A DNA stretch of 51,538 nucleotides from Candidatus Komeilibacteria bacterium S5_K13 (GTDB lineage Bacteria > Patescibacteriota > Patescibacteriia > UBA1558 > S5-K13): positions 1 to 51,538 of the forward strand of contig JAEHGL010000003.1 of the NCBI GenBank assembly GCA_019248485.1, written 5' to 3'. The notes beneath the pieces were generated by a model. It worked only from the letters and a program-made list of their open reading frames with translations. It was not told the DNA's origin and made no database searches. Position 1 is the first letter of the stretch. Every line of letters starts with the position of its first letter. This document shows positions 1 through 51,538 of this stretch, one piece after another. The position numbers were made by a program, and so were the translations under genes.

Positions 1-309
1 AATGTTTTGTTTACCATATGAACCCTTTTCTGCATAAATTTTTTGCAACAAATTTTTGGCTAATTTTTCATAATTAACAAAAAAATTTATGTAAGGACCT
101 GCAATATTTATACTCTTTATGAAGCTTGGTTTTTTTATCACGCACGCTAATTCTTTTGCTATTTCAGGTCCAGATTTTTTCATTGTTTTTGACAACTCAA
201 AACACGGAAAAGCAAAATCTCCCAAATCTCTATTCGGCGGAATTTCTATTATAGGGTTTTTGATTCCAGTATATTGTTCTATTAATTTTTTTATTTTTTC
301 TTGAAACAT
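1..309 (-). CDS. argS: Arginine--tRNA ligase, N-terminal 103 aa (runs off the window start; absent from the ORF track)
   Basis: Manual translation from ATG at 309: MFQEKIKKLIEQYTGIKNPIIEIPPNRDLGDFAFPCFELSKTMKKSGPEIAKELA...AGPYINFFVN. The EIPP..GDFAFPCF..K..P..IA..LA...GPYINF pattern matches the ArgRS N-terminal domain; the frame is open to base 1. Confidence 0.88.
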   Translation of the reverse strand, partial: MFQEKIKKLIEQYTGIKNPIIEIPPNRDLGDFAFPCFELSKTMKKSGPEIAKELACVIKKPSFIKSINIAGPYINFFVNYEKLAKNLLQKIYAEKGSYGKQNI

Positions 310-312
310 AGA

Positions 313-360
313 CTAGGGTTTAGTTATTAGAGTTTAGTATTTTATTCTAAATTCAAAATT
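313..360. repeat. Degenerate 7-bp TTAG-core tandem repeat followed by a short CTAA-type inverted arm
   Basis: TAG at 314, 321, 328 and 335 (period 7), then attctaaattcaaa. Lies between the GT4 stop and the argS start. Confidence 0.6.
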
Positions 361-362
361 CA

Positions 363-1544
363 TCATTTAAAATTAACTATGTGTTCCATCATTTGATCTA
401 CTTTTTTCTTCCACGTATGTTCTTTTATTAAATCTAATCTTGCCTGAACTTTTTCTTGAGAATTACTTATTAATTCTTCGTTAATGCACGAATTAAATCT
501 TTCAAAATCATTTGCAACACTTACAACATCCTTAAATTGCTCTACTCCTGGGGCATCCGTTGTCACAACCGAAATCCCACATGCTAAATATTCATATAAT
601 TTCATAGGGCAGGTATATTTTATAAAGTCATTTATATAATGCGGAATTATTCCGACATCAAATCTACTTATATAATCTGGCGCTTCAACATATTCCTTTG
701 CGCCTAAAAGATAAATGTTTGAAAATTTACTAAGTCTTTCTTCATCTTCTTTTTTCCAAATTGGACCAACGAGCACAATTGATTTATCCAAATTTTTTTT
801 AGCAACATACTCAACCATATCAAGATTAACTCTATTTTCTTGAATAATGCCAAGATATCCAATGATTGGTCTTGAAATTTTTGCTATATCGTTATTTATA
901 AGCTTGCTTTTATTTGCATAATGAGCAAGATCAATACCCTGGGTAATGTGATATACCTTATCTACTCTTGGATAAAACATTTTTTCACTTGCCTCAGATA
1001 AAACAAATATTATATTTGCTCTATCTCTTATTGTTTTATAATTTTCCTCTATTTTTGTTTTAATTTTTTTGTAACTTGCATGTTCTGCCCAATTATCAAC
1101 GGTATCAAAAACAGAGATATCATAGTCTATAGAATCAAAATAATCTGTATTTATTGGATAATAAGACCATAAGACAATATTTTTATAATCTTCTTTTATT
1201 AAATAATCATTTATTTCTTTAAAACATTTTTTGTAATTAAAAATATTTTTTACAGTCGAGTAAACATAAACGTTTTCTTCTGGGCTATATATTTTTGTAT
1301 GTAGAGTTGATCTAATTGTTTTTCCTATATTATTCAAAAATATATTCTCCTTCCAATTACGAAGCGCTCTTTTTTTAGTCTGAGGCAAATAATCAATGAG
1401 AAGTATTCTATTTACAAGGTTATTAGATTTCAAAGAATTAAAAACCTGAAAATTTCTGTTACTGACACCCCTTTCCCAATCTGTATAACTAGACATGCAA
1501 AACATTACAATATCAAATTTTTTATCTTTTTTTATCATAAACAA
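363..1544 (-). CDS. Glycosyltransferase, GT4/GT-B family
   Basis: C-terminal GT-B motifs IIGYLGII, LLGAKEY, FDVGIIP, CPMKLYEYLACGISVV. The start may be the second Met (ATGA overlap with the upstream gene). Confidence 0.9.
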   Translation of the reverse strand: MFMIKKDKKFDIVMFCMSSYTDWERGVSNRNFQVFNSLKSNNLVNRILLIDYLPQTKKRALRNWKENIFLNNIGKTIRSTLHTKIYSPEENVYVYSTVKNIFNYKKCFKEINDYLIKEDYKNIVLWSYYPINTDYFDSIDYDISVFDTVDNWAEHASYKKIKTKIEENYKTIRDRANIIFVLSEASEKMFYPRVDKVYHITQGIDLAHYANKSKLINNDIAKISRPIIGYLGIIQENRVNLDMVEYVAKKNLDKSIVLVGPIWKKEDEERLSKFSNIYLLGAKEYVEAPDYISRFDVGIIPHYINDFIKYTCPMKLYEYLACGISVVTTDAPGVEQFKDVVSVANDFERFNSCINEELISNSQEKVQARLDLIKEHTWKKKVDQMMEHIVNFK

Positions 1545-2656
1545 TTTTCTAATTTTTTATATATATCTTCCCACAAAAAATTATTCATAATTCTTCTATG
1601 TGCATTTTCTCCCAATTCCTTACTAAATACCTCATCATTTAACAAGTATAAAATTGCCTCTTTTGCCCCCCTTGGGCTATTTTCATCTATTAAAATACCT
1701 GTCTTTCCATCTTGAATTGCTTCTGATCCCCCACCCACTATAGAAGCTATTGATGGTTTTTTAAATATTCCAGCCTCAAGATAAACTATTCCGAAACCCT
1801 CTACATCATCCTTACTTGTATGGCTAACCATTGCAAAAATATTTGATATATCATAAAAATAAGGTAAATCTTGATTTTCTATATTTTCTAAAAATAAGAT
1901 ACTGCTCTCTAAATTTAAATTTCTTACTTTTTGTTTTAAATATTCTAAATTTTCACCAGATCCTATTATTAAATATCTAAAATCCACAATATCTTGATCT
2001 TGTTTAATTAAATTTATTGCATCAATAATAAGTTCATGATTTTTTCTCTTTATAACTCTTCCAACAGATAAAACAATCTTTTTATTTTGTAAATTATATT
2101 TATTTATAATTTCTTGTTTTCTGTTTTTATCAATATCAGAAAAATATTTATTAATTCCAGGATAAAGCAATAATATTTTATTGGCTCCAAGTGATTTAAT
2201 AATCTCCATTACTAATCCTGATGTAGTTTTACTATTTACAGTAACAAATTCTGCATTTTTTAAAATCAACTTCGCAAGAACTTTTTTTCTTATACTACTT
2301 GACGCTAATTTTATATCAAATCCATGAAGCGATACAAAATATGGTACCTTAAAAAATATTTTTATTAAAAATGCACAAACGCCAAGTGGTAAAATATTTC
2401 CTACCCAAATGATTTCTATTTTCTCTTTTTTCACTAATCTATATAACTCTACGCAAGACTTAATCCACCTTGGCCAAATAAATTTATATAACAAATTTTT
2501 ATAGACAAGCTTAAACTCTTGATGTGTTTCTGACTTTACATGAGAAAGAACAATTATTTTATCTTTTGGAAACAATTTAACTAAATTATAATAATAATTA
2601 CTAATGCCACCCATATTTGGCCAAAAATCAAGAGTTATAAGAAGAGTTTTTTTCAT
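1535..2656 (-). CDS. Glycosyltransferase, GT4 family
   Basis: DFWPNMGGISNY N-terminus; VGRVIKRKN; EGFGIVYLEAG donor-binding motif; GGGSEAIQDGKTG. Confidence 0.92.
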   Translation of the reverse strand: MKKTLLITLDFWPNMGGISNYYYNLVKLFPKDKIIVLSHVKSETHQEFKLVYKNLLYKFIWPRWIKSCVELYRLVKKEKIEIIWVGNILPLGVCAFLIKIFFKVPYFVSLHGFDIKLASSSIRKKVLAKLILKNAEFVTVNSKTTSGLVMEIIKSLGANKILLLYPGINKYFSDIDKNRKQEIINKYNLQNKKIVLSVGRVIKRKNHELIIDAINLIKQDQDIVDFRYLIIGSGENLEYLKQKVRNLNLESSILFLENIENQDLPYFYDISNIFAMVSHTSKDDVEGFGIVYLEAGIFKKPSIASIVGGGSEAIQDGKTGILIDENSPRGAKEAILYLLNDEVFSKELGENAHRRIMNNFLWEDIYKKLENCL

Positions 2657-2720
2657 CTTTATTAAAAAAGTTCTTTATTAAGGACATTTTAATTATATCA
2701 CACCAAAAATCTTTAAACTA

Positions 2721-2749
2721 TTGACAAATGAAAAATTTATTGTTAATAT
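2721..2749 (+). promoter_or_regulatory. Sigma70-type promoter driving the putative ncRNA
   Basis: TTGACA (2721-2726), 17-nt spacer, TAATAT (2744-2749). Confidence 0.65.
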
Positions 2750-2755
2750 ATCGAT

Positions 2756-2966
2756 AATTAAGGGCTTCATATCCTCCTTATCTAACAGAAGCCCTAAGCC
2801 AGGTCATAGAAAAAAAGATCCAAAAGGCTGGATTAATCTATGACCAAGAAGATACACAGACTTACATGGAGAGGCTATTATACTGCAAATTGTGGTTAAA
2901 GAGACTCTTCGCACCCCCTAACGTTTGTGCTATTCGTGGGGCTCTAATCCAGGGGCCCCATTTTTT
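2756..2966 (+). ncRNA. Unidentified structured non-coding RNA (about 205 nt)
   Basis: GC-enriched intergenic island between a consensus promoter and an intrinsic terminator. Helices: agggcttc/gaagccct (2761-2768/2788-2795), ggtcataga/tctatgacc (2802-2810/2837-2845) with inner atcca/tggat, and gcac/gtgc. No known RNA family recognised. Confidence 0.55.
2937..2966 (+). terminator. Rho-independent terminator
   Basis: tggggct-N10-ggcccca stem followed directly by TTTTTTGTTTT. Confidence 0.75.
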
Positions 2967-3011
2967 GTTTTCAAAATTATTTATCTTTTTCATCCTCACT
3001 ACATCTTTATG

Positions 3012-3020
3012 TGATATAAT
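3012..3020 (+). promoter_or_regulatory. Extended -10 promoter element (probably leaderless transcript)
   Basis: TGnTATAAT ending 6 nt before the ATG at 3027. Confidence 0.5.
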
Positions 3021-3026
3021 ATATAT

Positions 3027-4046
3027 ATGCAAAAAGCTTTATTATATAAACAATCAAAAAACAATAGCGTTCAATGTGAGCTATGTAATCATTTCTGTAG
3101 AATAGATAATAATTGCATTGGTTTTTGTGGTGCCAGAAAAAACATAGGCGGAATATTATATTCTCTTAATTACAATAAACTAGTAGCTCTCAATTCTGAT
3201 CCTATTGAAAAAAAACCATTTTTTCATTATATGCCAGACTCTCTTACATATTCAATATCCGCTATGGGCTGTAATTTTTCATGCCTTAATTGTCAAAACT
3301 GGCAGATATCTCAACTCAATAAAATAGAACGCCTTGACGAACAATTCCCTGGGAAAAACATAAATCCTAAAAAGATTATTGATTTAGCAAGAAAAGAAAA
3401 ATGTCTTTCTATTTCATATACATATACAGAACCAACTGTTTTTTTGGAGACCGCACTTCCCATAATGAAGCTCGGATCTAAAAACGGTCTCAAAAATCTT
3501 TGGGTATCAAATGGATTTATGAGTCGTAGTTGTCTTGATTTAATTATTCCATATCTAGATGCCATAAATATAGATCTCAAATTTTTTAGTGAGACAAAAT
3601 ACAAAAAAATAGCAAACGCCTCTTTAAAACCAATATTAGATAATTTAAAATATCTAAAATCAAAAAAGATATTTATAGAAATAACGACACTTCTTATTCC
3701 CGGAGAAACAAATACCAACAAACAACTAGAAAAAATAGCTAGGTTTATATATACAAATATTGGAAAAAATACTCCTTGGCATATCTCTGCTTTTTCTCCA
3801 GAAATTTCATATAAATTACTTTCCAAAAAGGCTAGCTCAATGGAAGAATTAGAAGTAGCTTATCAAATTGGTAAAAATGCAGGGCTAGAATTTGTATATC
3901 TTGGAAATGTTGCATCAGACACAAGAGAAAATACATATTGCCCCAAATGTGGATTTCTAAACATAGAAAGACAAGGATATATCATAACTCGCGACGACAA
4001 CAGTGGACTTTGTCAAAACTGCAATTATAATCTAAATATACTATGA
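3027..4046 (+). CDS. amrS: AmmeMemoRadiSam system radical SAM enzyme (PFL-activase-like)
   Basis: N-terminal CELCNHFC...CGAR; DPIEKKPFFH; radical SAM motif CNFSCLNCQNWQISQ; YTYTEP; NIDLK; C-terminal TYCPKCG...CQNC. Confidence 0.93.
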   Translation: MQKALLYKQSKNNSVQCELCNHFCRIDNNCIGFCGARKNIGGILYSLNYNKLVALNSDPIEKKPFFHYMPDSLTYSISAMGCNFSCLNCQNWQISQLNKIERLDEQFPGKNINPKKIIDLARKEKCLSISYTYTEPTVFLETALPIMKLGSKNGLKNLWVSNGFMSRSCLDLIIPYLDAINIDLKFFSETKYKKIANASLKPILDNLKYLKSKKIFIEITTLLIPGETNTNKQLEKIARFIYTNIGKNTPWHISAFSPEISYKLLSKKASSMEELEVAYQIGKNAGLEFVYLGNVASDTRENTYCPKCGFLNIERQGYIITRDDNSGLCQNCNYNLNIL

Positions 4047-5473
4047 TAAAAAAAATAATTTCAATACTAGTAATAGTTGTTTCTATTTTATTTATAAAAA
4101 CCACAAAATCACAATGGTTTGATCCTGATTTTAATCCAAGCTATATCATATCCGACTTTGAACTTACAGATTATTCTTCTATGAATATTAATGATATTAG
4201 ATACTTCTTAAATCAAAATAATGGCGTCTTAAAAAAATATACGCTAAAAAATCCTCAAAATGGAAAAATTGTTGATGCCTCTGAAGTTATCTACAGCGCA
4301 GCAAAACAATACAAAATCAATCCAAAATATTTATTAGTATTACTACAAAAAGAACAGAGCCTTATAACAGATCCCAACCCCTCTCAAAAACAACTTGATT
4401 GGGCAACTGGATATGCCGTCTGTGATTCTTGTCTTATGACAGATGATGAAATACAAAAATACAAAGGCTTTTATAATCAAGTCACCAATGCTGCCAAGAG
4501 AAACAGATTTTATATAGATAATGGAAAAACTTCGTGGTTTTTTCAAGTTCAAAAATATTACAACATTGATGGCGAAAGCATTTCTCCAATAAATCAAGCA
4601 ACGGCAAATTTATACAACTATACTCCTCACATAAACGGTAATTATAATTTCTGGAAAATATGGCAAAAATGGTTTGCAAAAAAATATCCAAATGGGTCAA
4701 TCGTAAAAGAAAATGGATCAAATACAATTTGGCTTATTGAAAATGACACAAAAAGACCCTTTATAACATGGGCATCCTTTATAAGTAGATATAAAAAAAG
4801 TGATATAATAAATGTAAATCATAACGATCTCACACAATATCCTATAGGACTATCTATAAATTTTGAAAACTATTCTTATCTCAAAACTCCTGATAAAAAA
4901 ATATACTTATTAGACAACGACAAATTAAAAGAATTTGAATCAAGCGAGGTGAGTCGTTATTTTGGAGTAAATCCAGAAGAAATAACTGATATAACCTGGG
5001 AAGATTTTTATTATTATGGACTTGGTGATAAAATTACTATGAAAAGCACATATCCGAGCGGGGCTCTTGTGGAAAATAAAGACGATAAAAAACTATATTA
5101 TGTAAAAAATGGATATAAACATGAAATACAAGACCCGCAAATACTTATTACAAATTTTCCAAATCAATTTAAACTAGTTTTATCAAAAGATGAAATAACA
5201 AGTCTAGAAGATGCCGAACCGATTAAATTCAAAGATGGAACTTTAATTAAATCCAAAAATAATAATTCCGTATTTATGGTATCTGATGGCAAAATAAAAG
5301 AAATAAAAAATGAAAAAAGCTTTAATGATCTTGGATACAAATGGGATAATATAATAACCATAAACGAAAATCTTCTAAAACAATATAGCATATCAGAAGC
5401 AATAGATATAAAACCAGAAGAAATTAAATCTGAGGACCTTCTTCCAGAAAATAAAACCGAAAAACCACTATGA
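4043..5473 (+). CDS. Secreted/surface protein: signal peptide, lysozyme-like (glucosaminidase/hemagglutinin-type) domain, four C-terminal repeats
   Basis: Hydrophobic N-terminus; INPKYLLVLLQKEQSLI...WATGYAVCDSC...NLYNYTPH; repeats of the form G.L(I/V)K....(I/V)(Y/W)L(I/V)..g.K..(F/I). Confidence 0.6.
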   Translation: MIKKIISILVIVVSILFIKTTKSQWFDPDFNPSYIISDFELTDYSSMNINDIRYFLNQNNGVLKKYTLKNPQNGKIVDASEVIYSAAKQYKINPKYLLVLLQKEQSLITDPNPSQKQLDWATGYAVCDSCLMTDDEIQKYKGFYNQVTNAAKRNRFYIDNGKTSWFFQVQKYYNIDGESISPINQATANLYNYTPHINGNYNFWKIWQKWFAKKYPNGSIVKENGSNTIWLIENDTKRPFITWASFISRYKKSDIINVNHNDLTQYPIGLSINFENYSYLKTPDKKIYLLDNDKLKEFESSEVSRYFGVNPEEITDITWEDFYYYGLGDKITMKSTYPSGALVENKDDKKLYYVKNGYKHEIQDPQILITNFPNQFKLVLSKDEITSLEDAEPIKFKDGTLIKSKNNNSVFMVSDGKIKEIKNEKSFNDLGYKWDNIITINENLLKQYSISEAIDIKPEEIKSEDLLPENKTEKPL

Positions 5474-6279
5474 CAAAAATAAAAACAATACTAATACCAC
5501 ATAATCCACTTATTATCTCAAAAATTGGGGGCAAATATTCCGAAAATCTTAAATCATCCATGGAGGCCATAAAAAAACTTAGACAATCCATATACGAGTT
5601 TAGACCAAAAAAGATATTTATTATTACCCCGCCAATAAAAGACCTACAAAATATTTCAATACACCAAAAAGATAAATATCATATTAACCTAAAAGAGTTT
5701 GGTGATTTATCTATGGAATTTGAGGTTCTTGGTGATATGGATTATTCTACAAGATTAAAATACTTTTTAAGAAAAAATAATTTTGATATAAATATATTTT
5801 CAGGTGAAAAAACAGACTATCAAAGTTTTGTCCCATTATACTATTTAAATCAGTTTCATATATCTTCAAAAGGCTTTGAAAATGAACTCAAAAAAGATGA
5901 ATCACTAAAATCAGAATTTATCATAATTCACTCTTCAAACTGTTCGATTAATCATCATCTCAAATTCGGAGAATTGTTGTATGAATTTTTAAGAGAAACA
6001 AAAGACAATATTTTAATAATAGCTTGCGGTGATTTTGCAAAAAAATCAGCTCATGAGGAAAATGAGGATTTACCAAAATTAAGCTACAAAATAATAGACC
6101 TAATCAAGTCCAAAAATTTTAATGAAATAATAAGTCTAAGCAAAGAATTAAAAAATGGCTATCCGTGGATAAAACCATTTTCATCTATCATTCCATTTAT
6201 AGACAAAACAAAAAAAAGGCCCGTAGTCTTGGCACTAGACAAAGAATTTCAAGAAATGTATATTACAATAGAATTTTAA
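5470..6279 (+). CDS. LigB/Memo-like (class III extradiol dioxygenase fold) protein, degenerate active site
   Basis: IPHNPLIISKIG N-terminus; RPKKIFIITP; DYQSFVPLYYL; IIACGDF. These align to the family motifs PHPP, ISPH, DHG..VPL.FL and ASGDLSH. Confidence 0.7.
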   Translation: MTKIKTILIPHNPLIISKIGGKYSENLKSSMEAIKKLRQSIYEFRPKKIFIITPPIKDLQNISIHQKDKYHINLKEFGDLSMEFEVLGDMDYSTRLKYFLRKNNFDINIFSGEKTDYQSFVPLYYLNQFHISSKGFENELKKDESLKSEFIIIHSSNCSINHHLKFGELLYEFLRETKDNILIIACGDFAKKSAHEENEDLPKLSYKIIDLIKSKNFNEIISLSKELKNGYPWIKPFSSIIPFIDKTKKRPVVLALDKEFQEMYITIEF

Positions 6280-7100
6280 TCTCTTTTTGAAGATGGACAA
6301 TTTAGAGGATATACCTTTCCTCTATTTTTTTTCACATAATAAAGCCAACTTTTGATATGCGCTCTTGTCAATTTATTAAATAAAATTGAAAATAATACAT
6401 TAGTTTTGTTTCTTGAGGCTTGTTGATGTAAATGGATGGCAGAAACAGCGCCTAAATAATACACCGAGTATCCCGACTCCCACATCCTTCTACAAACGTC
6501 TATATCTTCTAAATATAAAAATATTCCTTCATCAAAATAATTAATATTTTCATAGTTCTTTTTTCTCGTCATATAACACGACCCCATTACCCAATCAACC
6601 TCTTGAGTAGACTCGTGATTTATGTCTCTCATCAGAAAATCATCTAACCATTTTTTACCTACACTTGTTTTTGATAAAATAGTCCTTCTAAACAAGGGGT
6701 AAAAAATATTTGGAAATCTAAAACAAGTTTCTTGAAGCGTAGAGTCTCCATTTATAAGGCGTGGGGCAACAATTCCAATTCTCTCATGATTTTTCAAAAA
6801 ATTATACATATACTCAATAGTACTTTTTGATATCCTAATATCTGGATTTAAAATCAAAATATACTCACCCTTAGCTTGTTTTATAGCCACGTTATTACCA
6901 GCGCCACAACCCTTATTTGATCCTGCTTGAATAAACCTAACCCCATCAAACTCTTTCATTACAATAGCTATATTATCGTGGGAATCATTATCGACAACAA
7001 TAATTTCTGATTCAAAAGAAAAATTATAAGAAGTCAATTCTTTTAATTGATATTTTATCAGATTTGCTAATTTGTAATTTAATATTATGATTGACAACAT
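6276..7100 (-). CDS. Glycosyltransferase, GT2 family
   Basis: LSIIILNY; VVDNDSHD; NKGCGAGNN; LILNPD; DWVMGSC; FDEGIFLYLEDIDVCRR. Confidence 0.92.
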   Translation of the reverse strand: MLSIIILNYKLANLIKYQLKELTSYNFSFESEIIVVDNDSHDNIAIVMKEFDGVRFIQAGSNKGCGAGNNVAIKQAKGEYILILNPDIRISKSTIEYMYNFLKNHERIGIVAPRLINGDSTLQETCFRFPNIFYPLFRRTILSKTSVGKKWLDDFLMRDINHESTQEVDWVMGSCYMTRKKNYENINYFDEGIFLYLEDIDVCRRMWESGYSVYYLGAVSAIHLHQQASRNKTNVLFSILFNKLTRAHIKSWLYYVKKNRGKVYPLNCPSSKRD

Positions 7101-7103
7101 ATG

Positions 7104-7190
7104 CTAGTGTTTAGAGTTTAGTATTTAGAGTTTAGTTTTAGCACGGCTATTATGTGATTTACATAAATAACTAAATACTAAACCCTAACA
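7104..7190. repeat. 7-bp TTAG tandem repeat with inverted CTAA arm (long hairpin)
   Basis: gtttagtatttag (7116-7128) is the exact reverse complement of ctaaatactaaac (7171-7183); inner tatgt/acata hairpin. Confidence 0.8.
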
Positions 7191-7199
7191 ACTGATTAA

Positions 7200-8216
7200 C
7201 TATTTATACCATTTATAAAGTTCCTTACTTCTAACCTTCACAATATTTCTAAAAATATATTTTCTTTTCTTAAACATTTTTTTGTATTTATCACGACTCT
7301 TCCAAAAAAATTTTAGCGTAGCTCTTTCATACAACAACATATAAATAAACTTTTTAAATTCATATACACAAATTGGAAAGAAACATCTGATAAAATTAAT
7401 TGCAAATTCATTTTTAACCAGCAAATAAATATGATTTCTATAAGAATACTCATTTACCCAAGAAGATTTAGTTTTTCTATTTTCTATTTCACTAAGTCCG
7501 CCACGAACAGATCTGTCATGATAACAAATAACATTTGCTAAATAATAACTTTTATATCCAGCAAGACGGAGCCTAAAAGCCAAATCAACATCTTCCTTAT
7601 AACTAAAAAAATCTTCATCAAAATATTCATTATCAATTTTTACATCTTCTAGCGCTTTCTTTAAATATATTGGGCAAGCACCAGATGGACCAAATATTTC
7701 CATATCACTAGAAAATTCAGCCGAATCTTGTTTGAGCTGTCCATAATCTATTACTCTATGATTTTTAAAAACCCTAAATCCACAAGTATCTATAATATTT
7801 GTCTTTCCATTTTTATGAGCATTATACGGATCATGATTATCAAATTTCCATTGATATAGTTTTGGCTCTATTGATCCAATCTCGTCTTTGATATCAGAGT
7901 TATCTAAAAAATAAAATAAATTATCTAAAAAATCAGGCTCAATAATCATATCTTGATTGAGGCACATTATATAATCCGACTTTGCCCAATTCATTAATCT
8001 ATTATGAGCTTTTGCAAAGCCAATATTTTCTTTATTTATAATTACTTTAAATTGAGGAAAATATTTATTTATCACAGCTACCGTATTATCATTTGAGCCA
8101 TTGTCCATTATATTGAGCTCAAAATCTTTGAAATTTTGATTTAAAACAGAATTAATACAATGTTTAATGTATTTTTCTCCGTTCCATGTAACTAAGTTTA
8201 TACTTATTCTAGACAT
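7200..8216 (-). CDS. Glycosyltransferase, GT2 family
   Basis: ISINLVTWN; MDNGSND; NIGFAKAHN; CLNQD; FDEDFFSYKEDVDLAFR. Confidence 0.92.
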   Translation of the reverse strand: MSRISINLVTWNGEKYIKHCINSVLNQNFKDFELNIMDNGSNDNTVAVINKYFPQFKVIINKENIGFAKAHNRLMNWAKSDYIMCLNQDMIIEPDFLDNLFYFLDNSDIKDEIGSIEPKLYQWKFDNHDPYNAHKNGKTNIIDTCGFRVFKNHRVIDYGQLKQDSAEFSSDMEIFGPSGACPIYLKKALEDVKIDNEYFDEDFFSYKEDVDLAFRLRLAGYKSYYLANVICYHDRSVRGGLSEIENRKTKSSWVNEYSYRNHIYLLVKNEFAINFIRCFFPICVYEFKKFIYMLLYERATLKFFWKSRDKYKKMFKKRKYIFRNIVKVRSKELYKWYK

Positions 8217-8220
8217 TATA

Positions 8221-9735
8221 TTAGCTTTCGGCTGTCAGCTTTCGGCTGTCAGCTAATTCGATTATACAAATTATTAAAATTAAAAAACCAATTCCTAGTG
8301 GATGATCTAAATAAGGTGAAAAAATATGAACCACCAAGACGGCTAAAAAAGAAAGTAATAGTGAAACAAAAATTACACTATTAGCCCTTATCAATCTAAC
8401 AGAATCTCGCATTATTTTCAAGCTCAAAGCAATATAAAATATAAGCCCAAAAATACCCATTTTGAGCCAAAAACTAAGCCATCCCCACTCAAAACTATAT
8501 GTTGTTGTCCGTCCTGTCGGGTTTAAAGCATTTTTATTTCTTGGGTCAAGCGAATAATAACTTATTTCATGACCTACACCATATCCAATTATTGGAGAAT
8601 TTTTTATATCTTTTATCATTGGGCTTAGTAATTCCATTCTAGAATTACTGCTCACATCGCCATCACTTACACGACCAGAGAGCATATCCGCAAAATTAAT
8701 ATGAGTATTTGGAATTTTTAGTAATACAAAAATTAATAAAATTGAAAAAATAATGGCCCCAAACAATTTTATATAGTTTAAAAAAATTATTTTTATCTTT
8801 TGTTTTTGAAACAACAGAATAAAAAATAAAAAAATAAATGCAATCACAATTCCAAGCCAATAACTACGAGAGAAACTAACAATAATTGCTGACAAATTTA
8901 ATATTGATAAAGTATAAAAAAATATTTTATCTTTCTTTTGTAATTTAGGGGTCATTAAAACGACTGAACTAATTACAAATGAAATCATTAAATAAATTTG
9001 ACTTTGAAAAAATATACGATAAAAATGATCACTCATCTTTGTAATCTCCCCCACCCTTGTATCTCTAAGCCATTTGTACAAAGTCGTATAATCTATAGAA
9101 CTAAATTGTTGAGAGAATAAATAAAATACAATAATTGTCTTTAATGAAAAGAAAAGTGATGCAGAAAGAAATATATAAAATAAGTTTATGAGAACTTTCT
9201 TATCTTTTATAATTTGATAATAAATAGGAAGTATCAAAAAGAATAAGAAATTATTAATATCAAAAAATATATTTGAAAGTTTTGTTTTATTATATAAAGC
9301 TACTAATACACTAAATATCAAAATTAAAATATATAAAACATAAAACCATACATACTTACTTTTTATAAAGTCTAATTTCTCTCGCCTTGGCGTAGCTAAA
9401 GCTCCTCTTTGGCGAAGCCAGGTTTGTTTATACAAATAAACAACCCCCGCTATAAAAGCAATTATAAAAATAAGCATTCTAAGAGACAATGAAAATCCAA
9501 ATATATTAACACTTATTAATCCTCCCTGAGATCCCACAAAAAGCTCCAAAAAACTTAAATATATCGCCCATTTTATATCTTTCACTATTAAATATACAAT
9601 ACTTAATGCAATTAATATAAAAGCTATTATTCCAAATAAATGATACTGATGTGCAAAGAAAAATACTGAGTCCATGATTATAAGACCCAGGAATGTGATG
9701 CGAAAATAATTGTTTTTTATAAAATACAAAAACAT
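8221..9735 (-). CDS. O-antigen ligase / Wzy_C family polytopic membrane protein
   Basis: About 12 hydrophobic segments; SFSRSYWLG; SSNSRMEL...PIIGYGVG; WLKMGIFGL, typical of WaaL/O-oligosaccharyltransferase-family loops. Confidence 0.8.
   Translation of the reverse strand: MFLYFIKNNYFRITFLGLIIMDSVFFFAHQYHLFGIIAFILIALSIVYLIVKDIKWAIYLSFLELFVGSQGGLISVNIFGFSLSLRMLIFIIAFIAGVVYLYKQTWLRQRGALATPRREKLDFIKSKYVWFYVLYILILIFSVLVALYNKTKLSNIFFDINNFLFFLILPIYYQIIKDKKVLINLFYIFLSASLFFSLKTIIVFYLFSQQFSSIDYTTLYKWLRDTRVGEITKMSDHFYRIFFQSQIYLMISFVISSVVLMTPKLQKKDKIFFYTLSILNLSAIIVSFSRSYWLGIVIAFIFLFFILLFQKQKIKIIFLNYIKLFGAIIFSILLIFVLLKIPNTHINFADMLSGRVSDGDVSSNSRMELLSPMIKDIKNSPIIGYGVGHEISYYSLDPRNKNALNPTGRTTTYSFEWGWLSFWLKMGIFGLIFYIALSLKIMRDSVRLIRANSVIFVSLLLSFLAVLVVHIFSPYLDHPLGIGFLILIICIIELADSRKLTAES
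8223..8254. repeat. 14-bp tandem repeat (2.3 copies) encoding the C-terminal ADSRKLTAES tail
   Basis: agctttcggctgtc x2 plus agct. Confidence 0.85.
9385..9422. repeat. GC-rich imperfect palindrome (REP/RPE-like) inside a coding sequence
   Basis: ccttggcgtagctaaagctcctctttggcgaagccagg folds into a hairpin of about 38 nt; it is read in frame as TWLRQRGALATPRR. Confidence 0.6.
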
Positions 9736-9739
9736 AATT

Positions 9740-12700
9740 TTATTCTAGTAAATAGCAATTATTTACTATATTGTGATTATTAAAAGTTGTATCTTCAGAA
9801 GATTTTAATACGATTTTTTTATCTTCCTTTTTATATTTATTGCTTATATATTGAAACAAAACGGGTCTGTTTGTAGATGCTCCTCCGCAAGAATCTATTA
9901 TAATAACAAGTTTTCTATCTGCTTTTTTTGCAATACCTTTCATATATTCTATAAATTTGTCAACAAAGTCTTGGACAGAAATTTGATTAATAACATTCTC
10001 AATAGGATTAAGACCTCTTATAACTAAAAGTTTTTCATCATTTTCACTCTCCGTTTCTATAACCATAGAAGAGCCTGATAATCTTTCAAACTTACTATCT
10101 GGATTTTGATCCATTGTGATGCTTGTAAAATTAGGAAATTTTTTTGATATACAGTCATATTTAGATGCCCAACAAACGTCAGCAAGATGCCCAGAAAGCT
10201 CCATAAGAATTCCTCTGGTTGGTATAAATTTAAATTCAGTTGTTCCTTTGGTTGACAGTCTTTGAATATTATTTAATTCATCTTCAAGAGCTTTTGTTTT
10301 TATGATACTCCTGAAAGCTTCTATAGACTTCTTATTTTTTAGATATTTTATCATTGTTTCTTTATGCGTAATATGTTCAACAAAATCTATCATCCAGCTA
10401 ATATTATTCATGTCTAAATTATCTATGTTCAACATATCTTTTGCTATTGATATTTGATTCTTATGATCTTTAAAAGACATAAAAAAAACAAATTCTCTTA
10501 ATTCATTATGAAGTTGTTCGTATTTTGAAAGAACCTGAAAATTGTTTTCAAAATTAACTACGCTTCTTAAATCTAAATTTTTTAATTCTTGTATCTTATT
10601 TTCAATATTATTTTTTGCAATACTTAAATTGCTATCTTGATTTAGGATTTCTCTTTTTTTCTCTAATTCCTCTATTAAAGACTCTATTTTATTTTTTACT
10701 GTTTGTATTATATCTGATATTGATTTTTTGTCTTCTATTAATCCAATGGATCTCAAAATAGATTCTTTCAATTTATTGTAGGAGTCCTTAAATGATTTTG
10801 GAAATTCATAATTTGTTTGTTTTTCTATGTCTATTTTTTTAACTCCTATTACATCACTGTTAGAGTAAAAGGGTTTTAAATCAAGGCAGGTGTCTTTTGT
10901 ACCTTTCAACAAGATGTCCTGATCAACCAATCTTTCAAATTCTTTTTCTCCATGATTCCCCCATGCACTATATTCAAATCTTATGTAATTTTTAAAATAT
11001 TCTATTAATATTTTATTATTTTTTACTTTTTCGGTATTGAAATTTGAATCAACAATTTCTTGTTTAAATGAATTGATATATTTTTTTAAATCATTAAATC
11101 CATTAACGCCAGTTTGTTTTACTATATCTTCAAAACAAGGGTCTATTATTTTATTTTCTAGTAAATTTTTAATACCTTGATATATTTCTTGATTTAAATT
11201 ATGTCCAAAAATATCAAAGCATTTCGATAGTAATGGATCTCTTTCTTGAGGTTCTAAAAAGTTTTCATTTATTATTGATGCATTATGAATATTTCCCGAA
11301 ACAATAAATTCTTGTATTTCCTTTTTTGCAATATTTTTCAGTCTATCTTTTGGTACTTCATATCTACTTATTATCATAATTGTAAAATCTAATGCATTTT
11401 TTATATCTTGAGGTAGAAGCAACGCAACAATCTTTTCAACAATATCTATTGCATTAGTAGTAGTATTATCAAAATAATCAAGCATTTTCGAAATGTTATA
11501 AAAATTTTTATTAGAAATTCTTTCTTCCAGGGTATCTGCAACAATATTATTCATTATATCTTGATCTATACCGAACTCATTTTTACATTCTTGAAGTGTA
11601 AAACCTGGATCACTAAAAGAGTATTTAAAACTATTTTTTATTTGATTAATAATTGCAGTTTTTATTTCTATAGATTCAAAGCAATGATTATCAATACTTA
11701 ATGCATTTTTTATTTTAATTATTTCTTGAGTATTAAAATTTCTAATACTCGATATCATGTTTATAGCTATTTGCTTTACATTTTCTTGAGTTATAAATTC
11801 GTCTAATTTATATTTTTTTGCTTTTAAATAGTCTATAATCTTAAAAAGATAATTACGCTTGTCTTCTGTTAGAGAGAGTTCGTTTATAACATTTCTTATT
11901 ATGTCTTCTATTAAAAAGACATCTACGTGTAAAATTTTTGAACATTTTTTAATTGAAAATTCATTTAAATTATAAGGGCCTTCAAATTCTTCTTTGATTT
12001 GTTTAATTATAATATTTTTTACAGGCTCCGATTCTATAAACTCATCTCTGATATAAAATTTTTGAACCATATCAATAAGGCTGATGATATCTATTCTTCT
12101 ACGCCTCAAAATATTGTTTTCTATTGCGCTTTGCATCTCTTTAGATTTTATAAAATCTTCCGGAATGTTCATGATTTTAATATATTCTAATAGTGTCTTA
12201 TAATGTGCAAACTCCCTATCAAACGCTTGTAATATTTTTTTCTTAACTATGTCGATAATATTGTATTTTTCATCTAGTTCTTGAATTTTTTCTTTTTTAT
12301 TTATTTTTAACTTTTCACACCTTCTTTCAAAAGCAAATATACTCCCGTCTGATATATATTTAATAAGTGTTTTGTTGAGTATATTTTGAAAATCTTCGCC
12401 ATGCTCATTGTATTTATTTTTTAAATAAAGAATTTTTTCATTATAATAGTTGTCTTTGTTTATAATGTAATTAATCCATTTTTCTGTATTAGTTTCTGAC
12501 GATTTTTTTGTTTTTTTAGATTTTAATGCTGTTTCAGATGTGTCCATATTATCTCGGTAATCACAACCATCCTCTAATGAAATTAAAAAAGTTTCCTCAA
12601 TTATGTCATCTTTTCTTTTTTCTACTATTAATTCAAAAACACTAGCAACATCCTTTAGTCCCCCAGCTAAACTTTCTAAATCTGCTAGATGAGAAATAAA

Positions 12701-13057
12701 TGAAGAACAAACAAATTCTTGTATTTCTTCAGAATTGATAATGTCTATACAAATATTAAATTCTTCAGTCAATCTTTTTATATGATCTGTTCTTATGTAT
12801 GTTATGCCAAAATCTTGATTATAGTCTCCAGTTATAGTATCTTTTATTTTCTTTTTTAGTGCTTCTTTTAATTCGTCTGACTCTAAAAATTCTTTTGAAA
12901 CCAGCTTTTTTAATCTTACTATTTCTTCATCATGAAACCAAAAACGAGAAATACGATCTATCATTTGTTGTTCATTTTCTCTTTCTGAACTATTTAAATT
13001 TTCTTTTGATTTAGTCTCTCGTTTTATATTGTTTTGTTGCTCAAAATTTTCATTCAT
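9740..13057 (-). CDS. Hypothetical 1105-aa soluble protein: helical repeats plus C-terminal globular domain
   Basis: Long ORF with normal composition; recurring F(L/I)xSxExKxAI-like motif; no signal peptide or TM segment seen. Confidence 0.8.
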   Translation of the reverse strand: MNENFEQQNNIKRETKSKENLNSSERENEQQMIDRISRFWFHDEEIVRLKKLVSKEFLESDELKEALKKKIKDTITGDYNQDFGITYIRTDHIKRLTEEFNICIDIINSEEIQEFVCSSFISHLADLESLAGGLKDVASVFELIVEKRKDDIIEETFLISLEDGCDYRDNMDTSETALKSKKTKKSSETNTEKWINYIINKDNYYNEKILYLKNKYNEHGEDFQNILNKTLIKYISDGSIFAFERRCEKLKINKKEKIQELDEKYNIIDIVKKKILQAFDREFAHYKTLLEYIKIMNIPEDFIKSKEMQSAIENNILRRRRIDIISLIDMVQKFYIRDEFIESEPVKNIIIKQIKEEFEGPYNLNEFSIKKCSKILHVDVFLIEDIIRNVINELSLTEDKRNYLFKIIDYLKAKKYKLDEFITQENVKQIAINMISSIRNFNTQEIIKIKNALSIDNHCFESIEIKTAIINQIKNSFKYSFSDPGFTLQECKNEFGIDQDIMNNIVADTLEERISNKNFYNISKMLDYFDNTTTNAIDIVEKIVALLLPQDIKNALDFTIMIISRYEVPKDRLKNIAKKEIQEFIVSGNIHNASIINENFLEPQERDPLLSKCFDIFGHNLNQEIYQGIKNLLENKIIDPCFEDIVKQTGVNGFNDLKKYINSFKQEIVDSNFNTEKVKNNKILIEYFKNYIRFEYSAWGNHGEKEFERLVDQDILLKGTKDTCLDLKPFYSNSDVIGVKKIDIEKQTNYEFPKSFKDSYNKLKESILRSIGLIEDKKSISDIIQTVKNKIESLIEELEKKREILNQDSNLSIAKNNIENKIQELKNLDLRSVVNFENNFQVLSKYEQLHNELREFVFFMSFKDHKNQISIAKDMLNIDNLDMNNISWMIDFVEHITHKETMIKYLKNKKSIEAFRSIIKTKALEDELNNIQRLSTKGTTEFKFIPTRGILMELSGHLADVCWASKYDCISKKFPNFTSITMDQNPDSKFERLSGSSMVIETESENDEKLLVIRGLNPIENVINQISVQDFVDKFIEYMKGIAKKADRKLVIIIDSCGGASTNRPVLFQYISNKYKKEDKKIVLKSSEDTTFNNHNIVNNCYLLE

Positions 13058-13061
13058 ATAT

Positions 13062-13952
13062 TTATAAGTATTTTTTCTTTTTTGGTAAAATTTTTAGTTT
13101 TGCGCCCACTACAACAAGTCGGACAATAAACCAATTTAAAGCAATAAAAAATTGCAAAATCAAAACCTGCAATTTGCTTTTGTGCCTTTTAAAATACTTT
13201 AATAAACTAGCATTAAATGTTTTTTGATTTCTGAGAATTTTTTCTTGTTTAAAGCTCTCACCTTTGTGATGTTTTATGCTTGTAATGGGCGTAAATATAA
13301 TATCAAGTCCGTGTTTTTTTATCCTTGTGCACAAATCTACTTCTTCAAATAAAAGCCAATAATCTTCGTCCAATAATCCACCAACATTCTCAACAACTTT
13401 TTTAGTGGTCAGTAGAAACGCACCCATTACTTGTTCTACTTTTTTTTCACTATTATAATCAAAATCCAGCATATAATATTTTCGTATTGCTGGAATAAGA
13501 TATGGGAAAAAATTGTGCAGTTTTAGAAGTACAAAAATCTGAGATGCTAATGTTGGGAGCCTACGACATGATGACTGCAGAGATCCATCACTATTTAGTA
13601 GTTTACATGCCATTGCTCCAATATTTTTGCGCGAATCAAATAGCTCAACAAGCTTCTTTAATGAGTTTTGTTCAATAAATTCTGTATCCGGATTAAGCAA
13701 TAATACGTGATTATATTTTGACAGCTTATAGCCAATATTATTTGCTTTTGCAAAACCAAGATTCCCACCTGATTGTATATACCTAGCTTGAGGATATTTA
13801 CTATTTACCATATCCTCGCTTCCGTCATTTGAGTCATTGTCAACAACTATTACATCAAGATCAATGTCGGAGTTAAACTTAAACAAAGACTCTAGAGCTT
13901 TATCTAATAAATCTTTAACTTTGTAGTTTACAATTATGATTGATATTGGCAT
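13062..13952 (-). CDS. Glycosyltransferase, GT2 family (rhamnosyltransferase-like)
   Basis: ISIIIVNY; VVDNDSNDGS; NLGFAKANN; LLLNPD; QVMGAFLL; LDEDYWLLFEEVDLC. Confidence 0.92.
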   Translation of the reverse strand: MPISIIIVNYKVKDLLDKALESLFKFNSDIDLDVIVVDNDSNDGSEDMVNSKYPQARYIQSGGNLGFAKANNIGYKLSKYNHVLLLNPDTEFIEQNSLKKLVELFDSRKNIGAMACKLLNSDGSLQSSCRRLPTLASQIFVLLKLHNFFPYLIPAIRKYYMLDFDYNSEKKVEQVMGAFLLTTKKVVENVGGLLDEDYWLLFEEVDLCTRIKKHGLDIIFTPITSIKHHKGESFKQEKILRNQKTFNASLLKYFKRHKSKLQVLILQFFIALNWFIVRLVVVGAKLKILPKKKKYL

Positions 13953-14470
13953 TAAAATTTAAAATATTTTTTAATTGTTTCTTCAGGTGTCTGTTTTGTG
14001 GAATTTATAAAGTTTTCTTTTCCTATATATTTTTTCATTGATTCGAATTCTTTTCTTACAGTGAATATTCTTCCCGCTCCTGTTGTCCAACATTGTCTAT
14101 CCCAATCTCTTTTTATCATTTCTTCAAACGAAGGAAAAAGCACTTTTATAATTAACCTATTTCCAAACTCGTTTTTGAATTTTTCGAAAAATTCAATATA
14201 TCTTCCAAAAATAATATAGTCTAATACGACATTTTTTTCTTGTTCATTAAATAATTTTTTTGTATAATCTAAAATTTTATTATGGGCTTTTCCTAAATTT
14301 CTAGAATTCTTAGGTAACCATTGTTCTCCATTTGGAAAAAATTCTGTATCTAAATTATCACCATCTATTAATAAAAAATTATATTTTGTAACCAGTATTT
14401 CTGCAATAGTAGTTTTTCCAGCACCCCCTGGTCCAGTTAAAATTAATAATTTTTTATTATGATTTTTCAT
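13952..14470 (-). CDS. P-loop small-molecule/nucleotide kinase (AAA_33/AAA_18-like)
   Basis: LLILTGPGGAGKTT Walker A; IDGD; VVLD; C-terminal INSTKQTPEET. Confidence 0.75.
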   Translation of the reverse strand: MKNHNKKLLILTGPGGAGKTTIAEILVTKYNFLLIDGDNLDTEFFPNGEQWLPKNSRNLGKAHNKILDYTKKLFNEQEKNVVLDYIIFGRYIEFFEKFKNEFGNRLIIKVLFPSFEEMIKRDWDRQCWTTGAGRIFTVRKEFESMKKYIGKENFINSTKQTPEETIKKYFKF

Positions 14471-14714
14471 ATCCTTCTTTTTTCAGAATTTCTATTTTCT
14501 TTTTTTCTCCTCCATTGTATCCCCCAATCTTTCCATCAGACCTTATAACTCTATGACATGGAATACTGGAATCATAATTTTTATTTAAAATATTACCAAC
14601 TGCTCTGTATGCTTTTGGATTGCCAGATAAAATAGCAACCTGCTTATAGGTCAACACCTTTCCTTTTGAAATTTTAGAAACAATTTTATAAACTTTTTCT
14701 TTGAAGGATAACAT
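14457..14714 (-). CDS. ogt: Methylated-DNA--protein-cysteine methyltransferase, C-terminal domain only
   Basis: GKVLTYKQVA; AYRAVG; IPCHRVI active-site motif; GGYNGG...KIEILKKEG. Confidence 0.88.
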   Translation of the reverse strand: MLSFKEKVYKIVSKISKGKVLTYKQVAILSGNPKAYRAVGNILNKNYDSSIPCHRVIRSDGKIGGYNGGEKKKIEILKKEGYEKS

Positions 14715-15712
14715 TACAATTTTTCACACAACTCAATCATCCTATTACTAAATCCCCATTCATTGTCATACCATGCAATAAGTTTTACCAAATTTCCATC
14801 CATTACATTAGTAAGTGACAAATCAAAAATTGATGAATATGGATTTCCTATTATATCAGATGATACAATTTTGTCACCAGTTGTCATAAGTATTCCCTTG
14901 AATTTTTTATTCTTAGACATCTTTATAAATAATTCATTTATTTTTTCAATACTCGTATTTTCTTTTATCTTTATTGTGACGTCCGATAGTGACCCATCTA
15001 CTACTGGAACTCTTATTGCAAGTCCATCAAATTTTCCCTTAAGTTTTGGTATGGCATTTGTAACAGCTATCGCTGCACCAGTTGAAGTAGGAACAATGTT
15101 CTGTGCTGCTGCCCTTGCGCGACGAAGGTCGCTGTGAGGACCGTCTACAAGGTTTTGGTCGGCAGTATAAGCATGCACCGTTGTCATAAAAGCTTTCTCT
15201 ATTGTGAAATTATCACTCATTATTTTCATAACCGGCGCGATACAATTTGTCGTACAAGATGCTAGATCATATACATTAATACTTTTTTTAATTTTTTCAT
15301 CATTTACGCCGAGAACAATAGTCTGAACATTTTCACATTTTGCAGGAGCTGAAATTATTACTTTTTTTGCACCAGCTTTCATATGCTTCTTCGCATCTTC
15401 ATAAGTTCTAAATATTCCTGTACACTCTAAAACTACATCAACTTTCAAATCCTTCCATGGTAAAAGTGTTGGGTCTTTCTGTGCATATACGGGATATAAT
15501 TTTCCATCAACAATGATTCCATTTTTATTTGAAGAAACCTTATTTTCTATTCTTTTTTGAGCAGTATCATACTTTAATAAATGAGCAAGAGTTGCGCTAT
15601 CAGTAAGATCATTGATAGCAACTACTTCAATATTTTTTTTATTTAGTGCAATTCTAAATGCAGCCCTACCAATTCTCCCAAAACCATTTATAGCGATTCT
15701 TTTTTTTGCCAT
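14714..15712 (-). CDS. gap: Type I glyceraldehyde-3-phosphate dehydrogenase
   Basis: INGFGRIGR; ASCTTNC; HAYTADQ; IVPTSTGAA; AWYDNEWG. Confidence 0.98.
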   Translation of the reverse strand: MAKKRIAINGFGRIGRAAFRIALNKKNIEVVAINDLTDSATLAHLLKYDTAQKRIENKVSSNKNGIIVDGKLYPVYAQKDPTLLPWKDLKVDVVLECTGIFRTYEDAKKHMKAGAKKVIISAPAKCENVQTIVLGVNDEKIKKSINVYDLASCTTNCIAPVMKIMSDNFTIEKAFMTTVHAYTADQNLVDGPHSDLRRARAAAQNIVPTSTGAAIAVTNAIPKLKGKFDGLAIRVPVVDGSLSDVTIKIKENTSIEKINELFIKMSKNKKFKGILMTTGDKIVSSDIIGNPYSSIFDLSLTNVMDGNLVKLIAWYDNEWGFSNRMIELCEKL

Positions 15713-15731
15713 ATAATTTTATTTTAAATTA

Positions 15732-16277
15732 TTATTTTATCAAACTATATCCAAGTTCAATTGCTTTATCATTTAACATTTTTATCTCTGGTTTTTGTAT
15801 GTATTTACTTTCAAATTTATGATCGATTGATTTTTGTGCATCTTTGATATCAACAAACTCTTTTATTGTTTTAATAATTGCACCCAACACTATCATATTC
15901 ATAACTCTCTGAGATCCCAATTTTTTTGATAATGTATCAAATGCAAATCCTAAAGAATTTTTTATTTTCTTTATTTCTGGATCTTTTATTAAGTCGGTAT
16001 TATAAATTACAACAGAATCTTTATTAACGTAGTCATCTGCGCGCTTGAAAGCTCGCTCTGACAAAATTATCATAATATCTGCTTTCAAAAACTTTGGGTA
16101 ATATATATTTTCTTTACCAAATTGAATGTAGCCAAGAGATACTCCTCCACGTTGTTCTACTCCATAGTTTGGCACAAAACTAATTTGATAATCTTTTATA
16201 TTTAGAATATCAAGCAAAATTTTACTAATTGTTTGAACTCCCTGGCCTCCCTCGCCAGCTATTAATATTTTTTTCAT
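15732..16277 (-). CDS. 2-oxoacid:acceptor oxidoreductase gamma subunit
   Basis: IAGEGGQGV; PNYGVEQRGGVS; NMIVLGA. Confidence 0.92.
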   Translation of the reverse strand: MKKILIAGEGGQGVQTISKILLDILNIKDYQISFVPNYGVEQRGGVSLGYIQFGKENIYYPKFLKADIMIILSERAFKRADDYVNKDSVVIYNTDLIKDPEIKKIKNSLGFAFDTLSKKLGSQRVMNMIVLGAIIKTIKEFVDIKDAQKSIDHKFESKYIQKPEIKMLNDKAIELGYSLIK

Positions 16278-16281
16278 ATAA

Positions 16282-17007
16282 TTAATTTATATTTGTAAAT
16301 TCTTTTACAGGATAAAATTCTTTCAACTTCTTCATAAAATCCAAAGTATTTTTTGCATCTGTTTTCCAGTTTGTAGGACAAAATGATAATATTTCTACAA
16401 ATGAAAATCCTTTTTCTTGCATCTGAAAATCAATTGCTTTTTTGATAAATCCTTTAAGTTGTATTGGATTGTCAACGCATCCTCTGGCAATATAGGCTGG
16501 CGTTTTAGAGGCGTTAAAAAGCAATTCAGGGCCTTGTAAGAAGTATTCATCTGCACCATGTTGAGTTGTTGCGGTAATTTGACCACTAATTGTAGTTGGC
16601 GCTTCTTGACCTCCAGTCATGCCATAATTTGCATTATTTACAATAATAACAGTAATATTTTCATTTCTTATTCTTGCACTAATTAAGTGCTGCATTCCAA
16701 TAGCATAAGCCCCTCCATCCCCCAAATAAGCAATTGCAACAGCATCTCGCTTTGCTCTCTTTGCACCCGTTACAACTGGTATTGTTCTTCCATGATGAGT
16801 CTGAATTGTATCAACATTAAAAAAGTTCCAAGCCAAAAGCGAACATCCAATATCAATTCCAAATAATGTATTGTTTTGAATGCCTAGTTCATCAATAACA
16901 TATCCTAAGTTTTTTAGAATTATTGGATGACCGCAACCAGGACAAAAATTATGTGGCTTAGAAGATTTTTTCCAGCATATTGGCCATGCTAAATTATCTT
17001 TTATCAT
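16282..17007 (-). CDS. 2-oxoacid:ferredoxin oxidoreductase beta subunit (TPP-binding)
   Basis: FCPGCGH; IGCS; HGR; GDGG...GMTGGQ; EILSFCPTNW. Confidence 0.94.
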   Translation of the reverse strand: MIKDNLAWPICWKKSSKPHNFCPGCGHPIILKNLGYVIDELGIQNNTLFGIDIGCSLLAWNFFNVDTIQTHHGRTIPVVTGAKRAKRDAVAIAYLGDGGAYAIGMQHLISARIRNENITVIIVNNANYGMTGGQEAPTTISGQITATTQHGADEYFLQGPELLFNASKTPAYIARGCVDNPIQLKGFIKKAIDFQMQEKGFSFVEILSFCPTNWKTDAKNTLDFMKKLKEFYPVKEFTNIN

Positions 17008-17019
17008 ATATATTTTATA

Positions 17020-18243
17020 TTAATTTATAAGTACTTTATTAGTAATAAATTTTTCCGGCAAAACAATTTTAGAAAAATATTCTTTTACCCCCTCTTCTGT
17101 TTGTTTAAAAAAATCTTTATTATTATTAAATATTATGCTTAAATCTTGTTCTCCAATATTTTTAAAAATTTCTATTAGCTCGTCATAAAAATTTAATTTC
17201 TGACAAACATCTTTAAATCTTGGTAAATTATTAAAAATATTTTCAACCCCTTCTTTTGTTTTTTCTTTTAAATTTTTAAATTCTCGTTTAAATATTTTTG
17301 CATCTTCATTAAATTTTTCTTCGCCATAACACTTCTCCCATTCAGGATTAACATCTTTTAAATCAATCCATCCCTTTTTATCTTTTGGTAAAAACTTTCT
17401 TAAAAAACTTATAATACTGTCATATGCCACTAAGTTTTTATAGGGTGGCTTACCATCTTCAAATAATTTTTCTATCGAATTCTTTTTAATTTGTCCGTCC
17501 TCATCTACAAATTGATTCCAATTTATCCCCCCATCATCATACATATTTTTGAACCCTAATAAGCGTTGGACCGATCTGTGATCAAACAACCAAGAAGAGC
17601 CTATCACTGCCTTAATTTGTGGATATTGATCTATAATTATTTCAGCAAGCTCACCTAGCCATTTACGAGCGTCTTTGATGCCGTTTTCATTTTTAAATGC
17701 CGAATCTAAATGAAGCATTATAAATTGGTCTGTATTCTTAAAGCCCTCTTTATTCATACCATCTCTCATTTCAGCATTTAAACCGTCATCTTCAGTTGAA
17801 ACATATTTCAATAATCCTATTTTATTTTTTGGTTCATGATTAATTTTTCCATATTCAGGAAACTCTTTTAGAGTGTCATCTTCCATTTTATTCAAATAGC
17901 CCGCGATAGAAACAATAAGATTCGAATCATCGTTTTTGTTTAATAAATATATTTCGTCAATTTTACTAGAACATTCTTTTAAAAACTTATCTTCTTCTAT
18001 CCTATACGTTCTTCTATCTAAATCTTTATTCTGTATATAAAAAATATCTTTTAGCTTTCCACTAATATTAGACCCAATTTTATCTAAAACCCCTAGAAAC
18101 CCCTCTTTAGAATTATTGCTTTCAAATATTTTTTTTGCATACAAAATCTGAACATTAGACAATTCTTCTTCTAATTGCTTGGCACGATCTTCAACATTTT
18201 CTGCCTCAATAGGACTAATGAATTGTTCTAATTTTTCTGACAT
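17020..18243 (-). CDS. Hypothetical protein, possible GNAT-like acyltransferase core
   Basis: 407-aa ORF; segment LHL...LGELAEIIIDQYPQIKAVIGSSWLF...LLGF resembles GNAT-like acyltransferases (weak, by eye). Confidence 0.6.
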   Translation of the reverse strand: MSEKLEQFISPIEAENVEDRAKQLEEELSNVQILYAKKIFESNNSKEGFLGVLDKIGSNISGKLKDIFYIQNKDLDRRTYRIEEDKFLKECSSKIDEIYLLNKNDDSNLIVSIAGYLNKMEDDTLKEFPEYGKINHEPKNKIGLLKYVSTEDDGLNAEMRDGMNKEGFKNTDQFIMLHLDSAFKNENGIKDARKWLGELAEIIIDQYPQIKAVIGSSWLFDHRSVQRLLGFKNMYDDGGINWNQFVDEDGQIKKNSIEKLFEDGKPPYKNLVAYDSIISFLRKFLPKDKKGWIDLKDVNPEWEKCYGEEKFNEDAKIFKREFKNLKEKTKEGVENIFNNLPRFKDVCQKLNFYDELIEIFKNIGEQDLSIIFNNNKDFFKQTEEGVKEYFSKIVLPEKFITNKVLIN

Positions 18244-19302
18244 TTATTTGTTATTTTTTATTACATCAATAATTTCTTCAGGTGTTATCCCAAGCGCTGG
18301 CTTATTATAAGTCTTAATTGGAATATTTAATCCATACAGATTTTCTTTTACAAGCTTTAATAATTGATTTTCCGCAGACTCTGTTACGATAATTTGTTTT
18401 ATTCCTTTTAGTTCTTTCTTTAATGCATCTACTGGAAATGGATTTAAAGTTATTGGCCTAAATAGTTTTACAGATTTTTTCTTGGTGTCTGAGAGCGCTT
18501 GCTTTACAGAAGAAGCAACTATTCCATGAGCCATTATAAGAGTATCTTTCACGGACTTATCATAAGAGAAAACTTCGTGCTCCTCTATCTCTTTTTTTAT
18601 TTTATTCCATTTTTCAATTAAGGCTTTATTATTATCAAAACACTCTTCTTCTACTGAATATGTATTTCTAAGATTTACATAATTTGATTCTTGACGATTG
18701 TTTCTCTTAAGGGATTTCAAAACTATTGGCTTACTTATTTCTAATTTTGTAGGCTTTTTTAATTCAACATTTGTTCTAGTCTTTAAAGTATAACCATCAG
18801 TAAGCACAAAAGTTGGAATCATATAGTGCCATGCTGTATTAAACGATTTAATTGTATAATCATATAATTCTTTTATGCTTGATGGTGAATAGACAATACG
18901 ATATCCCTCGCCATTTCCACCAAATGAAGTCAGAATTACCTCTTGCTGAGAATATATTACTGACGCAGTAGATGGTCCTCCACGCTGACCTATGATAGCA
19001 ACTATTGGCAACTGCATTGCTTCAGCCATTGAAAAAGCATCTTGCATTAATATGTTTCCAGGTCCTGCCGTTGCAGTAAATGCCTTGGTACCTGTAAGAA
19101 TCGCACCTATTGTTGCAAAACCCGCAGACATTTCATCTTCTGTTTGTAAAAAAATAAGTTTTTCTGGATTTGTTTCATAAGCGCTATCCCATCCTGACAT
19201 AATTTCTGTTGTTGGTGTAATGGGATAACCAAAAAAAGCTCGTGCTCCAGCATCAAGCGCCGCACGAACCACTACCTCATTTCCCGTTAAAAGTTCTTTC
19301 AT
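18244..19302 (-). CDS. 2-oxoacid:ferredoxin oxidoreductase alpha subunit (Vor/Kor-like)
   Basis: GNEVVVRAA; GYPITPTTEI; QTEDEMSA; TATAGPG; QRGGPST; LFRPITLNPFP. Confidence 0.94.
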   Translation of the reverse strand: MKELLTGNEVVVRAALDAGARAFFGYPITPTTEIMSGWDSAYETNPEKLIFLQTEDEMSAGFATIGAILTGTKAFTATAGPGNILMQDAFSMAEAMQLPIVAIIGQRGGPSTASVIYSQQEVILTSFGGNGEGYRIVYSPSSIKELYDYTIKSFNTAWHYMIPTFVLTDGYTLKTRTNVELKKPTKLEISKPIVLKSLKRNNRQESNYVNLRNTYSVEEECFDNNKALIEKWNKIKKEIEEHEVFSYDKSVKDTLIMAHGIVASSVKQALSDTKKKSVKLFRPITLNPFPVDALKKELKGIKQIIVTESAENQLLKLVKENLYGLNIPIKTYNKPALGITPEEIIDVIKNNK

Positions 19303-19324
19303 ATAATTAATATAAAATTATAAA

Positions 19325-20089
19325 TTAGTTATAAAGGATTTCTTCATCATCGTCATCTTCTAATTCCAGTTCCTTTAATTCTTCAAACTCTTCTACATCC
19401 TCTTTTGATTCCAACTTCTCTTTCTTTGATTTTGTTTTCTTTTCCTCTATAATAATTTCTTCTTCATTATCTTCATCATCTATAAAAACATCTTCTGCAA
19501 CATCATTTTCACCCTCTACATCGTCAACTACATCATCATCTGACTCTACTTCTATATGCAAATGAGGATGTGTAATATTTTCCTCTATCTCCTCTTCTTC
19601 AAAATCATCATTATTTTCTATTTCTTCATCTTCTATTTCGTCTTTGTCTTTTATATCTTTCTCATTTGTTTGATAAACATCATCTCTCGTATCAGTAAAT
19701 ACCTTTTTTCTGTACTCATCCATTTGAGTTTTCATTTCTCCAAGTTTCTTAAACAAATTAATGAGTATCAAAAATATCAAAACGACTGAAACAAGTAAAA
19801 TCCAAAAATGAATTTTGTTATAATCAAAATAATCTTCAAAATTGAACGAATTCTCTAGAGCGTTAGCATCTGTTATGTCATTCATATCCTCACCTAATTT
19901 TCCATCTTCCAACTTATTATAAAAATTTTCTATTTGGGCTGTAGTACTTGCATCTAATTCACTTGCCTCCAAATTTGCCTCACTATATGCAGCACCACAA
20001 TCAAATGTTATACCAAAAAACAAAGCTAGCAATAACGAGAAAATATATAATTTTATTTTATTTTTCATGTATTTACTTGTCCCGTCCAC
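19325..20089 (-). CDS. Hypothetical membrane protein with a strongly acidic C-terminal tail (start probably MKNK at 20068)
   Basis: Signal-like N-terminus, one TM helix (FWILLVSVVLIFLILINLF), then a D/E-rich tail. Confidence 0.75.
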   Translation of the reverse strand: MDGTSKYMKNKIKLYIFSLLLALFFGITFDCGAAYSEANLEASELDASTTAQIENFYNKLEDGKLGEDMNDITDANALENSFNFEDYFDYNKIHFWILLVSVVLIFLILINLFKKLGEMKTQMDEYRKKVFTDTRDDVYQTNEKDIKDKDEIEDEEIENNDDFEEEEIEENITHPHLHIEVESDDDVVDDVEGENDVAEDVFIDDEDNEEEIIIEEKKTKSKKEKLESKEDVEEFEELKELELEDDDDEEILYN

Positions 20090-20120
20090 GATATGCCACC
20101 ATGGCGTGTGAATAACGGGA
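20080..20120. repeat. GC-rich hairpin (REP-like) immediately after the ackA stop
   Basis: tcccgt...acggga outer arms with an inner tatgcca/tggcgtg stem. Confidence 0.5.
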
Positions 20121-21236
20121 TTATTTCTTTAAAGAAAGTGCCATATTTTTTTCTTCATCACAAAACACTACAATAATTTTTATTTTCTTAAAATAATGAT
20201 TATTCATAATTAAATTTCTTATATCACTATTTCTCTCCCCTATTCCACCTGAAAAAACAATTGCATCAATATTATCAAGTAATATCATATAAGAAGAAAT
20301 ATATCTCTGTATTCTATAAATAAACATTTTTAAAGCTAGTTTAGAAGCTTCTCTATTCTCTTTTGTTGCCTTAATAGAAGACTTGTATCCTGGTATTTTA
20401 TAACCATTTAAAATCATTACATCGCGAAGATCCTGGATCTGGCTTATTCCTTTTATTCCTGAATTAAAGTTTAATTCCCTAAAAATACTATCAATATCAT
20501 TTCCTTTTGAGGTCAAATATTTTACAATTGAAGCATCTATATCGCCACATCTTGTCATCATCATAAGTCCTGATAGCGGAGAGAAACCAAGAGATGTATC
20601 AATAGCCTTACCATTTTTTATAACTGATATACTAGCGCCCCCTCCCAAATGACAGGTAATGATATTAGTATGAGATATTTTTTTGTTTAACTCCTTAGCT
20701 GCAGCCGAAAGCATTCCTTGGTGAGAAAATCCATGAAAACCATATTTTCTTATTTCAGTATATTTGCTTAAATATTTTTCAGATATTGGATAAGTAAAAA
20801 CATATTTTTCTAAATCACAAAAAAACATTGTATCAAATACCCCAATGTGTTTTGCTTTTTTCCAAATATTTAAAGATAATTTTGCAACTTGCAAATTAAT
20901 TGGATTATGAAGTGGCGCTAAGTCATTATATTTTGAAATTTTTGAAATAATAGAAGAATTCAATATGGTTGGCTTTGTAAATTCTATTCCTCCATGAACA
21001 ATTCTATGAATAACAGTTACAATCCCCACTTTCAAATTATTATTTAAAAAATTATAAACAATATCTAATGCCTCTTTATGAGAAATGACTTGCTGACCCG
21101 ACTTTATTCCATTTAAATCAACTATAGAATTAACTTGACCTATTTTTTCTATTAAACCAAAATATATTTGATTTAATTTTTTATCATATAATTTAAATTT
21201 TAGCGATGTACTCCCACTATTTAAAACTAGTATCAT
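20121..21236 (-). CDS. ackA: Acetate kinase
   Basis: LVLNSGSTSLKF; HRIVHGG; LAPLHN; YGFHGFSH; CHLGGGAS; TRCGDID; FSGGIGE; DEE. Confidence 0.95.
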   Translation of the reverse strand: MILVLNSGSTSLKFKLYDKKLNQIYFGLIEKIGQVNSIVDLNGIKSGQQVISHKEALDIVYNFLNNNLKVGIVTVIHRIVHGGIEFTKPTILNSSIISKISKYNDLAPLHNPINLQVAKLSLNIWKKAKHIGVFDTMFFCDLEKYVFTYPISEKYLSKYTEIRKYGFHGFSHQGMLSAAAKELNKKISHTNIITCHLGGGASISVIKNGKAIDTSLGFSPLSGLMMMTRCGDIDASIVKYLTSKGNDIDSIFRELNFNSGIKGISQIQDLRDVMILNGYKIPGYKSSIKATKENREASKLALKMFIYRIQRYISSYMILLDNIDAIVFSGGIGERNSDIRNLIMNNHYFKKIKIIVVFCDEEKNMALSLKK

Positions 21237-21264
21237 ACTTTTATTCTATTAATCAATTATTTTA

Positions 21265-21846
21265 TTAATCTATTAATATTACCCCCTGCTCGCCCTGAGA
21301 TATTCCACAAGCATTTGCCTCATCCAAATCAATGTGTGCACGTGAATTAAATTTTTCATCAACTCTTACCATAACATTTTCAAATACAAGACCCCTTTCT
21401 CTACCAACTTTTAATCTAACAATATTACCATGCTCTATTCCTAAATTTTGAGCATCAGAACTAGAAATGTGAATATGTCTTTTTGCCACTATTACTCCAT
21501 ATTCTAAATTTACCTCATCAATAGGTCCAACCACCTTTACTCCTGGGGTATTTTCTAAGTCTCCTGAAAGTCTAACTGGAATTTCCATTCCCAATTTAAA
21601 GACATCTGACAACAATACTTCTATTTGAGTCTTTTCTCTCTCTGGCCCTATGATTCTTACTTCTTCTATAGATCCTTTTGGACCAACAATTTGAACGGTC
21701 TCTTCTGCGGCAAAATCATCTCCCTGAGAAAGCTTCTTTTCTTGAGTTAACTCATATCCTTCACCAAATAATTGTTCAACCAATTCACGGCTAGGATGTA
21801 TGTGTCTATTTGAATATTCTACCTGTATATTAAATTCTTTTGGCAT
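21265..21846 (-). CDS. pduL: PduL-type phosphate acyltransferase (phosphotransacylase)
   Basis: SNRHIH; GPKGSIEEVRIIGPER..TQIE; PVRLSGDL..TPG; AKRHIH; HIDLDEANA. Confidence 0.94.
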   Translation of the reverse strand: MPKEFNIQVEYSNRHIHPSRELVEQLFGEGYELTQEKKLSQGDDFAAEETVQIVGPKGSIEEVRIIGPEREKTQIEVLLSDVFKLGMEIPVRLSGDLENTPGVKVVGPIDEVNLEYGVIVAKRHIHISSSDAQNLGIEHGNIVRLKVGRERGLVFENVMVRVDEKFNSRAHIDLDEANACGISQGEQGVILID

Positions 21847-21868
21847 AATGATATTATCCTTTCTAAGA

Positions 21869-22888
21869 TTATATTTTAAATTTTTTTAATTGATTTCCAT
21901 TTAGCAATCCCACTTGTGCGCCAACCTTTGTAATCACCGTGCAGCTTCTTATCATAGCCAGTCTTAAACTTTTCTTAATATCGTAATTTAAGATAAGACC
22001 GGAGACAAAACTTGATCCAAATGCGTCTCCAGCGCCTGTTGTGTTTATACTTTTTACCTTTAGTATCTTTTCATGAGTTACCTCCTTACCATCATAAACA
22101 TATGCACCCTTATGACCACAGGTAATACTAACAATTTTAGGGCCCCAAGAATAAATAGTTTCTAATAAAATTTCTATTTCGTTGACTTTTTTAGAGTCTG
22201 ATCCACACAAAGCTCTTGCCTCTTCAAAATTAATATTAAAAAACTCTATTTGTTTTAGGTATTTTTTGAAATATTTACTACCCTTTTCTAACTGTAAAAC
22301 GCCTGGATTCCAGGCTATCTTGATTTTTTTCTTTTTTGCATATGTCAAAATAGTTTTGATATTTTTTTCAACTAGTGAATCTTTACCACTAAGGGACGCA
22401 ATATAAAACCATTTCGCATCAATACCTCTTAAATCTTGTGGCATAATACCCAAAAACGAATTAGCTCCACGATGCGTAAAAAGAACATGTTCATGATAAT
22501 TTCCATAATTTACAATAAAAGAAAATCCAGAATGTACTCCGGTAAAAATTTGTAAATTGTTTGTATTAATATTATTTTTCTTAAGCTCTTTTACTATAGA
22601 ACTAGCAAACCAATCATCTCCAAGACCTATAATAGATGACGTCTTCAAACCCATTAGAGAAAAACTGACGGCGGTATTCATCCCACCGCCACCAAACGTA
22701 AGGCTAACATCCTCTGAAGAAATCTTTGAACCATACTTAAAGGCCAAAAATTCTTCTAAGTTTTTACCATGTTTTATGAGTTTAGCGTCGCTAGTACAAT
22801 ACATTATATCCTGCGTTGCTCCACCAAATGTGATAACGTCAAATTTAGGCATAAATAATACAAAAAATGTTAATAAATTATTTATCAA
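21869..22888 (-). CDS. PfkB-family carbohydrate kinase (start probably MPKF near 22852)
   Basis: FGGGGMNTAV; NFEEA; ITCGHKGA; NTTGAGDAFGS. Confidence 0.9.
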   Translation of the reverse strand: MINNLLTFFVLFMPKFDVITFGGATQDIMYCTSDAKLIKHGKNLEEFLAFKYGSKISSEDVSLTFGGGGMNTAVSFSLMGLKTSSIIGLGDDWFASSIVKELKKNNINTNNLQIFTGVHSGFSFIVNYGNYHEHVLFTHRGANSFLGIMPQDLRGIDAKWFYIASLSGKDSLVEKNIKTILTYAKKKKIKIAWNPGVLQLEKGSKYFKKYLKQIEFFNINFEEARALCGSDSKKVNEIEILLETIYSWGPKIVSITCGHKGAYVYDGKEVTHEKILKVKSINTTGAGDAFGSSFVSGLILNYDIKKSLRLAMIRSCTVITKVGAQVGLLNGNQLKKFKI

Positions 22889-22974
22889 TACCTTATTATT
22901 ATATCAAAAATTGGACAATAAATAAAACAAGTAAAATTGTCTTTACTTGTCTATATAATAAGCCTAAAATTAGG

Positions 22975-23526
22975 TCAATTCTTTAAAAACCACTGCATCG
23001 TATAACCATTTGGAGCGTCACTTACAAAATCTTTGTTTGGACAAAATCCGGAGCCATGATTGCTATTTTCTGTTTCAAAAGAAGATACTTGAAATATGGC
23101 AAAGCTTTTCTCACAACCATATTCTCCAGCATTGAATTTATGGTATCTATAATAGTGTTTATGATCATTTAAGGGATCAAAAATAGGAGAATCAAAAATA
23201 CCTTTTTCAAACAAATTATATAAAACAAATTTTGATTCTTTTTTTAGCTTATATCCATAGTCCCAAGAATCCAAGCTAACATTCTCTGGTAATTTCTGAG
23301 CATCTAGTATATACATATTAACAACACTTCTTATAGTTGACATGTCTGCATTTCGCTTTAGATCTCTTATGTCTTTTAATTCTTTGTTCATATAAACACC
23401 CAAAACAATAGCCCATAACCCAATAAGAAAAACAAAAAATGTCGTCGTAGGTAAAGAATGTATATTTATTAATTTCATAATATTATTATATCTAAATATA
23501 TCTTTAAATACAAAACCCCTACTCAT
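22975..23526 (-). CDS. Pilin/pseudopilin-like (GspG-like) protein lacking a canonical prepilin site
   Basis: Hydrophobic helix followed by RDLKRNADMSTIRSVVNMY...LP, resembling the ARDAKR.AD...I..AL..Y....G.YP pattern; DPLN..YYRY; Cys pair. Start probably MKLI. Confidence 0.5.
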   Translation of the reverse strand: MSRGFVFKDIFRYNNIMKLINIHSLPTTTFFVFLIGLWAIVLGVYMNKELKDIRDLKRNADMSTIRSVVNMYILDAQKLPENVSLDSWDYGYKLKKESKFVLYNLFEKGIFDSPIFDPLNDHKHYYRYHKFNAGEYGCEKSFAIFQVSSFETENSNHGSGFCPNKDFVSDAPNGYTMQWFLKN

Positions 23527-23551
23527 AGATTTATGGGCTCTACATCAGAAT

Positions 23552-23586
23552 AAAAAATAAAGGTGCTCGATAAGGAACACCTTTAT
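23552..23586 (-). terminator. Rho-independent terminator after rplY
   Basis: ataaaggtg/cacctttat stem (23557-23586) with an A-run on its left, read as a U-tract on minus. Confidence 0.7.
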
Positions 23587-23607
23587 AATAAAATCTTTTA
23601 TGGAGGA

Positions 23608-24252
23608 TTACTTTTTTTCTTCTACTTTCTCTTCTACTTTTTCATCCTTAGGAGCCTCTGTACTAATTGGTGCTTCTACTACCTCTACTTTTTCCTCTTC
23701 ATAAGCAACAACTGATGCGATTGCCTGATCTTCTGGGTTTAGAATCTTAACACCTTTTGGAATTTTAATACTTGAAACAAAAATAATGTCATTAATATTT
23801 TCTAGTAGTGCTAAGTCTATTTCTATTTCATGAATCATATCTTCTGGAAGACACTCAACTTCTACGTGATCTAAGTCTTTGTTTAAAACAGCACCAAGCT
23901 CTTTTACGGCCTTTGACTCACCAACAAACTTTAATGGAATTTCTGATTTAAGTTTATGCGTTTTATTAAACTCATAAAAATCTGCATGAGTAATTTTGTT
24001 TGTTCTTGGGTCTTTGAAAACATCATGAACAAATACAGGAATTGTTTTATCTGCCAAACTAATGTTTAAAATAGTGCTTTCTCCTACTTTTGCAAATGCT
24101 TTTAAAAATTCTCCCATTTTAATTTTTATGGTCAAATTTTCTGTTTGAGGTCCATATATCACTCCTGATAAATATCCATCTTTAAGTAAATGCTTTGCCT
24201 TTTTGTCTGTTTTAATATCTCTTATTTCTGCTTTTAATGTTAGTTCTGTCAT
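23608..24252 (-). CDS. rplY: 50S ribosomal protein L25 (CTC/TL5 long form)
   Basis: LKAEIR...GVIYGP; DPRTNKITHADFY; IPLKFVGES.AVK.G; VECLPEDM...IEIDL; acidic tail. Confidence 0.95.
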   Translation of the reverse strand: MTELTLKAEIRDIKTDKKAKHLLKDGYLSGVIYGPQTENLTIKIKMGEFLKAFAKVGESTILNISLADKTIPVFVHDVFKDPRTNKITHADFYEFNKTHKLKSEIPLKFVGESKAVKELGAVLNKDLDHVEVECLPEDMIHEIEIDLALLENINDIIFVSSIKIPKGVKILNPEDQAIASVVAYEEEKVEVVEAPISTEAPKDEKVEEKVEEKK

Positions 24253-24255
24253 GTG

Positions 24256-24328
24256 ATTAGAGCTTAGGGATTAGGGTTTAGTATTAAGGGGCTATTTTCA
24301 AACCATTTAAAATCTAAAACTAATATCC
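24256..24328. repeat. 7-bp TTAG tandem repeat with CTAA arm in the rplY 5' UTR
   Basis: TTAG at 24257, 24264, 24271 and 24278, then aaatctaaaactaatatcc. Confidence 0.6.
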
Positions 24329-24352
24329 TTTTAATAATTATTAAGTTATATC

Positions 24353-24381
24353 ATTGTAAAACAAGTTTGATTTTATGTCAA
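24353..24381 (-). promoter_or_regulatory. Sigma70 promoter for rplY
   Basis: Minus strand TTGACA (24381-24376), 17-nt spacer, TACAAT (24358-24353). Confidence 0.8.
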
Positions 24382-24395
24382 GATAAATAAGATTT

Positions 24396-25496
24396 CTAAA
24401 ATTTGCCCAATTTTATAAGCACCCTCATCCTTTTCATCATTTCAAGATAAAATTCAATATTGTTTAGAGTAGAAAGACGTAGCGCGAGAGGGTCTTGAAC
24501 CTTAAATAAGTGATGTAAATATGCCTTTGAATAAATATTTAGCTCTTCTATTTTTGAGTCCTTATTAATCAAACTCTTGTCATTAGCAAATTTTGCATTT
24601 GTTATATTTATTGTTTTATAAAAATCTTTGTTTAAATTATCGCTTTTAAAAAAATACATTCTTCCATGTCTTGCCTCACGAGATGGAATAACACAATCAA
24701 ACATATCAACACCATTTTTTACAGCTTCAATAATATTTTCTGGATATCCTACGCCCATTAAATACCTTGGACTTTTCTCTGGCATTTCTTTTGTTATGTG
24801 AGATAAGACCTCATACATTTCTTCATTTGTCTCTCCCACCGCAAGTCCTCCTATTGCATATCCGTCAAAACCAATTTCAACTAATTCTTTCAAGCTTCTA
24901 GATCTTAACTCCTTGCTTAACCCGCCTTGAACTATCGCAAAAAGTAAATTTTTATTTTTTGGATCAAGGCGTTTCTTTGCTTTTTTACATTTATCTGCCC
25001 AGAGACTTGTTATCTCCAAGGCTTTCTCAAGCTTCTTTCTGTCGGACTTTGAGTCCATACAAACATCTAGCACCATTTGGATATCAGAGTCCAACACGTT
25101 TTGAGTTCTCATAACTGATTCTGGCGTAAAAAAATGACGTGACCCATCATAGGTGGATTGAAACTCAACGCCATTTATCATTAGCTTTCTTATCTTGGAA
25201 AGAGAAAAAACTTGAAATCCTCCCGAATCAGTAAGAATAGATTTTTTGTAGTTCATAAAATTTCCTACTGATCCAAACTTTTTTATTACATCAAGTCCTG
25301 GTTTAAGATATAAATGATAAGTGTTTCCTAAAATAATATCTGGATTTAATTTTTCTATATCTTTATAACTGAGAGATTTTATTACACCTCGTGTTGCAAT
25401 TGGCATAAAAACAGGCGTGTGTATTTCGCCTGATTTTGTTTTAAGTATCCCAAGTCTTGCTCTACTAATTTTTGATTTTTTTAAAATTTTGTACAT
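24396..25496 (-). CDS. tgt: tRNA-guanine transglycosylase (zinc ligands absent)
   Basis: TPVFMPIAT; LGNTYHL; LTDSGGFQVFSL; QGG; GGLAVGE; YLMGVG; DMFDCV; YSKAYLHHL. Confidence 0.96.
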   Translation of the reverse strand: MYKILKKSKISRARLGILKTKSGEIHTPVFMPIATRGVIKSLSYKDIEKLNPDIILGNTYHLYLKPGLDVIKKFGSVGNFMNYKKSILTDSGGFQVFSLSKIRKLMINGVEFQSTYDGSRHFFTPESVMRTQNVLDSDIQMVLDVCMDSKSDRKKLEKALEITSLWADKCKKAKKRLDPKNKNLLFAIVQGGLSKELRSRSLKELVEIGFDGYAIGGLAVGETNEEMYEVLSHITKEMPEKSPRYLMGVGYPENIIEAVKNGVDMFDCVIPSREARHGRMYFFKSDNLNKDFYKTINITNAKFANDKSLINKDSKIEELNIYSKAYLHHLFKVQDPLALRLSTLNNIEFYLEMMKRMRVLIKLGKF

Positions 25497-25499
25497 ATT

Positions 25500-27479
25500 T
25501 TAATCAACAACTTTTCCTTTTGGAGAAGCCTTCTTGTCCGAAAAACATTCTGTTGTTAGTGGATTCTTTTTTATTATCACTTGAGCTCCAGAAAATACAT
25601 CTGTTCCCGAAAAATAGACAATTGATGTAAGTGCTGCAAATTTGCCCTTATCTCCCTTAACCGGAGTTACCATCAAATTAAAATTGATGCTATTGTCTTT
25701 GTTTTTATCTGTACTTGTCACCTGCCAAGTCAATAATCTACTAGCATCATCAAATGCTATATTTTGACCATTTTGCACTCCAATATCCTCAAAATCAACA
25801 TTTCCAGGAAGCGTTGTTTTTATCACAACATCTTTTAACCCATTTAACTTAGAACTGAACTTCCAAGTCGCTCTATAGCCAGTTAATTCTCCCACCATTG
25901 GTGGCAGTGGTCCAGAACCAAGCTGGGCACCTGATTCATCATAATACCTACAATCACTAAAAAAATCAACCGGCGTATTAATCTTGCTATTTATTATATT
26001 TGATTGAACCTGACTTGAAGCATTTTCTCCATAATACAATGAAGAAATTGAACTGATTGTATAATTATTTTTATCAATAAAATCATTTTTAAAGCCTAAT
26101 ATTTTTATTTTAAATCCGAGCCTTGCTTCTTGTCCTGGCTTGATAGAAGATAGTGCGGGAATAGAATTTTCATCCCAAGTTATTGTTTTGTTTTCCTTAT
26201 CTATAACCGCGTTGTAATTATCATAAATAGAATCAAAATCAATATATGGCGAATCTATTTTGGTTGATATTTTTACATTATCTATAGTTTCTTTTCCAGA
26301 ATTTTTATAAAGTATTTGATAATTTAGCTCATCACCAAAATTATATGCCTCATCTGTAAATTTCTCATTTAATAAAATTTTTAGATTAATTTTATTTGCT
26401 AATAAATTAATTTGTTTTTCTATTTCTTTGTATGGAAGCCAGCTAGAATTATCATTACCATTTATTGATATTTCTTGTGCCAGCGACCTTATTTCTAAAA
26501 TTGCTTTAATACTAGATGAGCTACTTATATCAGAATTAAAAAATCCAGACATAGTAATATTTTTTTCTTCATTACTTTTCAGATTCTCAATAGCCCAAAT
26601 ATTATCCGAAACAAACTTGGCATCTCCACCAGTTTCAATTGGAATAAAATTATCACCATACTCTAGTCTTATACGAAAATTGTCCAATGCACTTGCTGAA
26701 ATATTTTTGTAATTTATTTTATAGTCTGTTTTATTATTACTCTCTATTTGATCAGGGGCGGTAAGTGAAAAGTTCATCAAAGTATCTGAAATAGAAATTT
26801 CTTTTGACGACTTAACTTCTAATATAGAATTAAAATTAGTTGGCTCATAATACAGTGTTACATCAATTGGAAATTTCTGATCTTTCTCTCCAATGATCTG
26901 AGCATACAAAACTATTTCTCCTGATTGATTTGGCCTTAAATCCTTGAGCTTCCAAACATTAAAAGATAATGTACTAGCACTAGGATCTGCTTTTATATAA
27001 TAGAATCCTTTTGGATAATTGATTCTTAATTCTACATTTCTAACTTTGATATTTTGATTATTAGAATATTTTATTCTTATTTTTGCCTGACTCCCAGAAA
27101 CAAAACTGTCGTCTGATTGAATTTGCATTACAACGCCCTCCCCTTCAACAATTTTTGTATTATTTAAATAAACTATTGTAAAAAATACACCTGCAAAAAT
27201 TATAAGAAAAACTAAAAAGGAAATCAGTTTTCCTTTGCTTTTTTTGGGCTTTTCAAAATTTTCTAAGCTTGTTTTATTTTTCCAAATATTGTCTATATCT
27301 TCTGTAAAATTAACCCTATCTTTATTAAAATCCCTTATATTTTCAGTCTTTTTTCTTATTGGAATACGGGGTTTTATATCATAATTCTTTCTCTGGGTTT
27401 TTTCTATTTTAATAACATTAACACCCTCACTTAAGTTTGGCTTAGAATCTCGAAGATTTAATACATTTTTGTCTACCAT
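25500..27479 (-). CDS. Single-pass membrane protein with several Ig-like (DUF11-type) beta-sandwich domains
   Basis: Basic cytoplasmic N-terminus; TM LISFLVFLIIFAGVFFTIVYL; repeated Y.I.YKN.s....NV.I and W....L.P motifs; GSGPLPP.VG..T.Y. Confidence 0.65.
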   Translation of the reverse strand: MVDKNVLNLRDSKPNLSEGVNVIKIEKTQRKNYDIKPRIPIRKKTENIRDFNKDRVNFTEDIDNIWKNKTSLENFEKPKKSKGKLISFLVFLIIFAGVFFTIVYLNNTKIVEGEGVVMQIQSDDSFVSGSQAKIRIKYSNNQNIKVRNVELRINYPKGFYYIKADPSASTLSFNVWKLKDLRPNQSGEIVLYAQIIGEKDQKFPIDVTLYYEPTNFNSILEVKSSKEISISDTLMNFSLTAPDQIESNNKTDYKINYKNISASALDNFRIRLEYGDNFIPIETGGDAKFVSDNIWAIENLKSNEEKNITMSGFFNSDISSSSSIKAILEIRSLAQEISINGNDNSSWLPYKEIEKQINLLANKINLKILLNEKFTDEAYNFGDELNYQILYKNSGKETIDNVKISTKIDSPYIDFDSIYDNYNAVIDKENKTITWDENSIPALSSIKPGQEARLGFKIKILGFKNDFIDKNNYTISSISSLYYGENASSQVQSNIINSKINTPVDFFSDCRYYDESGAQLGSGPLPPMVGELTGYRATWKFSSKLNGLKDVVIKTTLPGNVDFEDIGVQNGQNIAFDDASRLLTWQVTSTDKNKDNSINFNLMVTPVKGDKGKFAALTSIVYFSGTDVFSGAQVIIKKNPLTTECFSDKKASPKGKVVD

Positions 27480-27483
27480 TTGA

Positions 27484-28119
27484 TTAACTAAAACTATTTA
27501 ATTTGCGCTCTAAAATAGATTCAAAATAATGTCTCAACCATTTTTTAATTAAAATTAAATCATGCTTCTCTATATCTAATTTTAGCATGAGCTCAATGTT
27601 TTTTAAATAGTCATTTTCAGAAAATGCATTTAATTCATTGCCAAATTTTTCTATACCAAAAAAATTATTTGGCATAAACCCAAAGTGCTTTAAAATTGAA
27701 AAAAAATAGACTATTTGAAGTTTTAGTTTATCTATTAATTCCCTGTGTGATATGAAGTCTTCTAGAAATATTATTGTATCATTGTATAAATCTAACTCAT
27801 GGGAGTCTTGTTTTAGAAAACCTAGCAAAATTTCAGACACCTGCGAAAAAAACTTATAATCAACATTATCAGAAAAATCTGCGCAGTAGCTTTTTAAAGT
27901 TTTTACTTGAGCAACTTTATCAATATCAGAGCCTCTGGCAAGCATAAAAATACATACATTTCCTGGCATCAGAAATCCGGACAACTTGCTCTTAGCGCTA
28001 GAAACTGACTTTGCAACCGCCACCACAAGACCTCTATCATAGGAAAAAATATTATAAAGTTTATCTTCATTTCTTATTTTCTTTGACTGCAAAATAATTC
28101 CTTGAGTTATGTATTCCAT
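27484..28119 (-). CDS. recO: DNA repair protein RecO
   Basis: TQGIILQ...RNEDKLYNIFSYDRGLVVAVAKSV...KSKL N-terminal OB fold; LKHFGFMP. Confidence 0.85.
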   Translation of the reverse strand: MEYITQGIILQSKKIRNEDKLYNIFSYDRGLVVAVAKSVSSAKSKLSGFLMPGNVCIFMLARGSDIDKVAQVKTLKSYCADFSDNVDYKFFSQVSEILLGFLKQDSHELDLYNDTIIFLEDFISHRELIDKLKLQIVYFFSILKHFGFMPNNFFGIEKFGNELNAFSENDYLKNIELMLKLDIEKHDLILIKKWLRHYFESILERKLNSFS

Positions 28120-28190
28120 GGGGAGGGGTTAGAAGGTTAGAAAATTAGAAAAGTTAGAATGGTTAGGAAGTTAAAAGGGTTAGGAATTGA
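28120..28190. repeat. Purine-rich 8-9-bp TTAG tandem repeat (about 7 units)
   Basis: TTAG/TTAA at 28129, 28137, 28145, 28154, 28163, 28171 and 28180, between the ileS stop and the recO start. Confidence 0.75.
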
Positions 28191-28211
28191 AATTTGATTA
28201 TTGCGTATTGG

Positions 28212-31103
28212 TTATTTTCTGAGGCTTATTGTGAGACTAAAATCGTTGATCTTCACCTCTTTGCTTATAATCAAATCGTTGTGAGATTCTTCAAAAATAA
28301 ACTCTTTAGCAAGAACATCTTTCTTGAGTGACTCTAAATTGTCTTTAATAAGTTGAACAAAATTATTGTTCACATTATTTATATAAACTATTACTTCATC
28401 CTTTGGGGTAAGAGAAACTTCTTTTCTAAGAGAATTAATATTTCTTACAAATTCTCTTAAGTCTCCTTTGTCTTTTAGCTCTGGCGTTATCTCTTTGTGA
28501 AGATAAACTTCTTTTACTTCCTTATCAAAACTAACAGACTCTACATTTACCTCGTCTTTTATAATATCCTCAATTTCTTTACTTAGCGCTTTCTCTCCCA
28601 TTCCATAATTAACATATGATAATATTTGTCTTACCTTAATTCCTTCTAAATCTCTTTCTTTATGAGTTTTTTCTACGATTAATCTTGCTCTTTGCATATC
28701 AAATAATAGCTTTTCTTCATCTTTGCTTAGTTTTTCAGAAACTGGCCAGTCTAATAAATGAACCGACTCCTCTTTTCCAAAAGTTTCTTTATATAGACTC
28801 TCTGCGGTAAAAGGAATAAATGGTGCAATTATTTTACTAAATTCTAATAGCACCAAGTTCATAGTCTTTGGAGCACTCTCATCGCCATCTTTGAATCTGT
28901 CTCTTGATCTTCGCAAATACCATGTTGAAAGCTCTAATATAAAATCAGAAATAAAATCAGATGCTTTTTTGAGATCATATAAATCTAATGCGCTTGTAAC
29001 GTTTATCTTTAGTTCTTTTAATTTAACAATTATCCACTTATCCAATATACTAACGCTCTCAACATAGTCTACATCACTTTCTTTTTTGTACATATTATAA
29101 AAAGATACGATATTTGATAGTGTCAAAAAGTATCTTGCATAAGTACCACTTAAATCTTTTTCACTAAAACACAAATCTCCCCCACGAACAACTGGTGAAC
29201 TAAGAAGATAAAACCTCAAAACATCTGCGCAGTATTTCTTAATCAGGGCAACTGGTTCTGGATAATTCTTCAAGCGCTTTGACATTTTCTTTCCATCTTC
29301 TGCAAGGACCATTCCATTTACTACGACATTTAAGAAAGCGGGCTTGTTAAATAACGCCGTGCCAAGCACCATAAGCGTATAGAACCAACCACGTGTCTGA
29401 TCTTGTCCTTCTGCTATAAACTGAGCTGGAAAATTATCTTCAAACCATTTTTTATTCTCAAATGGGTAATGAACTGACGCATAAGGCATAGAGCCTGACT
29501 CAAACCAGCAGTCAAATACTTCTGGAATTCTATCAGTCACACCACCACATTTTGAACAATTTATTTTGATATTATCTATAAAATGCTTATGTAAATCATC
29601 TATTTTTTGCCCACTTGCCATCTCTAACTCCTCTTTTGAGCCACAAACAATTACTTCACCGCAAGAACACTTCCAAACAGGAATTGGTGTTCCCCAAAAA
29701 CGATTACGAGATATTGACCAATCTCTTGCGCCTTCAAGCCATTTACCAAACCTTCCCTCTTTGAAACTATCTGGAATCCAATTTGTTTTTTGATTTGCTT
29801 TGACTAAGTTATCTTTGATTTTTGTAACTTCCACAAACCAAGATCCTGTCGCATAATTTAGCAGTGGTGAGTCACATCTCCAGCAATGTGGATATGAGTG
29901 CTCATATTTTTCTTTTGAAAAAACAAGGCCTTTGAGAGATAAATATTTAAGTATTTCTATATCAGCGCTTTGATGATCATCTTTTTTCTTTACATCAATA
30001 CCTGCGAAATCAACTACATCACTAGTAAATTTTCCCTCAGGAGATACATGCTGGATAAATGGTAAATGTTTTTCTTTTGCAAGATTCATATCATCTTCAC
30101 CAAACGCAGGTGCAATATGAACTATTCCCGTTCCATCTTCTGTTGTTACAAAATCAGCTGAATAAATCTTATAAATATTTTCATAGTTATCTAATTTTTT
30201 ATCCACAAAATAATCAAACAACGGTTTGTATGATTTTCCAACTAGCTTTTTACCTTTAAATTCTTCAATTATTTCTCCACTTTCAAAATTATTTTTCAAA
30301 GACTCATATCTTTCCTTTGCAATAATATAGCTTAAGTCATTTAATTTTATTTTTATGTATTGTATTTTTTCACTAACAGCAAGTGCAACATTTCCGGGAA
30401 GTGTCCATGGAGTTGTAGTCCATGCTAATACAAATGTTCCGGGCTCGTCAATAAGCTCAAATTTTGCAGTGACTGAAATATCTTTTATATCTTTATATCC
30501 TTGAGCAACTTCAAAGTTTGATAATGTTGTGCCACACCTTGGACAAATATGCATAGACTTGTAGCCTTCATATATAAGTCCTTTTTTGTAGAGTTCTTTA
30601 AAGACCCACCACACAGATTCCATGTAATTTATATCCATTGTCTTGTAGTCATCTTCCATATCAACGAAGCGGCCAATCATAGGAACAAATTTTCTCCACT
30701 GGTCTGCATATTTCATCACACTGGTTCTGCATAGCTCATTAAATTGCGAAATAGAGTATTTGTCCAAAATTTCCTTTTTTCCATTTAATCCCAATTCTTT
30801 TTCAACTTCATTTTCAACTGGCAAGCCATGACAATCCCAGCCCCATTTTCTTCGAACATTATATCCATTCATTGTCTTATAGCGTGGTATGACATCTTTT
30901 ATAACTGATGCAACAATGTGTCCATAATGAGGAAGACCATTTGCAAAAGGAGGCCCATCATAAAAAGAAAAATCGCCCTTTTTGCCCCTGTTTAAGGACT
31001 TTTTGAAGATTTCATTGCTTTCCCAAAAATTCAAAATTTCCTGCTCTTTTTGAAACAATTTTGATTCTTGACTATTTTCAGTATCTTTGTTTTTTTCAGA
31101 CAT
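28212..31103 (-). CDS. ileS: Isoleucine--tRNA ligase (type 2, archaeal/eukaryote-like clade)
   Basis: DGPPFANGLPHYGH; GWDCHGLPVE; WTTTPWTLP; SRNRFWGTPIP; DCWFESGSMP; EGQDQTRGWF; KMSKR; no C-terminal Zn finger. Confidence 0.97.
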   Translation of the reverse strand: MSEKNKDTENSQESKLFQKEQEILNFWESNEIFKKSLNRGKKGDFSFYDGPPFANGLPHYGHIVASVIKDVIPRYKTMNGYNVRRKWGWDCHGLPVENEVEKELGLNGKKEILDKYSISQFNELCRTSVMKYADQWRKFVPMIGRFVDMEDDYKTMDINYMESVWWVFKELYKKGLIYEGYKSMHICPRCGTTLSNFEVAQGYKDIKDISVTAKFELIDEPGTFVLAWTTTPWTLPGNVALAVSEKIQYIKIKLNDLSYIIAKERYESLKNNFESGEIIEEFKGKKLVGKSYKPLFDYFVDKKLDNYENIYKIYSADFVTTEDGTGIVHIAPAFGEDDMNLAKEKHLPFIQHVSPEGKFTSDVVDFAGIDVKKKDDHQSADIEILKYLSLKGLVFSKEKYEHSYPHCWRCDSPLLNYATGSWFVEVTKIKDNLVKANQKTNWIPDSFKEGRFGKWLEGARDWSISRNRFWGTPIPVWKCSCGEVIVCGSKEELEMASGQKIDDLHKHFIDNIKINCSKCGGVTDRIPEVFDCWFESGSMPYASVHYPFENKKWFEDNFPAQFIAEGQDQTRGWFYTLMVLGTALFNKPAFLNVVVNGMVLAEDGKKMSKRLKNYPEPVALIKKYCADVLRFYLLSSPVVRGGDLCFSEKDLSGTYARYFLTLSNIVSFYNMYKKESDVDYVESVSILDKWIIVKLKELKINVTSALDLYDLKKASDFISDFILELSTWYLRRSRDRFKDGDESAPKTMNLVLLEFSKIIAPFIPFTAESLYKETFGKEESVHLLDWPVSEKLSKDEEKLLFDMQRARLIVEKTHKERDLEGIKVRQILSYVNYGMGEKALSKEIEDIIKDEVNVESVSFDKEVKEVYLHKEITPELKDKGDLREFVRNINSLRKEVSLTPKDEVIVYINNVNNNFVQLIKDNLESLKKDVLAKEFIFEESHNDLIISKEVKINDFSLTISLRK

Positions 31104-31160
31104 AAAATTAAAATATAAGTGATTATTGGCTTATTTTACTATATTTAGAAATAAAATCAA

Positions 31161-31319
31161 CTAAAACAACAATGATCTAATATACTCAAAAACGCCTCTA
31201 TCTGGTCTTTTTGCATTTCTTGAAATAACCCTTGTTCTATTTCTCATTTCTTGCTTCATCCAATCAAAGTTTTGACACCTTGAATAATTTAGCATTTGTT
31301 TTGTTTCATTTTTTTTCAT
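31161..31319 (-). CDS. Small hypothetical protein (52 aa), below the ORF-track cutoff
   Basis: Manual translation MKKNETKQMLNYSRCQNFDWMKQEMRNRTRVISRNAKRPDRGVFEYIRSLLF; it fills the merR-ileS gap on the operon strand. Confidence 0.5.
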   Translation of the reverse strand: MKKNETKQMLNYSRCQNFDWMKQEMRNRTRVISRNAKRPDRGVFEYIRSLLF

Positions 31320-31321
31320 AC

Positions 31322-31385
31322 GTTTAGTGTTTAGTGTTTAGTATTTAGTATTTAGTGTTTAGATCGATTCTAAATTCTAATTACC
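31322..31385. repeat. 7-bp tandem repeat TTTAGT(G/A) x about 6 with inverted attctaa arm
   Basis: gtttagtgtttagtgtttagtatttagtatttagtgtttag, then attctaaattctaa. Confidence 0.85.
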
Positions 31386-31400
31386 AAAAACCAAAATCTA

Positions 31401-31628
31401 TTATTTATTTTTAAAATGACTTTTTATTTCTTGTATTGTCCATCTTTTTTGACTTTGCAATTTTTCTATTTCTTTGACTTTTTGAAGGGCTTTATTTTTT
31501 TCATACAAACGATACCCGCCTTGAGTATATGAGTCGGGCTTTAATAATCCCATCTGTGTATAAAAATGAATGGTCGAAGGTAACCTATTTAATTCAACTG
31601 CTAGCTCTCCTATTTTTAATAAGCTCAT
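31401..31628 (-). CDS. MerR-family HTH transcriptional regulator (DNA-binding domain only)
   Basis: LKIGELA...STIHFYTQMGLL.P...TQGGYRLY...IEKLQ...WTIQEIK. Confidence 0.9.
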   Translation of the reverse strand: MSLLKIGELAVELNRLPSTIHFYTQMGLLKPDSYTQGGYRLYEKNKALQKVKEIEKLQSQKRWTIQEIKSHFKNK

Positions 31629-31729
31629 ATATTAAAATAAACATTTATAAAAGTAGATCCTGAACAAAGTTGAAGGATCGATGATAATCTATCAATTTCA
31701 GTTGCAAGTTCTCCAATCTTTAATAACAT
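31625..31729 (-). pseudogene. Truncated duplicate of the merR N-terminus (34-aa upstream ORF)
   Basis: MLLKIGELATEIDRLSS vs MSLLKIGELAVELNRLPS (12/16 identical); similarity ends at a gatcct...aggatc palindrome; the TGA overlaps the merR ATG. Confidence 0.6.
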
Positions 31730-31845
31730 GTGGTTAGCGGATCAGCTACGTAGTGAGAAACTGCATAGCTTTAATATTTATTTATTTAACTGAGCAACTA
31801 AGCAGCCAAGTGGCTAACCACTTTTCCACAGTCCTCTCTGTATTA

Positions 31846-31874
31846 ATTATATATTAAATTTTACTAAGTGTGAA
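31846..31874 (-). promoter_or_regulatory. Sigma70 promoter upstream of the merR locus
   Basis: Minus strand TTCACA, 17-nt spacer, TATAAT. Confidence 0.6.
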
Positions 31875-31924
31875 GTATAGAGCGTCACTTCATACTTCAT
31901 AGTTTAGTATAAATTAAAATATCA

Positions 31925-31958
31925 CCCCTCACCCTACCCTCTCCCAAAGCGGGAGAGG
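31925..31958 (+). repeat. C-rich REP-like palindrome, solo copy A
   Basis: cccctcaccctaccctctccc-aaagc-gggagagg; the first 24 nt are identical to the copy at 36769. Confidence 0.85.
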
Positions 31959-31994
31959 AAAAAATGCTTTGATATTTTTTAATTTTAAAGAAAC

Positions 31995-32027
31995 AAAAAA
32001 CCCAGCTCTAAGATAGAACTGGGTTTT
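31995..32027 (-). terminator. Rho-independent terminator
   Basis: aaaacccag/ctgggtttt stem with a flanking A-run, directly downstream of 32042-32560. Confidence 0.75.
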
Positions 32028-32041
32028 GTAAAAAGTAAACT

Positions 32042-32560
32042 TTATTTTACTGTTGCTTTTTGATCTTCTAAATATTTTTCAATTGCCTTTACAACCTTAC
32101 CATCGTTCTTTAGATCTTCTATAAACAATACGTGGTCTCTATTGATTTTCATTTCGTCTTTTGGACCATGGAGCTCATTGCCAAGCTTTACAAGTGAAAG
32201 CTCACCTTGTTGTTGATCAGATGCTGGAGTTCCATCTGGTTGCAATGCTTGAGTAACTTGAAGATAATAAATATTCTTCACAGTAATCGTATTACTACTC
32301 ATACTTGATGCTTGACCAAAATAAACTTGCCCATTTGATAAAAATACTGCCTGCCAATCTCCACTATTTTTATCAAGTCCTAGAATGTTTAGTTTTGTCA
32401 TCTTTGAAATACCATAAAGACCTGCAAAGATTACAAAAACTACTACAACTAGAACAACTATCCATCTTATAAAAGATGGCTTTTTTTTATCAGAAACTAT
32501 TGGTTTTTCTAGTTCCATTTCTGAAACTGAATTTGTTTCTGATCCAAATTTTCTGTCCAT
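32042..32560 (-). CDS. Conserved hypothetical single-pass membrane protein of a type common in CPR genomes
   Basis: TM WIVVLVVVVFVIFAGLYGI; WQAVFLSNGQVYFG...YYLQ...LVKLGNELHGP.D...INRDHVLFIEDLK; AAAGGA SD 7 nt before the ATG. Confidence 0.8.
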   Translation of the reverse strand: MDRKFGSETNSVSEMELEKPIVSDKKKPSFIRWIVVLVVVVFVIFAGLYGISKMTKLNILGLDKNSGDWQAVFLSNGQVYFGQASSMSSNTITVKNIYYLQVTQALQPDGTPASDQQQGELSLVKLGNELHGPKDEMKINRDHVLFIEDLKNDGKVVKAIEKYLEDQKATVK

Positions 32561-32672
32561 ATTTTTGTCCTTTCTTATTATTTATATCCTATTGGATTAT
32601 ACGCTAATTATAACATTTTTTATTGATTTTTAAAAGATTTTATATACATACATTTTTGGCTTGTTTGATTGA

Positions 32673-32763
32673 AAATACTAATACGAATGTGTATATACAA
32701 ATATACCCGTCTCGCGTCGGCGAGCCGAGGCGGACGAATGATGCTAATGATACTAATACGAAT
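32673..32763. repeat. ctaatacgaat-type degenerate tandem repeat with a nested GC-rich hairpin
   Basis: atactaatacgaat occurs twice (near 32675 and 32750), around ccgtctcg...cgaggcgg (32707-32733). Confidence 0.65.
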
Positions 32764-32900
32764 GGAGGTTAGATGGTTAGGGTGGTTAGGGTGGTTAGAG
32801 TGGTTAGTGGGGTTAGAGTGGTTAGTGGGGTTAAAGTGGTTAGGGTGGCTGGGGTTTCTAACCTTTCTAACTTTTCTAACCTCACTAACCCTACCAGTCT
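32764..32900. repeat. 9-bp GGTTAG(G/A/T)NN array (about 10 units) followed by an inverted CTAAC arm (about 4 units)
   Basis: ggttag-type units at 32767, 32775, 32784, 32793, 32802, 32811, 32820, 32829, 32838 and 32847, then tttctaacc-type units. Confidence 0.9.
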
Positions 32901-35900
32901 AATTAAAATTCAATGCTCCTCCGCTATACAATGTCTTAACCTGATCTTGGGTAAGTGCATAATTAAATATTTTTACATCGTCAATTTGACCGTCATAACG
33001 AGATTGTCCTATTTGTAATGCCGTATCAGTATTAAACAGGAGACCCATTGCAGTTGTTCTTTCTACATCTAACACTCCATCTACATAAAGTTTTACATTT
33101 TGTCCACTACGCACAAAACTTACATGATGAAAATTATTATCATTGACTGTTTTAGTTCCTTCTGCATATTCTACTGATGATCCGTTTGAAGAAATAAGAA
33201 GACTTATATAGTTTTGATTTGCTCTTACTATATAAGCCCAAACTCTTTTGTTGCTAGCAGAATCCCACCTATCAATAAAATATCTATTTGAAGCTGAAAC
33301 ACCCGAAAACTTTACCCACACACTTACTGTAAAATTATCTTGCATACGCAAACTTGTATCATTTCCACAATTAACAAAATCATCTGTTCCGTCAAAGTTT
33401 AAACCTGAATTATATTTTCCTACACTTCCATTGTACCATGCGTGATTTGTGACACGATTTTTGCAAATTCCAAGTGCTGTTTGAGAACCGCCAGCGCCGA
33501 TTGTGATTGTTCCGTTATTTAAATTTTCTGATTCATCGTGAACAGTCGCGCCAGAACACTCATCAAATTTATAATGAGCAATCGGCGCCCCATTATTATA
33601 ATCCCAAGCAACTTGAGATTGTGTACGTGCATAATTATAAACTTTTACATCATCAATTAAACCTTTAAAATACCCCCAACCATATCCCAATTTCGCGGTA
33701 ATTGGAGAATTTAAATGACTAGTCCACCAAGTTCCTGAGTTTGTCCCAGACAATGTCTTTAGTTGTCCATTTATATATAGCTTTACGGAACTTCCATCCT
33801 GAACCCAAGAAAAATAAAGCCATTTGTTTGTAAAATCTCCTAAATTATCTAAATCATAATAAGCATAAACTTTTACAACATTCTCATCTTCTATTACCAA
33901 ATCGATCATGTTATTAGAGGCGATATAATTTCTTATATAATCTGTGGTTTCAGTTTCATAAATATAAAAAACCGTATGACTTATATCCTTGGTTGGGAGA
34001 TACAGCCAATACGATATGGTTCCATTTGAAGAGACCAAGCCACTAGAACTGGTCTTCGTGGTAGAATCATTTATCCCATCAAAACTCATTGCATTTCCAA
34101 TTTTTCCCCTTGCAAAAGTAGCGCCACTTATTGTTGCATCATTTCCATTTCCACTTGTATCATATGCGACTGTGCCTGACTTTTTTTCAAATTTATATTC
34201 TAGAGATGGTGACACACAATAACTCATATCTCCTGGCACGCAATACTCTGCGCTTGCACTTGTAGTTGTTCCAGTAGAACCCATCACTATCGCCATTCCG
34301 TTATTATAATCTACTTTTACCTGGTCTTGTGATAGGGCGTAATTATAAATTTTTACTTCATCAATTGAACCAGTGAAAAATGTTGTTGCCAAATCTCCCC
34401 TGGCTCCTATTTTGACACTACCCACGCCTCCATAATTACTTACAGTAGATGATATGCCAATATATTTACTATCAACATAAGCACTGTAATTTGCCTCTGA
34501 TTGATCCCACACCAACATCAAATGATGCCATAAGCCATCATTTATAGTCGAATACGTTCCTAATTGAACACCTCTAAACCAAAAAATAGATCCTCCGCTG
34601 TGAAAAGGAAAAAACCAATCTGACGCATATGGAGAGATGGCGTGTGATTGCGCAACAACATAACTAGTTGATACTCCATTTGGAATTTTTATCCATGCTG
34701 ATGCAGAAAAATCACCTGCAGATAAATTATCAGAAAAATCAGTATCAACATAATTATTACTACCGCTAAAAACAAGAGCTTTCCCAAATTTCCCATCATT
34801 TGTCCATGTTGCCTTTATACTTCCATTATTTGTAGTTGATACATAATTATATGCCGTTTCACCATATCCTTCATTAAAATTATAATACAAAATTGGTGGA
34901 GTAAGTATTTCCCCAGAGCCAACTCCTAATGCAGAGCCTATTCCTGTTGCTGAAGATACACCTGATTTACCAGCTACATAATCTGCCTTTACCTGAGATG
35001 CTGTGCGAGGATAAGAATAAATTTTTAGCTCATCAAGTAGTCCAGACATAAAATTACCCTGTCTATAGCGTCTTCCTAAATACATTTCTGAACTTGCACC
35101 CATATCTCTTACATCACCATCGTATTTAGTTAAAAGCTTCCCGTCTAAATAAACTTTTAAAGCATCTCGTTGTTCTCCGCTCGGAATCTTTACCAGCGTG
35201 ATATTATACCATCTACCTGAATCAACTTTTTGATGATACCGCCTAACCATTTCTTCTCTATCGCCATAAGAAATATCAATGCTATCACGTCTTATTTTGA
35301 TAAAACTACCTCTGCCATCCATATCAAGTAAGGCACTTCCATCTTCAGCAATCTCTTGTAAATTGAACCACAAAGAAATCGTATGAGTATAATCATTAGA
35401 AATAGAGCTTGGAATAATAACCTCAGCTCGCTCATCACCGCTAAAACGCAAAGCGCTCCTAACAATTCCTTTACCACTATATCCCACGGGTCCATTAATT
35501 TTCCCTGTAAATCCATGCCCACTTGAATCATAAACTTTCTCACTACTGCCTTCATCAAATTTATAATATGCTGTTGGCCCAAGAGACTCTTCTTCGCTAC
35601 TAAAACTTCCTATAGAAACATTAGAAAAAATCAAATCGTTTTCTCTTATATAAATATTTTCTATCTTTGAAACCATATTTAAATCATTACAAGACAATCC
35701 TATAGCTGGCCCGCTTAATGATGTTCTATTTACTCTTCTACTTATTAATTCAAAAGATCTTTCACTCGTTCCATTATATATAGCGAAATTTTCTGGTTCT
35801 TTATCACATCTTGTAAGTGGAGGAATTACAAAAGGAGATGTTGCACAAGACAAAACACAGCCCTGAACAACATCGGTGCCAACACTAAAAGACTGCAAAT

Positions 35901-36759
35901 TACTGTTTGTTCTCTGTTCTCCATAATTTCCAGTTCCATCCATTGACCAACAATAAGACAAACCACTATTTAAACTATGCTTTGCCCTTACACTATCCCA
36001 TTGAATAGAGCTTGTAACCTGAACGGTTGCTCCTGAATCATTGCTATCACATCCAATATCTTGATGGGTAAATGTATAAGACGCCCCACCGCTTGAATCT
36101 GTTGAACTAGCAATGCTCACATATTTGGTCACAACTGAAGCAACCATTGACGGCTCAACAAGCATCCAACCACCATCATTATTTGTCATATCACAATAAA
36201 CTTGTTGCTTATCTGAGAAGTCACCATTTGTAAAATCTACCCAATAATTTCCAGAACCACTTGAATTTCCATTTAATAAAATGGACCTGCAACTTAGCGC
36301 TGGAAAATCAGCTGTTCCTATTGTTGATTTTCCTGGCTGTGCCATAGGATTTCCATAATACATATATATGCCCGTTCCTGAAATTGGAATATTAGGCATC
36401 CTTACCCAAACTTCTATTTTTTCTGGCGCATCATCCTCTATCCAATATGAAAGCAAATTGCCCCTTAAATCTGTAAATCTCAAATCCCGTAAATCACTTT
36501 GAATTTTCCCAGATGAAATATCTTCTGATAAATCTAATTCTAAAGCCTTTACCTGAAAGTTGCTAAGAGCAGATCCGCCTGAGTTTTGAATTTCAATTGA
36601 TTTACGATAAAGCCACGTTTCGTCCCACCAAGAAGCTTCTGCACTTTTGTTTATGCGAAATAAATAAATCAGACCTATAACAATCATAATGCCTATGACT
36701 ATGGCTGAGATGTAGTATTTGTAATTTGTTTGTTTCATAGTTTCATAGTGCCCCCTCAT
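32899..36759 (-). CDS. Large surface protein: N-terminal TM/signal, DUF2341, fibrinogen-like domain, four LamG/concanavalin-A-like domains (start probably MKQT at 36738)
   Basis: WW...W.YR..I.I...D.RF....G..L.YW.E...YMYYGN (DUF2341); SCRSIL..G....G.YW...VYCDM...GGWMLV (fibrinogen-like); four Y.F.E..G..(A/V).D...F.G.IDE(V/L)KIY.Y...Q(V/I) repeats. Confidence 0.85.
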   Translation of the reverse strand: MRGHYETMKQTNYKYYISAIVIGIMIVIGLIYLFRINKSAEASWWDETWLYRKSIEIQNSGGSALSNFQVKALELDLSEDISSGKIQSDLRDLRFTDLRGNLLSYWIEDDAPEKIEVWVRMPNIPISGTGIYMYYGNPMAQPGKSTIGTADFPALSCRSILLNGNSSGSGNYWVDFTNGDFSDKQQVYCDMTNNDGGWMLVEPSMVASVVTKYVSIASSTDSSGGASYTFTHQDIGCDSNDSGATVQVTSSIQWDSVRAKHSLNSGLSYCWSMDGTGNYGEQRTNSNLQSFSVGTDVVQGCVLSCATSPFVIPPLTRCDKEPENFAIYNGTSERSFELISRRVNRTSLSGPAIGLSCNDLNMVSKIENIYIRENDLIFSNVSIGSFSSEEESLGPTAYYKFDEGSSEKVYDSSGHGFTGKINGPVGYSGKGIVRSALRFSGDERAEVIIPSSISNDYTHTISLWFNLQEIAEDGSALLDMDGRGSFIKIRRDSIDISYGDREEMVRRYHQKVDSGRWYNITLVKIPSGEQRDALKVYLDGKLLTKYDGDVRDMGASSEMYLGRRYRQGNFMSGLLDELKIYSYPRTASQVKADYVAGKSGVSSATGIGSALGVGSGEILTPPILYYNFNEGYGETAYNYVSTTNNGSIKATWTNDGKFGKALVFSGSNNYVDTDFSDNLSAGDFSASAWIKIPNGVSTSYVVAQSHAISPYASDWFFPFHSGGSIFWFRGVQLGTYSTINDGLWHHLMLVWDQSEANYSAYVDSKYIGISSTVSNYGGVGSVKIGARGDLATTFFTGSIDEVKIYNYALSQDQVKVDYNNGMAIVMGSTGTTTSASAEYCVPGDMSYCVSPSLEYKFEKKSGTVAYDTSGNGNDATISGATFARGKIGNAMSFDGINDSTTKTSSSGLVSSNGTISYWLYLPTKDISHTVFYIYETETTDYIRNYIASNNMIDLVIEDENVVKVYAYYDLDNLGDFTNKWLYFSWVQDGSSVKLYINGQLKTLSGTNSGTWWTSHLNSPITAKLGYGWGYFKGLIDDVKVYNYARTQSQVAWDYNNGAPIAHYKFDECSGATVHDESENLNNGTITIGAGGSQTALGICKNRVTNHAWYNGSVGKYNSGLNFDGTDDFVNCGNDTSLRMQDNFTVSVWVKFSGVSASNRYFIDRWDSASNKRVWAYIVRANQNYISLLISSNGSSVEYAEGTKTVNDNNFHHVSFVRSGQNVKLYVDGVLDVERTTAMGLLFNTDTALQIGQSRYDGQIDDVKIFNYALTQDQVKTLYSGGALNFN

Positions 36760-36768
36760 CCCCTATCT

Positions 36769-36804
36769 CCCCTCACCCTACCCTCTCCCAAATCAGGGAG
36801 AGGG
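36769..36804 (+). repeat. C-rich REP-like palindrome, copy B
   Basis: cccctcaccctaccctctccc-aaatca-gggagaggg (9-bp stem); preceded by a partial arm at 36751-36770. Confidence 0.88.
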
Positions 36805-36828
36805 AATAAGGAATAATTATTTATATTG

Positions 36829-36865
36829 CCTCATCCCCAACCCTTCTCCCAAAACGGGATAAGGG
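36829..36865 (+). repeat. C-rich REP-like palindrome, copy C
   Basis: cctcatccccaa-cccttctccc-aaaac-gggataaggg. Confidence 0.82.
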
Positions 36866-36873
36866 AGAATGCT

Positions 36874-37227
36874 CTATTTTTTTATTAATTTTTTTATTTT
36901 GATTTCTATTTTTTTCAAAACCGACTTTAAATCATATTCAATATCTTCACTATTAATTCTTATAAATTTAATTCCTAAATCCTCTATATTTTTTTGCCTT
37001 TCTGCATCTTCTTTTATTTGCCTCAAATGAACTGGACCATCTATTTCAATTGCTAAATTTAGTTCGCTACAATAAAAATCTATTATATAACCACTAATCA
37101 AATGTTGTCTTCTAAATTTCAAATTTAAAAATTGCTTAGCTCTTAAACCTTCCCATATCATAGCCTCTGATATTGTTGGCTTTTTTCTAAATTCTCGAGC
37201 TATATATATTTTTTCTTGCTTTGTCAT
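36874..37227 (-). CDS. DUF559 / Vsr-like (PD-(D/E)xK) endonuclease
   Basis: AREFRKKPT.SEA.IW..LR..QF...KFRRQH.I..YIIDFYC...LAIEIDG.VH...D.ER...G..FIRI. Confidence 0.92.
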   Translation of the reverse strand: MTKQEKIYIAREFRKKPTISEAMIWEGLRAKQFLNLKFRRQHLISGYIIDFYCSELNLAIEIDGPVHLRQIKEDAERQKNIEDLGIKFIRINSEDIEYDLKSVLKKIEIKIKKLIKK

Positions 37228-37239
37228 AATCGCAGTTCT

Positions 37240-37272
37240 CCCCTCACCCCACCCTCTCCCAAATCAGGGAGA
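37240..37272 (+). repeat. C-rich REP-like palindrome, copy D
   Basis: cccctcaccccaccctctcccaaatcagggaga; 32/33 nt identical to copy B. Confidence 0.88.
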
Positions 37273-37297
37273 AGAGCGTTTTATTATTACTGGACAT

Positions 37298-37340
37298 CCT
37301 CCCCTCTCCATTTACTGATGGAGAGGGGTTGGGGGTGAGG
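37298..37340 (-). repeat. C-rich REP-like palindrome, copy E (inverted orientation)
   Basis: Reverse complement cctcacccccaacccctctccatcagtaaatggagaggggagg; 11-bp stem; 19/21 match to the copy C arm. Confidence 0.85.
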
Positions 37341-37344
37341 AAAA

Positions 37345-40300
37345 TTAGTTATTATTTTTATTACTATTTCCGCTTGCTAAATCTCTTCTATAAACATATT
37401 CTACTGTAATCGTAAGCTGTGATGGGTCTTCACTTTCTTCTCCTCCGCTCGACACCTGAGTTACTGTCACATGCATTCCGTCTTCACTTGTTAGATTTAT
37501 ATTTAAATTATCTGACTCTATATTTGCATAACCATTTGAACAGTTTCCACCTGATATTGTTGCAAGCTCGCTATTGTTTTTGTCCTCTAATCGAAGCGAT
37601 ATGCTTCCCCCATCACCACATTTATACTGTGCTTTGAGTTTCAAAATCTTGATATCCTCTGCAGGTCTCCACGAGTTTTCACCATTTCCCCAAACGCGAG
37701 TATCAACACGTGGCACGTCAACATAAGCAGTTATAGTATCTCTTACTGCTGAGTCAGGCAATATATATGCGACTCCTTCTACATTTAAATCTACTGTATC
37801 TCCAGTTTTTCCAACCTGCAACTTGTTTCCATTTGCTGAGATTACACCGTCTGAGCTAAACATAAGTTCTGCAATACCAGATGGCGTTCCACTTGCATTG
37901 AGCGATGGTGAGATTACAACTCTTCCAAAAAAGTTCGCAGAGACGTTATCATCAGTCGCGACGACTGTCAAAGTGGTTGATGAAATATTTTGTGACATTG
38001 AAAAACTATCAAGAGCAACGTTTTGTGGGCTCATCAAAATATTTCCATTTCCGTTTACTGACATAATTCTCTGACCACCATTTTGAAGTACCCATAGGTC
38101 ATCATACTGGGCAACATTTCTATTGAAATCATTTAGGACAAGTGCATTTGACCCTACAACTTTTCCATAATTATCATGACTTGTTGTAAGTTTGGTGCCA
38201 TTTCCTAAATCAAAGCTTAAATTATTTCCTGAGTATAAATTATATGAAGATGTGATAAGTGAAACTGCATTTGTTGTATCAACATATTCTGATGAATTTA
38301 AAATATCTCCAGTAAGTGCTGTAGTTTTAATATCAGAATAATTTGAAGACAAACGAGAAGCAGAAATATCAATATGACTTAGCATTCTTGCAGAAGATGT
38401 TGCACTCCAATTTTCATCATACAAACTCCAATTTATAGCAATGTCAACATTTTTTGTTTCTATTGAGTTAAATTTCAAATCAACAAGTGACGCACTTGAT
38501 GTTGACCCAGTTGCTAAATTTTCATTATCAAATCCTGAAACAATCTTTATAGCTGATGAGCTTGCAGTAGCCATTGCAAAATCTGATTTATTATAATCTA
38601 TTAATACATTTGTTAGGTCAAAACTAAATTTATCAGAGTCAGTGCTTGACGCAGTAATTGTAATTACTTCTTGACCAATTTCATCGCCATAATTTGCAAT
38701 TGTCATATTTGAAACAGATGATTTGCTAGATGCTATTAATGCTGAATGATTAATCTGAGTAATTCTTGTATTTTCACGACCCGATCCAACGATATCAACA
38801 TAAGGTTTGAGAATAACTTGTTCATTATATATCCCTGGCTTTACAGTAATAAGCCAACGATTGTTTGCGCTGTTTAATTTTATCTTTGATAATGCCTCGC
38901 TAATACTTGTATAATCTCCGCCCTGTTTTGCAACTACAACTTCATTTTGTCTATCATTTGAAATAGCAAGTATTGAAGATTCATTTGTCTTTGCAACTGA
39001 TAATAAAACTTTGTTCTCATCACTTCTAATACTTGTTACAAGAATCTCACCATTTGAATCTATGTAAATATAATTTTCAACATTTGGTAAAAGCATAACT
39101 TGTCTAGCTGGTTTTGTTGAAACATAAACTCCATTTATATAAGCTTCGCCAGATGACAATGTTGCTACAAGTGAATTTTGAGTACTTGTTGATTCCAACA
39201 TAAATCCATCAATTACATAATGAGCAAGTTTGTTTCCATTTCCTGTGAAATCAATAAATGTTCCAAGATTTTCAAAGGTTTCAAATTTATCATTGGTGCT
39301 TAATAATTTTCCATTTTCACCAATATTTATATCAACTAATAATCCTTTGAAAATATTACCACTTGATGTAATGATTCCGTTTAGAGTTGCAATAGCTTGA
39401 CCCGAGACATTTTGGATATTATTGTTCATCACAATCATATCGTTGTCGGATGCAAAATTTACAATACCTTGATTCATTGAACCAATAAATTCATTTTCTG
39501 AAATTACAGGATTAATATTACTTGCTGTTGTATTTTCAATATTTATTCCCGTAGCACCACTCACCTCAGATATTATTCTATTGTTGTTTATCACTGGACT
39601 TGATCCTAAAATAGATACGACTGAGACATTGCTTACTGAGCCAGTTGACTTTAGAGAACAATTTTCAATTCTTGAATTGTTTGCACCTATTACTGCTGGT
39701 GCACTACTGCCAATAATTATTGTATTAGAACTATTTTCACAAACTACATCAACATAAGGCTTTAGAGTAATTGTTTCACTATATTCACCAGCTTTTATAT
39801 TTATTACATATCTCTTTGATTCACTACTGTCTGTAATTGATGACATAGCGCTTAAAATATTTTCAAAGTCTCCGCCTGATTTTGCGACTTCTATTGTTAT
39901 GCCATGATTATTGAAATATCCAATTTGAACACTAATTGCAATTTGATCATGACCACCTTCCATATCTTCCATTGCGATACCAATAACTCCTGCACCCAGC
40001 TTACTTGCTTTTTGTGCTTTTCCAATTTCATTTGAAGTAGTCAAATAATCACCCTTCTTGATAAGTCCATTTGAAGCTGTGACATTTACAAGACTTGCTC
40101 CCATTGTAACTATTGGCTTACCAGTCTCACTATTTCCAGAAATAAATGCAGGCTTCTCTGCTATTATTCCCAAAATATTTGAACTATTTGCGCGGTCAGA
40201 AAGTTTTACACTATTGCTATCACCGAGAACAACTACATCACCATACTCAAAGTTTGAGTCCGCAAGTTCCATCATCTGGGCATAACCTGAATTTGATGAT

Positions 40301-43300
40301 TTGAAAGATCCACTAGAATAAATATCGCCGATTACAAGTAAGTCACCCAAGAACTCTGCATTTCCTTTGACACTCAAAGTGCCATCTACAAACATATCTC
40401 CACCAACTCCAATATCACCCTTAACAAATAAATCGTCACCCGTCATATTGAACTCAGTCCATGACAATACTGGCACCTCTGCCCCTACTAATACATTGTC
40501 ACCAAAGTAAGATTTGCCACCAAGATTGTCAACAAAGATTGCCCAGTTGGTTGTAGATGCACTATTTAGATTTATGTATTGACCAATTTGAGTTCCAGCT
40601 TTTGAGTCACTAGCTGAGACAATATAAGATCCATAATTTACATCCACTGAATCAGATGTTTGAAGCTCTGTGTAATTTCCAAATGCTGTTTGAGCCTTTC
40701 CGTCTAGCGCTGTAGATAGTTTATTGTAAATTGAATATCCCGTTGCATTTTCTCCTGTTACGTAAATATCATTAAAATCGCCAAAGCCATAACTATCTAC
40801 ACTTTGAAGATTTACTTGATAAAGATTTCCTATTGAATCAGCGTTTCTAATAAAATCCCAAACATTTGTTTTGTAATCAGATCCTTTTAGCCTATTTATT
40901 TCATCTGCCAAAATTGCAACAGTATCACTTGTTTGATCGAGCGAATCATAAACAATATCCAACGAATTGTTTATAATACTTTCTGTAGTGCTTGCAAAAT
41001 TATAGTTTGAAATTGCACCTGAGATCATAATTGCAACCTCATCTTCCATTTCCATATTTGCAATTCTATCTGTAATTTGATTTTCAATTTGCTCCACTGT
41101 TAATGATTTGTTTCTTCTTGATATAAGCACATTTATAGATCCAGAATCAGAGCTAAGTGATTCAAGTGCAATACCAACTGTTGAATCACCTGGATTTGCT
41201 TTCATCAAATATCCAGACCGTGATGCTGATGTAAGCGAATCGCCTGGGTTTATATTTCCATTTTCATTTATAACATATGCAGGAATTTGACCAAGAAGAG
41301 CTATCATTTTATAGTTTGGATTGTTTTCATATTCTTCTTTCCCGTTTCCAAGCATTGCTGGTTTTGTTGAGACAATTCCAATAATATTTGTGTCACTTAA
41401 TCTTGTGCATCTTGCTACTGAATTGTTTCTGGTGACATCAATACAAACTGCTTCACCAGATACTAAATCAGTATTATTTGTGTAAAAATATTCTGCATAA
41501 TCAGCAGCGGGAGAGGTAAATGATCCATCTGCTGTGACATTTCCATCTGCTGTTACTTTAAAAATATTTGCTCCACCCCCTGACGTTGATGTTGAAATTG
41601 CAAACATAGCGACAGTAGGAGTTGATGTGGCATTATATATTTGCAAAAATGCACTTGGAGTAGTCGTGCCAACTCCTAACTTTCCATTTACTGTAATTGT
41701 TCCTGCGGTAGTTCCCGATAAATACGCAGTTGAATTAAAATATACATTATCACTATAAGTATTTAACCAATAAGCAGATGATGAGCCAAGATTATATGTG
41801 CTATCAGCATTTGTATACATATGATTACTTGTGACATTTCCACTTACTACCACTGATCCAGAAACCGTTCCACCAGATACTTGTAAATATCTATCATCAT
41901 GAGTATGAGTGGATGTAACTGCAAGTCCAATTTTTGTATCAATGTCTTCTAGTCGTAGATCAAGTGAAGCAAATATTCCATACGTAGCAGAACTCCTTGC
42001 TTGGATGACTTCTGTTTCAACAGTGTTTGACCCCTCACCCGCCCAAGTATCCCCATCAAAAGCAGTGACAGTAATTCCTTTTATAATAGGTGTAGTTCCA
42101 ACTCCTGCAGTCATCACGGCTTTTGCTTTTACTTGCTTTCCAATATTTGTAAACTCCCACAAAACATTTGGCGTGACAGGCCCCTCCCAATTGACTCCGT
42201 TATCAGCAGATAAATACCAATCTATGGCATTTCCAGTTCCGACAACACTATTATCAATTAATTTTGCACTTGTGATATCATTTGCTGAATTAATAATCAC
42301 GTTTGTTTCAAAAATACTACTCGTATCAAATATAAGTTGACTCTTATAAACATCTGCCAAACTATAAAAAGAAAAATAATAATATCCATTATAATAAAGT
42401 GGGGTCAAATTATATCCTGAACTTACACCCTCTCCCGTAACCTTAAAGTCACTTGATATAACAAAATAATCATCTACATTTAAATCATATACAAGATACC
42501 CCGAGGGAGACATACCAGCATATGATCCCAACCAAATTTGATTACCAATTTTTCTTATTGAAGTATATCTTGACGCCGTACTAATACCAAGTTCTTCATC
42601 TGTTCTATGAAACTCTTGCCAACCATTTGCTTTTGAAAGTTTTTGCCAAGAATTAGCGCCTGAAAGCCAAACAATATCTGAATCATCTGGATCTTGCCAA
42701 GAAGCATAAATCGTATTCGTATAATTGTATAATCCTTGAGGACCATTTGCATAATATCTTTTTGTAAGAGTATCTGTATCCATGTTCCAGATATAAAAAC
42801 CTGAAATATTAGAAATATACAATTCATTTCCATTGGCTATCACATCAGTATAATTAGTTTGTGGTAAACCACTAGCACTACCATAATCTGTAAATGTTCC
42901 ACTTGCTACATTAAAAACTTGCATATAATTTCCACTTGGAAATAAGTATACTTTATTATTATAATAATACATTACATTTCCGACGCCAGATCCTATAGAA
43001 TTAGATTTAAGACCGTGTGCTGTTGTATAAGTTGTTATTGTGTTTGCATCAACGTCTATTTTTACAAGTCCCGGCGCACCAGAATACATACCTACATAAA
43101 TATCATTTCTATCGTAATCATACGCTATGCTTGAAAAATTATTTATAGTAAGAGCTGGGACAGAGGTGGTATTCCATTGATTGGCAATGGACTCTGTATC
43201 AAGATCAAGCACTTTTACTCCATATCCATAAGTTGCCATATATAATTTATTTCCATAAATAATATTTCCCGACAAAGCTCTCATGCTATCACCATATCCA

Positions 43301-46300
43301 TAATTAATATCAATTTTTGATATAGGACTTAGATCGTTTTGTATTGTTCCTATTTGAGTATTGTATGCTGCTGTTGTATTTGATGTATTAACACTCGTAG
43401 CTGTTCTAAAATCATCAGAGAACAAAGACGCATTGCTCATTATAGAAGAATAGTTTGCTGTTATGGCGTTAAATCTGTCATTTAATGTGCTATAAGTGCT
43501 TCTTCCCTCCACCACCTCATCAACTCGATCTCCAGAAATATTTCCAAGAGAATCAACCACAGTAGTGTTTCCTACTGCAAATCCGTTTGAACTTGTAACT
43601 GTTCCTCCGACGCTTATACTTGTATTAAAATTCACTACAGTATCTGCCATTATCATCCCATCACCGTCAAATTGCATATTTCCGTTTACGACTAGTGCTT
43701 GTTGTGGAGTCGTGGTTCCTATTCCAAAATATCCGCCGTCTGTCATTACAAATTGCGCAACACCATTTCCACTAGGATTAAATGATAAATAATCATTAGT
43801 TGTGTCATAACCAAGTAGTGCATAATTTCCTGCTGTTCCAATATTTATACTATTTGGTCCGAGATATAAATCCTTCCATCTGTTGGTATCTGATCCAAGA
43901 GTATAAGTGTTATCTACTGACGGTAAAATATTTCCTGTAAATGTTGCAGTTCCACCAACTGACAAATTGCCAACCGTTGAAATATCACCTGTTAATGCAG
44001 TAATAGTTGCCACACCACCGACTGATAAATCACCTGAGAATAAAGAACTTCCAGATGACGAAATTTTTAATCCTGTATTTCCATAATAATAAGCATCATC
44101 ACCAGAATCATAAACAGCTATATAAGAGTCATTATCTTTATTTATTATTCCTATCTCATCATTTATGGCACCCGAACTCAAAGCTAAATTCCCCTGTGTA
44201 CCACTAACCATCACTTCGTTTGTAAACAAACCATTCCCAGATTGTGTGATAGTTGCGAATCCTCCAACTGATAAATTATTTGAGAATAATGAATTACTAT
44301 TTACTCCATCTACAAGCAAGGCCCCATTGCCATAAGTATAAGTATTATCTGTTAAATTCATCTCAGCTAAAATCTGATCTCCATTACCAGAATATAGACC
44401 AACCGTATTATCTCCATCATCCCAATAATCTCCTATATATAATCCGTCTGTACCTTCTGACATAATACCTACTATATTTCCAGTTGGACTGATTGTTAGA
44501 TTTCCAGATCCGTCTGTTTCAAACGTTGTATAGTTTAAAGAATCATAGCCCAGCGTAAATTGAGGTAAGGTTGAATTTATAACATGAAGTGCTGATGATG
44601 GAGTTGAAGTTCCTATTCCAACATATCCATTTGATGGATTTACATATAATTGATTTGTATTTACTGCAAAAGCACCAGCAACCGTAGTTGAAGCTAATGT
44701 ACTTGTACCTGTAACATTTAAATTTCCTTGTACTCCAAGATTTCCAGTTGTAGTTGCGTTTGTTATTTGTAAATTTTGTAAGTTGCTAGTTCCCGTTACA
44801 AATAAATTACTTGCCAAGGTGCTTGTTCCTCCATTTGGAGTGACACGCAAATCACCAGATGAATCTGTTCCAAATGTTGTGTATTTACTTCCATCATATG
44901 CTAACGTAAATTGTTGTGCTGATGTAGATGCTACGTGAAGAGTTGAAGATGGCGTTGTTGTGCCAATACCAATTGTTCCTGAGGCATGTACATAAAGTAA
45001 TGAATTATTATTATATTTAAAATTAAAATTATTTGATGCTAAATACATACCAATATTTGTAGATGGACTATCAAACCTTGATACTAAGGTTCCATATATC
45101 CCAGCAGAAGAACTAATCCCCGTACCACTTAACCAACCATTACTGGAAATACCATATGTAGAATTGGACTCTAAATACTTACCATTATCAAATACAAGCC
45201 TACTAATAGTTGTTGTGGCTAATGTACTAGTGCCACCAACACTTAAATTTCCTGATACTACTTGATTACCAGATGTCGTAGCGTTTCCTGAGACTGTTAA
45301 AGATGAAATTGTTGTCGTAGCTAAATTGGTGAGTCCTAATACTGCCAAGTTTCCAGTTGTAGTTGCATTTGTTACTTCTAGACTAGCTAATGTTGAAAGT
45401 CCTGAAACATTAAGTGCTGATCCAATATAATGAGATCCTGTTGTTGTTACGTTTCCATATAGTAGTGTTGTTCCATTTACTGTAAATGTTGACTCCGGCG
45501 TAGTAGTACCTATTCCGACATATCCAGAACTAATATTTACAGACACACCAGCATCATCATCATAACCAGCAAATTTATAAGCCGTTTGAGCTGTATTTAC
45601 GCCAACTATAAGCTCATCATTAGCGCCATAAAGCATTCCGACCTCTCCGCCTATATTATCATAACCTATTTTTATATTATTATATGTATCTCTATCACCA
45701 AAAATTCCACCATTAGCACGTAATTGACCTAAATATTGATCTGATGCATAAATATCCAATGCATATTGTGGGGTAGTTGTTCCTATTCCGACGTTGCCAG
45801 ATGAACTTTTAAAGGTAATAATCTCACCTATATCTCCCCAAAAAATAAAATCCCTATCAAGCCCCTCATCATTACCCAATGCATAAGCTCCTGGAGAATA
45901 AGTATCATAACCAAGAATTCCAAAACCACTATAATCCTTTAATGAGCCTGATATTCTTATACTACCGTTCACCTGCAATTTATCGTTTGGACTATCTGTT
46001 CCTATTCCTACATTTCCATTTACTGGATTTACATATAACTGATTTGTATTAACTGCAAAATTTCCTGCGATTGAGGTGCTCGCAAGTGTTGTATTTCCAG
46101 TCATTACCAAACTATTTGTTCCTGTTGCATTTGTAAATGCAAGATTTAATATTGTCGATGAACTAAAAGATGCTGAGCCATTTATTATTCCTGTTACTGT
46201 TAGGTCGCCTGTGATTGTTGTAGTTGCTAAATTGGTAAATCCTAATACTGCTAAGTTTCCAGTTGTTGTTGCATGTGCTACTTGTAGATTAGCTAATGTT

Positions 46301-49300
46301 GAAAGTCCTGATACATTAAGTGCGTCAGTTACTGCAAGGCTAGAAATAGTAGTTGTGGCGAGTGTACTAGTACCAACAACTGCTAGTGTTCCTGTAAAGT
46401 TTGCAAAGCTAGAAATTGTTTGACCATTTATAAGACCGGAAGTAATTGTTCCAATATTTACAAGATTACCACTTGCATCTATTCTTTGTGTTCCAGAGTC
46501 TGCTCCAGTATTTATTCCTGTTGTACCATTTAGTGTTGTTCCTGTAATTGTATTGTTTGTAAGTATGGTTCCAAATCCTGTATTGATAGATCCTGAATTT
46601 AATACTCCTACTCCAGTTAAAGATGAATTTACAATATTTGATGGCAGTGTTGTTGTGCTAAACCATGTTGATAATGATAAATACGTTGTAGAGGCTGTAG
46701 AGCTTAATAAGTATCCTGCACTTGCATGATTGCCCCATCCATATGCACTATCCCAATATGATGAAGATGCTGTAACTGTATTGTACGTAGTGTTCCATTG
46801 TGTTGAATTTCCACCAAGAGCAGAAATAATTCCCGTTGCATCAAATGTTCCTGCAACCGTTGTTGTGGCTAAACTTGTATTTCCAAGCACTACTAAGTTT
46901 GTTCCAGTAGCACTACCAAATGTAAAATTAGTAAATGTTGATGAACTACTAATAAATGATCCGTTGATAGTTCCACCTACCGTTAAGTTACCCGATACTA
47001 CTTGATTACCAGTTGTAGTTGCATCTCCTGAAATTGCAAGGGTGGCAATTGAAGTATCGGCCAACGTCGAAGTTCCGGTTACTACAAATGTATCATCCAC
47101 TACAACATCTCCTAAATTCGCAGCTGATAATACAAGATCCAAATCAAGATAAGAAGAATTCGTTTGAACATATAGTGATGAATCACTCTTTATATATGAC
47201 GCTGTGCTGTTTGTAAATATCAAATTGTTTGCAACTGCAACATCTCCAACAGCTTCAAATGATACAGGATTAAACATGCTAATTTGCATATCAGATATTC
47301 TCATTGCTTCACTACTTCCTGCCGTGATGCTTATTGTATCATCTTCATATCTATAAAATCCTGTATTAGGATCTCCTACAAATGCGATTGAAGGATTTGT
47401 CGAAGAACCATCACTCACTGTTAAAGTTCCTTCTACTACTGCATTACCACTTACATATATTTGAGTTGATGTTGCTACTCCGTCAATTGTAAGTCCTCCG
47501 CTTGAAAGTTGAAGTAAATCAGCATTTGCAGATAGTCCAATATTGTTTCCAGCTATTTGTACATTGCCCAATGTGCTTGTTCCTACGACTCTTAAATCGG
47601 AATATATGGTTGCGTTTCCAGATACTGCAAGTGTGCCACTTGCTGATAAATTTCCTAGTGTTGTAAGATTTCCGTTTGTAGTTGTTATGGTTGCAAAATT
47701 TCCAAGTGATAAAGAATTCCCTGTTTCATATATTGATGAATTTATTGTTGTAGTTGCAGTGTCATATCTTACTAAATAACCAGCAGTTCCAGATCCTGAT
47801 AATTTATTATTAAATATTAGCCAATCTGAATTTTGAAGTTGCCCAGTATTTACAGCTGATGCTATTGGCATATTAAAAGTATGCGTAAAACCAGATGAGA
47901 CAATATTGAAAATACTTCCACCAGTTCCCGTTGCAAAAGTTTGAGTAGAAGCTGTAAGACCATTCAAATTAACCAGCGCATTTCCTCCTACTATTGTAGA
48001 AGTTGATACCCATTGTGTAGAAGTTCCAGTAGATCTTAGTATCATATCGCTCGACCCCACACTGTCAGTAGAATCTTTGAGTGATCCCAATAAACTAAGT
48101 TCTGTGATTGATGTTGTAGCAAGTGTTGAAGTTCCAGAGACATTTAGATTTCCCAATACTACTTGATTGCCAGTTGTTGTTGAGTTTGTTACTTGCAAGT
48201 TTTGTAAGTTGCTAGTTCCTGTCACAAATAAATTACTTGAGAGAGTTGTGGTTCCACCATTTGGAGTGACTCTTAAATCACCACTAGCATCTGTTCCAAA
48301 TGTTGTATATTTTGTTCCGCTATATCCCAATGTAAATTGGGATCCTGATGTATTTACTAAATGAAGAGTTGAGGATGGTGCTGAAGTGCCAATACCCAAG
48401 TTACCAGCAATACTCATTAACATTTTTGTACTATTAGCAATCATAAAATTAATACTTCCATTTGGCGCGTTAAGATAAGTGTTTGTAGCTCTAGAAACTA
48501 ATGCATAATTACTTTGAGACGGAGTAACAGACGAACTCCAAATACTACCCCCGGTAGCATCATATTCACCGAAAATTAATCCTCCACCCGCCGAGCCTTT
48601 GATTCGTATTGGGTAATTATTTACACCAAGAATATCAAGTTTATATTCAGGGCTATTTGTTCCAACTCCGATATAACCACTCGTTGAACTTACATATAAT
48701 TGATCTGTATTAACACTAAAATTTCCTGCAATAGTTGTGCTAGCAAGTGTTGAAGTTCCAAAGACTCTTAATGTTCCACTTGCTGATATACTTCCCAAAG
48801 TTCCAAAATCTCCTATTGCAGTAATTGTTGATCGTCCTCCAATTCCTAAAACGCTACCATCTTCATATAATATTGAAGATGCAGATATTGTATTTGCATC
48901 AGACCATTTTGTTAAATAATTTGTTGTTCCTGTAATTCCTGTAAAGGCTCCTGTAGCATTTCCCTTTAACATTCCAGTAAGAGTTGTTGTTCCTGTTCCA
49001 CCGTATGCAACTGCAATAGTATTTCCATTCCAAGTCCCTGATGAAATAGTTCCAAGCGACAAATTTCCACCCAAACTAACATTACCCATTAATTCTATAA
49101 TTGGAGCTGTTAATGAAATTGTATTTCCTGCAACTTGTCTAATCATTGAATGCGCACCATTTGCAGTTAAGACAATATCTGAATAATCTACGCCAGTCAA
49201 AATTGATATATCACCACTTGAATTATTTACTAAATTCAAAGAGTATGGAGATCCACCGTTAGAAGGAACTGTAATATCAACACCGCTAACACCATCAACC

Positions 49301-51538
49301 TTTACAGTGCTTGACGATTGAACATATAAATTACCAGTTTCAGATATAAGCTTAAGATTACCAGATCCAGTTGTCTTAACATCCACATTTTGATTTATGT
49401 CTGTTGAAAAAGTTATTGTATTAGAATTATCTGAAATAACCTTTCGTCCATTTACATAAAGTGAATTTGGACCAACGTGCATTTCAGAAGTATATATGTC
49501 TTGAAATTGTGCATCTCTACTTCCCAACACTCTTACAGACACACTTGCAGTAGATCCTGTCATGTCTGGTATTAAATTACCAGCTAATGTTGTTGTTGCC
49601 AGCCTTGTATAACCTGTCATTACCAAACTATTTGTTCCTGTTGCATTTGCAAAAACCAAATTATCAATTGTAGATGATGTAAATAATCCTGTTCCAACGA
49701 CTGTTCCATTTATTGTTAATAATCCATTAATTGTTGTGCTAGCTAAATTTGTAAACCCTAATACTGCTAAGTCTCCAGTTGTAGTTGCATTACCATTTAC
49801 TATTAAACCAGTCGAGGTAACAACACCATTAATATTTAATCCGTTATTTGAAAGCGTTAAAAGATTTAGATTTCCTGATACTCCAATATTATTTCCTGAT
49901 ATTTGAACATTTCCTAATGTTGATATTCCATTAACTAATAAATTTGAAATAGTTGTAGATGCTAATGTAGTTGTTCCGTTTACCGTTAGGTCTCCTGAAA
50001 TTATTCCACCTCCTAGTCCTAGATACATTGAACTAGCTGTAGCTACTGTGAGGTAGCCTGCATCATTTGTCCATTGACTAATTGTTGATGTTGCAAAATG
50101 TGATACTTGAAGTGTTCCTGAAGCAAGAGTCCAAATTGGATCTGTTTCTGTATATGATGTTAAGTAGCCTGCAAGTGAATGATTGCCCCATCCATATGCA
50201 CTATCCCAATATGATGAAGATGCCGTAACTGCATTGTAAGTACTATTCCATTGTGTTGAATTTCCGCCAAATGCAGAGATAATTCCTGTTGCATCAAAGC
50301 TTCCTGCAACTGATGTGCTAGCTAAATTTGTGTTTCCAAGAACCGCTAAGTTTGTTCCAGTAGCACTGGCAAATATTAAATTAGTAAATGTTGAAGACGT
50401 GCTAACAAATGAACCGTTGATAGTGCCAGATACTGTTAAGTTACCCTCCACTACTTGATTGCCGGTTGTTGTTGCATTACCGTTTACTACCAATGCTCCA
50501 TTTACTGTTGTAGTTGCTAAATCAACAAAACCTAATACTGCAAGATTACCAGTTGTAGTTGCATTTGTAACTTGCAAATTAGCAAGAATTGAAAGTCCTG
50601 ATACATTTAATCCGTCTGTTACTGCAAGGCTAGAAATAGAGGTGCTAGCAAGTGTGCTAGTTCCTGATACTTCTAATAATCCTAAATTATATATTCCGGT
50701 TGAAGTAACGACGCCACTAATTGTCAAATTACTTGCCAAAGTGCTAGTTCCTGCAACATTGTTAATAACCAAATCACGGTTACCATAATAATATATACCC
50801 GCATTCGAATAACTGGCTATTACTTCATCACCAGCAGTACTATACAAGCCCATTTCATAAGGATAAGCAAAATAACCACTCATTAATATCATTTCATTAG
50901 AATAAAAAGCGTTAGCGCCAATATTACCGTTGGTAAAAATTAATCCAGATGTTGAATTAATATTTAATTGACCAGATGCGTCTGTTCCAAATGTTGTATA
51001 GCTTGCTTCACTATATCCTAATGTTAATTGCGTTGTTGAAGTTGATACCACATGAAGAGTTGATGATGGAGTCGTTGTTCCTATTCCAATGTTTCCAGTA
51101 TTGTAATAAATATCATTTCCCGAAGTCGTCCATTGAGATCCAATATACTTAGAACCATTTACATATAAATCTGTTGCATTTACAATACCGTTTACGTCAA
51201 AAGTAAAATTTGGAGATGTTGTTCCAATCCCCACTCTATTGTTTGTGCTATCCACAAACAATGTATCAGTGTCTACAACTAAATCACTTAGCAATGTCGT
51301 TGTCCCTGAAATATTTAGTGTTCCTACACTTGCAATGTTTCCATTACTTGCTGTGATGGTTGCATGTCCTCCGACTGATAAATCTCCTGTAAAGTTAGCT
51401 CCTGACAAAAGTGCATATCCTTTTGTCGAATGATCGCCCCATGAGTAAGCTGTGTTCCAATTTAAATAATTTGAATTTACAATATTTGAATTATTGTTCC
51501 AATATGTTGTTGATGCAGTAAGAGGAATATTGTAATCA
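37345..51538 (-). CDS. Giant (at least 4730 aa, 5'-truncated by the window) repetitive surface/fibre protein with phage tail-fibre-like repeats, beta-propeller, two peptidase-G2/IMC-like domains and two pectin-lyase-like beta-helices
   Basis: The frame stays open upstream of the TTG at 51408 to the window end (DYNIPLTAST...WNTAYSWGDHSTKGY). About 11 (V/I)GIGTTTP-type motifs, 3 W..AY.WG(N/D)H motifs, ADYAEYF and SGYAQMM domains, VAKSGGDF and VAKQGGDY motifs. Confidence 0.9.
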   Translation of the reverse strand, partial: DYNIPLTASTTYWNNNSNIVNSNYLNWNTAYSWGDHSTKGYALLSGANFTGDLSVGGHATITASNGNIASVGTLNISGTTTLLSDLVVDTDTLFVDSTNNRVGIGTTSPNFTFDVNGIVNATDLYVNGSKYIGSQWTTSGNDIYYNTGNIGIGTTTPSSTLHVVSTSTTQLTLGYSEASYTTFGTDASGQLNINSTSGLIFTNGNIGANAFYSNEMILMSGYFAYPYEMGLYSTAGDEVIASYSNAGIYYYGNRDLVINNVAGTSTLASNLTISGVVTSTGIYNLGLLEVSGTSTLASTSISSLAVTDGLNVSGLSILANLQVTNATTTGNLAVLGFVDLATTTVNGALVVNGNATTTGNQVVEGNLTVSGTINGSFVSTSSTFTNLIFASATGTNLAVLGNTNLASTSVAGSFDATGIISAFGGNSTQWNSTYNAVTASSSYWDSAYGWGNHSLAGYLTSYTETDPIWTLASGTLQVSHFATSTISQWTNDAGYLTVATASSMYLGLGGGIISGDLTVNGTTTLASTTISNLLVNGISTLGNVQISGNNIGVSGNLNLLTLSNNGLNINGVVTSTGLIVNGNATTTGDLAVLGFTNLASTTINGLLTINGTVVGTGLFTSSTIDNLVFANATGTNSLVMTGYTRLATTTLAGNLIPDMTGSTASVSVRVLGSRDAQFQDIYTSEMHVGPNSLYVNGRKVISDNSNTITFSTDINQNVDVKTTGSGNLKLISETGNLYVQSSSTVKVDGVSGVDITVPSNGGSPYSLNLVNNSSGDISILTGVDYSDIVLTANGAHSMIRQVAGNTISLTAPIIELMGNVSLGGNLSLGTISSGTWNGNTIAVAYGGTGTTTLTGMLKGNATGAFTGITGTTNYLTKWSDANTISASSILYEDGSVLGIGGRSTITAIGDFGTLGSISASGTLRVFGTSTLASTTIAGNFSVNTDQLYVSSTSGYIGVGTNSPEYKLDILGVNNYPIRIKGSAGGGLIFGEYDATGGSIWSSSVTPSQSNYALVSRATNTYLNAPNGSINFMIANSTKMLMSIAGNLGIGTSAPSSTLHLVNTSGSQFTLGYSGTKYTTFGTDASGDLRVTPNGGTTTLSSNLFVTGTSNLQNLQVTNSTTTGNQVVLGNLNVSGTSTLATTSITELSLLGSLKDSTDSVGSSDMILRSTGTSTQWVSTSTIVGGNALVNLNGLTASTQTFATGTGGSIFNIVSSGFTHTFNMPIASAVNTGQLQNSDWLIFNNKLSGSGTAGYLVRYDTATTTINSSIYETGNSLSLGNFATITTTNGNLTTLGNLSASGTLAVSGNATIYSDLRVVGTSTLGNVQIAGNNIGLSANADLLQLSSGGLTIDGVATSTQIYVSGNAVVEGTLTVSDGSSTNPSIAFVGDPNTGFYRYEDDTISITAGSSEAMRISDMQISMFNPVSFEAVGDVAVANNLIFTNSTASYIKSDSSLYVQTNSSYLDLDLVLSAANLGDVVVDDTFVVTGTSTLADTSIATLAISGDATTTGNQVVSGNLTVGGTINGSFISSSSTFTNFTFGSATGTNLVVLGNTSLATTTVAGTFDATGIISALGGNSTQWNTTYNTVTASSSYWDSAYGWGNHASAGYLLSSTASTTYLSLSTWFSTTTLPSNIVNSSLTGVGVLNSGSINTGFGTILTNNTITGTTLNGTTGINTGADSGTQRIDASGNLVNIGTITSGLINGQTISSFANFTGTLAVVGTSTLATTTISSLAVTDALNVSGLSTLANLQVAHATTTGNLAVLGFTNLATTTITGDLTVTGIINGSASFSSSTILNLAFTNATGTNSLVMTGNTTLASTSIAGNFAVNTNQLYVNPVNGNVGIGTDSPNDKLQVNGSIRISGSLKDYSGFGILGYDTYSPGAYALGNDEGLDRDFIFWGDIGEIITFKSSSGNVGIGTTTPQYALDIYASDQYLGQLRANGGIFGDRDTYNNIKIGYDNIGGEVGMLYGANDELIVGVNTAQTAYKFAGYDDDAGVSVNISSGYVGIGTTTPESTFTVNGTTLLYGNVTTTGSHYIGSALNVSGLSTLASLEVTNATTTGNLAVLGLTNLATTTISSLTVSGNATTSGNQVVSGNLSVGGTSTLATTTISRLVFDNGKYLESNSTYGISSNGWLSGTGISSSAGIYGTLVSRFDSPSTNIGMYLASNNFNFKYNNNSLLYVHASGTIGIGTTTPSSTLHVASTSAQQFTLAYDGSKYTTFGTDSSGDLRVTPNGGTSTLASNLFVTGTSNLQNLQITNATTTGNLGVQGNLNVTGTSTLASTTVAGAFAVNTNQLYVNPSNGYVGIGTSTPSSALHVINSTLPQFTLGYDSLNYTTFETDGSGNLTISPTGNIVGIMSEGTDGLYIGDYWDDGDNTVGLYSGNGDQILAEMNLTDNTYTYGNGALLVDGVNSNSLFSNNLSVGGFATITQSGNGLFTNEVMVSGTQGNLALSSGAINDEIGIINKDNDSYIAVYDSGDDAYYYGNTGLKISSSGSSLFSGDLSVGGVATITALTGDISTVGNLSVGGTATFTGNILPSVDNTYTLGSDTNRWKDLYLGPNSINIGTAGNYALLGYDTTNDYLSFNPSGNGVAQFVMTDGGYFGIGTTTPQQALVVNGNMQFDGDGMIMADTVVNFNTSISVGGTVTSSNGFAVGNTTVVDSLGNISGDRVDEVVEGRSTYSTLNDRFNAITANYSSIMSNASLFSDDFRTATSVNTSNTTAAYNTQIGTIQNDLSPISKIDINYGYGDSMRALSGNIIYGNKLYMATYGYGVKVLDLDTESIANQWNTTSVPALTINNFSSIAYDYDRNDIYVGMYSGAPGLVKIDVDANTITTYTTAHGLKSNSIGSGVGNVMYYYNNKVYLFPSGNYMQVFNVASGTFTDYGSASGLPQTNYTDVIANGNELYISNISGFYIWNMDTDTLTKRYYANGPQGLYNYTNTIYASWQDPDDSDIVWLSGANSWQKLSKANGWQEFHRTDEELGISTASRYTSIRKIGNQIWLGSYAGMSPSGYLVYDLNVDDYFVISSDFKVTGEGVSSGYNLTPLYYNGYYYFSFYSLADVYKSQLIFDTSSIFETNVIINSANDITSAKLIDNSVVGTGNAIDWYLSADNGVNWEGPVTPNVLWEFTNIGKQVKAKAVMTAGVGTTPIIKGITVTAFDGDTWAGEGSNTVETEVIQARSSATYGIFASLDLRLEDIDTKIGLAVTSTHTHDDRYLQVSGGTVSGSVVVSGNVTSNHMYTNADSTYNLGSSSAYWLNTYSDNVYFNSTAYLSGTTAGTITVNGKLGVGTTTPSAFLQIYNATSTPTVAMFAISTSTSGGGANIFKVTADGNVTADGSFTSPAADYAEYFYTNNTDLVSGEAVCIDVTRNNSVARCTRLSDTNIIGIVSTKPAMLGNGKEEYENNPNYKMIALLGQIPAYVINENGNINPGDSLTSASRSGYLMKANPGDSTVGIALESLSSDSGSINVLISRRNKSLTVEQIENQITDRIANMEMEDEVAIMISGAISNYNFASTTESIINNSLDIVYDSLDQTSDTVAILADEINRLKGSDYKTNVWDFIRNADSIGNLYQVNLQSVDSYGFGDFNDIYVTGENATGYSIYNKLSTALDGKAQTAFGNYTELQTSDSVDVNYGSYIVSASDSKAGTQIGQYINLNSASTTNWAIFVDNLGGKSYFGDNVLVGAEVPVLSWTEFNMTGDDLFVKGDIGVGGDMFVDGTLSVKGNAEFLGDLLVIGDIYSSGSFKSSNSGYAQMMELADSNFEYGDVVVLGDSNSVKLSDRANSSNILGIIAEKPAFISGNSETGKPIVTMGASLVNVTASNGLIKKGDYLTTSNEIGKAQKASKLGAGVIGIAMEDMEGGHDQIAISVQIGYFNNHGITIEVAKSGGDFENILSAMSSITDSSESKRYVINIKAGEYSETITLKPYVDVVCENSSNTIIIGSSAPAVIGANNSRIENCSLKSTGSVSNVSVVSILGSSPVINNNRIISEVSGATGINIENTTASNINPVISENEFIGSMNQGIVNFASDNDMIVMNNNIQNVSGQAIATLNGIITSSGNIFKGLLVDINIGENGKLLSTNDKFETFENLGTFIDFTGNGNKLAHYVIDGFMLESTSTQNSLVATLSSGEAYINGVYVSTKPARQVMLLPNVENYIYIDSNGEILVTSIRSDENKVLLSVAKTNESSILAISNDRQNEVVVAKQGGDYTSISEALSKIKLNSANNRWLITVKPGIYNEQVILKPYVDIVGSGRENTRITQINHSALIASSKSSVSNMTIANYGDEIGQEVITITASSTDSDKFSFDLTNVLIDYNKSDFAMATASSSAIKIVSGFDNENLATGSTSSASLVDLKFNSIETKNVDIAINWSLYDENWSATSSARMLSHIDISASRLSSNYSDIKTTALTGDILNSSEYVDTTNAVSLITSSYNLYSGNNLSFDLGNGTKLTTSHDNYGKVVGSNALVLNDFNRNVAQYDDLWVLQNGGQRIMSVNGNGNILMSPQNVALDSFSMSQNISSTTLTVVATDDNVSANFFGRVVISPSLNASGTPSGIAELMFSSDGVISANGNKLQVGKTGDTVDLNVEGVAYILPDSAVRDTITAYVDVPRVDTRVWGNGENSWRPAEDIKILKLKAQYKCGDGGSISLRLEDKNNSELATISGGNCSNGYANIESDNLNINLTSEDGMHVTVTQVSSGGEESEDPSQLTITVEYVYRRDLASGNSNKNNN

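Follow-up and report, generated by a model that had tools for sequence, protein, structure and literature searches.

The cuckoo or alpha-r14 sRNAs carry ultraconserved CCUCCUCCC anti-Shine-Dalgarno (anti-SD) motifs in hairpin loops that are borne on variable stems, as described in the sections cited of two reports (PMC4615179, PMC10746234). The cuckoo definition, in an excerpt of the first of these, is of two to four adjacent hairpins, every loop of which contains CCUCCUCCC (PMC4615179). NfeR1 silences ntrB by means of anti-SD seeds and does so independently of Hfq, according to the relevant parts of the same sources (PMC4615179, PMC10746234). For Firmicutes, pairing with ribosome-binding sites and repression of translation have been proposed for the C-rich unpaired loop motifs of RNAIII and other Staphylococcus aureus UCCC-loop sRNAs (PMC4615179, in the portion cited), and RoxS/RsaE is likewise listed as a C-rich-loop sRNA in an extract of PMC8216469.

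Here we describe a locus in a 51,538-nucleotide stretch of DNA from Candidatus Komeilibacteria bacterium S5_K13; this whole stretch is referred to as the window. The RNA predicted from the locus is, as judged by sequence searches, confined to a single genus of CPR-like bacteria with small genomes. An invariant loop that resembles an anti-SD sequence gives the best clue to a function of this putative RNA. The mechanism that we propose for it would be like that of the alphaproteobacterial sRNAs with anti-SD motifs and of the Firmicutes sRNAs with C-rich loops.

Anatomy and distribution of the locus

The features of the locus are listed in Table 1. A first-pass annotation of the sequence had described a GC-enriched island of about 205 nt with several helices, bounded by a TTGACA-17-TAATAT promoter and a strong terminator. 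Both signals are present where they had been placed, and both are conserved in the two sister genomes of the genus (G001 and G002), the -10 hexamer of G002 reading TAATGT in the alignment. The island was also confirmed, with a length of about 211 nt and a strong fold on the + strand (see below); its GC content is 0.36–0.44 in 100-nt windows over 2750–2999, and that of the flanks is 0.17 (2650–2749) and 0.25 (2950–3049). The transcript would probably start at about 2756–2757. Six of the ten pairs of the terminator stem are G-C, the T-run begins after 2961, and the terminator has retained its pairing through one compensatory change (helix 7). It is the single terminator-like site in the interval 2400–3300, where shuffled sequences gave 0.3 ± 0.6. 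The sRNA gene is present as a single copy in the genome.

Short open reading frames within the RNA vary from one species to the next (19 aa; 11 and 22 aa; none; 32 aa), and no conserved reading frame was found. The downstream radical-SAM gene is predicted to be leaderless; its AmmeMemoRadiSam-type label is an Atlas name and serves as a lead only. In 12 of the 14 family genomes a TATAAT element lies 6–7 nt before the ATG of this gene, and the majority of the 12 lack an RNA of this kind upstream. Because the radical-SAM gene keeps its own TATAAT, mostly where the RNA is missing, the comparison supports the earlier proposal that the sRNA gene is a stand-alone transcription unit, and not a leader. 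The locus thus shows the features generally looked for in an independent sRNA gene: its own promoter, its own terminator, a conserved structure and the lack of a conserved reading frame.

Table 1. Positions of the predicted sRNA gene, its elements and its neighbours in the window
Feature	Position	Strand	Details
Group-1 glycosyltransferase gene, divergent neighbour	1535..2656	-	Pfam Glycos_transf_1, 129.5 bits
Sigma-70-type promoter	2721..2749	+	Near consensus, 10/12 matches plus TG; TTGACA 2721-2726, 17-nt spacer, TG 2741-2742, TAATAT 2744-2749
Predicted sRNA transcript, ~211 nt	2756..2967	+	Fold, conservation
Hairpin 1	2761..2795	+	Fold; 8-bp stem 2761-2768/2788-2795, 19-nt loop
Seed 1, UCCUCCUUAU in hairpin-1 loop	2772..2781	+	Invariant in 3/3 genomes
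Hairpin 2	2802..2845	+	Outer 9-bp stem 2802-2810/2837-2845; inner 6-bp stem 2817-2822/2829-2834
Variable central domain, hairpin 3 and small hairpin 4	2851..2934	+	Fold
Seed 2, exposed C-rich element ACCCCCUAA	2912..2920	+	Just before terminator
Intrinsic terminator	2936..2967	+	Hairpin 2936-2961; 10-bp stem, 6-nt loop, T-run
Radical-SAM gene with own promoter, downstream neighbour	3010..4046	+	TGTGATATAAT 3010-3020, 6 nt, ATG 3027

Syntenic homologues lie between the glycosyltransferase and radical-SAM genes in all three genomes of the genus, and BLAST detected the RNA in 3 of 61 genomes. A covariance model of hairpins 1 and 2 (R1) was run against 86 genomes of the order and gave three strong matches of 107–133 bits, the next one scoring 28 bits; the ten best of the weak matches were inspected and proved to be coding or unrelated. 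Since selection on the loop motif was to be avoided, a pattern scan of contigs was built on hairpin 2 only. Four matches were obtained in genome contigs (the two sister genomes and two chance matches), two in metagenome contigs, both due to chance, and none in viral contigs. A BLAST search of phages gave no match to the RNA.

All 14 genomes of the family have the radical-SAM gene and 13 of them the glycosyltransferase gene, and an RNA occupies the space between the two only in the three genomes of the genus and in G006, a member of a sister genus. In the remaining genera this space is empty or taken by unrelated genes. The glycosyltransferase neighbour is common to G001, G002 and G006. The RNA of G006 is not homologous to that of the window: it was not matched by R1, its BLAST matches in the 86 genomes were low-complexity and A-rich only, and Rfam found nothing of note in the spacer (best E 0.02, a plant miRNA model). 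It has a strong fold of its own (z -8.51), and presents counterparts of both CU-rich elements of the window's RNA, namely UCCUCCUU in a hairpin loop and an exposed CCCUCC.

Fold, covariation and known RNA families

On the + strand, 2756–2966 has a predicted folding energy of -66.7 kcal/mol (z -4.50), and none of 200 shuffled sequences folded as well. The - strand of the same segment gave a z of -1.46, with 17 of 200 shuffles as good, and the homologues of the sister genomes gave -4.95 and -4.13. Minimum-free-energy, centroid and consensus folds all consist of four to five separate hairpins, of which the one at the 3′ end is the terminator. The most conserved helix is hairpin 2, with the loop block CCAAAAGG; it is the sole part of the RNA that BLAST found in the sister genomes, its outer stem is invariant and its inner stem has one compensatory pair. 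Compensatory changes affect two of the seven aligned pairs of hairpin 1 (helix 1), and three pairs in helices 4–6, helix 4 being unpaired in the window's own sequence.

Examination of homologues from related genomes for covariation, which the first-pass annotation had proposed as a check, showed that the helices covary. Of the cells of the curated structure, 92.8% are paired; sliding the partners lowers this to 27.5–43.9%. Both sides have changed in 7 of 42 pairs, against 0–1 after sliding, and the observed value was reached in none of 500 shuffles; the compensatory changes are spread over five of the seven helices. The power of this test is low, because there are three homologues only and two of them are close, and this must be set against the reading that we favour. 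Conservation in both sister genomes places the promoter, the hairpins and the terminator well beyond chance. A near-direct repeat that had been noted in the RNA does exist (13 nt at 2791 and 2941, 11 of 13 identical) but is within chance expectation, as 13-mer repeats with up to two mismatches arose in 61 of 500 mononucleotide shuffles. The runs between which a pseudoknot had been suggested are CCCCC at 2914–2918 and GGGG at 2938 and 2952.

Searches for known families agreed with the earlier failure to recognise one. No tRNA or tmRNA gene was predicted in the window by ARAGORN, and Rfam gave no match in the window at the gathering threshold. When Rfam was run in E-value mode over 2600–3100, ten matches were returned, the best with an E of 0.69 and all far under their gathering scores; at E≤0.1 there was no match in sequences L002, L003 and L064.

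Bacterial SRP RNA (RF00169/RF01854) was considered separately as a candidate identity, since this housekeeping RNA is unaccounted for here and the predicted RNA has a conserved hairpin (hairpin 2). Neither model matched anywhere in the window's genome (G000) at E≤10, the locus included, and SRP RNA was found in none of 41 relatives. The identity was rejected, as Ffh and FtsY are missing too. The Ffh M domain (PF02978) had no match in the genome, the best match to the SRP54-type GTPase (PF00448) scored 18.5 bits, below the cut-off of 22.7, and the motif DT[AS]GR is absent from the six frames of the genome; an SRP RNA would therefore have no protein partner. SecY, the positive control for the Ffh profile searches, scored 349.6 bits.

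Anti-SD elements and SD-led genes

By reading of the alignment of the three genomes, seed 1 is the longest invariant run inside the RNA, and it is invariant while the stem of hairpin 1 changes. It has CCUCCUU in common with the 3′ tail of the organism's own 16S rRNA, whose 3′ end in the genome reads ...GGATCACCTCCTTTCTAAGG (tail CACCUCCUUUCUAAGG). The hairpin-1 loop motif is UCCUCCUU in the window and CCUCCUCCU in G001 and G002. At the position of seed 2, G001 has CCUCCUCCUUAC, in which CCUCCUCCU occurs again, and G002 has CUCUCCUUAAG. The predicted probability of being unpaired is 1.00 for seed 1, and for seed 2 it is 0.95 (window) and 0.99 (G001). All ten occurrences of CCYCC in the four RNAs have predicted values of 0.89–1.00, against RNA-wide means of 0.42–0.49. 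The second element of G002 is without CCYCC, which counts against the proposed mechanism.

SD-like motifs in the genome peak at -12 to -7, and were found before 100 of 841 crudely called genes (~12%). There are 55 instances of AAGGAGG-N4-9-ATG in G000 and 12 of the control, so sites complementary to the seeds are present. Predicted duplexes of the loop with SD sites have energies of -16 to -22 kcal/mol, and those of the 16S tail with most of the same sites -11 to -14 kcal/mol. Several of the SD-led genes that were examined are patchily distributed. Phased, G-poor (CTAANNNN)n leaders, with units resembling seed 2 and the 16S tail, are abundant in G000 and G001.

We favour the reading, with a probability of roughly 0.45, that the locus encodes an Hfq-independent, trans-acting sRNA with anti-SD seeds by which the strong SD sites of SD-led genes, a minority in this genome, are masked. 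An independent regulatory sRNA of ~211 nt would be transcribed from its own strong promoter to its own terminator, and would present two single-stranded CU-rich elements, both resembling the anti-SD end of the organism's own 16S rRNA. These seeds would base-pair with strong SD sites, of consensus AAGGAGGA(U/A)A, in the SD-using genes, and the pairing would block binding of the 30S subunit without Hfq, which was not found in the genome, so that a subset of genes would be switched off. Because SD-led initiation is the minority mode here, the RNA would address a defined subset of genes and not everything.

Candidate targets were ranked by duplex energy, and Pfam was applied to 18 of the best 20, the giant proteins L078 and L079 being excluded. 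Six gave families above the cut-off, two fell below it, and ten had no family. Prediction of targets is without specificity, since the seed is essentially a generic anti-SD sequence whose duplex energies correlate (r 0.83) with those of the 16S tail. This weighs against the proposed masking of SD sites, as do the candidate targets themselves: the best-scoring one, a DUF3307 gene, lacks orthologues in G001, G002 and G006, purB was found in just 2 of the 14 genomes of the family, and purA carries an SD also in genera without the RNA. When purA initiation regions were compared, a single position was possibly compensatory, an anecdotal observation. Nor does the base after AAGGAGG clearly track the flank of the seed: by hand count, AT comes next at 21 of the 55 sites of G000 and at 12 of the 32 of G001, despite their differing seed flanks. 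Finally, hairpin 2 has no role in the proposed mechanism, although it is the best conserved helix.

A wider version of the same idea is that mimicry of the 16S tail acts as a class switch for initiation. About one gene in eight is SD-led in the genus, the others being leaderless or preceded by phased (CTAANNNN)n leaders. The RNA might sequester strong SD sites, or else a factor recognising CTAA-type leaders or the 16S tail, and in this way silence the entire SD-led class, newly acquired or invading genes included, and spare the core. We regard this version as improbable; if true, it would amount to translational xenogeneic silencing by an RNA.

Alternative readings and comparison with described RNAs

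The same elements could instead serve as a decoy. CsrB titrates CsrA, and an RNA mimicking the 16S 3′ tail or the G-poor CTAA-type leaders might likewise titrate a protein or ribosome factor that binds them. The loop does resemble the 16S tail beyond the core that pairs with SD sites (CCUCCUU(A)UCUAA against CCUCCUUUCUAA), the phased leaders described above have the same likeness to seed 2 and to the tail, and the invariance of hairpin 2 is left unexplained by the pairing model. The RNA also contains four CTAA (2782, 2794, 2918 and 2944), or ~19 per kb, where the genome as a whole has 4.4 per kb per strand; this excess is mild, however, at four against about one expected, G001 and G002 retain just two of the four CTAA, and the G006 analogue has no CTAA array. 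We consider a decoy unlikely. Rather more doubtful is a structured RNA with some other role, such as an RNA chaperone, a scaffold or a ribozyme-like element, in which the CU-rich loops would be incidental. The structure is strong and conserved, hairpin 2 more so than a mere scaffold for seeds would need, and no known family matches; restriction to one genus nevertheless speaks against a core cellular role, and the invariant loop motif recurs in the non-homologous G006 RNA at the same locus, which suggests that the functional part is the motif. The narrow distribution (3 of 86 order genomes) and the presence of unrelated genes or nothing at the position in other genera would suit a transcribed but functionless or decaying intergenic element, for example the remnant of a lost gene or a mobile element. 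We think this improbable, because promoter and terminator have been kept, five of seven helices show compensatory changes, a 10-nt loop block has stayed invariant across the divergence, and the single-copy element has no similarity to phage or viral DNA.

Two further readings were considered. The RNA, which has a terminator at its end, lies ~60 nt upstream of the radical-SAM operon and shares its strand, and could thus be a cis-acting leader (attenuator or riboswitch) with that terminator as expression platform. The antiterminator might then be the 8-nt complement from which alternative conformations had been proposed in the first-pass annotation. The complement is present (CTGGATTA at 2828–2835 and TAATCCAG at 2945–2952), but perfect 8-mer inverted repeats arose in 105 of 500 mononucleotide shuffles and this one is lost in G001 and G002, so that alternative conformations of this kind find no support and no conserved antiterminator pairing is left. 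A promoter intervenes before the gene, since 12 of the 14 family genomes, those lacking the RNA among them, have a TATAAT that belongs to the operon itself; the read-through mRNA would be without an SD before that ATG, and no riboswitch family matched. A leader is accordingly very improbable. Hardly credible is a divergent 6S RNA, which the annotation had also raised. 6S RNA binds the sigma-70 holoenzyme and templates a product RNA. The predicted RNA is like 6S RNA (RF00013) in its size of ~200 nt and in being an abundant-looking, stand-alone noncoding RNA gene with its own promoter, and the role is formally vacant, as no 6S RNA was detected anywhere in the genome. There was, however, no match to the model (threshold 46.4 bits) at E≤10 in the whole genome, and 6S RNA was not among the ten weak Rfam matches at 2600–3100. 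The rod-like 6S fold has a 5′–3′ closing stem, a central bubble and a terminal stem, whereas the candidate is a row of hairpins with neither closing stem nor central bubble; and 6S RNA is broadly conserved where present, whereas the candidate is confined to one genus.

If expressed and acting through its anti-SD seeds, the RNA would give a CPR-like lineage a concrete riboregulator that can be tested, and would be another independent invention of an anti-SD in a loop. Among the 15 listed of 26,969 matches to a search of CC-licensed literature on small and noncoding RNAs of Patescibacteria, none dealt with a regulatory sRNA of the group, which is a weak statement. The practical value is modest, as the family is confined to one metagenome-only genus and its function is inferred.

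Among the described RNAs, those of Firmicutes are alike in their C-rich unpaired loop motifs, and the host genome is AT-rich in this case too. They differ in taxon, no similarity was found in sequence or by covariance model, and in place of the UCCC or CCCC motifs there is a full anti-SD copy, CCUCCUU. The cuckoo/alpha-r14 group (RSs0680a-d, S. meliloti C14 and NfeR1), as portrayed in the sections cited above, is alike in being stand-alone, with an anti-SD loop motif on variable stems and more than one seed per RNA, and the hairpin-1 loop of G001 and G002 carries CCUCCUCCU. Hfq independence, as given for NfeR1 in those sections, has its counterpart here in a genome where no Hfq was found. In contrast to the cuckoo arrangement, in which each of two to four hairpin loops carries CCUCCUCCC, only hairpin 1 has a loop motif, hairpins 2 and 3 have none, and the second motif lies in a linker or small loop; moreover, the window has the motif UCCUCCUU in place of CCUCCUCCC. 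The host belongs to a CPR-like lineage and not to the alphaproteobacteria, and no Rfam sRNA family rose above noise at E≤10. The likeness to cuckoo RNAs and NfeR1 is one of convergent design, and not of membership.

Structure and setting of the sRNA gene

The features of the candidate sRNA gene and its neighbours are collected in the table below. The promoter, GC-enriched island, helices and strong terminator described in the first-pass annotation were all found at 2721-2967 on the forward strand. G+C content over the approximately 211 nt following the promoter is 0.36-0.44, compared with 0.17-0.25 in the surroundings, and the sRNA terminator was the only terminator-like site between positions 2400 and 3300 (0.3 in shuffled sequences). 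The forward strand of the sRNA has a predicted folding energy of -66.7 kcal/mol (z -4.50), which none of 200 shuffles equalled. The opposite strand of the region gave z -1.46, indicating that folding is strand-specific. The predicted structure is a row of hairpins: hairpin 1 (H1), hairpin 2 (H2), a central domain and the terminator.

Features of the sRNA gene and its neighbours (window coordinates)
Feature	Position	Strand	Remarks
sRNA gene unit	2721-2967	+	anatomy of a stand-alone small-RNA gene
Promoter: TTGACA 2721-2726, 17-nt spacer, TG 2741-2742, TAATAT 2744-2749	2721-2749	+	10/12 consensus positions
H1, 19-nt loop	2761-2795	+	predicted fold
H2, two tiers	2802-2845	+	predicted fold
Central domain, variable	2851-2934	+	predicted fold
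Terminator: hairpin of 10 bp, 6 GC, then T-run	2936-2967	+	
Group-1 glycosyltransferase gene, divergent neighbour	1535-2656	-	
Radical-SAM gene, AmmeMemoRadiSam-type, downstream neighbour	3027-4046	+	name is an Atlas lead only

All 14 genomes of the family carry the radical-SAM gene and 13 of them the glycosyltransferase gene; in other genera different genes are inserted between the two. When upstream sequences were read by eye, a TATAAT element was seen 6-7 nt ahead of the radical-SAM ATG in 12 of the 14 family genomes, and it was not visible in the extracted sequences of G012 and G010. It is also kept in genera with unrelated upstream genes. As the radical-SAM gene has its own promoter and is predicted to be leaderless, the sRNA would not be its leader, in agreement with the stand-alone transcript originally proposed. 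The spacing of TATAAT at 3010-3029 and at the corresponding family loci (L015-L027) implies a conserved leaderless radical-SAM mRNA.

Two further proposals, a near-direct repeat and an 8-nt long-range complement, fared less well. Both exist (the repeat at 2791 and 2941, 11/13 identical; the complement at 2828 and 2945), but comparable repeats and complements arose in 61 and 105 of 500 shuffles respectively. The complement is lost from both sister genomes of the genus, and the suggested alternative conformations thus find no support as a conserved feature.

Conservation and known RNA families

The sRNA is single-copy in its genome (G000), and a BLAST search of 61 related genomes matched it only in the other two genomes of the genus (G001 and G002), through H2 alone. 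The homologues have the same place, orientation and flanking genes as in the window, keep the promoter (TAATGT in G002), hairpin order and terminator, and fold with z scores of -4.95 and -4.13. A curated structure with 42 pairs served to test covariation, with partners slid by 1-3 columns and 500 shuffles as controls. Standard pairs occupied 92.8% of cells, against 27.5-43.9% with slid partners; both-sided changes occurred at 7 of 42 pairs, against 0-1 when slid, and no shuffle attained the observed pairing value. Covariation therefore appears to favour a conserved structure, at low power because only three sequences, two of them closely related, were compared.

With a covariance model of H1 and H2, the three genus members scored 107-133 bits and the rest of 86 genomes of the order at most 28 bits; the ten best weak matches proved on reading to be coding or unrelated sequence. 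A pattern built on H2 alone, to avoid building in conservation of the loop motif, was scanned against contigs of 185,579 species and found only the two sister genomes and two chance matches. The same pattern gave nothing real in metagenome contigs (two chance matches) and no match in viral contigs, and BLAST of the sRNA against phage records gave none. The sRNA gene is real, conserved and confined to one genus, and founds a new family; we put the probability that a functional RNA gene exists at this locus at about 0.8.

The expectation that known families would not match was borne out: Rfam at gathering scores matched no family anywhere in the window, and in permissive mode the locus gave 10 rows of noise (best E 0.69). 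A search of the window showed that the sRNA is neither tRNA nor tmRNA. Searches of the whole G000 assembly (1.06 Mb in 133 contigs, 99% complete) placed tmRNA, at 93 bits, and RNase P RNA, at 194 bits, outside the locus. The idea of a divergent 6S RNA was rejected, as the 6S model found nothing at E<=10 in the whole genome and no fold has a 5'-3' closing stem or central bubble. Both SRP RNA models likewise found nothing at E<=10 in G000, and we considered whether the sRNA was the missing SRP RNA. This was dropped because the protein partners are absent too: G000 has no Ffh M domain, no SRP54-type GTPase above cut-off and no DT[AS]GR motif in six frames. SecY is encoded (350 bits). SRP RNA was found in none of 41 relatives, where matches to the SRP54 domain were all partial and at most 25 bits, with 4 of the 41 nominally above cut-off. 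SRP subunits are absent from many CPR bacteria according to PMC8080830; such absence is therefore ordinary in lineages of this kind, and the SRP reading of the sRNA falls away. Across G000 and 40 relatives of the order, SRP RNA, Ffh M domain and SRP54-type GTPase (Ffh/FtsY) were undetectable, with SecY present in G000; the absence of SRP in this lineage is probably already known.

Anti-Shine-Dalgarno-like elements and candidate targets

Within the sRNA the longest invariant run, UCCUCCUUAU at 2772-2781, occupies the centre of the H1 loop, around which the stem varies with compensation. The 16S rRNA of G000 ends in ...GGAUCACCUCCUUUCUAAGG, so that the loop copies the anti-SD core CCUCCUU plus, with one extra base, the next UCUAA. 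A second CU-rich element lies directly ahead of the terminator; it reads ACCCCCUAA in the window, and its counterparts are CCUCCUCCUUAC (G001) and CUCUCCUUAAG (G002). In partition-function folds all 10 occurrences of CCYCC in the RNAs were unpaired with probabilities of 0.89-1.00, compared with means of 0.42-0.49. In a sister genus (G006) the same locus holds a different RNA, closed by a stem of 11 bp and comprising five hairpins (z -8.51), which the covariance model did not match and which has no BLAST relatives. One of its hairpin loops displays UCCUCCUU, and a CCCUCC stretch is exposed as well. That two unrelated RNAs at one locus share the motif is the best argument for the motif as the functional part. 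After the first RNA, the G006 spacer continues (L064:3008-3160) with another promoter-like site (TTGACA...TATAAT) and a hairpin resembling a terminator, which suggests two tandem small-RNA units; Rfam gave no match in the second unit region.

Target analysis used crude calls of 841 genes, each long ORF being started at its first ATG. Upstream of G000 starts, SD-like words peak at -12 to -7; the 5-mer core occurs in 100 of 841 genes and the 7-mer in 70, so that SD-led initiation is a minority mode. Where used, the SD is strong (AAGGAGGAUA...; 55 occurrences, control 12). Tandem G-poor 8-nt units, (NNNNCTAA)n, ending about 4 nt before start codons, were also seen, at 32769-32850 on the reverse strand and genome-wide (contigs C1, C2, C13, C24, C44, C48, C61, C84, C90 and others; 107 arrays of at least three units). 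CTAA starts peak at -8, -16, -24, -32 and -40 from crude gene starts, and 43 of 825 genes have at least three within -45 to -1. The four-unit pattern occurs 19 times in G000, 10 in G001 and 0 in controls, and is absent from 73 of 86 order genomes. Among the common units is CTTTCTAA, with which the 16S tail also ends. The arrays may act as leaders of a non-SD type or as translation elements.

The anti-SD seeds of the sRNA would pair with ribosome-binding sites of SD-led genes. Duplexes between the H1 loop and SD sites are predicted at -16 to -22 kcal/mol, and at most of these sites the 16S tail is predicted to pair less strongly. Hfq was not found in G000. The main rival is that the sRNA is a decoy mimicking the 16S tail or leaders. 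The seed is generic, the correlation of its predicted energies with 16S-tail energies being 0.83, and the top-scoring predicted target lacks an orthologue in the sister genomes. purB is found in 2 and purA in 10 of 14 family genomes, and the purA SD is present also where the sRNA is absent. By hand count, AT follows AAGGAGG at 21/55 sites in G000, 12/32 in G001, 3/22 in G002 and 9/32 in G006; base context here does not clearly track the seed flank. Pairing through anti-SD seeds is a tentative proposal, with somewhat less than an even chance of being right.

Leaders very rich in G, with runs such as GGGAGAGGGTGGGGTGAGGGGAG, were noted at 36760-36794 and 37228-37262 on the reverse strand and on contig C69, directly upstream of 1286-aa and 117-aa ORFs and, on C69, of a 1176-aa ORF. 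Predicted pairing with the second C-rich element of the sRNA is strongest for these leaders (-19.7 to -22.1 kcal/mol). The window also holds a single 4687-aa ORF (37345-51408, reverse strand). G000 purA (C48:35689-36978) shares only 42-43% identity with purA of the sister species (G001 C3, G002 C8; L097, L103, L104) but 54% with the purA of another genus, and approximately 38 nt upstream of the gene hardly differ among the three members of the genus; judged by these identities, the gene looks like an in-place replacement.

Comparison with known regulators

The host appears CPR-like, on the basis of the missing SRP and of its IleRS, whose Atlas neighbours, a lead only, are commonest in Minisyncoccota and Roizmaniibacteriota. 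One 611-aa protein (L090, C64:6249-8087) combines a FlgD Ig-like domain with a type IX secretion sorting domain, Por_Secre_tail, matched at cut-off (27.1 bits), a domain content unexpected in such a genome. Riboregulators of CPR-like lineages appear to be essentially undescribed, and the sRNA is directly testable.

Cuckoo/alpha-r14 sRNAs, as described in PMC4615179 and PMC10746234, carry more than one seed each, in the form of anti-SD motifs set in hairpin loops on stems that vary, and NfeR1 has been shown to use its aSD seeds for silencing ntrB; the former source also describes staphylococcal sRNAs whose C-rich loop motifs pair with ribosome-binding sites. The sRNA is not a member of the cuckoo/alpha-r14 family, since only a single hairpin bears the motif and two have none, the motif differs in the window, no model matches and the host is different. 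Its design is nevertheless the same, with anti-SD loops, variable stems and several seeds, and on present inference it would work like the cuckoo/alpha-r14 and staphylococcal C-rich-loop sRNAs.

Follow-up and report, generated by a model that had tools for sequence, protein, structure and literature searches.

A contig of Candidatus Komeilibacteria bacterium S5_K13 carries a small DUF559 nuclease gene enclosed by palindromic repeats, which raises the question of whether the gene and the repeats form one mobile unit and, if so, how such a unit could spread without a transposase. The original prediction proposed a nuclease-plus-palindrome system analogous to REP/RAYT, in which the nuclease acts on the hairpins. 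The stretch of DNA analysed, referred to below as the window, is 51,538 nt long, and the parts of the locus within it are as follows (position, strand, feature).

31923..31960, plus strand: solo B-type unit, intergenic, downstream of a 172-aa gene (exact 21-mer match and detector).
36766..36806, plus strand: unit B, B-type, 24 nt beyond unit C (repeat comparison and detector).
36827..36870, plus strand: unit C, probable downstream end of the cassette, a 'T-variant' with tail CCTCATCCCC and arms CCCTTCTCCC/GGGATAAGGG.
36874..37227, minus strand: DUF559 ORF, YcjD-like, predicted Vsr-fold PD-(D/E)xK nuclease of 117 aa with its own ATG (Pfam PF04480).
37237..37276, plus strand: unit D, B-type, between unit E and the start codon; in gene direction, hairpin and then G-tail.
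37298..37343, minus strand: unit E, probable upstream end of the cassette; in gene direction, C-tail CCTCACCCCC and an 11-bp hairpin, with the tail outward.

All the elements originally listed, namely the ORF, its four flanking palindromes and the solo copy, were confirmed. Units in the window are generally built from a C-rich tail and a CCCTCTCCC/GGGAGAGGG hairpin; four units bracket the DUF559 ORF and the fifth lies 4.8 kb away. The 21-mer CCCCTCACCCYACCCTCTCCC, with three mismatches or fewer, matched at 31925, 36769 and 37240, and 100 dinucleotide-preserving shuffles gave 0 matches. Units were also detected by an explicit tail-plus-hairpin rule (in MAFFT alignments, the varying loop lengths led to misplacement of the 3' arm), which returned exactly five units from the whole 51.5-kb window, at 31927-31958 (+), 36771-36804 (+), 36829-36865 (+), 37242-37274 (+) and 37301-37340 (-). 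B (36766-36801) and D (37237-37272) repeat each other in direct orientation, with 97% identity over 36 nt, and together with the solo copy they make up a second, nearly identical unit subtype. C (36826-36849) and E (37320-37343) run in opposite directions, with 88% complementarity over 24 nt, and most likely terminate the cassette itself, E on the upstream side and C on the downstream side. A gap of about 24 nt separates D from E, and the two make up a convergent doublet with tails outward, whose fold pairs the C-tail of E with the G-tail of D. The G-tail of D stops 9 nt ahead of the DUF559 ATG, unit C sets in about 7 nt past the stop codon, and on the minus strand the G-tail of B comes shortly before the start of the LamG-protein gene. 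Folded as single strands, four of the five hairpins beat all 200 shuffles (z -3.0 to -3.6; unit E, dG -12.6 and z -3.5; solo unit, z -3.6), and the stem of D is weakened (z -1.0); ViennaRNA, which was used for folding, models hairpins only, and triplexes lie outside its model.

As had been claimed, no transposase or integrase was found among the annotated neighbours of the cassette (a giant surface protein, a DUF2341/LamG protein, a MerR-like ORF, a tRNA synthetase and RecO). DUF559 is the sole ORF of the cassette, which holds no DDE, HUH, serine or tyrosine transposase, and Pfam gave no Y1_Tnp/RAYT match for the flanked gene. Rfam at gathering thresholds returned no RNA family and no intron from the window, and ARAGORN returned no tRNA, so a known structured RNA or a tRNA-linked island was dismissed. 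Promoter and terminator scans around the cassette stayed at chance level, with zero intrinsic terminators. An integron attC cassette, a group II intron and an IStron were likewise set aside, given the lack of an integrase or reverse transcriptase, the inverted units at both ends and the in-frame nesting described below.

The units had been taken for an unnamed REP-like element; instead, they belong to the already published BoxC / PIT / TM_ECO "intrastrand triplex" family of E. coli, whose origin and function are unexplained (Holder et al. 2015, PMC4666352, where the earlier work of Bachellier et al. and Hoyne et al. is cited). The published units are dispersed, occur singly or as inverted pairs and mark variable regions, and the majority in E. 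coli lie at conserved loci; they have no promoter or terminator activity, no shared function was reported for their flanking genes, DUF559 or an endonuclease is absent from the paper, and triplex formation in vitro concerns the E. coli unit only (PMC4666352). The published TM_ECO pattern is CCCTCNCCC N3-6 GGGNGAGGG N3 GGGNGAGGG. Unit B fits it only with the second spacer relaxed to 2 nt (3 as published), and the other four window units are diverged variants that keep the common plan of three blocks, CCCTCNCCC-loop-GGGNGAGGG-spacer-GGGNGAGGG. The tail CCCTCACCC mirrors the arm CCCTCTCCC with one conserved A and is triplex-compatible. In the T-variant, the tail and both arms change together (16/17 vs 1/220); there are only two types, so shared ancestry may account for this covariation. 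The units here differ from those published in being the two ends of a gene cassette, in residing in a low-GC Patescibacteria-type genome and in including subtypes whose stems are longer or whose tail and arms carry an additional T/A. No published link between BoxC/PIT/TM_ECO repeats and DUF559 was found in the literature searchable here. The repeat family itself has been known for three decades or so.

The enclosed ORF matches PF04480 with an E value of 5.5e-27 (94.2 bits, cutoff 20.6; positions 5-107 of the 109-position profile). Sequence searches matched PDB 3HRL (E 5e-27) and the homing endonuclease I-Bth0305I (E 2.8e-5), and the AF2 model (pLDDT 87.9) matched 3HRL in Foldseek (TM 0.72/0.89), followed by 3R3P, AbaSI/PvuRts1I and Vsr (1CW0); the nuclease lineage is tied to I-Bth0305I by both sequence and fold. 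D50, E61, D63 and H67 are invariant across 41 homologues and, by homology, are presumably catalytic. Between the window nuclease and that of locus L001, dN/dS is 0.14 at a dS of 0.50. The product is therefore best described as an active-looking YcjD-type DUF559 nuclease with a predicted Vsr/EDxHD-homing-endonuclease fold and predicted activity.

Enrichment of the repeats at DUF559 genes across genomes, which had been anticipated, was observed. The sample comprised 86 homologous loci picked by similarity to the window protein, so the association may hold for one DUF559 clade only; in it, unit density was 4.33/kb within 200 nt of the gene and 0.15/kb more than 500 nt away with the first detector, and 2.70 vs 0.127 units/kb, near and far, with a stricter oriented detector. 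Measured against the other genes and gaps of the same contigs, local enrichment is 20-30-fold within 200-250 nt. A unit lies upstream in 59 of 80 loci and downstream in 53 of 78, and of the 32 loci with a unit on each side, 27 are arranged F-gene-R, the two units being inverted and their tails pointing outward. E. coli ycjD conforms as well, terminating within a degenerate hairpin that is followed by TM#9 in canonical orientation; the DUF559-unit association thus extends from Patescibacteria to E. coli. Among cultured species, Enterobacter asburiae and Microcystis are rich in units. In unit-containing viral contigs totalling 735 kb, all three DUF559 genes (3/3) are unit-flanked at distances of 36-252 nt.

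The ends are terminal inverted repeats of about 35 nt (CCCTCACCC..hairpin / hairpin..GGGTGAGGG). Similarity between the two ends belonging to a single element is 0.817, compared with 0.747 for ends taken from different elements, and 0 of 10,000 permutations produced such a difference. The left and the right end each keep their type between distant loci, and the T-variant is also the 3' unit in L001, L009, L036, L046 and L056. Furthermore, the nucleotide sequence of the ends is conserved across phyla, non-coding free-standing copies included. When 88 loci were compared all against all with blastn, no two cassettes in different contexts were near-identical, and the comparison thus gave no sign of recent movement.

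Cassettes are also nested within host genes, at sites that are polymorphic. The entire cassette is in the host-gene frame in 25 of 84 loci, and in either other frame in 0/84. The unit sequences translate stop-free into Pro/Gly-rich linkers (for example PSPxPLPxGEG), annotated DUF559 homologues read through into 'PSP..GEG' tails, and solo units and doublets occur in frame too, at least eight of them in a single ORF of locus L026. Restriction-modification genes account for 21 of the 25 nested hosts and cover all three type I subunits. This bias could instead signal a recruited function. Inserts split catalytic host domains (LipB, SAM methyltransferase and FGE-sulfatase), and their positions vary between orthologous genes. 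At sites 1 and 2 of orthologous HsdM genes, the position is filled, empty or collapsed, and the cassette ends sharply at CCCTCACCC...GGGTGAGGG; no target-site duplication is visible at these HsdM sites, where filled and empty hosts are only ~70% identical. No Hint/intein Pfam family was found in 20 nested ORFs (E<=1e-5).

Empty sites, which the original prediction expected, were thus found in HsdM genes but not in the window lineage, which is syntenically fixed. The cassette lies between a surface-protein gene and a LamG gene in relatives whose nucleases are 85% and 60% identical, and no empty allele of the window locus was seen among the relatives compared. Aligned with L001, a segment spanning unit E and the adjoining spacer shows 4 differences in 56 nt (1 of them within the unit), unit B is identical, and the non-coding units and spacers are ~95% identical; L001 has an additional partial unit in the D region. 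Judged from these comparisons, the cassette of the window lineage is old and fixed, with protein and non-coding units both conserved. The suggestion that DUF559 promotes recombination in adjacent adhesin-like genes was not supported. The window was matched in one wastewater run (X1) only, stored as contigs, a form in which rare excision junctions or circles would go unseen. At least three other X1 contigs begin matching at unit C, and E-like and C-like copies form a gene-less doublet on another; a 'skip' in X1, considered as an excision product, is actually a different locus bearing a gene-less doublet. Gene-less doublets resembling REPINs are present both in this run and in the viral contigs, where 14 of 23 F..R pairs are such doublets. 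Overall, enrichment, empty sites, doublets and the analogy of layout stood, and mobility in the window lineage was not supported.

The explanation that we favour, with a probability of about 0.5, is a selfish nuclease-plus-repeat cassette that spreads in the manner of a homing endonuclease. The gene and its units form a discrete cassette of ~0.5 kb, the ends of which are inverted copies of one unit with an outer 9-mer tail, CCCTCACCC, and an inner hairpin, CCCTCTCCC-loop-GGGAGAGGG. It would live as a selfish element across bacterial phyla, either free-standing between genes, where it has a start codon of its own (the case in the window), or in a host frame, where the predicted nuclease would be produced as a portion of the host protein. 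We infer that the nuclease makes a nick or a cut in or next to a unit, possibly by recognising the hairpin or a triplex-prone structure, and that host recombination repairs the break off another copy, so that the cassette or a unit would be copied into the broken site by homing-like gene conversion rather than by transposase chemistry; this specificity of cleavage, this route of spread and any action in trans are likewise what we infer, and conservation of the protein and the ends is evident from the alignments. Gene-less units and tails-outward doublets, which are far commoner, would be non-autonomous relatives or remnants. Two-tailed solo units are ~3% of all and one-tailed units dominate, so simple homing into solos cannot explain unit spread. 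In the window lineage, E-gene-C would be the old, vertically inherited cassette under continuing selection, and D, B and the solo copy would be later copies of the genome's proliferating subtype, of which D and B probably landed ~24 nt from existing units.

The closest parallels are EDxHD/Vsr-like homing endonucleases, such as I-Bth0305I (PMC3239194), and the 'fractured genes' (PMC2677866). Besides the sequence similarity given above and the fold (TM 0.62-0.73), what is shared is a small selfish nuclease in conserved genes with presence/absence polymorphism. Unlike in those systems, no group I intron or intein surrounds DUF559 here (Rfam on the window, Pfam on the nested ORFs), the ends consist of a dispersed repeat where those systems have unique exon sequence, and the insertion sites are many and unrelated. 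Rickettsia palindromic elements (RPE), reportedly described by Ogata and colleagues in 2000 as in-frame palindromic repeats within protein-coding genes, are similar in that short palindromes are translated in frame into tolerated peptide inserts, as are the solo units and doublets here; they encode no protein of their own, whereas the present family has a nuclease-coding version and spans many phyla. The ShiLan-type insertion, an endonuclease-bearing, stop-free insert in the host frame of a phage DNA methylase gene for which homing was proposed (PMC11855218), is similarly neither intron nor intein. Its HNH gene, however, uses a different frame and has a start and stop of its own, whereas DUF559 is in the host frame, and it lacks the dispersed repeat ends present here. 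Terminal inverted repeats are shared with IS elements and MITEs, but the cassette has no transposase.

A broader proposition, plausible although we would wager slightly against it, is that BoxC/PIT/TM_ECO repeats are the non-autonomous partners of a widespread, unrecognised class of selfish cassettes, whose protein's role would explain DUF559/YcjD and which would spread by nuclease-induced recombination, live in frame without splicing machinery and prefer restriction-modification genes. If so, DUF559, a very common domain that includes the uncharacterised YcjD of E. coli K-12, would gain its first functional context, and a repeat family tied to E. coli genome instability would gain a candidate protein partner. 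It would also be a new design of selfish element, in which a nuclease is combined with inverted, triplex-prone ends that can be read through as stop-free linkers, requiring neither a transposase nor intron/intein splicing. That nested copies are concentrated in restriction-modification genes hints at an interplay, so far unexplored, of two kinds of selfish DNA. These proposals are directly testable in E. coli.

The alternative of the original prediction, which we consider unlikely, is that DUF559 works as a RAYT does, cutting the hairpin units and moving or copying them in trans, with the flanking units as recognition sites and the solo units as products. The analogy with REP/REPIN-RAYT is apt as to layout, because of the enrichment, the HsdM site polymorphism, the matching ends and the gene-less doublets. 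Both systems have a single-copy enzyme gene between inverted short hairpin repeats that are far commoner elsewhere (23 units to one ycjD gene in E. coli K-12, 92 units to three DUF559 genes in the viral contigs), a unit consisting of a short conserved motif beside a hairpin, and common tails-outward doublets that fold as one long hairpin. The fixed ~24 nt between the newer B-type window units and the older units would also suit such a mechanism. However, the enzyme here has a Vsr-type PD-(D/E)xK fold, in contrast to the HUH, IS200-like tyrosine transposase of RAYT, the cassette can lie in frame within genes, which mobilisation of units leaves unexplained, and the repeat is predicted to be triplex-capable. 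To our knowledge, no PD-(D/E)xK nuclease performs strand transfer alone, and TnsA requires TnsB. Among 5426 E. coli genomes searched with a composite query, unit places number 17-32 in ycjD+ and 2-23 in ycjD- genomes. B2-type strains without ycjD have only 2-4, as mobilisation in trans would have it, but other ycjD-less strains, O157 among them, retain 15-23, and E. coli units lie mostly at conserved loci (PMC4666352); the earlier suggestions that DUF559 cleaves the hairpins and mobilises solo units in trans were not supported. Unit count and ycjD presence show a partial correlation only, confounded by phylogroup, which we do not count as support.

We are equally doubtful of a recruited host function, with DUF559 as an accessory nuclease or repair module (in restriction-modification complexes or in processing of triplex or hairpin DNA), the units as linkers or expression signals, and mobility as ancient. 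The predominance of restriction-modification hosts, purifying selection on protein and flanks where the cassette is fixed, the presence of the repair enzyme Vsr in the fold family and the G-tails of units 6-12 nt ahead of start codons, which resemble ribosome-binding sites, would all agree with it. Yet the varied insert positions and the split catalytic domains point to tolerated parasitism rather than design, a linker role fails to explain why the nucleotide sequence of the ends, in non-coding copies too, is conserved across phyla, and TM_ECO units lack promoter and terminator activity (PMC4666352). That GC-rich hairpins merely gather by coincidence in small gaps or around acquired small genes is very improbable, for although units also occur beside many unrelated genes and in arrays, the local enrichment over the same contigs, the consistent inverted orientation, the ends that accompany the gene in frame into coding sequence and the recurrence of the link from Patescibacteria to E. 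coli all argue against it.

Two E. coli junctions were rejected as records of unit insertion. At tauD-hemB, considered as a clean filled/empty junction, the whole intergenic region is replaced, and the variation at zntA-tusA is an unrelated REP insertion; neither bears on target-site duplication. The ycjD gene itself and the eef operon are alternatives at a single E. coli site (PMC12817139).

In the window, a composite repeat surrounds the DUF559 gene in four copies and recurs in a fifth at 31925, which bears out the original observation that the gene is bracketed by repeats. A tail-plus-hairpin detector found exactly five units across the 51.5 kb, and the 21-mer unit core (up to 3 mismatches) occurred three times, compared with no occurrence in 100 shuffles. 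Each unit consists of a C-rich tail of 9-10 nt (CCCCTCACCC or CCTCAYCCCC), followed 2-4 nt later by a hairpin with arms CCCTCTCCC and GGGAGAGGG or near variants. In gene direction (minus strand, 5' to 3'), the order is as follows.

Unit E: tail then hairpin; inverted match to C over 24 nt, 88% complementary
Spacer of 24 nt
37237-37272, unit D: hairpin first, then a G-rich tail that stops 9 nt short of the ATG; direct copy of B, 97% identity
36874-37227, minus strand, DUF559 gene: 117 aa, the sole real gene within 36700-37400
Unit C: hairpin then tail, starting about 7 nt past the stop; inverted relative to E
Spacer of 24 nt
36766-36801, unit B: hairpin then tail; direct copy of D

B, D and the solo copy form one subtype, while E (11-bp stem) and C (the T-variant, with tail CCTCAT and arms CTTCTC/GAGAAG) are each distinct. 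In single-strand folding, four of the five unit hairpins were better than all 200 shuffles, the D stem being weakened, and in the fold of the E-D doublet the C-tail of E pairs with the G-tail of D and encloses both hairpins. Rfam and tRNA searches of the window gave no match. In hairpin-first units, the G-rich tail (…GGGTGAGGGGA…) stops 6-12 nt short of the DUF559 and LamG start codons (window 37228-37250 and 36738-36790; 560-580 and 1030-1046 in L001, the closest relative), and could act as a Shine-Dalgarno-like element.

The repeat family is already known. Unit B fits the TM_ECO pattern of Holder et al. (2015), CCCTCNCCC N3-6 GGGNGAGGG N3 GGGNGAGGG, if the second spacer is relaxed to 2 nt; TM_ECO is identical with E. 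coli BoxC and the older 'PIT' elements, and numbers 3610 copies in 262 proteobacterial genomes (PMC4666352). Its single strand forms an intrastrand triplex in vitro, its units mark variable regions, the authors found no shared function among flanking genes, and an earlier study, as cited there, saw neither promoter nor terminator activity (PMC4666352). Tail and both arms covary across many loci (e.g. window 36829-36865, L001 942-981, and 3375-3414 in L009, a 60% identical relative). The arms CTTCTC/GAGAAG accompany tail CCTCAT in 16 of 17 distinct units and tail CCTCAC in 1 of 220 (Fisher P-value = 1e-22, uncorrected for ancestry), so the mirror symmetry needed by the triplex is kept. The words 'endonuclease' and 'DUF559' are absent from the main text of PMC4666352, and no earlier report of a DUF559-repeat link was found in the searchable literature (DUF559, ycjD, BoxC, motif), which covers subscription papers in part. 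The systematic coupling of DUF559 to the repeat as an inverted-end cassette, and the in-frame life of this cassette inside genes, appear to be new, and the cassette is best classed as a variant on known kinds of selfish element.

Our main result is that the link between DUF559 and the units is general. Relatives of the window protein (37-85% identity) were collected from 6 reference-genome and 80 metagenome loci, including MAGs labelled deltaproteobacterium, Anaerolinea, Nomurabacteria and Giovannonibacteria; being picked by similarity to the window protein, they represent the YcjD-like clade of PF04480. The enrichment of repeats beside DUF559 genes anticipated by the original prediction was found: counted along these contigs, hairpin units reach a density of 4.33 per kb up to 200 nt from the gene, compared with 0.15 per kb beyond 500 nt (2.70 versus 0.127 with a stricter oriented detector). 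A unit lies within 200 nt upstream in 59 of 80 loci and downstream in 53 of 78, the downstream hairpin starting at a median of -3 nt relative to the estimated ORF end; the detectors are pattern-based, and some of the about 20 loci with no detected unit surely carry diverged ones. Among loci with units on both sides, 27 of 32 show a tail-first upstream and a hairpin-first downstream unit, i.e., an inverted pair with tails outward. Read-through into a translated unit accounts for the C-terminal 'PLPSP...GEG' peptides of many database ORFs of the clade. An exact-pattern scan of viral contigs yielded 92 units in 735 kb and three DUF559 genes, all with units 36-252 nt away. Together, these counts indicate that nearly every gene of the clade has units and that most units are geneless. 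Downstream of the gene in L084 (900-1800), two alternating hairpin-unit types recur in tandem about every 100 nt.

The cassette often lies in frame within other genes. In 25 of 84 non-redundant loci (0 of 84 for either other frame), no stop interrupts the DUF559 frame over 300 nt or more on each side, and Pfam shows the host protein continuing on both sides, several host catalytic domains being split by the insert. The hosts comprise 8 HsdM, 7 HsdR, 2 HsdS, 3 Eco57I/MmeI-like enzymes, 1 N6_N4 methylase, LipB, a PurL-like protein with two cassettes, a TIR-FGE-sulfatase protein and a SAM methyltransferase; 21 of the 25 cassettes are thus in restriction-modification genes, where every type I subunit is represented and the insertion positions vary (e.g. 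L021, L078, L086, L026). Nested copies generally lack their own Met, follow a conserved 'xYRGGFxFxGL' linker and have unit-encoded peptides such as PSPxPLPxGEG at their borders; Pfam detected no Hint/intein domain in the nested ORFs. In-frame translation extends to solo units and doublets, at least 8 of which lie in the L026 ORF. In L078, a geneless doublet occupies the HsdR site that holds a gene in L083 and L060. The PurL-like host is a single ORF (L047, 175-3516) with two diverged cassettes and in-frame arrays of unit-derived peptides (PLPEGEGLGVRVNPSTPTSASQP x6 and about 18 SRSGVRV-like heptads). Rickettsia palindromic elements are among the nearest published precedents for in-frame nesting. 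Near precedents are also the ShiLan HNH insertion in phage methylases (PMC11855218) and the Vsr-like homing endonucleases (PMC3239194 and PMC2677866).

Cassette boundaries are sharp, and the insertion sites are polymorphic. In four related HsdM genes, the insert starts exactly at CCCTCACCC and ends at GGGTGAGGG(TG). Site 1 is filled in L021 and L034, empty in L023 and collapsed to a geneless form (tail-arm-loop-arm-tail) in L070; site 2, about 50 codons further, is filled in L023 and L070, empty in L034 and a degenerate remnant in L021. The empty sites suggested for a mobile system therefore exist in these orthologous genes. Mean identity is 0.817 between the two ends of one element, compared with 0.747 for ends taken from separate elements, a result that 0 of 10,000 permutations reached. 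The window, L001, L009, L036, L046 and L056 share one asymmetric pair of ends, normal at 5' and T-variant at 3', which indicates that the ends are inherited along with the gene. In viral contigs, 14 of 23 tails-outward pairs are doublets with 8-122 nt between the units.

In the window's own lineage, no empty allele was seen. L001 (85% identity) has the same cassette and units between the C-terminus of a giant surface protein and a LamG-protein gene, the identical protein occurs in this setting on two MAG contigs, and L009 is broadly similar, its cassette following a large surface protein and preceding a LamG protein; the window cassette is thus old and fixed. Its non-coding flanks are about 95% identical to those of L001, while synonymous sites differ at 36%, so the units, and even the spacers, are constrained or homogenised. 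Other free-standing relatives have unrelated neighbours, with positions after DnaK, between GroEL and a ComM-like gene, and between TatD and RlmA. In run X1, a wastewater metagenome that is the one public run containing the window and was analysed as contigs only, another contig with unrelated flanks has a C-like unit separated by 17 nt from an E-like one, which shows gene-less derivatives in the same community, and in at least three further contigs the match begins at unit C. These contigs support E and C as the true cassette ends.

The window protein is a full-length DUF559 (PF04480, E 5.5e-27, 94 bits against a cutoff of 20.6), with D50, E61, D63, H67 and several N-terminal residues invariant in 41 homologues. 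In sequence searches, the family profile matches PDB 3HRL, a Neisseria 'endonuclease-like protein' (E 5e-27). It also recovers I-Bth0305I, a homing endonuclease of a group I intron, through its catalytic domain (3R3P, E 2.8e-5), as well as PvuRts1I and AbaSI through their N-domains. The AlphaFold2 model (pLDDT 87.9) agrees structurally with 3HRL (TM 0.72/0.89), 3R3P (0.62/0.73), AbaSI/PvuRts1I and Vsr. Comparison with L001 gave dN/dS of 0.14 (dS 0.50), indicating purifying selection. The DUF559 model m398a023c1e7f also matches several large proteins of the Toxoplasma and Tetrahymena mitoribosomes (Foldseek probability ~1.0, TM 0.55-0.68), which would fit a DUF559-like domain there; such domains reportedly occur in Plasmodium proteins, according to one paper.

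The gene and its units constitute a single heritable cassette bounded by inverted units, which occupies many different sites, coding sequence in frame included, and whose nuclease and end units are conserved. For its movement we tentatively favour a homing-endonuclease-like route (probability roughly 0.35-0.4), in which a break made by the nuclease at a unit, or close to one, would be filled through host recombination with a cassette or unit copied from elsewhere. This route is favoured because homing has been proven for an endonuclease of the protein's lineage, because the units give about 35 nt of homology on each side, and because PD-(D/E)xK nucleases are not known to carry out strand transfer unaided. 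However, two-tailed units, the ideal homing target, make up about 3% of units, and all-against-all blastn of the loci caught no recent cassette copies, both of which count against simple homing. Recruitment for a function linked to restriction-modification is a serious alternative, and the concentration of nested copies (21 of 25) in such genes lends it weight. The original RAYT-like proposal, that DUF559 mobilises units in trans, could also apply. In E. coli the correlation is only partial: genomes with ycjD have 17-32 matching places, and those that lack it have 2-4 (B2 type) or 15-23 (O157 and others). Overall, the analysis supports the original interpretation in part.

The ycjD gene is the sole DUF559 gene of E. 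coli K-12 (product 34% identical to the window protein over 98 residues), and its end lies inside a degenerate hairpin (…CCCTCTCCC TGA aaga GCGAGGGGG). TM#9 lies 168 nt downstream in canonical orientation, a proximity improbable by chance with 23 units in 4.6 Mb. Between them (L089, K-12 1351240-1351410) is a diverged duplicate of the last ~50 nt of ycjD, which looks like a remnant of a second cassette end or a gene conversion tract, and a perfect 16-bp inverted repeat overlaps the ycjD start. The sapF-fabI gap holds ycjD in phylogroups A, B1 and C and two further sequence types, and the eefRABCD operon in other lineages (PMC12817139).

Several other features of the window were recorded. The solo unit follows a terminator-like hairpin of a 172-aa gene, within an unusually long gap between long ORFs (31104-32041, about 940 nt) where the MAG annotation has a 75-aa MerR-type ORF and a 52-aa ORF. 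A GC-rich island (…CCCGTCTCGCGTCGGCGAGCCGAGGCGGACG…) stands at 32705-32735 in AT-rich intergenic DNA. Directly downstream of the LamG-protein gene stop (32899), a 9-nt tandem array, GGTTAGAGT x9.2 (32767-32848), and a roughly complementary one, TTTCTAACC x4 (32855-32890), jointly make up a long, imperfect inverted repeat built from short units that resemble telomeric ones (32767-32890). Within the LamG-protein gene, 35968-36051 shows about threefold higher contig depth and a contig break in run X1, which suggests another repeated segment.

What the first reader, a model, noticed from the sequence alone, without database searches (positions are those of the whole stretch)
37345..51538. Giant chromosomal protein assembled from phage tail-fibre parts with no prophage nearby
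Seen: at least 4730 aa with about 11 GIGTTTP-type motifs, three W..AY.WG(N/D)H motifs (near 51430, 50180 and 46730), LGS...W..IY motifs, long T/S/N/G-rich beta-repeat shafts, a beta-propeller, two IMC-like domains and two parallel beta-helix heads. No capsid, terminase, integrase or sheath genes lie in the 51 kb. Established: these motifs and chaperone domains characterise trimeric phage fibres and spikes. Inference: a domesticated, very long trimeric fibre used by an episymbiotic CPR cell to find, bind or digest the surface of its host.
Basis: partly seen in the sequence, partly recalled or inferred. Interest (0 to 1): 0.75.

Follow-up and report, generated by a model that had tools for sequence, protein, structure and literature searches.

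The report
Giant membrane-anchored phage-fibre-like surface fibre
This is the last 4,730 residues of a roughly 6,000-7,000-residue cell-surface fibre of a tiny CPR/Patescibacteria bacterium, built from the same kinds of modules as phage tail fibres and the prey-recognition fibres of Bdellovibrio; it belongs to a large, apparently undescribed CPR protein family that is a strong candidate for how these bacteria grip other cells.

Summary
An open frame of 4,730 codons (window 37345-51537, minus strand) runs off the window end. It carries 11 real GIGTxxP motifs, 3 WxxAYxWG(N/D)H motifs and 3 LGS..W/F..Y motifs, all far above chance. No phage gene lies in the 51 kb.

Orthologues supply the missing 5' end. 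A 6,890-aa orthologue has two HTH_17-like domains, one transmembrane helix and a collagen-like GXY run before the shaft. In four relatives the gene sits beside smpB-infC-rpmI-rplT, not a prophage.

The shaft repeat is homologous to Bdellovibrio MAT fibres (E 2.6e-11) and hits tail-fibre PHROGs. The first "IMC" is a Peptidase_G2-type domain. It shares the fold of the phi29 gp12 autochaperone and keeps the Asp/Glu of the cleavage site, but lies 1,385 residues from the C-terminus. The second copy has lost both residues.

This module marks a huge, almost purely Patescibacteria family: 19,086 clusters at E<=1e-10. Viral relatives are only about 30% identical. "Two beta-helix heads" rests only on a match to the pectinesterase N-terminal cap; no catalytic motifs are present and the AF2 model failed.

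Verdict: a membrane-anchored trimeric adhesive fibre, a new variant of the MAT/phage-fibre kind. "Domesticated" is not shown.

The parts
37345..51537 (-). Giant ORF: 4,730 codons plus stop, with the 5' end cut by the window end
   Evidence: Translation has no internal stop. The sequence is 99.99-100% identical in two sister assemblies, and Logan contigs of a wastewater metagenome match without mismatches over most of it.
43438..51537 (-). Mosaic beta-rich shaft (aa 1-2700). It carries 10 GxVGIGTxxP...L capping-loop-type motifs starting at window 51231, 51087, 48669, 48396, 46008, 45789, 45516, 44970, 44619 and 43725
   Evidence: Internal repeats and motif counts. A profile of the units hits Bdellovibrio MAT fibres 8OND (E 2.6e-11), 8OJN (2.3e-9), 8OML and 8OL4, and weakly MyRF (E 0.2). 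Tail-fibre/tail-spike PHROGs 9729, 9942, 18345, 1171 and 7121 are also hit.
51430..51459 (-). WNTAYSWGDH motif (aa 27-36). Sister motifs lie at 50179-50208 (aa 444) and 46726-46755 (aa 1595)
   Evidence: The aa 443-473 copy matches phrog_9729 'tail fiber protein' at E 3e-12 and a Synechococcus phage S-H9-1 ORF at 80% identity over 25 aa.
43864..43899 (-). LGSDTNRWKDLY motif (aa 2547-2558). Others lie at 49492-49527 (aa 671) and 41755-41790 (aa 3250)
   Evidence: The region aa 2534-2565 gives a sub-threshold match to the end of Pfam End_tail_spike (18.5 bits), and aa 2382-2565 matches phrog_1171 tail spike. The aa 648-753 region is 39.6% identical to a Xanthomonas jumbo-phage tail-fibre-domain protein.
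42325..43284 (-). Seven ~45-aa repeats (aa 2752-3071), possibly a 7-bladed beta-propeller insert
   Evidence: Manual repeat alignment. There is no Pfam or PDB sequence match, so the fold is unverified.
40858..41715 (-). Peptidase_G2-type IMC/trimerisation module 1 (aa 3275-3560): a GVGTTTP loop, a beta core, then three helices
   Evidence: AF2 pLDDT 83, core >90. Foldseek best hits are phi29 gp12 3SUC/3GQH (E 1.6e-5 and 2.1e-5), followed by trimeric phage decoration proteins. BFVD gives 112 hits, best 2e-11. 22 of 29 family members hit PF11962.
41485..41505 (-). ADYAEYF (A3345-F3351): equivalent of the phi29 gp12 S691|D692 autocleavage site, with D3346 and E3349 retained
   Evidence: hhalign places it on gp12 SDFAEYF. 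D and E are conserved in >=90% of the 29 aligned homologues.
39910..40470 (-). Degenerate G2-like module 2 (aa 3690-3876). It reads SGYAQMM instead of ADYAEYF and has no helical tail
   Evidence: 33% identical to module 1 and 28% in alignment A1. Sub-threshold Pfam Peptidase_G2 (21.6 bits) and XM1_gp53 (24.8 bits) matches.
38953..39894 (-). Head 1 (aa 3882-4195), putative right-handed beta-helix
   Evidence: Paralogous to the start of head 2 (39% over 79 aa). It is the second stretch of the Pfam Pectinesterase hit. The AF2 model reaches only pLDDT 50-77 locally.
37858..38940 (-). Head 2 (aa 4200-4560). Its N-terminal ~100 aa are homologous to the CE8 pectinesterase beta-helix cap
   Evidence: Pfam PF01095 E 4.8e-14, 52 bits, profile positions 2-97 of 298 only. 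PDB 1GQ8 by profile, E 3.6e-11. No QDT, DFIFG or GRPW motifs.
37348..37857 (-). C-terminal ~170-aa all-beta domain (aa 4561-4730) with two Cys, the presumed distal tip
   Evidence: 92-100% identical to the 6,890-aa orthologue. AF2 predicts strands at pLDDT ~60. Foldseek gives only weak jelly-roll, CBM or TNF-like matches, so the fold is not established.

Best explanation
The ORF is the distal two-thirds of a single-pass, membrane-anchored, homotrimeric cell-surface fibre of a Patescibacteria (CPR) bacterium.

Architecture, reading from the cell outwards. The first three elements are inferred from orthologues because the window lacks them:
- one or two cytoplasmic HTH_17-like domains;
- a signal-anchor transmembrane helix;
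- a ~40-residue collagen-like GXY segment that sets a three-chain register;
- thousands of residues of mosaic beta-rich shaft, whose repeat unit carries the GxVGIGTxxP...L 'capping loop' of MAT- and S74-type trimeric beta-helical fibres;
- a propeller-like insert;
- a Peptidase_G2-type intramolecular-chaperone domain plus helices, which nucleates or locks trimerisation from the far end and may self-cleave at A3345|D3346;
- a conserved tip, made of a degenerate second G2 domain, two beta-helix-like heads and a beta-rich end domain.

Proposed function: the tip binds a surface glycan or polymer of another cell, and the fibre gives the cell a reach on the order of 100-250 nm.

What is shown: the sequence anatomy, the homologies, the chromosomal synteny and the size of the family. 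What is inferred: trimer state, surface exposure, cleavage and host binding.
For: Anatomy and motifs.

N-terminal anchor in positional orthologues:
- L001 ORF of 3,729 aa;
- P0121 and P0122;
- P0200, a 6,890-aa orthologue on a 305-kb contig, 80-94% identical in the tip.
All of these have one hydrophobic helix with positive charge on its N-side and a collagen run (Pfam and PDB collagen hits).

Synteny of both flanks in relatives, without phage genes.

Shaft unit homologous to solved Bdellovibrio MAT trimers. These fibres are surface-displayed and glycan-binding according to PMC10769870.

G2 module:
- fold equals the phi29 gp12 autochaperone and trimeric decoration proteins;
- the cleavage-site Asp and Glu are conserved;
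- such C-terminal domains are needed for trimer folding (PMC3357383).

Family context:
- 155 hits, almost all Patescibacteria, with variable tips. 30 of 108 end in the FGE/C-type-lectin-like GFRCAK ending.
- 19,086 clusters at E<=1e-10.
- The same architecture occurs in a closed Nealsonbacteria genome.

The tip is far more conserved than the shaft, as expected if the tip carries the specific function.
Against: - Nothing here shows expression; no RNA run holds the sequence.
- The trimer state was not modelled.
- The AF2 model of the tip is unusable (pLDDT 39), so the fold and any ligand site of the business end are unknown.
- The window's own G2 copies do not reach the Pfam threshold, and the hhalign probability to gp12 is only 28%.
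- If the G2 domain does self-cleave, the tip would be severed from the anchored shaft, which sits badly with a tethered adhesin.
- The window lacks the N-terminus, and the region at its end has doubled k-mer depth, so the intactness of this particular copy is not proven.
- Host association of this organism is assumed from its phylum, not shown.
Confidence: 0.6

Rival explanations
1. Released-tip model. The G2 domain self-cleaves at A3345|D3346 after trimer folding. The 1,385-residue C-terminal trimer (helical bundle, second G2 domain, two heads, end domain) is then shed as a soluble glycan-binding or glycan-degrading factor. The anchored shaft is mainly an assembly scaffold or a separate structure.
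For: The Asp and Glu of the phi29 gp12 cleavage site are conserved in module 1 and in >=90% of homologues. In phi29 the domain after this site is cleaved off (PMC3357383). The module always lies 152-1,768 residues from the C-terminus, never at the end, so cleavage would always release a substantial product. The heads share a beta-helix cap with carbohydrate esterases.
Against: No catalytic motifs are present in the heads. Many family members end in C-type-lectin/FGE-like binding domains, which make more sense at the end of a tether. Non-cleaving IMC-like trimerisation domains are known, for example P22 tailspike and trimeric autotransporters. Cleaved products can also stay attached non-covalently.
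Confidence: 0.15
2. General envelope or spacing fibre. The protein is a structural surface fibril, comparable to an S-layer-associated or biofilm/particle-attachment fibre, with no specific host-recognition role.
For: The tip is highly conserved between orthologues (72-94%) rather than diversified as receptor-binding tips often are. Neighbouring genes include other large lectin-like surface proteins and many glycosyltransferases.
Against: The closest characterised relatives of the shaft are prey-recognition fibres and phage receptor-binding fibres. The family shows tip swapping, including DGR-target-like lectin tips.
Confidence: 0.15
3. Phage or prophage tail fibre, either current or a recently decayed remnant.
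For: Motif-level and fold-level similarity to tail-fibre, tail-spike and pre-neck-appendage proteins.
Against: There are no phage genes in the 51 kb or upstream in four syntenic relatives. The orthologue N-terminus is HTH plus a TM anchor, not a virion-attachment domain. Only 7 of 50,697 GenBank phage records show even a short patch, and IMG/VR relatives of the G2 module are only 30% identical.
Confidence: 0.03
4. Assembly artefact or pseudogene. The giant frame is a chimera of collapsed repeats, or is broken just outside the window.
For: All three sister assemblies break in this gene. K-mer depth doubles at window 51091-51538. A gene call in the source record starts at the TTG at 51408.
Against: 14.2 kb are read without a stop. 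The sequence is identical in independent assemblies. An intact 6,890-aa orthologue lies inside a 305-kb contig, and a 3,729-aa one inside a 130-kb scaffold.
Confidence: 0.05

Closest known systems
Bdellovibrio bacteriovorus MAT (mosaic adhesive trimer) fibres, e.g. Bd2133, Bd3182, Bd2439 (Caulton et al. 2024, PMC10769870; PDB 8OND, 8OJN, 8OML, 8OL4)
   Same: - Chromosomally encoded phage-tail-fibre-like fibres of a bacterium that attacks or attaches to other bacteria.
- The same repeated GxVGIGTxxP...L capping-loop unit (profile hit E 2.6e-11).
- A mosaic shaft with exchangeable C-terminal tips, including lectin-like ones in the wider family.
- An intramolecular-chaperone domain in some members.
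   Different: - Size: about 6-7 times longer (>=4,730 aa here and 6,890 aa in an orthologue, against ~1,000 aa).
- Anchor: HTH plus TM helix plus collagen run, instead of a signal peptide plus a conserved 130-aa beta-rich domain.
- Chaperone: Peptidase_G2 type and internal, not S74 and terminal. There is no SDxxxK motif.
- Host: a monoderm-like CPR cell rather than a Gram-negative predator.
- Evidence: no experimental data exist for this protein.
Bacillus phage phi29 gp12 pre-neck appendage, whose C-terminal autochaperone defines MEROPS/Pfam Peptidase_G2 (PF11962; PDB 3SUC, 3GQH)
   Same: It is the best structural match of module 1. The ADYAEYF motif aligns on the gp12 SDFAEYF cleavage site with Asp and Glu retained. 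The role of this domain in trimer folding is established for gp12.
   Different: In gp12 the domain is the last ~160 residues and is discarded. Here 1,385 residues follow it, including a second, catalytically dead copy. The P1 residue is Ala, not Ser. Sequence similarity is below the Pfam threshold for the window's copies.
Phage tail fibres and tailspikes with S74 IMC (T5 pb1, K1F endosialidase) and eukaryotic MyRF
   Same: They share the LGS..W..Y and capping-loop motifs of the stalk preceding the chaperone. The supporting matches are weak: End_tail_spike and phrog_1171 and MyRF at E 0.2.
   Different: There is no S74 domain or SDxxxK dyad. The protein is not part of a virion.
Diversity-generating-retroelement target proteins of CPR with a C-terminal C-type-lectin/FGE fold
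   Same: Thirty of 108 family members end in the FGE/CLec-like ...GFRCAK sequence, and some carry a precomputed PF03781 hit. So the same shaft-plus-G2 chassis carries such tips in other genomes.
   Different: The window protein has beta-helix-like heads instead. No reverse transcriptase or template repeat was seen in the window.
CE8 pectinesterase / pectin-lyase-like right-handed beta-helix
   Same: The N-terminal cap and first rungs of head 2, and more weakly of head 1, are homologous (Pfam 52 bits; PDB 1GQ8 at E 3.6e-11).
   Different: Only profile positions 2-97 of 298 match. The catalytic QDT, DFIFG and GRPW motifs are absent.

Membership tests
Bdellovibrio-type MAT fibre | Trimeric beta-helical shaft with the repeated capping-loop motif (V-G-G/N-pi-x-x-P-x-x-x-L) | tested here: met
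   A profile of 11 internal units hits five solved MAT proteins: 8OND 2.6e-11, 8OJN 2.3e-9, 8OML 5.8e-5, 8OL4 1.7e-3 and 8ON4 0.05. The trimer state itself was not tested.
Bdellovibrio-type MAT fibre | Signal peptide followed by the conserved ~130-aa beta-rich N-terminal domain | tested here: not met
   The window lacks the N-terminus. Positional orthologues instead have HTH_17-like domain(s), a TM helix and a collagen run.
Bdellovibrio-type MAT fibre | C-terminal S74 chaperone/protease, or an independently folding adhesive tip | tested here: inconclusive
   There is no S74 domain or SDxxxK motif. A distinct tip exists, but its fold could not be modelled.
Bdellovibrio-type MAT fibre | Display on the cell surface and binding of prey glycans | not testable with these tools
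   Needs microscopy and binding assays.
Peptidase_G2 IMC autoproteolytic domain (PF11962) | Match to the Pfam model at or above the gathering score | tested here: not met
   Module 1 gives no hit at E<=0.01. Module 2 scores 21.6 bits against a cut-off of 25. However, 22 of 29 aligned homologues match, best 8.2e-10.
Peptidase_G2 IMC autoproteolytic domain (PF11962) | Fold of the gp12 C-terminal autochaperone | tested here: met
   The AF2 model (pLDDT 83) has 3SUC and 3GQH as best PDB matches, E 1.6e-5 and 2.1e-5, TM 0.54 on the target. BFVD hits include pre-neck appendage and 'Peptidase G2 IMC' proteins.
Peptidase_G2 IMC autoproteolytic domain (PF11962) | Asp and Glu at the scissile S|D-x-x-E site | tested here: met
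   Module 1: A3345|D3346...E3349 aligns on gp12 S691|D692...E695 and is conserved in >=90% of homologues. Module 2 has G and Q instead, so it does not meet this feature.
Peptidase_G2 IMC autoproteolytic domain (PF11962) | Located at the extreme C-terminus and removed on maturation | tested here: not met
   1,385 residues follow the site here. In 108 homologues 152-1,768 residues follow, median 555. Cleavage itself is not testable here.
Phage tail fibre / tailspike (virion protein) | Encoded within a phage or prophage structural module | tested here: not met
   for the window. for both flanks in relatives.
Phage tail fibre / tailspike (virion protein) | Sequence membership of phage tail-fibre families | tested here: inconclusive
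   Shaft segments hit PHROGs annotated tail fibre or tail spike (3e-12 to 4e-4), but only over 30-180 residues each. The tip hits none. tblastn against 50,697 phages gives 7 records with short patches.
CE8 pectinesterase | PF01095 above the gathering score over the catalytic beta-helix | tested here: inconclusive
   52 bits against a cut-off of 27, but only profile positions 2-97 of 298 are covered. The same holds for the profile against PDB.
CE8 pectinesterase | Catalytic motifs Q-D-T, D-F-I-F-G and (L)G-R-P-W | tested here: not met
   None occurs anywhere in the protein.
Trimeric autotransporter adhesin | C-terminal YadA-like membrane anchor, with head and stalk repeats | tested here: not met
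   There are no such Pfam hits. In orthologues the anchor is N-terminal.

The most novel reading that the evidence does not exclude
The protein, and the family's HTH-TM N-terminal module in general, may be a contact sensor. In this reading a membrane-tethered DNA-binding domain, arranged like ToxR or CadC, is wired to a fibre hundreds of nanometres long. Binding at the tip, or G2-type self-cleavage, would then change what the cytoplasmic HTH_17-like domain does. That would couple host contact directly to gene regulation in bacteria that have very few conventional signalling systems.

The evidence does not exclude this. The HTH domains are strongly conserved (35 invariant positions within the first 61 residues of five orthologues). 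They lie on the cytoplasmic side of the only TM helix. They recur at the start of large surface proteins in 76 loci found in the GTDB genome collection, most of them labelled Patescibacteria.
Probability: 0.12. Interest if true: 0.85.

Novelty: new variant of a known kind. Interest (0 to 1): 0.6.

Why it matters
How CPR/Patescibacteria find and hold their host cells is largely unknown beyond type IV pili (abstract of PMC12206443, seen).

This gene is a well-preserved example of a very large, essentially CPR-specific family:
- 1,335 clusters at E<=1e-30 and 19,086 at E<=1e-10 among 1.84 billion representative proteins.
- The family shares one chassis: HTH-TM anchor, MAT/phage-like trimeric shaft, internal G2 chaperone domain and exchangeable tip.
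- NCBIfam has no model for it, and I found no description of it in the searchable literature.

If these are host-recognition fibres, their tips would be direct, sequence-readable predictors of host range for uncultivated CPR, much as receptor-binding proteins are for phages.

The internal, apparently catalytically competent G2 domain raises a testable question about maturation: does a cell-anchored fibre cut off its own tip? The N-terminal HTH raises a second question, whether the fibre signals to the cytoplasm.

Tried and rejected
- Pfam and PHROGs on the whole protein gave almost nothing. Splitting it into 10 segments was needed.
- The homologue search with the full 4,730 aa timed out.
- phmmer of aa 1-1300 and of aa 2700-3200 against the PDB found nothing. 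Only profiles worked.
- AF2 of the tip (aa 3690-4730, 13-row alignment) gave pLDDT 39. Its Foldseek hits are not significant and were not used.
- A homologue search with the heads alone found only ~100-aa matches to the beta-helix cap in Chloroflexi-type proteins.
- No RNA-seq run holds the sequence.
- Attempts to read the 4.66 kb of the source contig beyond the window end failed. The 4,687-aa call is not on record for look-up, P0200 is too long for the tool, and the neighbour look-ups either had flanks too short to reach that far or did not return that contig at all.
- NCBIfam found nothing useful.
- The prophage tail fibre reading was considered and rejected on context and anchor.
- The active pectinesterase reading was considered and rejected because the catalytic motifs are absent.
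- Trimeric autotransporter and S74-type IMC were considered and rejected because their domains are absent.
Full report
**1. What is in the sequence**

On the minus strand, window 37345-51537 translates to 4,730 residues plus a stop. There is no stop codon upstream, so the N-terminus is missing at the window end.

The composition is extreme. S+T+G+N make up 45% of residues and there are only six Cys.

- 12 matches to G[IV]GTx(1-3)P. One of them (aa 3145) is in an unrelated context, which leaves 11.
- 3 WxxAYxWG[ND]H motifs at aa 27, 444 and 1595.
- 3 LGS..[WF]..Y motifs at aa 671, 2547 and 3250.
- 4 YxTF[GE]TDxSG motifs.

Composition-preserving shuffles give expected counts of 0.037, 0, 0.13 and 0.

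Residues 1-2600 are a mosaic of repeated modules, with up to 82% identity between copies. Two further paralogous pairs lie near the C-terminus: aa 3372-3476 with 3775-3876, and aa 3882-3980 with 4200-4298.

**2. Context**

The other 29 ORFs of at least 100 aa that were scanned are ordinary cellular genes, almost all on the same strand. They include:
- a DUF559 endonuclease-like gene;
- a 1,286-aa protein with four LamG domains and DUF2341;
- a class I aminoacyl-tRNA synthetase, RecO, a DUF11 surface protein, TGT, L25 and PfkB;
- Pta, AckA, PFOR subunits and GAPDH;
- glycosyltransferases and a Wzy-like protein.

There are no tRNAs and no phage genes.

The same DNA, 99.99-100% identical, occurs in two sister assemblies whose contigs also break inside this gene.

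The source contig appears to be GCA_019248045.1 JAEHHI010000007.1 (56,977 bp). It extends about 4.66 kb beyond the window end, but I could not read that part.

The only run found to hold the sequence is a wastewater metagenome. Its contigs agree with the window, and k-mer depth doubles at 51091-51538. That fits a repeat that breaks assemblies.

**3. The missing 5' end, from orthologues**

The best homologue of the C-terminal third, P0001, is 73% identical. It lies in a 130-kb scaffold with the same downstream genes (172-aa ORF, MerR-like ORF, aaRS, RecO, DUF11, TGT, L25, PfkB). Read across an N-gap, its true ORF is 3,729 aa and begins with:
- an HTH;
- one hydrophobic helix;
- a collagen-like run (GKKGDKGDRGSKGDKGDIGPSGPQGPSGPPG...).

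The exhaustive profile search returned P0200, a 6,890-aa protein on a 305-kb contig. It is 80-94% identical to the window protein over the tip but only 30-67% over the shaft. Its N-terminus has:
- two HTH_17-like domains;
- a TM helix at aa 238-256, with the positive charges on the N-side;
- a GXY run at aa 476-517.

P0121 and P0122 show the same N-terminal arrangement.

In L001, L004, L007 and L008 the 10 kb upstream are syntenic: MacB/ABC/RND exporter, MazE-like gene, L20, L35, IF3 and SmpB.

The HTH-TM module heads large proteins in 76 loci found in the GTDB genome collection. Most are labelled Patescibacteria. The closest relatives carry implausible 'uncultured Gammaproteobacteria' TPA labels. 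A closed Nealsonbacteria genome has a 2,337-aa HTH-TM-fibre-G2-like ORF.

**4. The shaft**

A profile of the 11 internal GIGTxxP units finds solved structures of only one protein family with significance, the Bdellovibrio MAT fibres: 8OND Bd2133 at 2.6e-11, 8OJN at 2.3e-9, and also 8OML, 8OL4 and 8ON4. MyRF follows at E 0.2.

According to PMC10769870, MAT proteins have these properties:
- they are ~1,000-aa surface-displayed 'mosaic adhesive trimers';
- their beta-helical shaft carries capping loops of consensus V-G-G/N-pi-x-x-P-x-x-x-L;
- their tips are swappable (S74 chaperone, beta-sandwich, TNF-like or C-type lectin);
- one of them binds prey glycans.

Shaft segments also hit PHROGs annotated as tail fibre or tail spike:
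- phrog_9729 at 3e-12, on the W-motif region;
- phrog_9942, phrog_18345, phrog_1171 and phrog_7121.

tblastn against 50,697 GenBank phages found only seven records, each with a short patch. Examples are a Xanthomonas jumbo-phage tail-fibre-domain protein (39.6% over aa 648-753) and a cyanophage virion protein.

So the phage-type motifs are real. At sequence level the resemblance to phage proteins is limited to short modules.

**5. The 'IMC-like' domains**

The roughly 250-aa stretch around ADYAEYF is the most conserved part of the protein. 155 database proteins match it at 40-63% identity. They are almost all Patescibacteria, 850-2,700 aa long, and have very different architectures.

Of the 120 listed, 108 carry the motif:
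- it always lies 152-1,768 residues from the C-terminus (median 555);
- 30 of them end in the FGE/C-type-lectin-like GFRCAK ending.

Twenty-two of 29 aligned members hit Pfam Peptidase_G2. The window's own copies stay below threshold.

An AF2 model of aa 3275-3560 is confident (pLDDT 83, core above 90). Its structural matches are:
- phi29 gp12 as best PDB match (3SUC at 1.6e-5; 3GQH, the cleaved autochaperone, at 2.1e-5);
- then trimeric phage decoration proteins; all 50 top PDB hits are viral;
- in BFVD, 112 hits, best 2e-11. These include pre-neck appendage proteins, a 'Peptidase G2 IMC' protein of cyanophage S-SM2 and chlorovirus proteins.

The sequence profile also hits a 1,343-aa chain of PDB 8H2I at 4e-10, and weakly a tailspike 'chaperon domain'.

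hhalign places the window's AADYAEYF on gp12's WSDFAEYF. This is the Ser691|Asp692 position, which I recall from the gp12 literature as the autocleavage site. Asp3346 and Glu3349 are retained, and they are conserved in at least 90% of homologues. The alignment probability is low (28%), but it agrees with the fold match.

The second copy (aa ~3690-3876) reads SGYAQMM, has lost both residues, and lacks the helical tail.

IMC domains of this kind are needed for trimer folding. They may be cleaved (phi29, K1F) or retained (P22, trimeric autotransporters) (PMC3357383).

In IMG/VR only six loci encode a relative, at 30% identity.

**6. The tip**

Head 2, and more weakly head 1, match the first ~100 residues of CE8 pectinesterase:
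- Pfam 52 bits, profile positions 2-97 of 298;
- PDB 1GQ8 at 3.6e-11 by profile.

None of the catalytic motifs is present. Outside the orthologues, only this cap has homologues.

AF2 failed on the tip (pLDDT 39) and Foldseek gave nothing significant. The propeller at aa 2752-3071 is a plausible seven-repeat pattern and nothing more.

**7. Interpretation**

The best-supported reading is a membrane-anchored, homotrimeric surface fibre. Four independent features point to a trimer:
- the collagen run;
- the MAT-type shaft;
- the G2 autochaperone fold;
- the helices that follow the G2 domain.

The solved Bd2133 fragment measures about 0.4 Å per residue (142-150 Å for 370 residues). On that scale the fibre would reach on the order of 100-250 nm, which is a rough inference.

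The function is inferred to be adhesion to another cell's surface. This rests on analogy with MAT and phage fibres and on the lectin-type tips of relatives.

Whether the G2 domain severs the tip is open. That is the main rival mechanism.

'Domesticated phage fibre' is not supported as stated. The module set is shared with phages, but the nearest relatives form a vast cellular CPR clade. The direction of transfer cannot be read from these data.

**8. Novelty**

The kind is known: bacterial, phage-fibre-like adhesive trimers.

This variant differs in four respects:
- its size;
- its HTH-TM-collagen anchor;
- its internal G2 module;
- its CPR host.

I found no description of it in the searchable literature, and NCBIfam has no model for it.

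Noticed in passing
window 32899-37227 (- strand): A DUF559 (Vsr-like endonuclease) gene and a 1,286-aa protein with four LamG domains and DUF2341 lie between the giant gene and the conserved 172-aa ORF. Both are absent from the syntenic locus L001, so this looks like an insertion of a second large surface-protein gene. In sister assembly GCA_019248545.1 the LamG gene is called as two pieces (866 + 430 aa), which suggests a frameshift difference.
   Followed up: partly
window 31400-31627 (- strand); L001:18808-19038: A small 75-aa MerR/HTH ORF is conserved just downstream of the fibre locus in the window lineage and in L001. This is notable because the fibre itself starts with HTH_17-like (MerR-superfamily) domains in orthologues.
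   Followed up: no
window 51091-51538: K-mer depth of the Logan contigs doubles here (14.2 against ~5-7). All three sister assemblies break within the gene, so a near-identical repeat further upstream probably causes the assembly breaks.
   Followed up: partly
P0200 (L007), aa 743-1007 and 1167-1431: The 6,890-aa orthologue contains an exact 265-residue internal duplication in its shaft. It is either a very recent duplication or an assembly artefact. Shaft length clearly varies between relatives (3,729, 6,890 and >=4,730 aa).
   Followed up: partly
L007, L008, L010-L013 record titles: The closest relatives of this locus are deposited as 'uncultured Gammaproteobacteria bacterium' (TPA_asm MAGs). 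Their gene content, synteny and homologues point to Patescibacteria, so the labels look wrong.
   Followed up: no
homologues P0002, P0014, P0018, P0019, P0026, P0054, P0110 (C-termini): Many family members carry a conserved linker after the G2 module and then an FGE/C-type-lectin-like domain ending in GFRCAK. That fold is typical of diversity-generating-retroelement targets. Whether DGRs sit next to those genes was not checked.
   Followed up: no
window 25500-27479 (- strand): A 659-aa DUF11/CLIPPER-repeat surface protein sits between recO and tgt. It is conserved at that position in L001, so it is another conserved surface protein embedded among housekeeping genes.
   Followed up: no
window 41611-43032: Logan contigs of run X1 cover this stretch (the propeller-like region) only at depth 0.5-1. 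Several contigs end here with unrelated sequence (loose ends at 42268, 42366 and 43067). This may reflect strain variation or low coverage.
   Followed up: no
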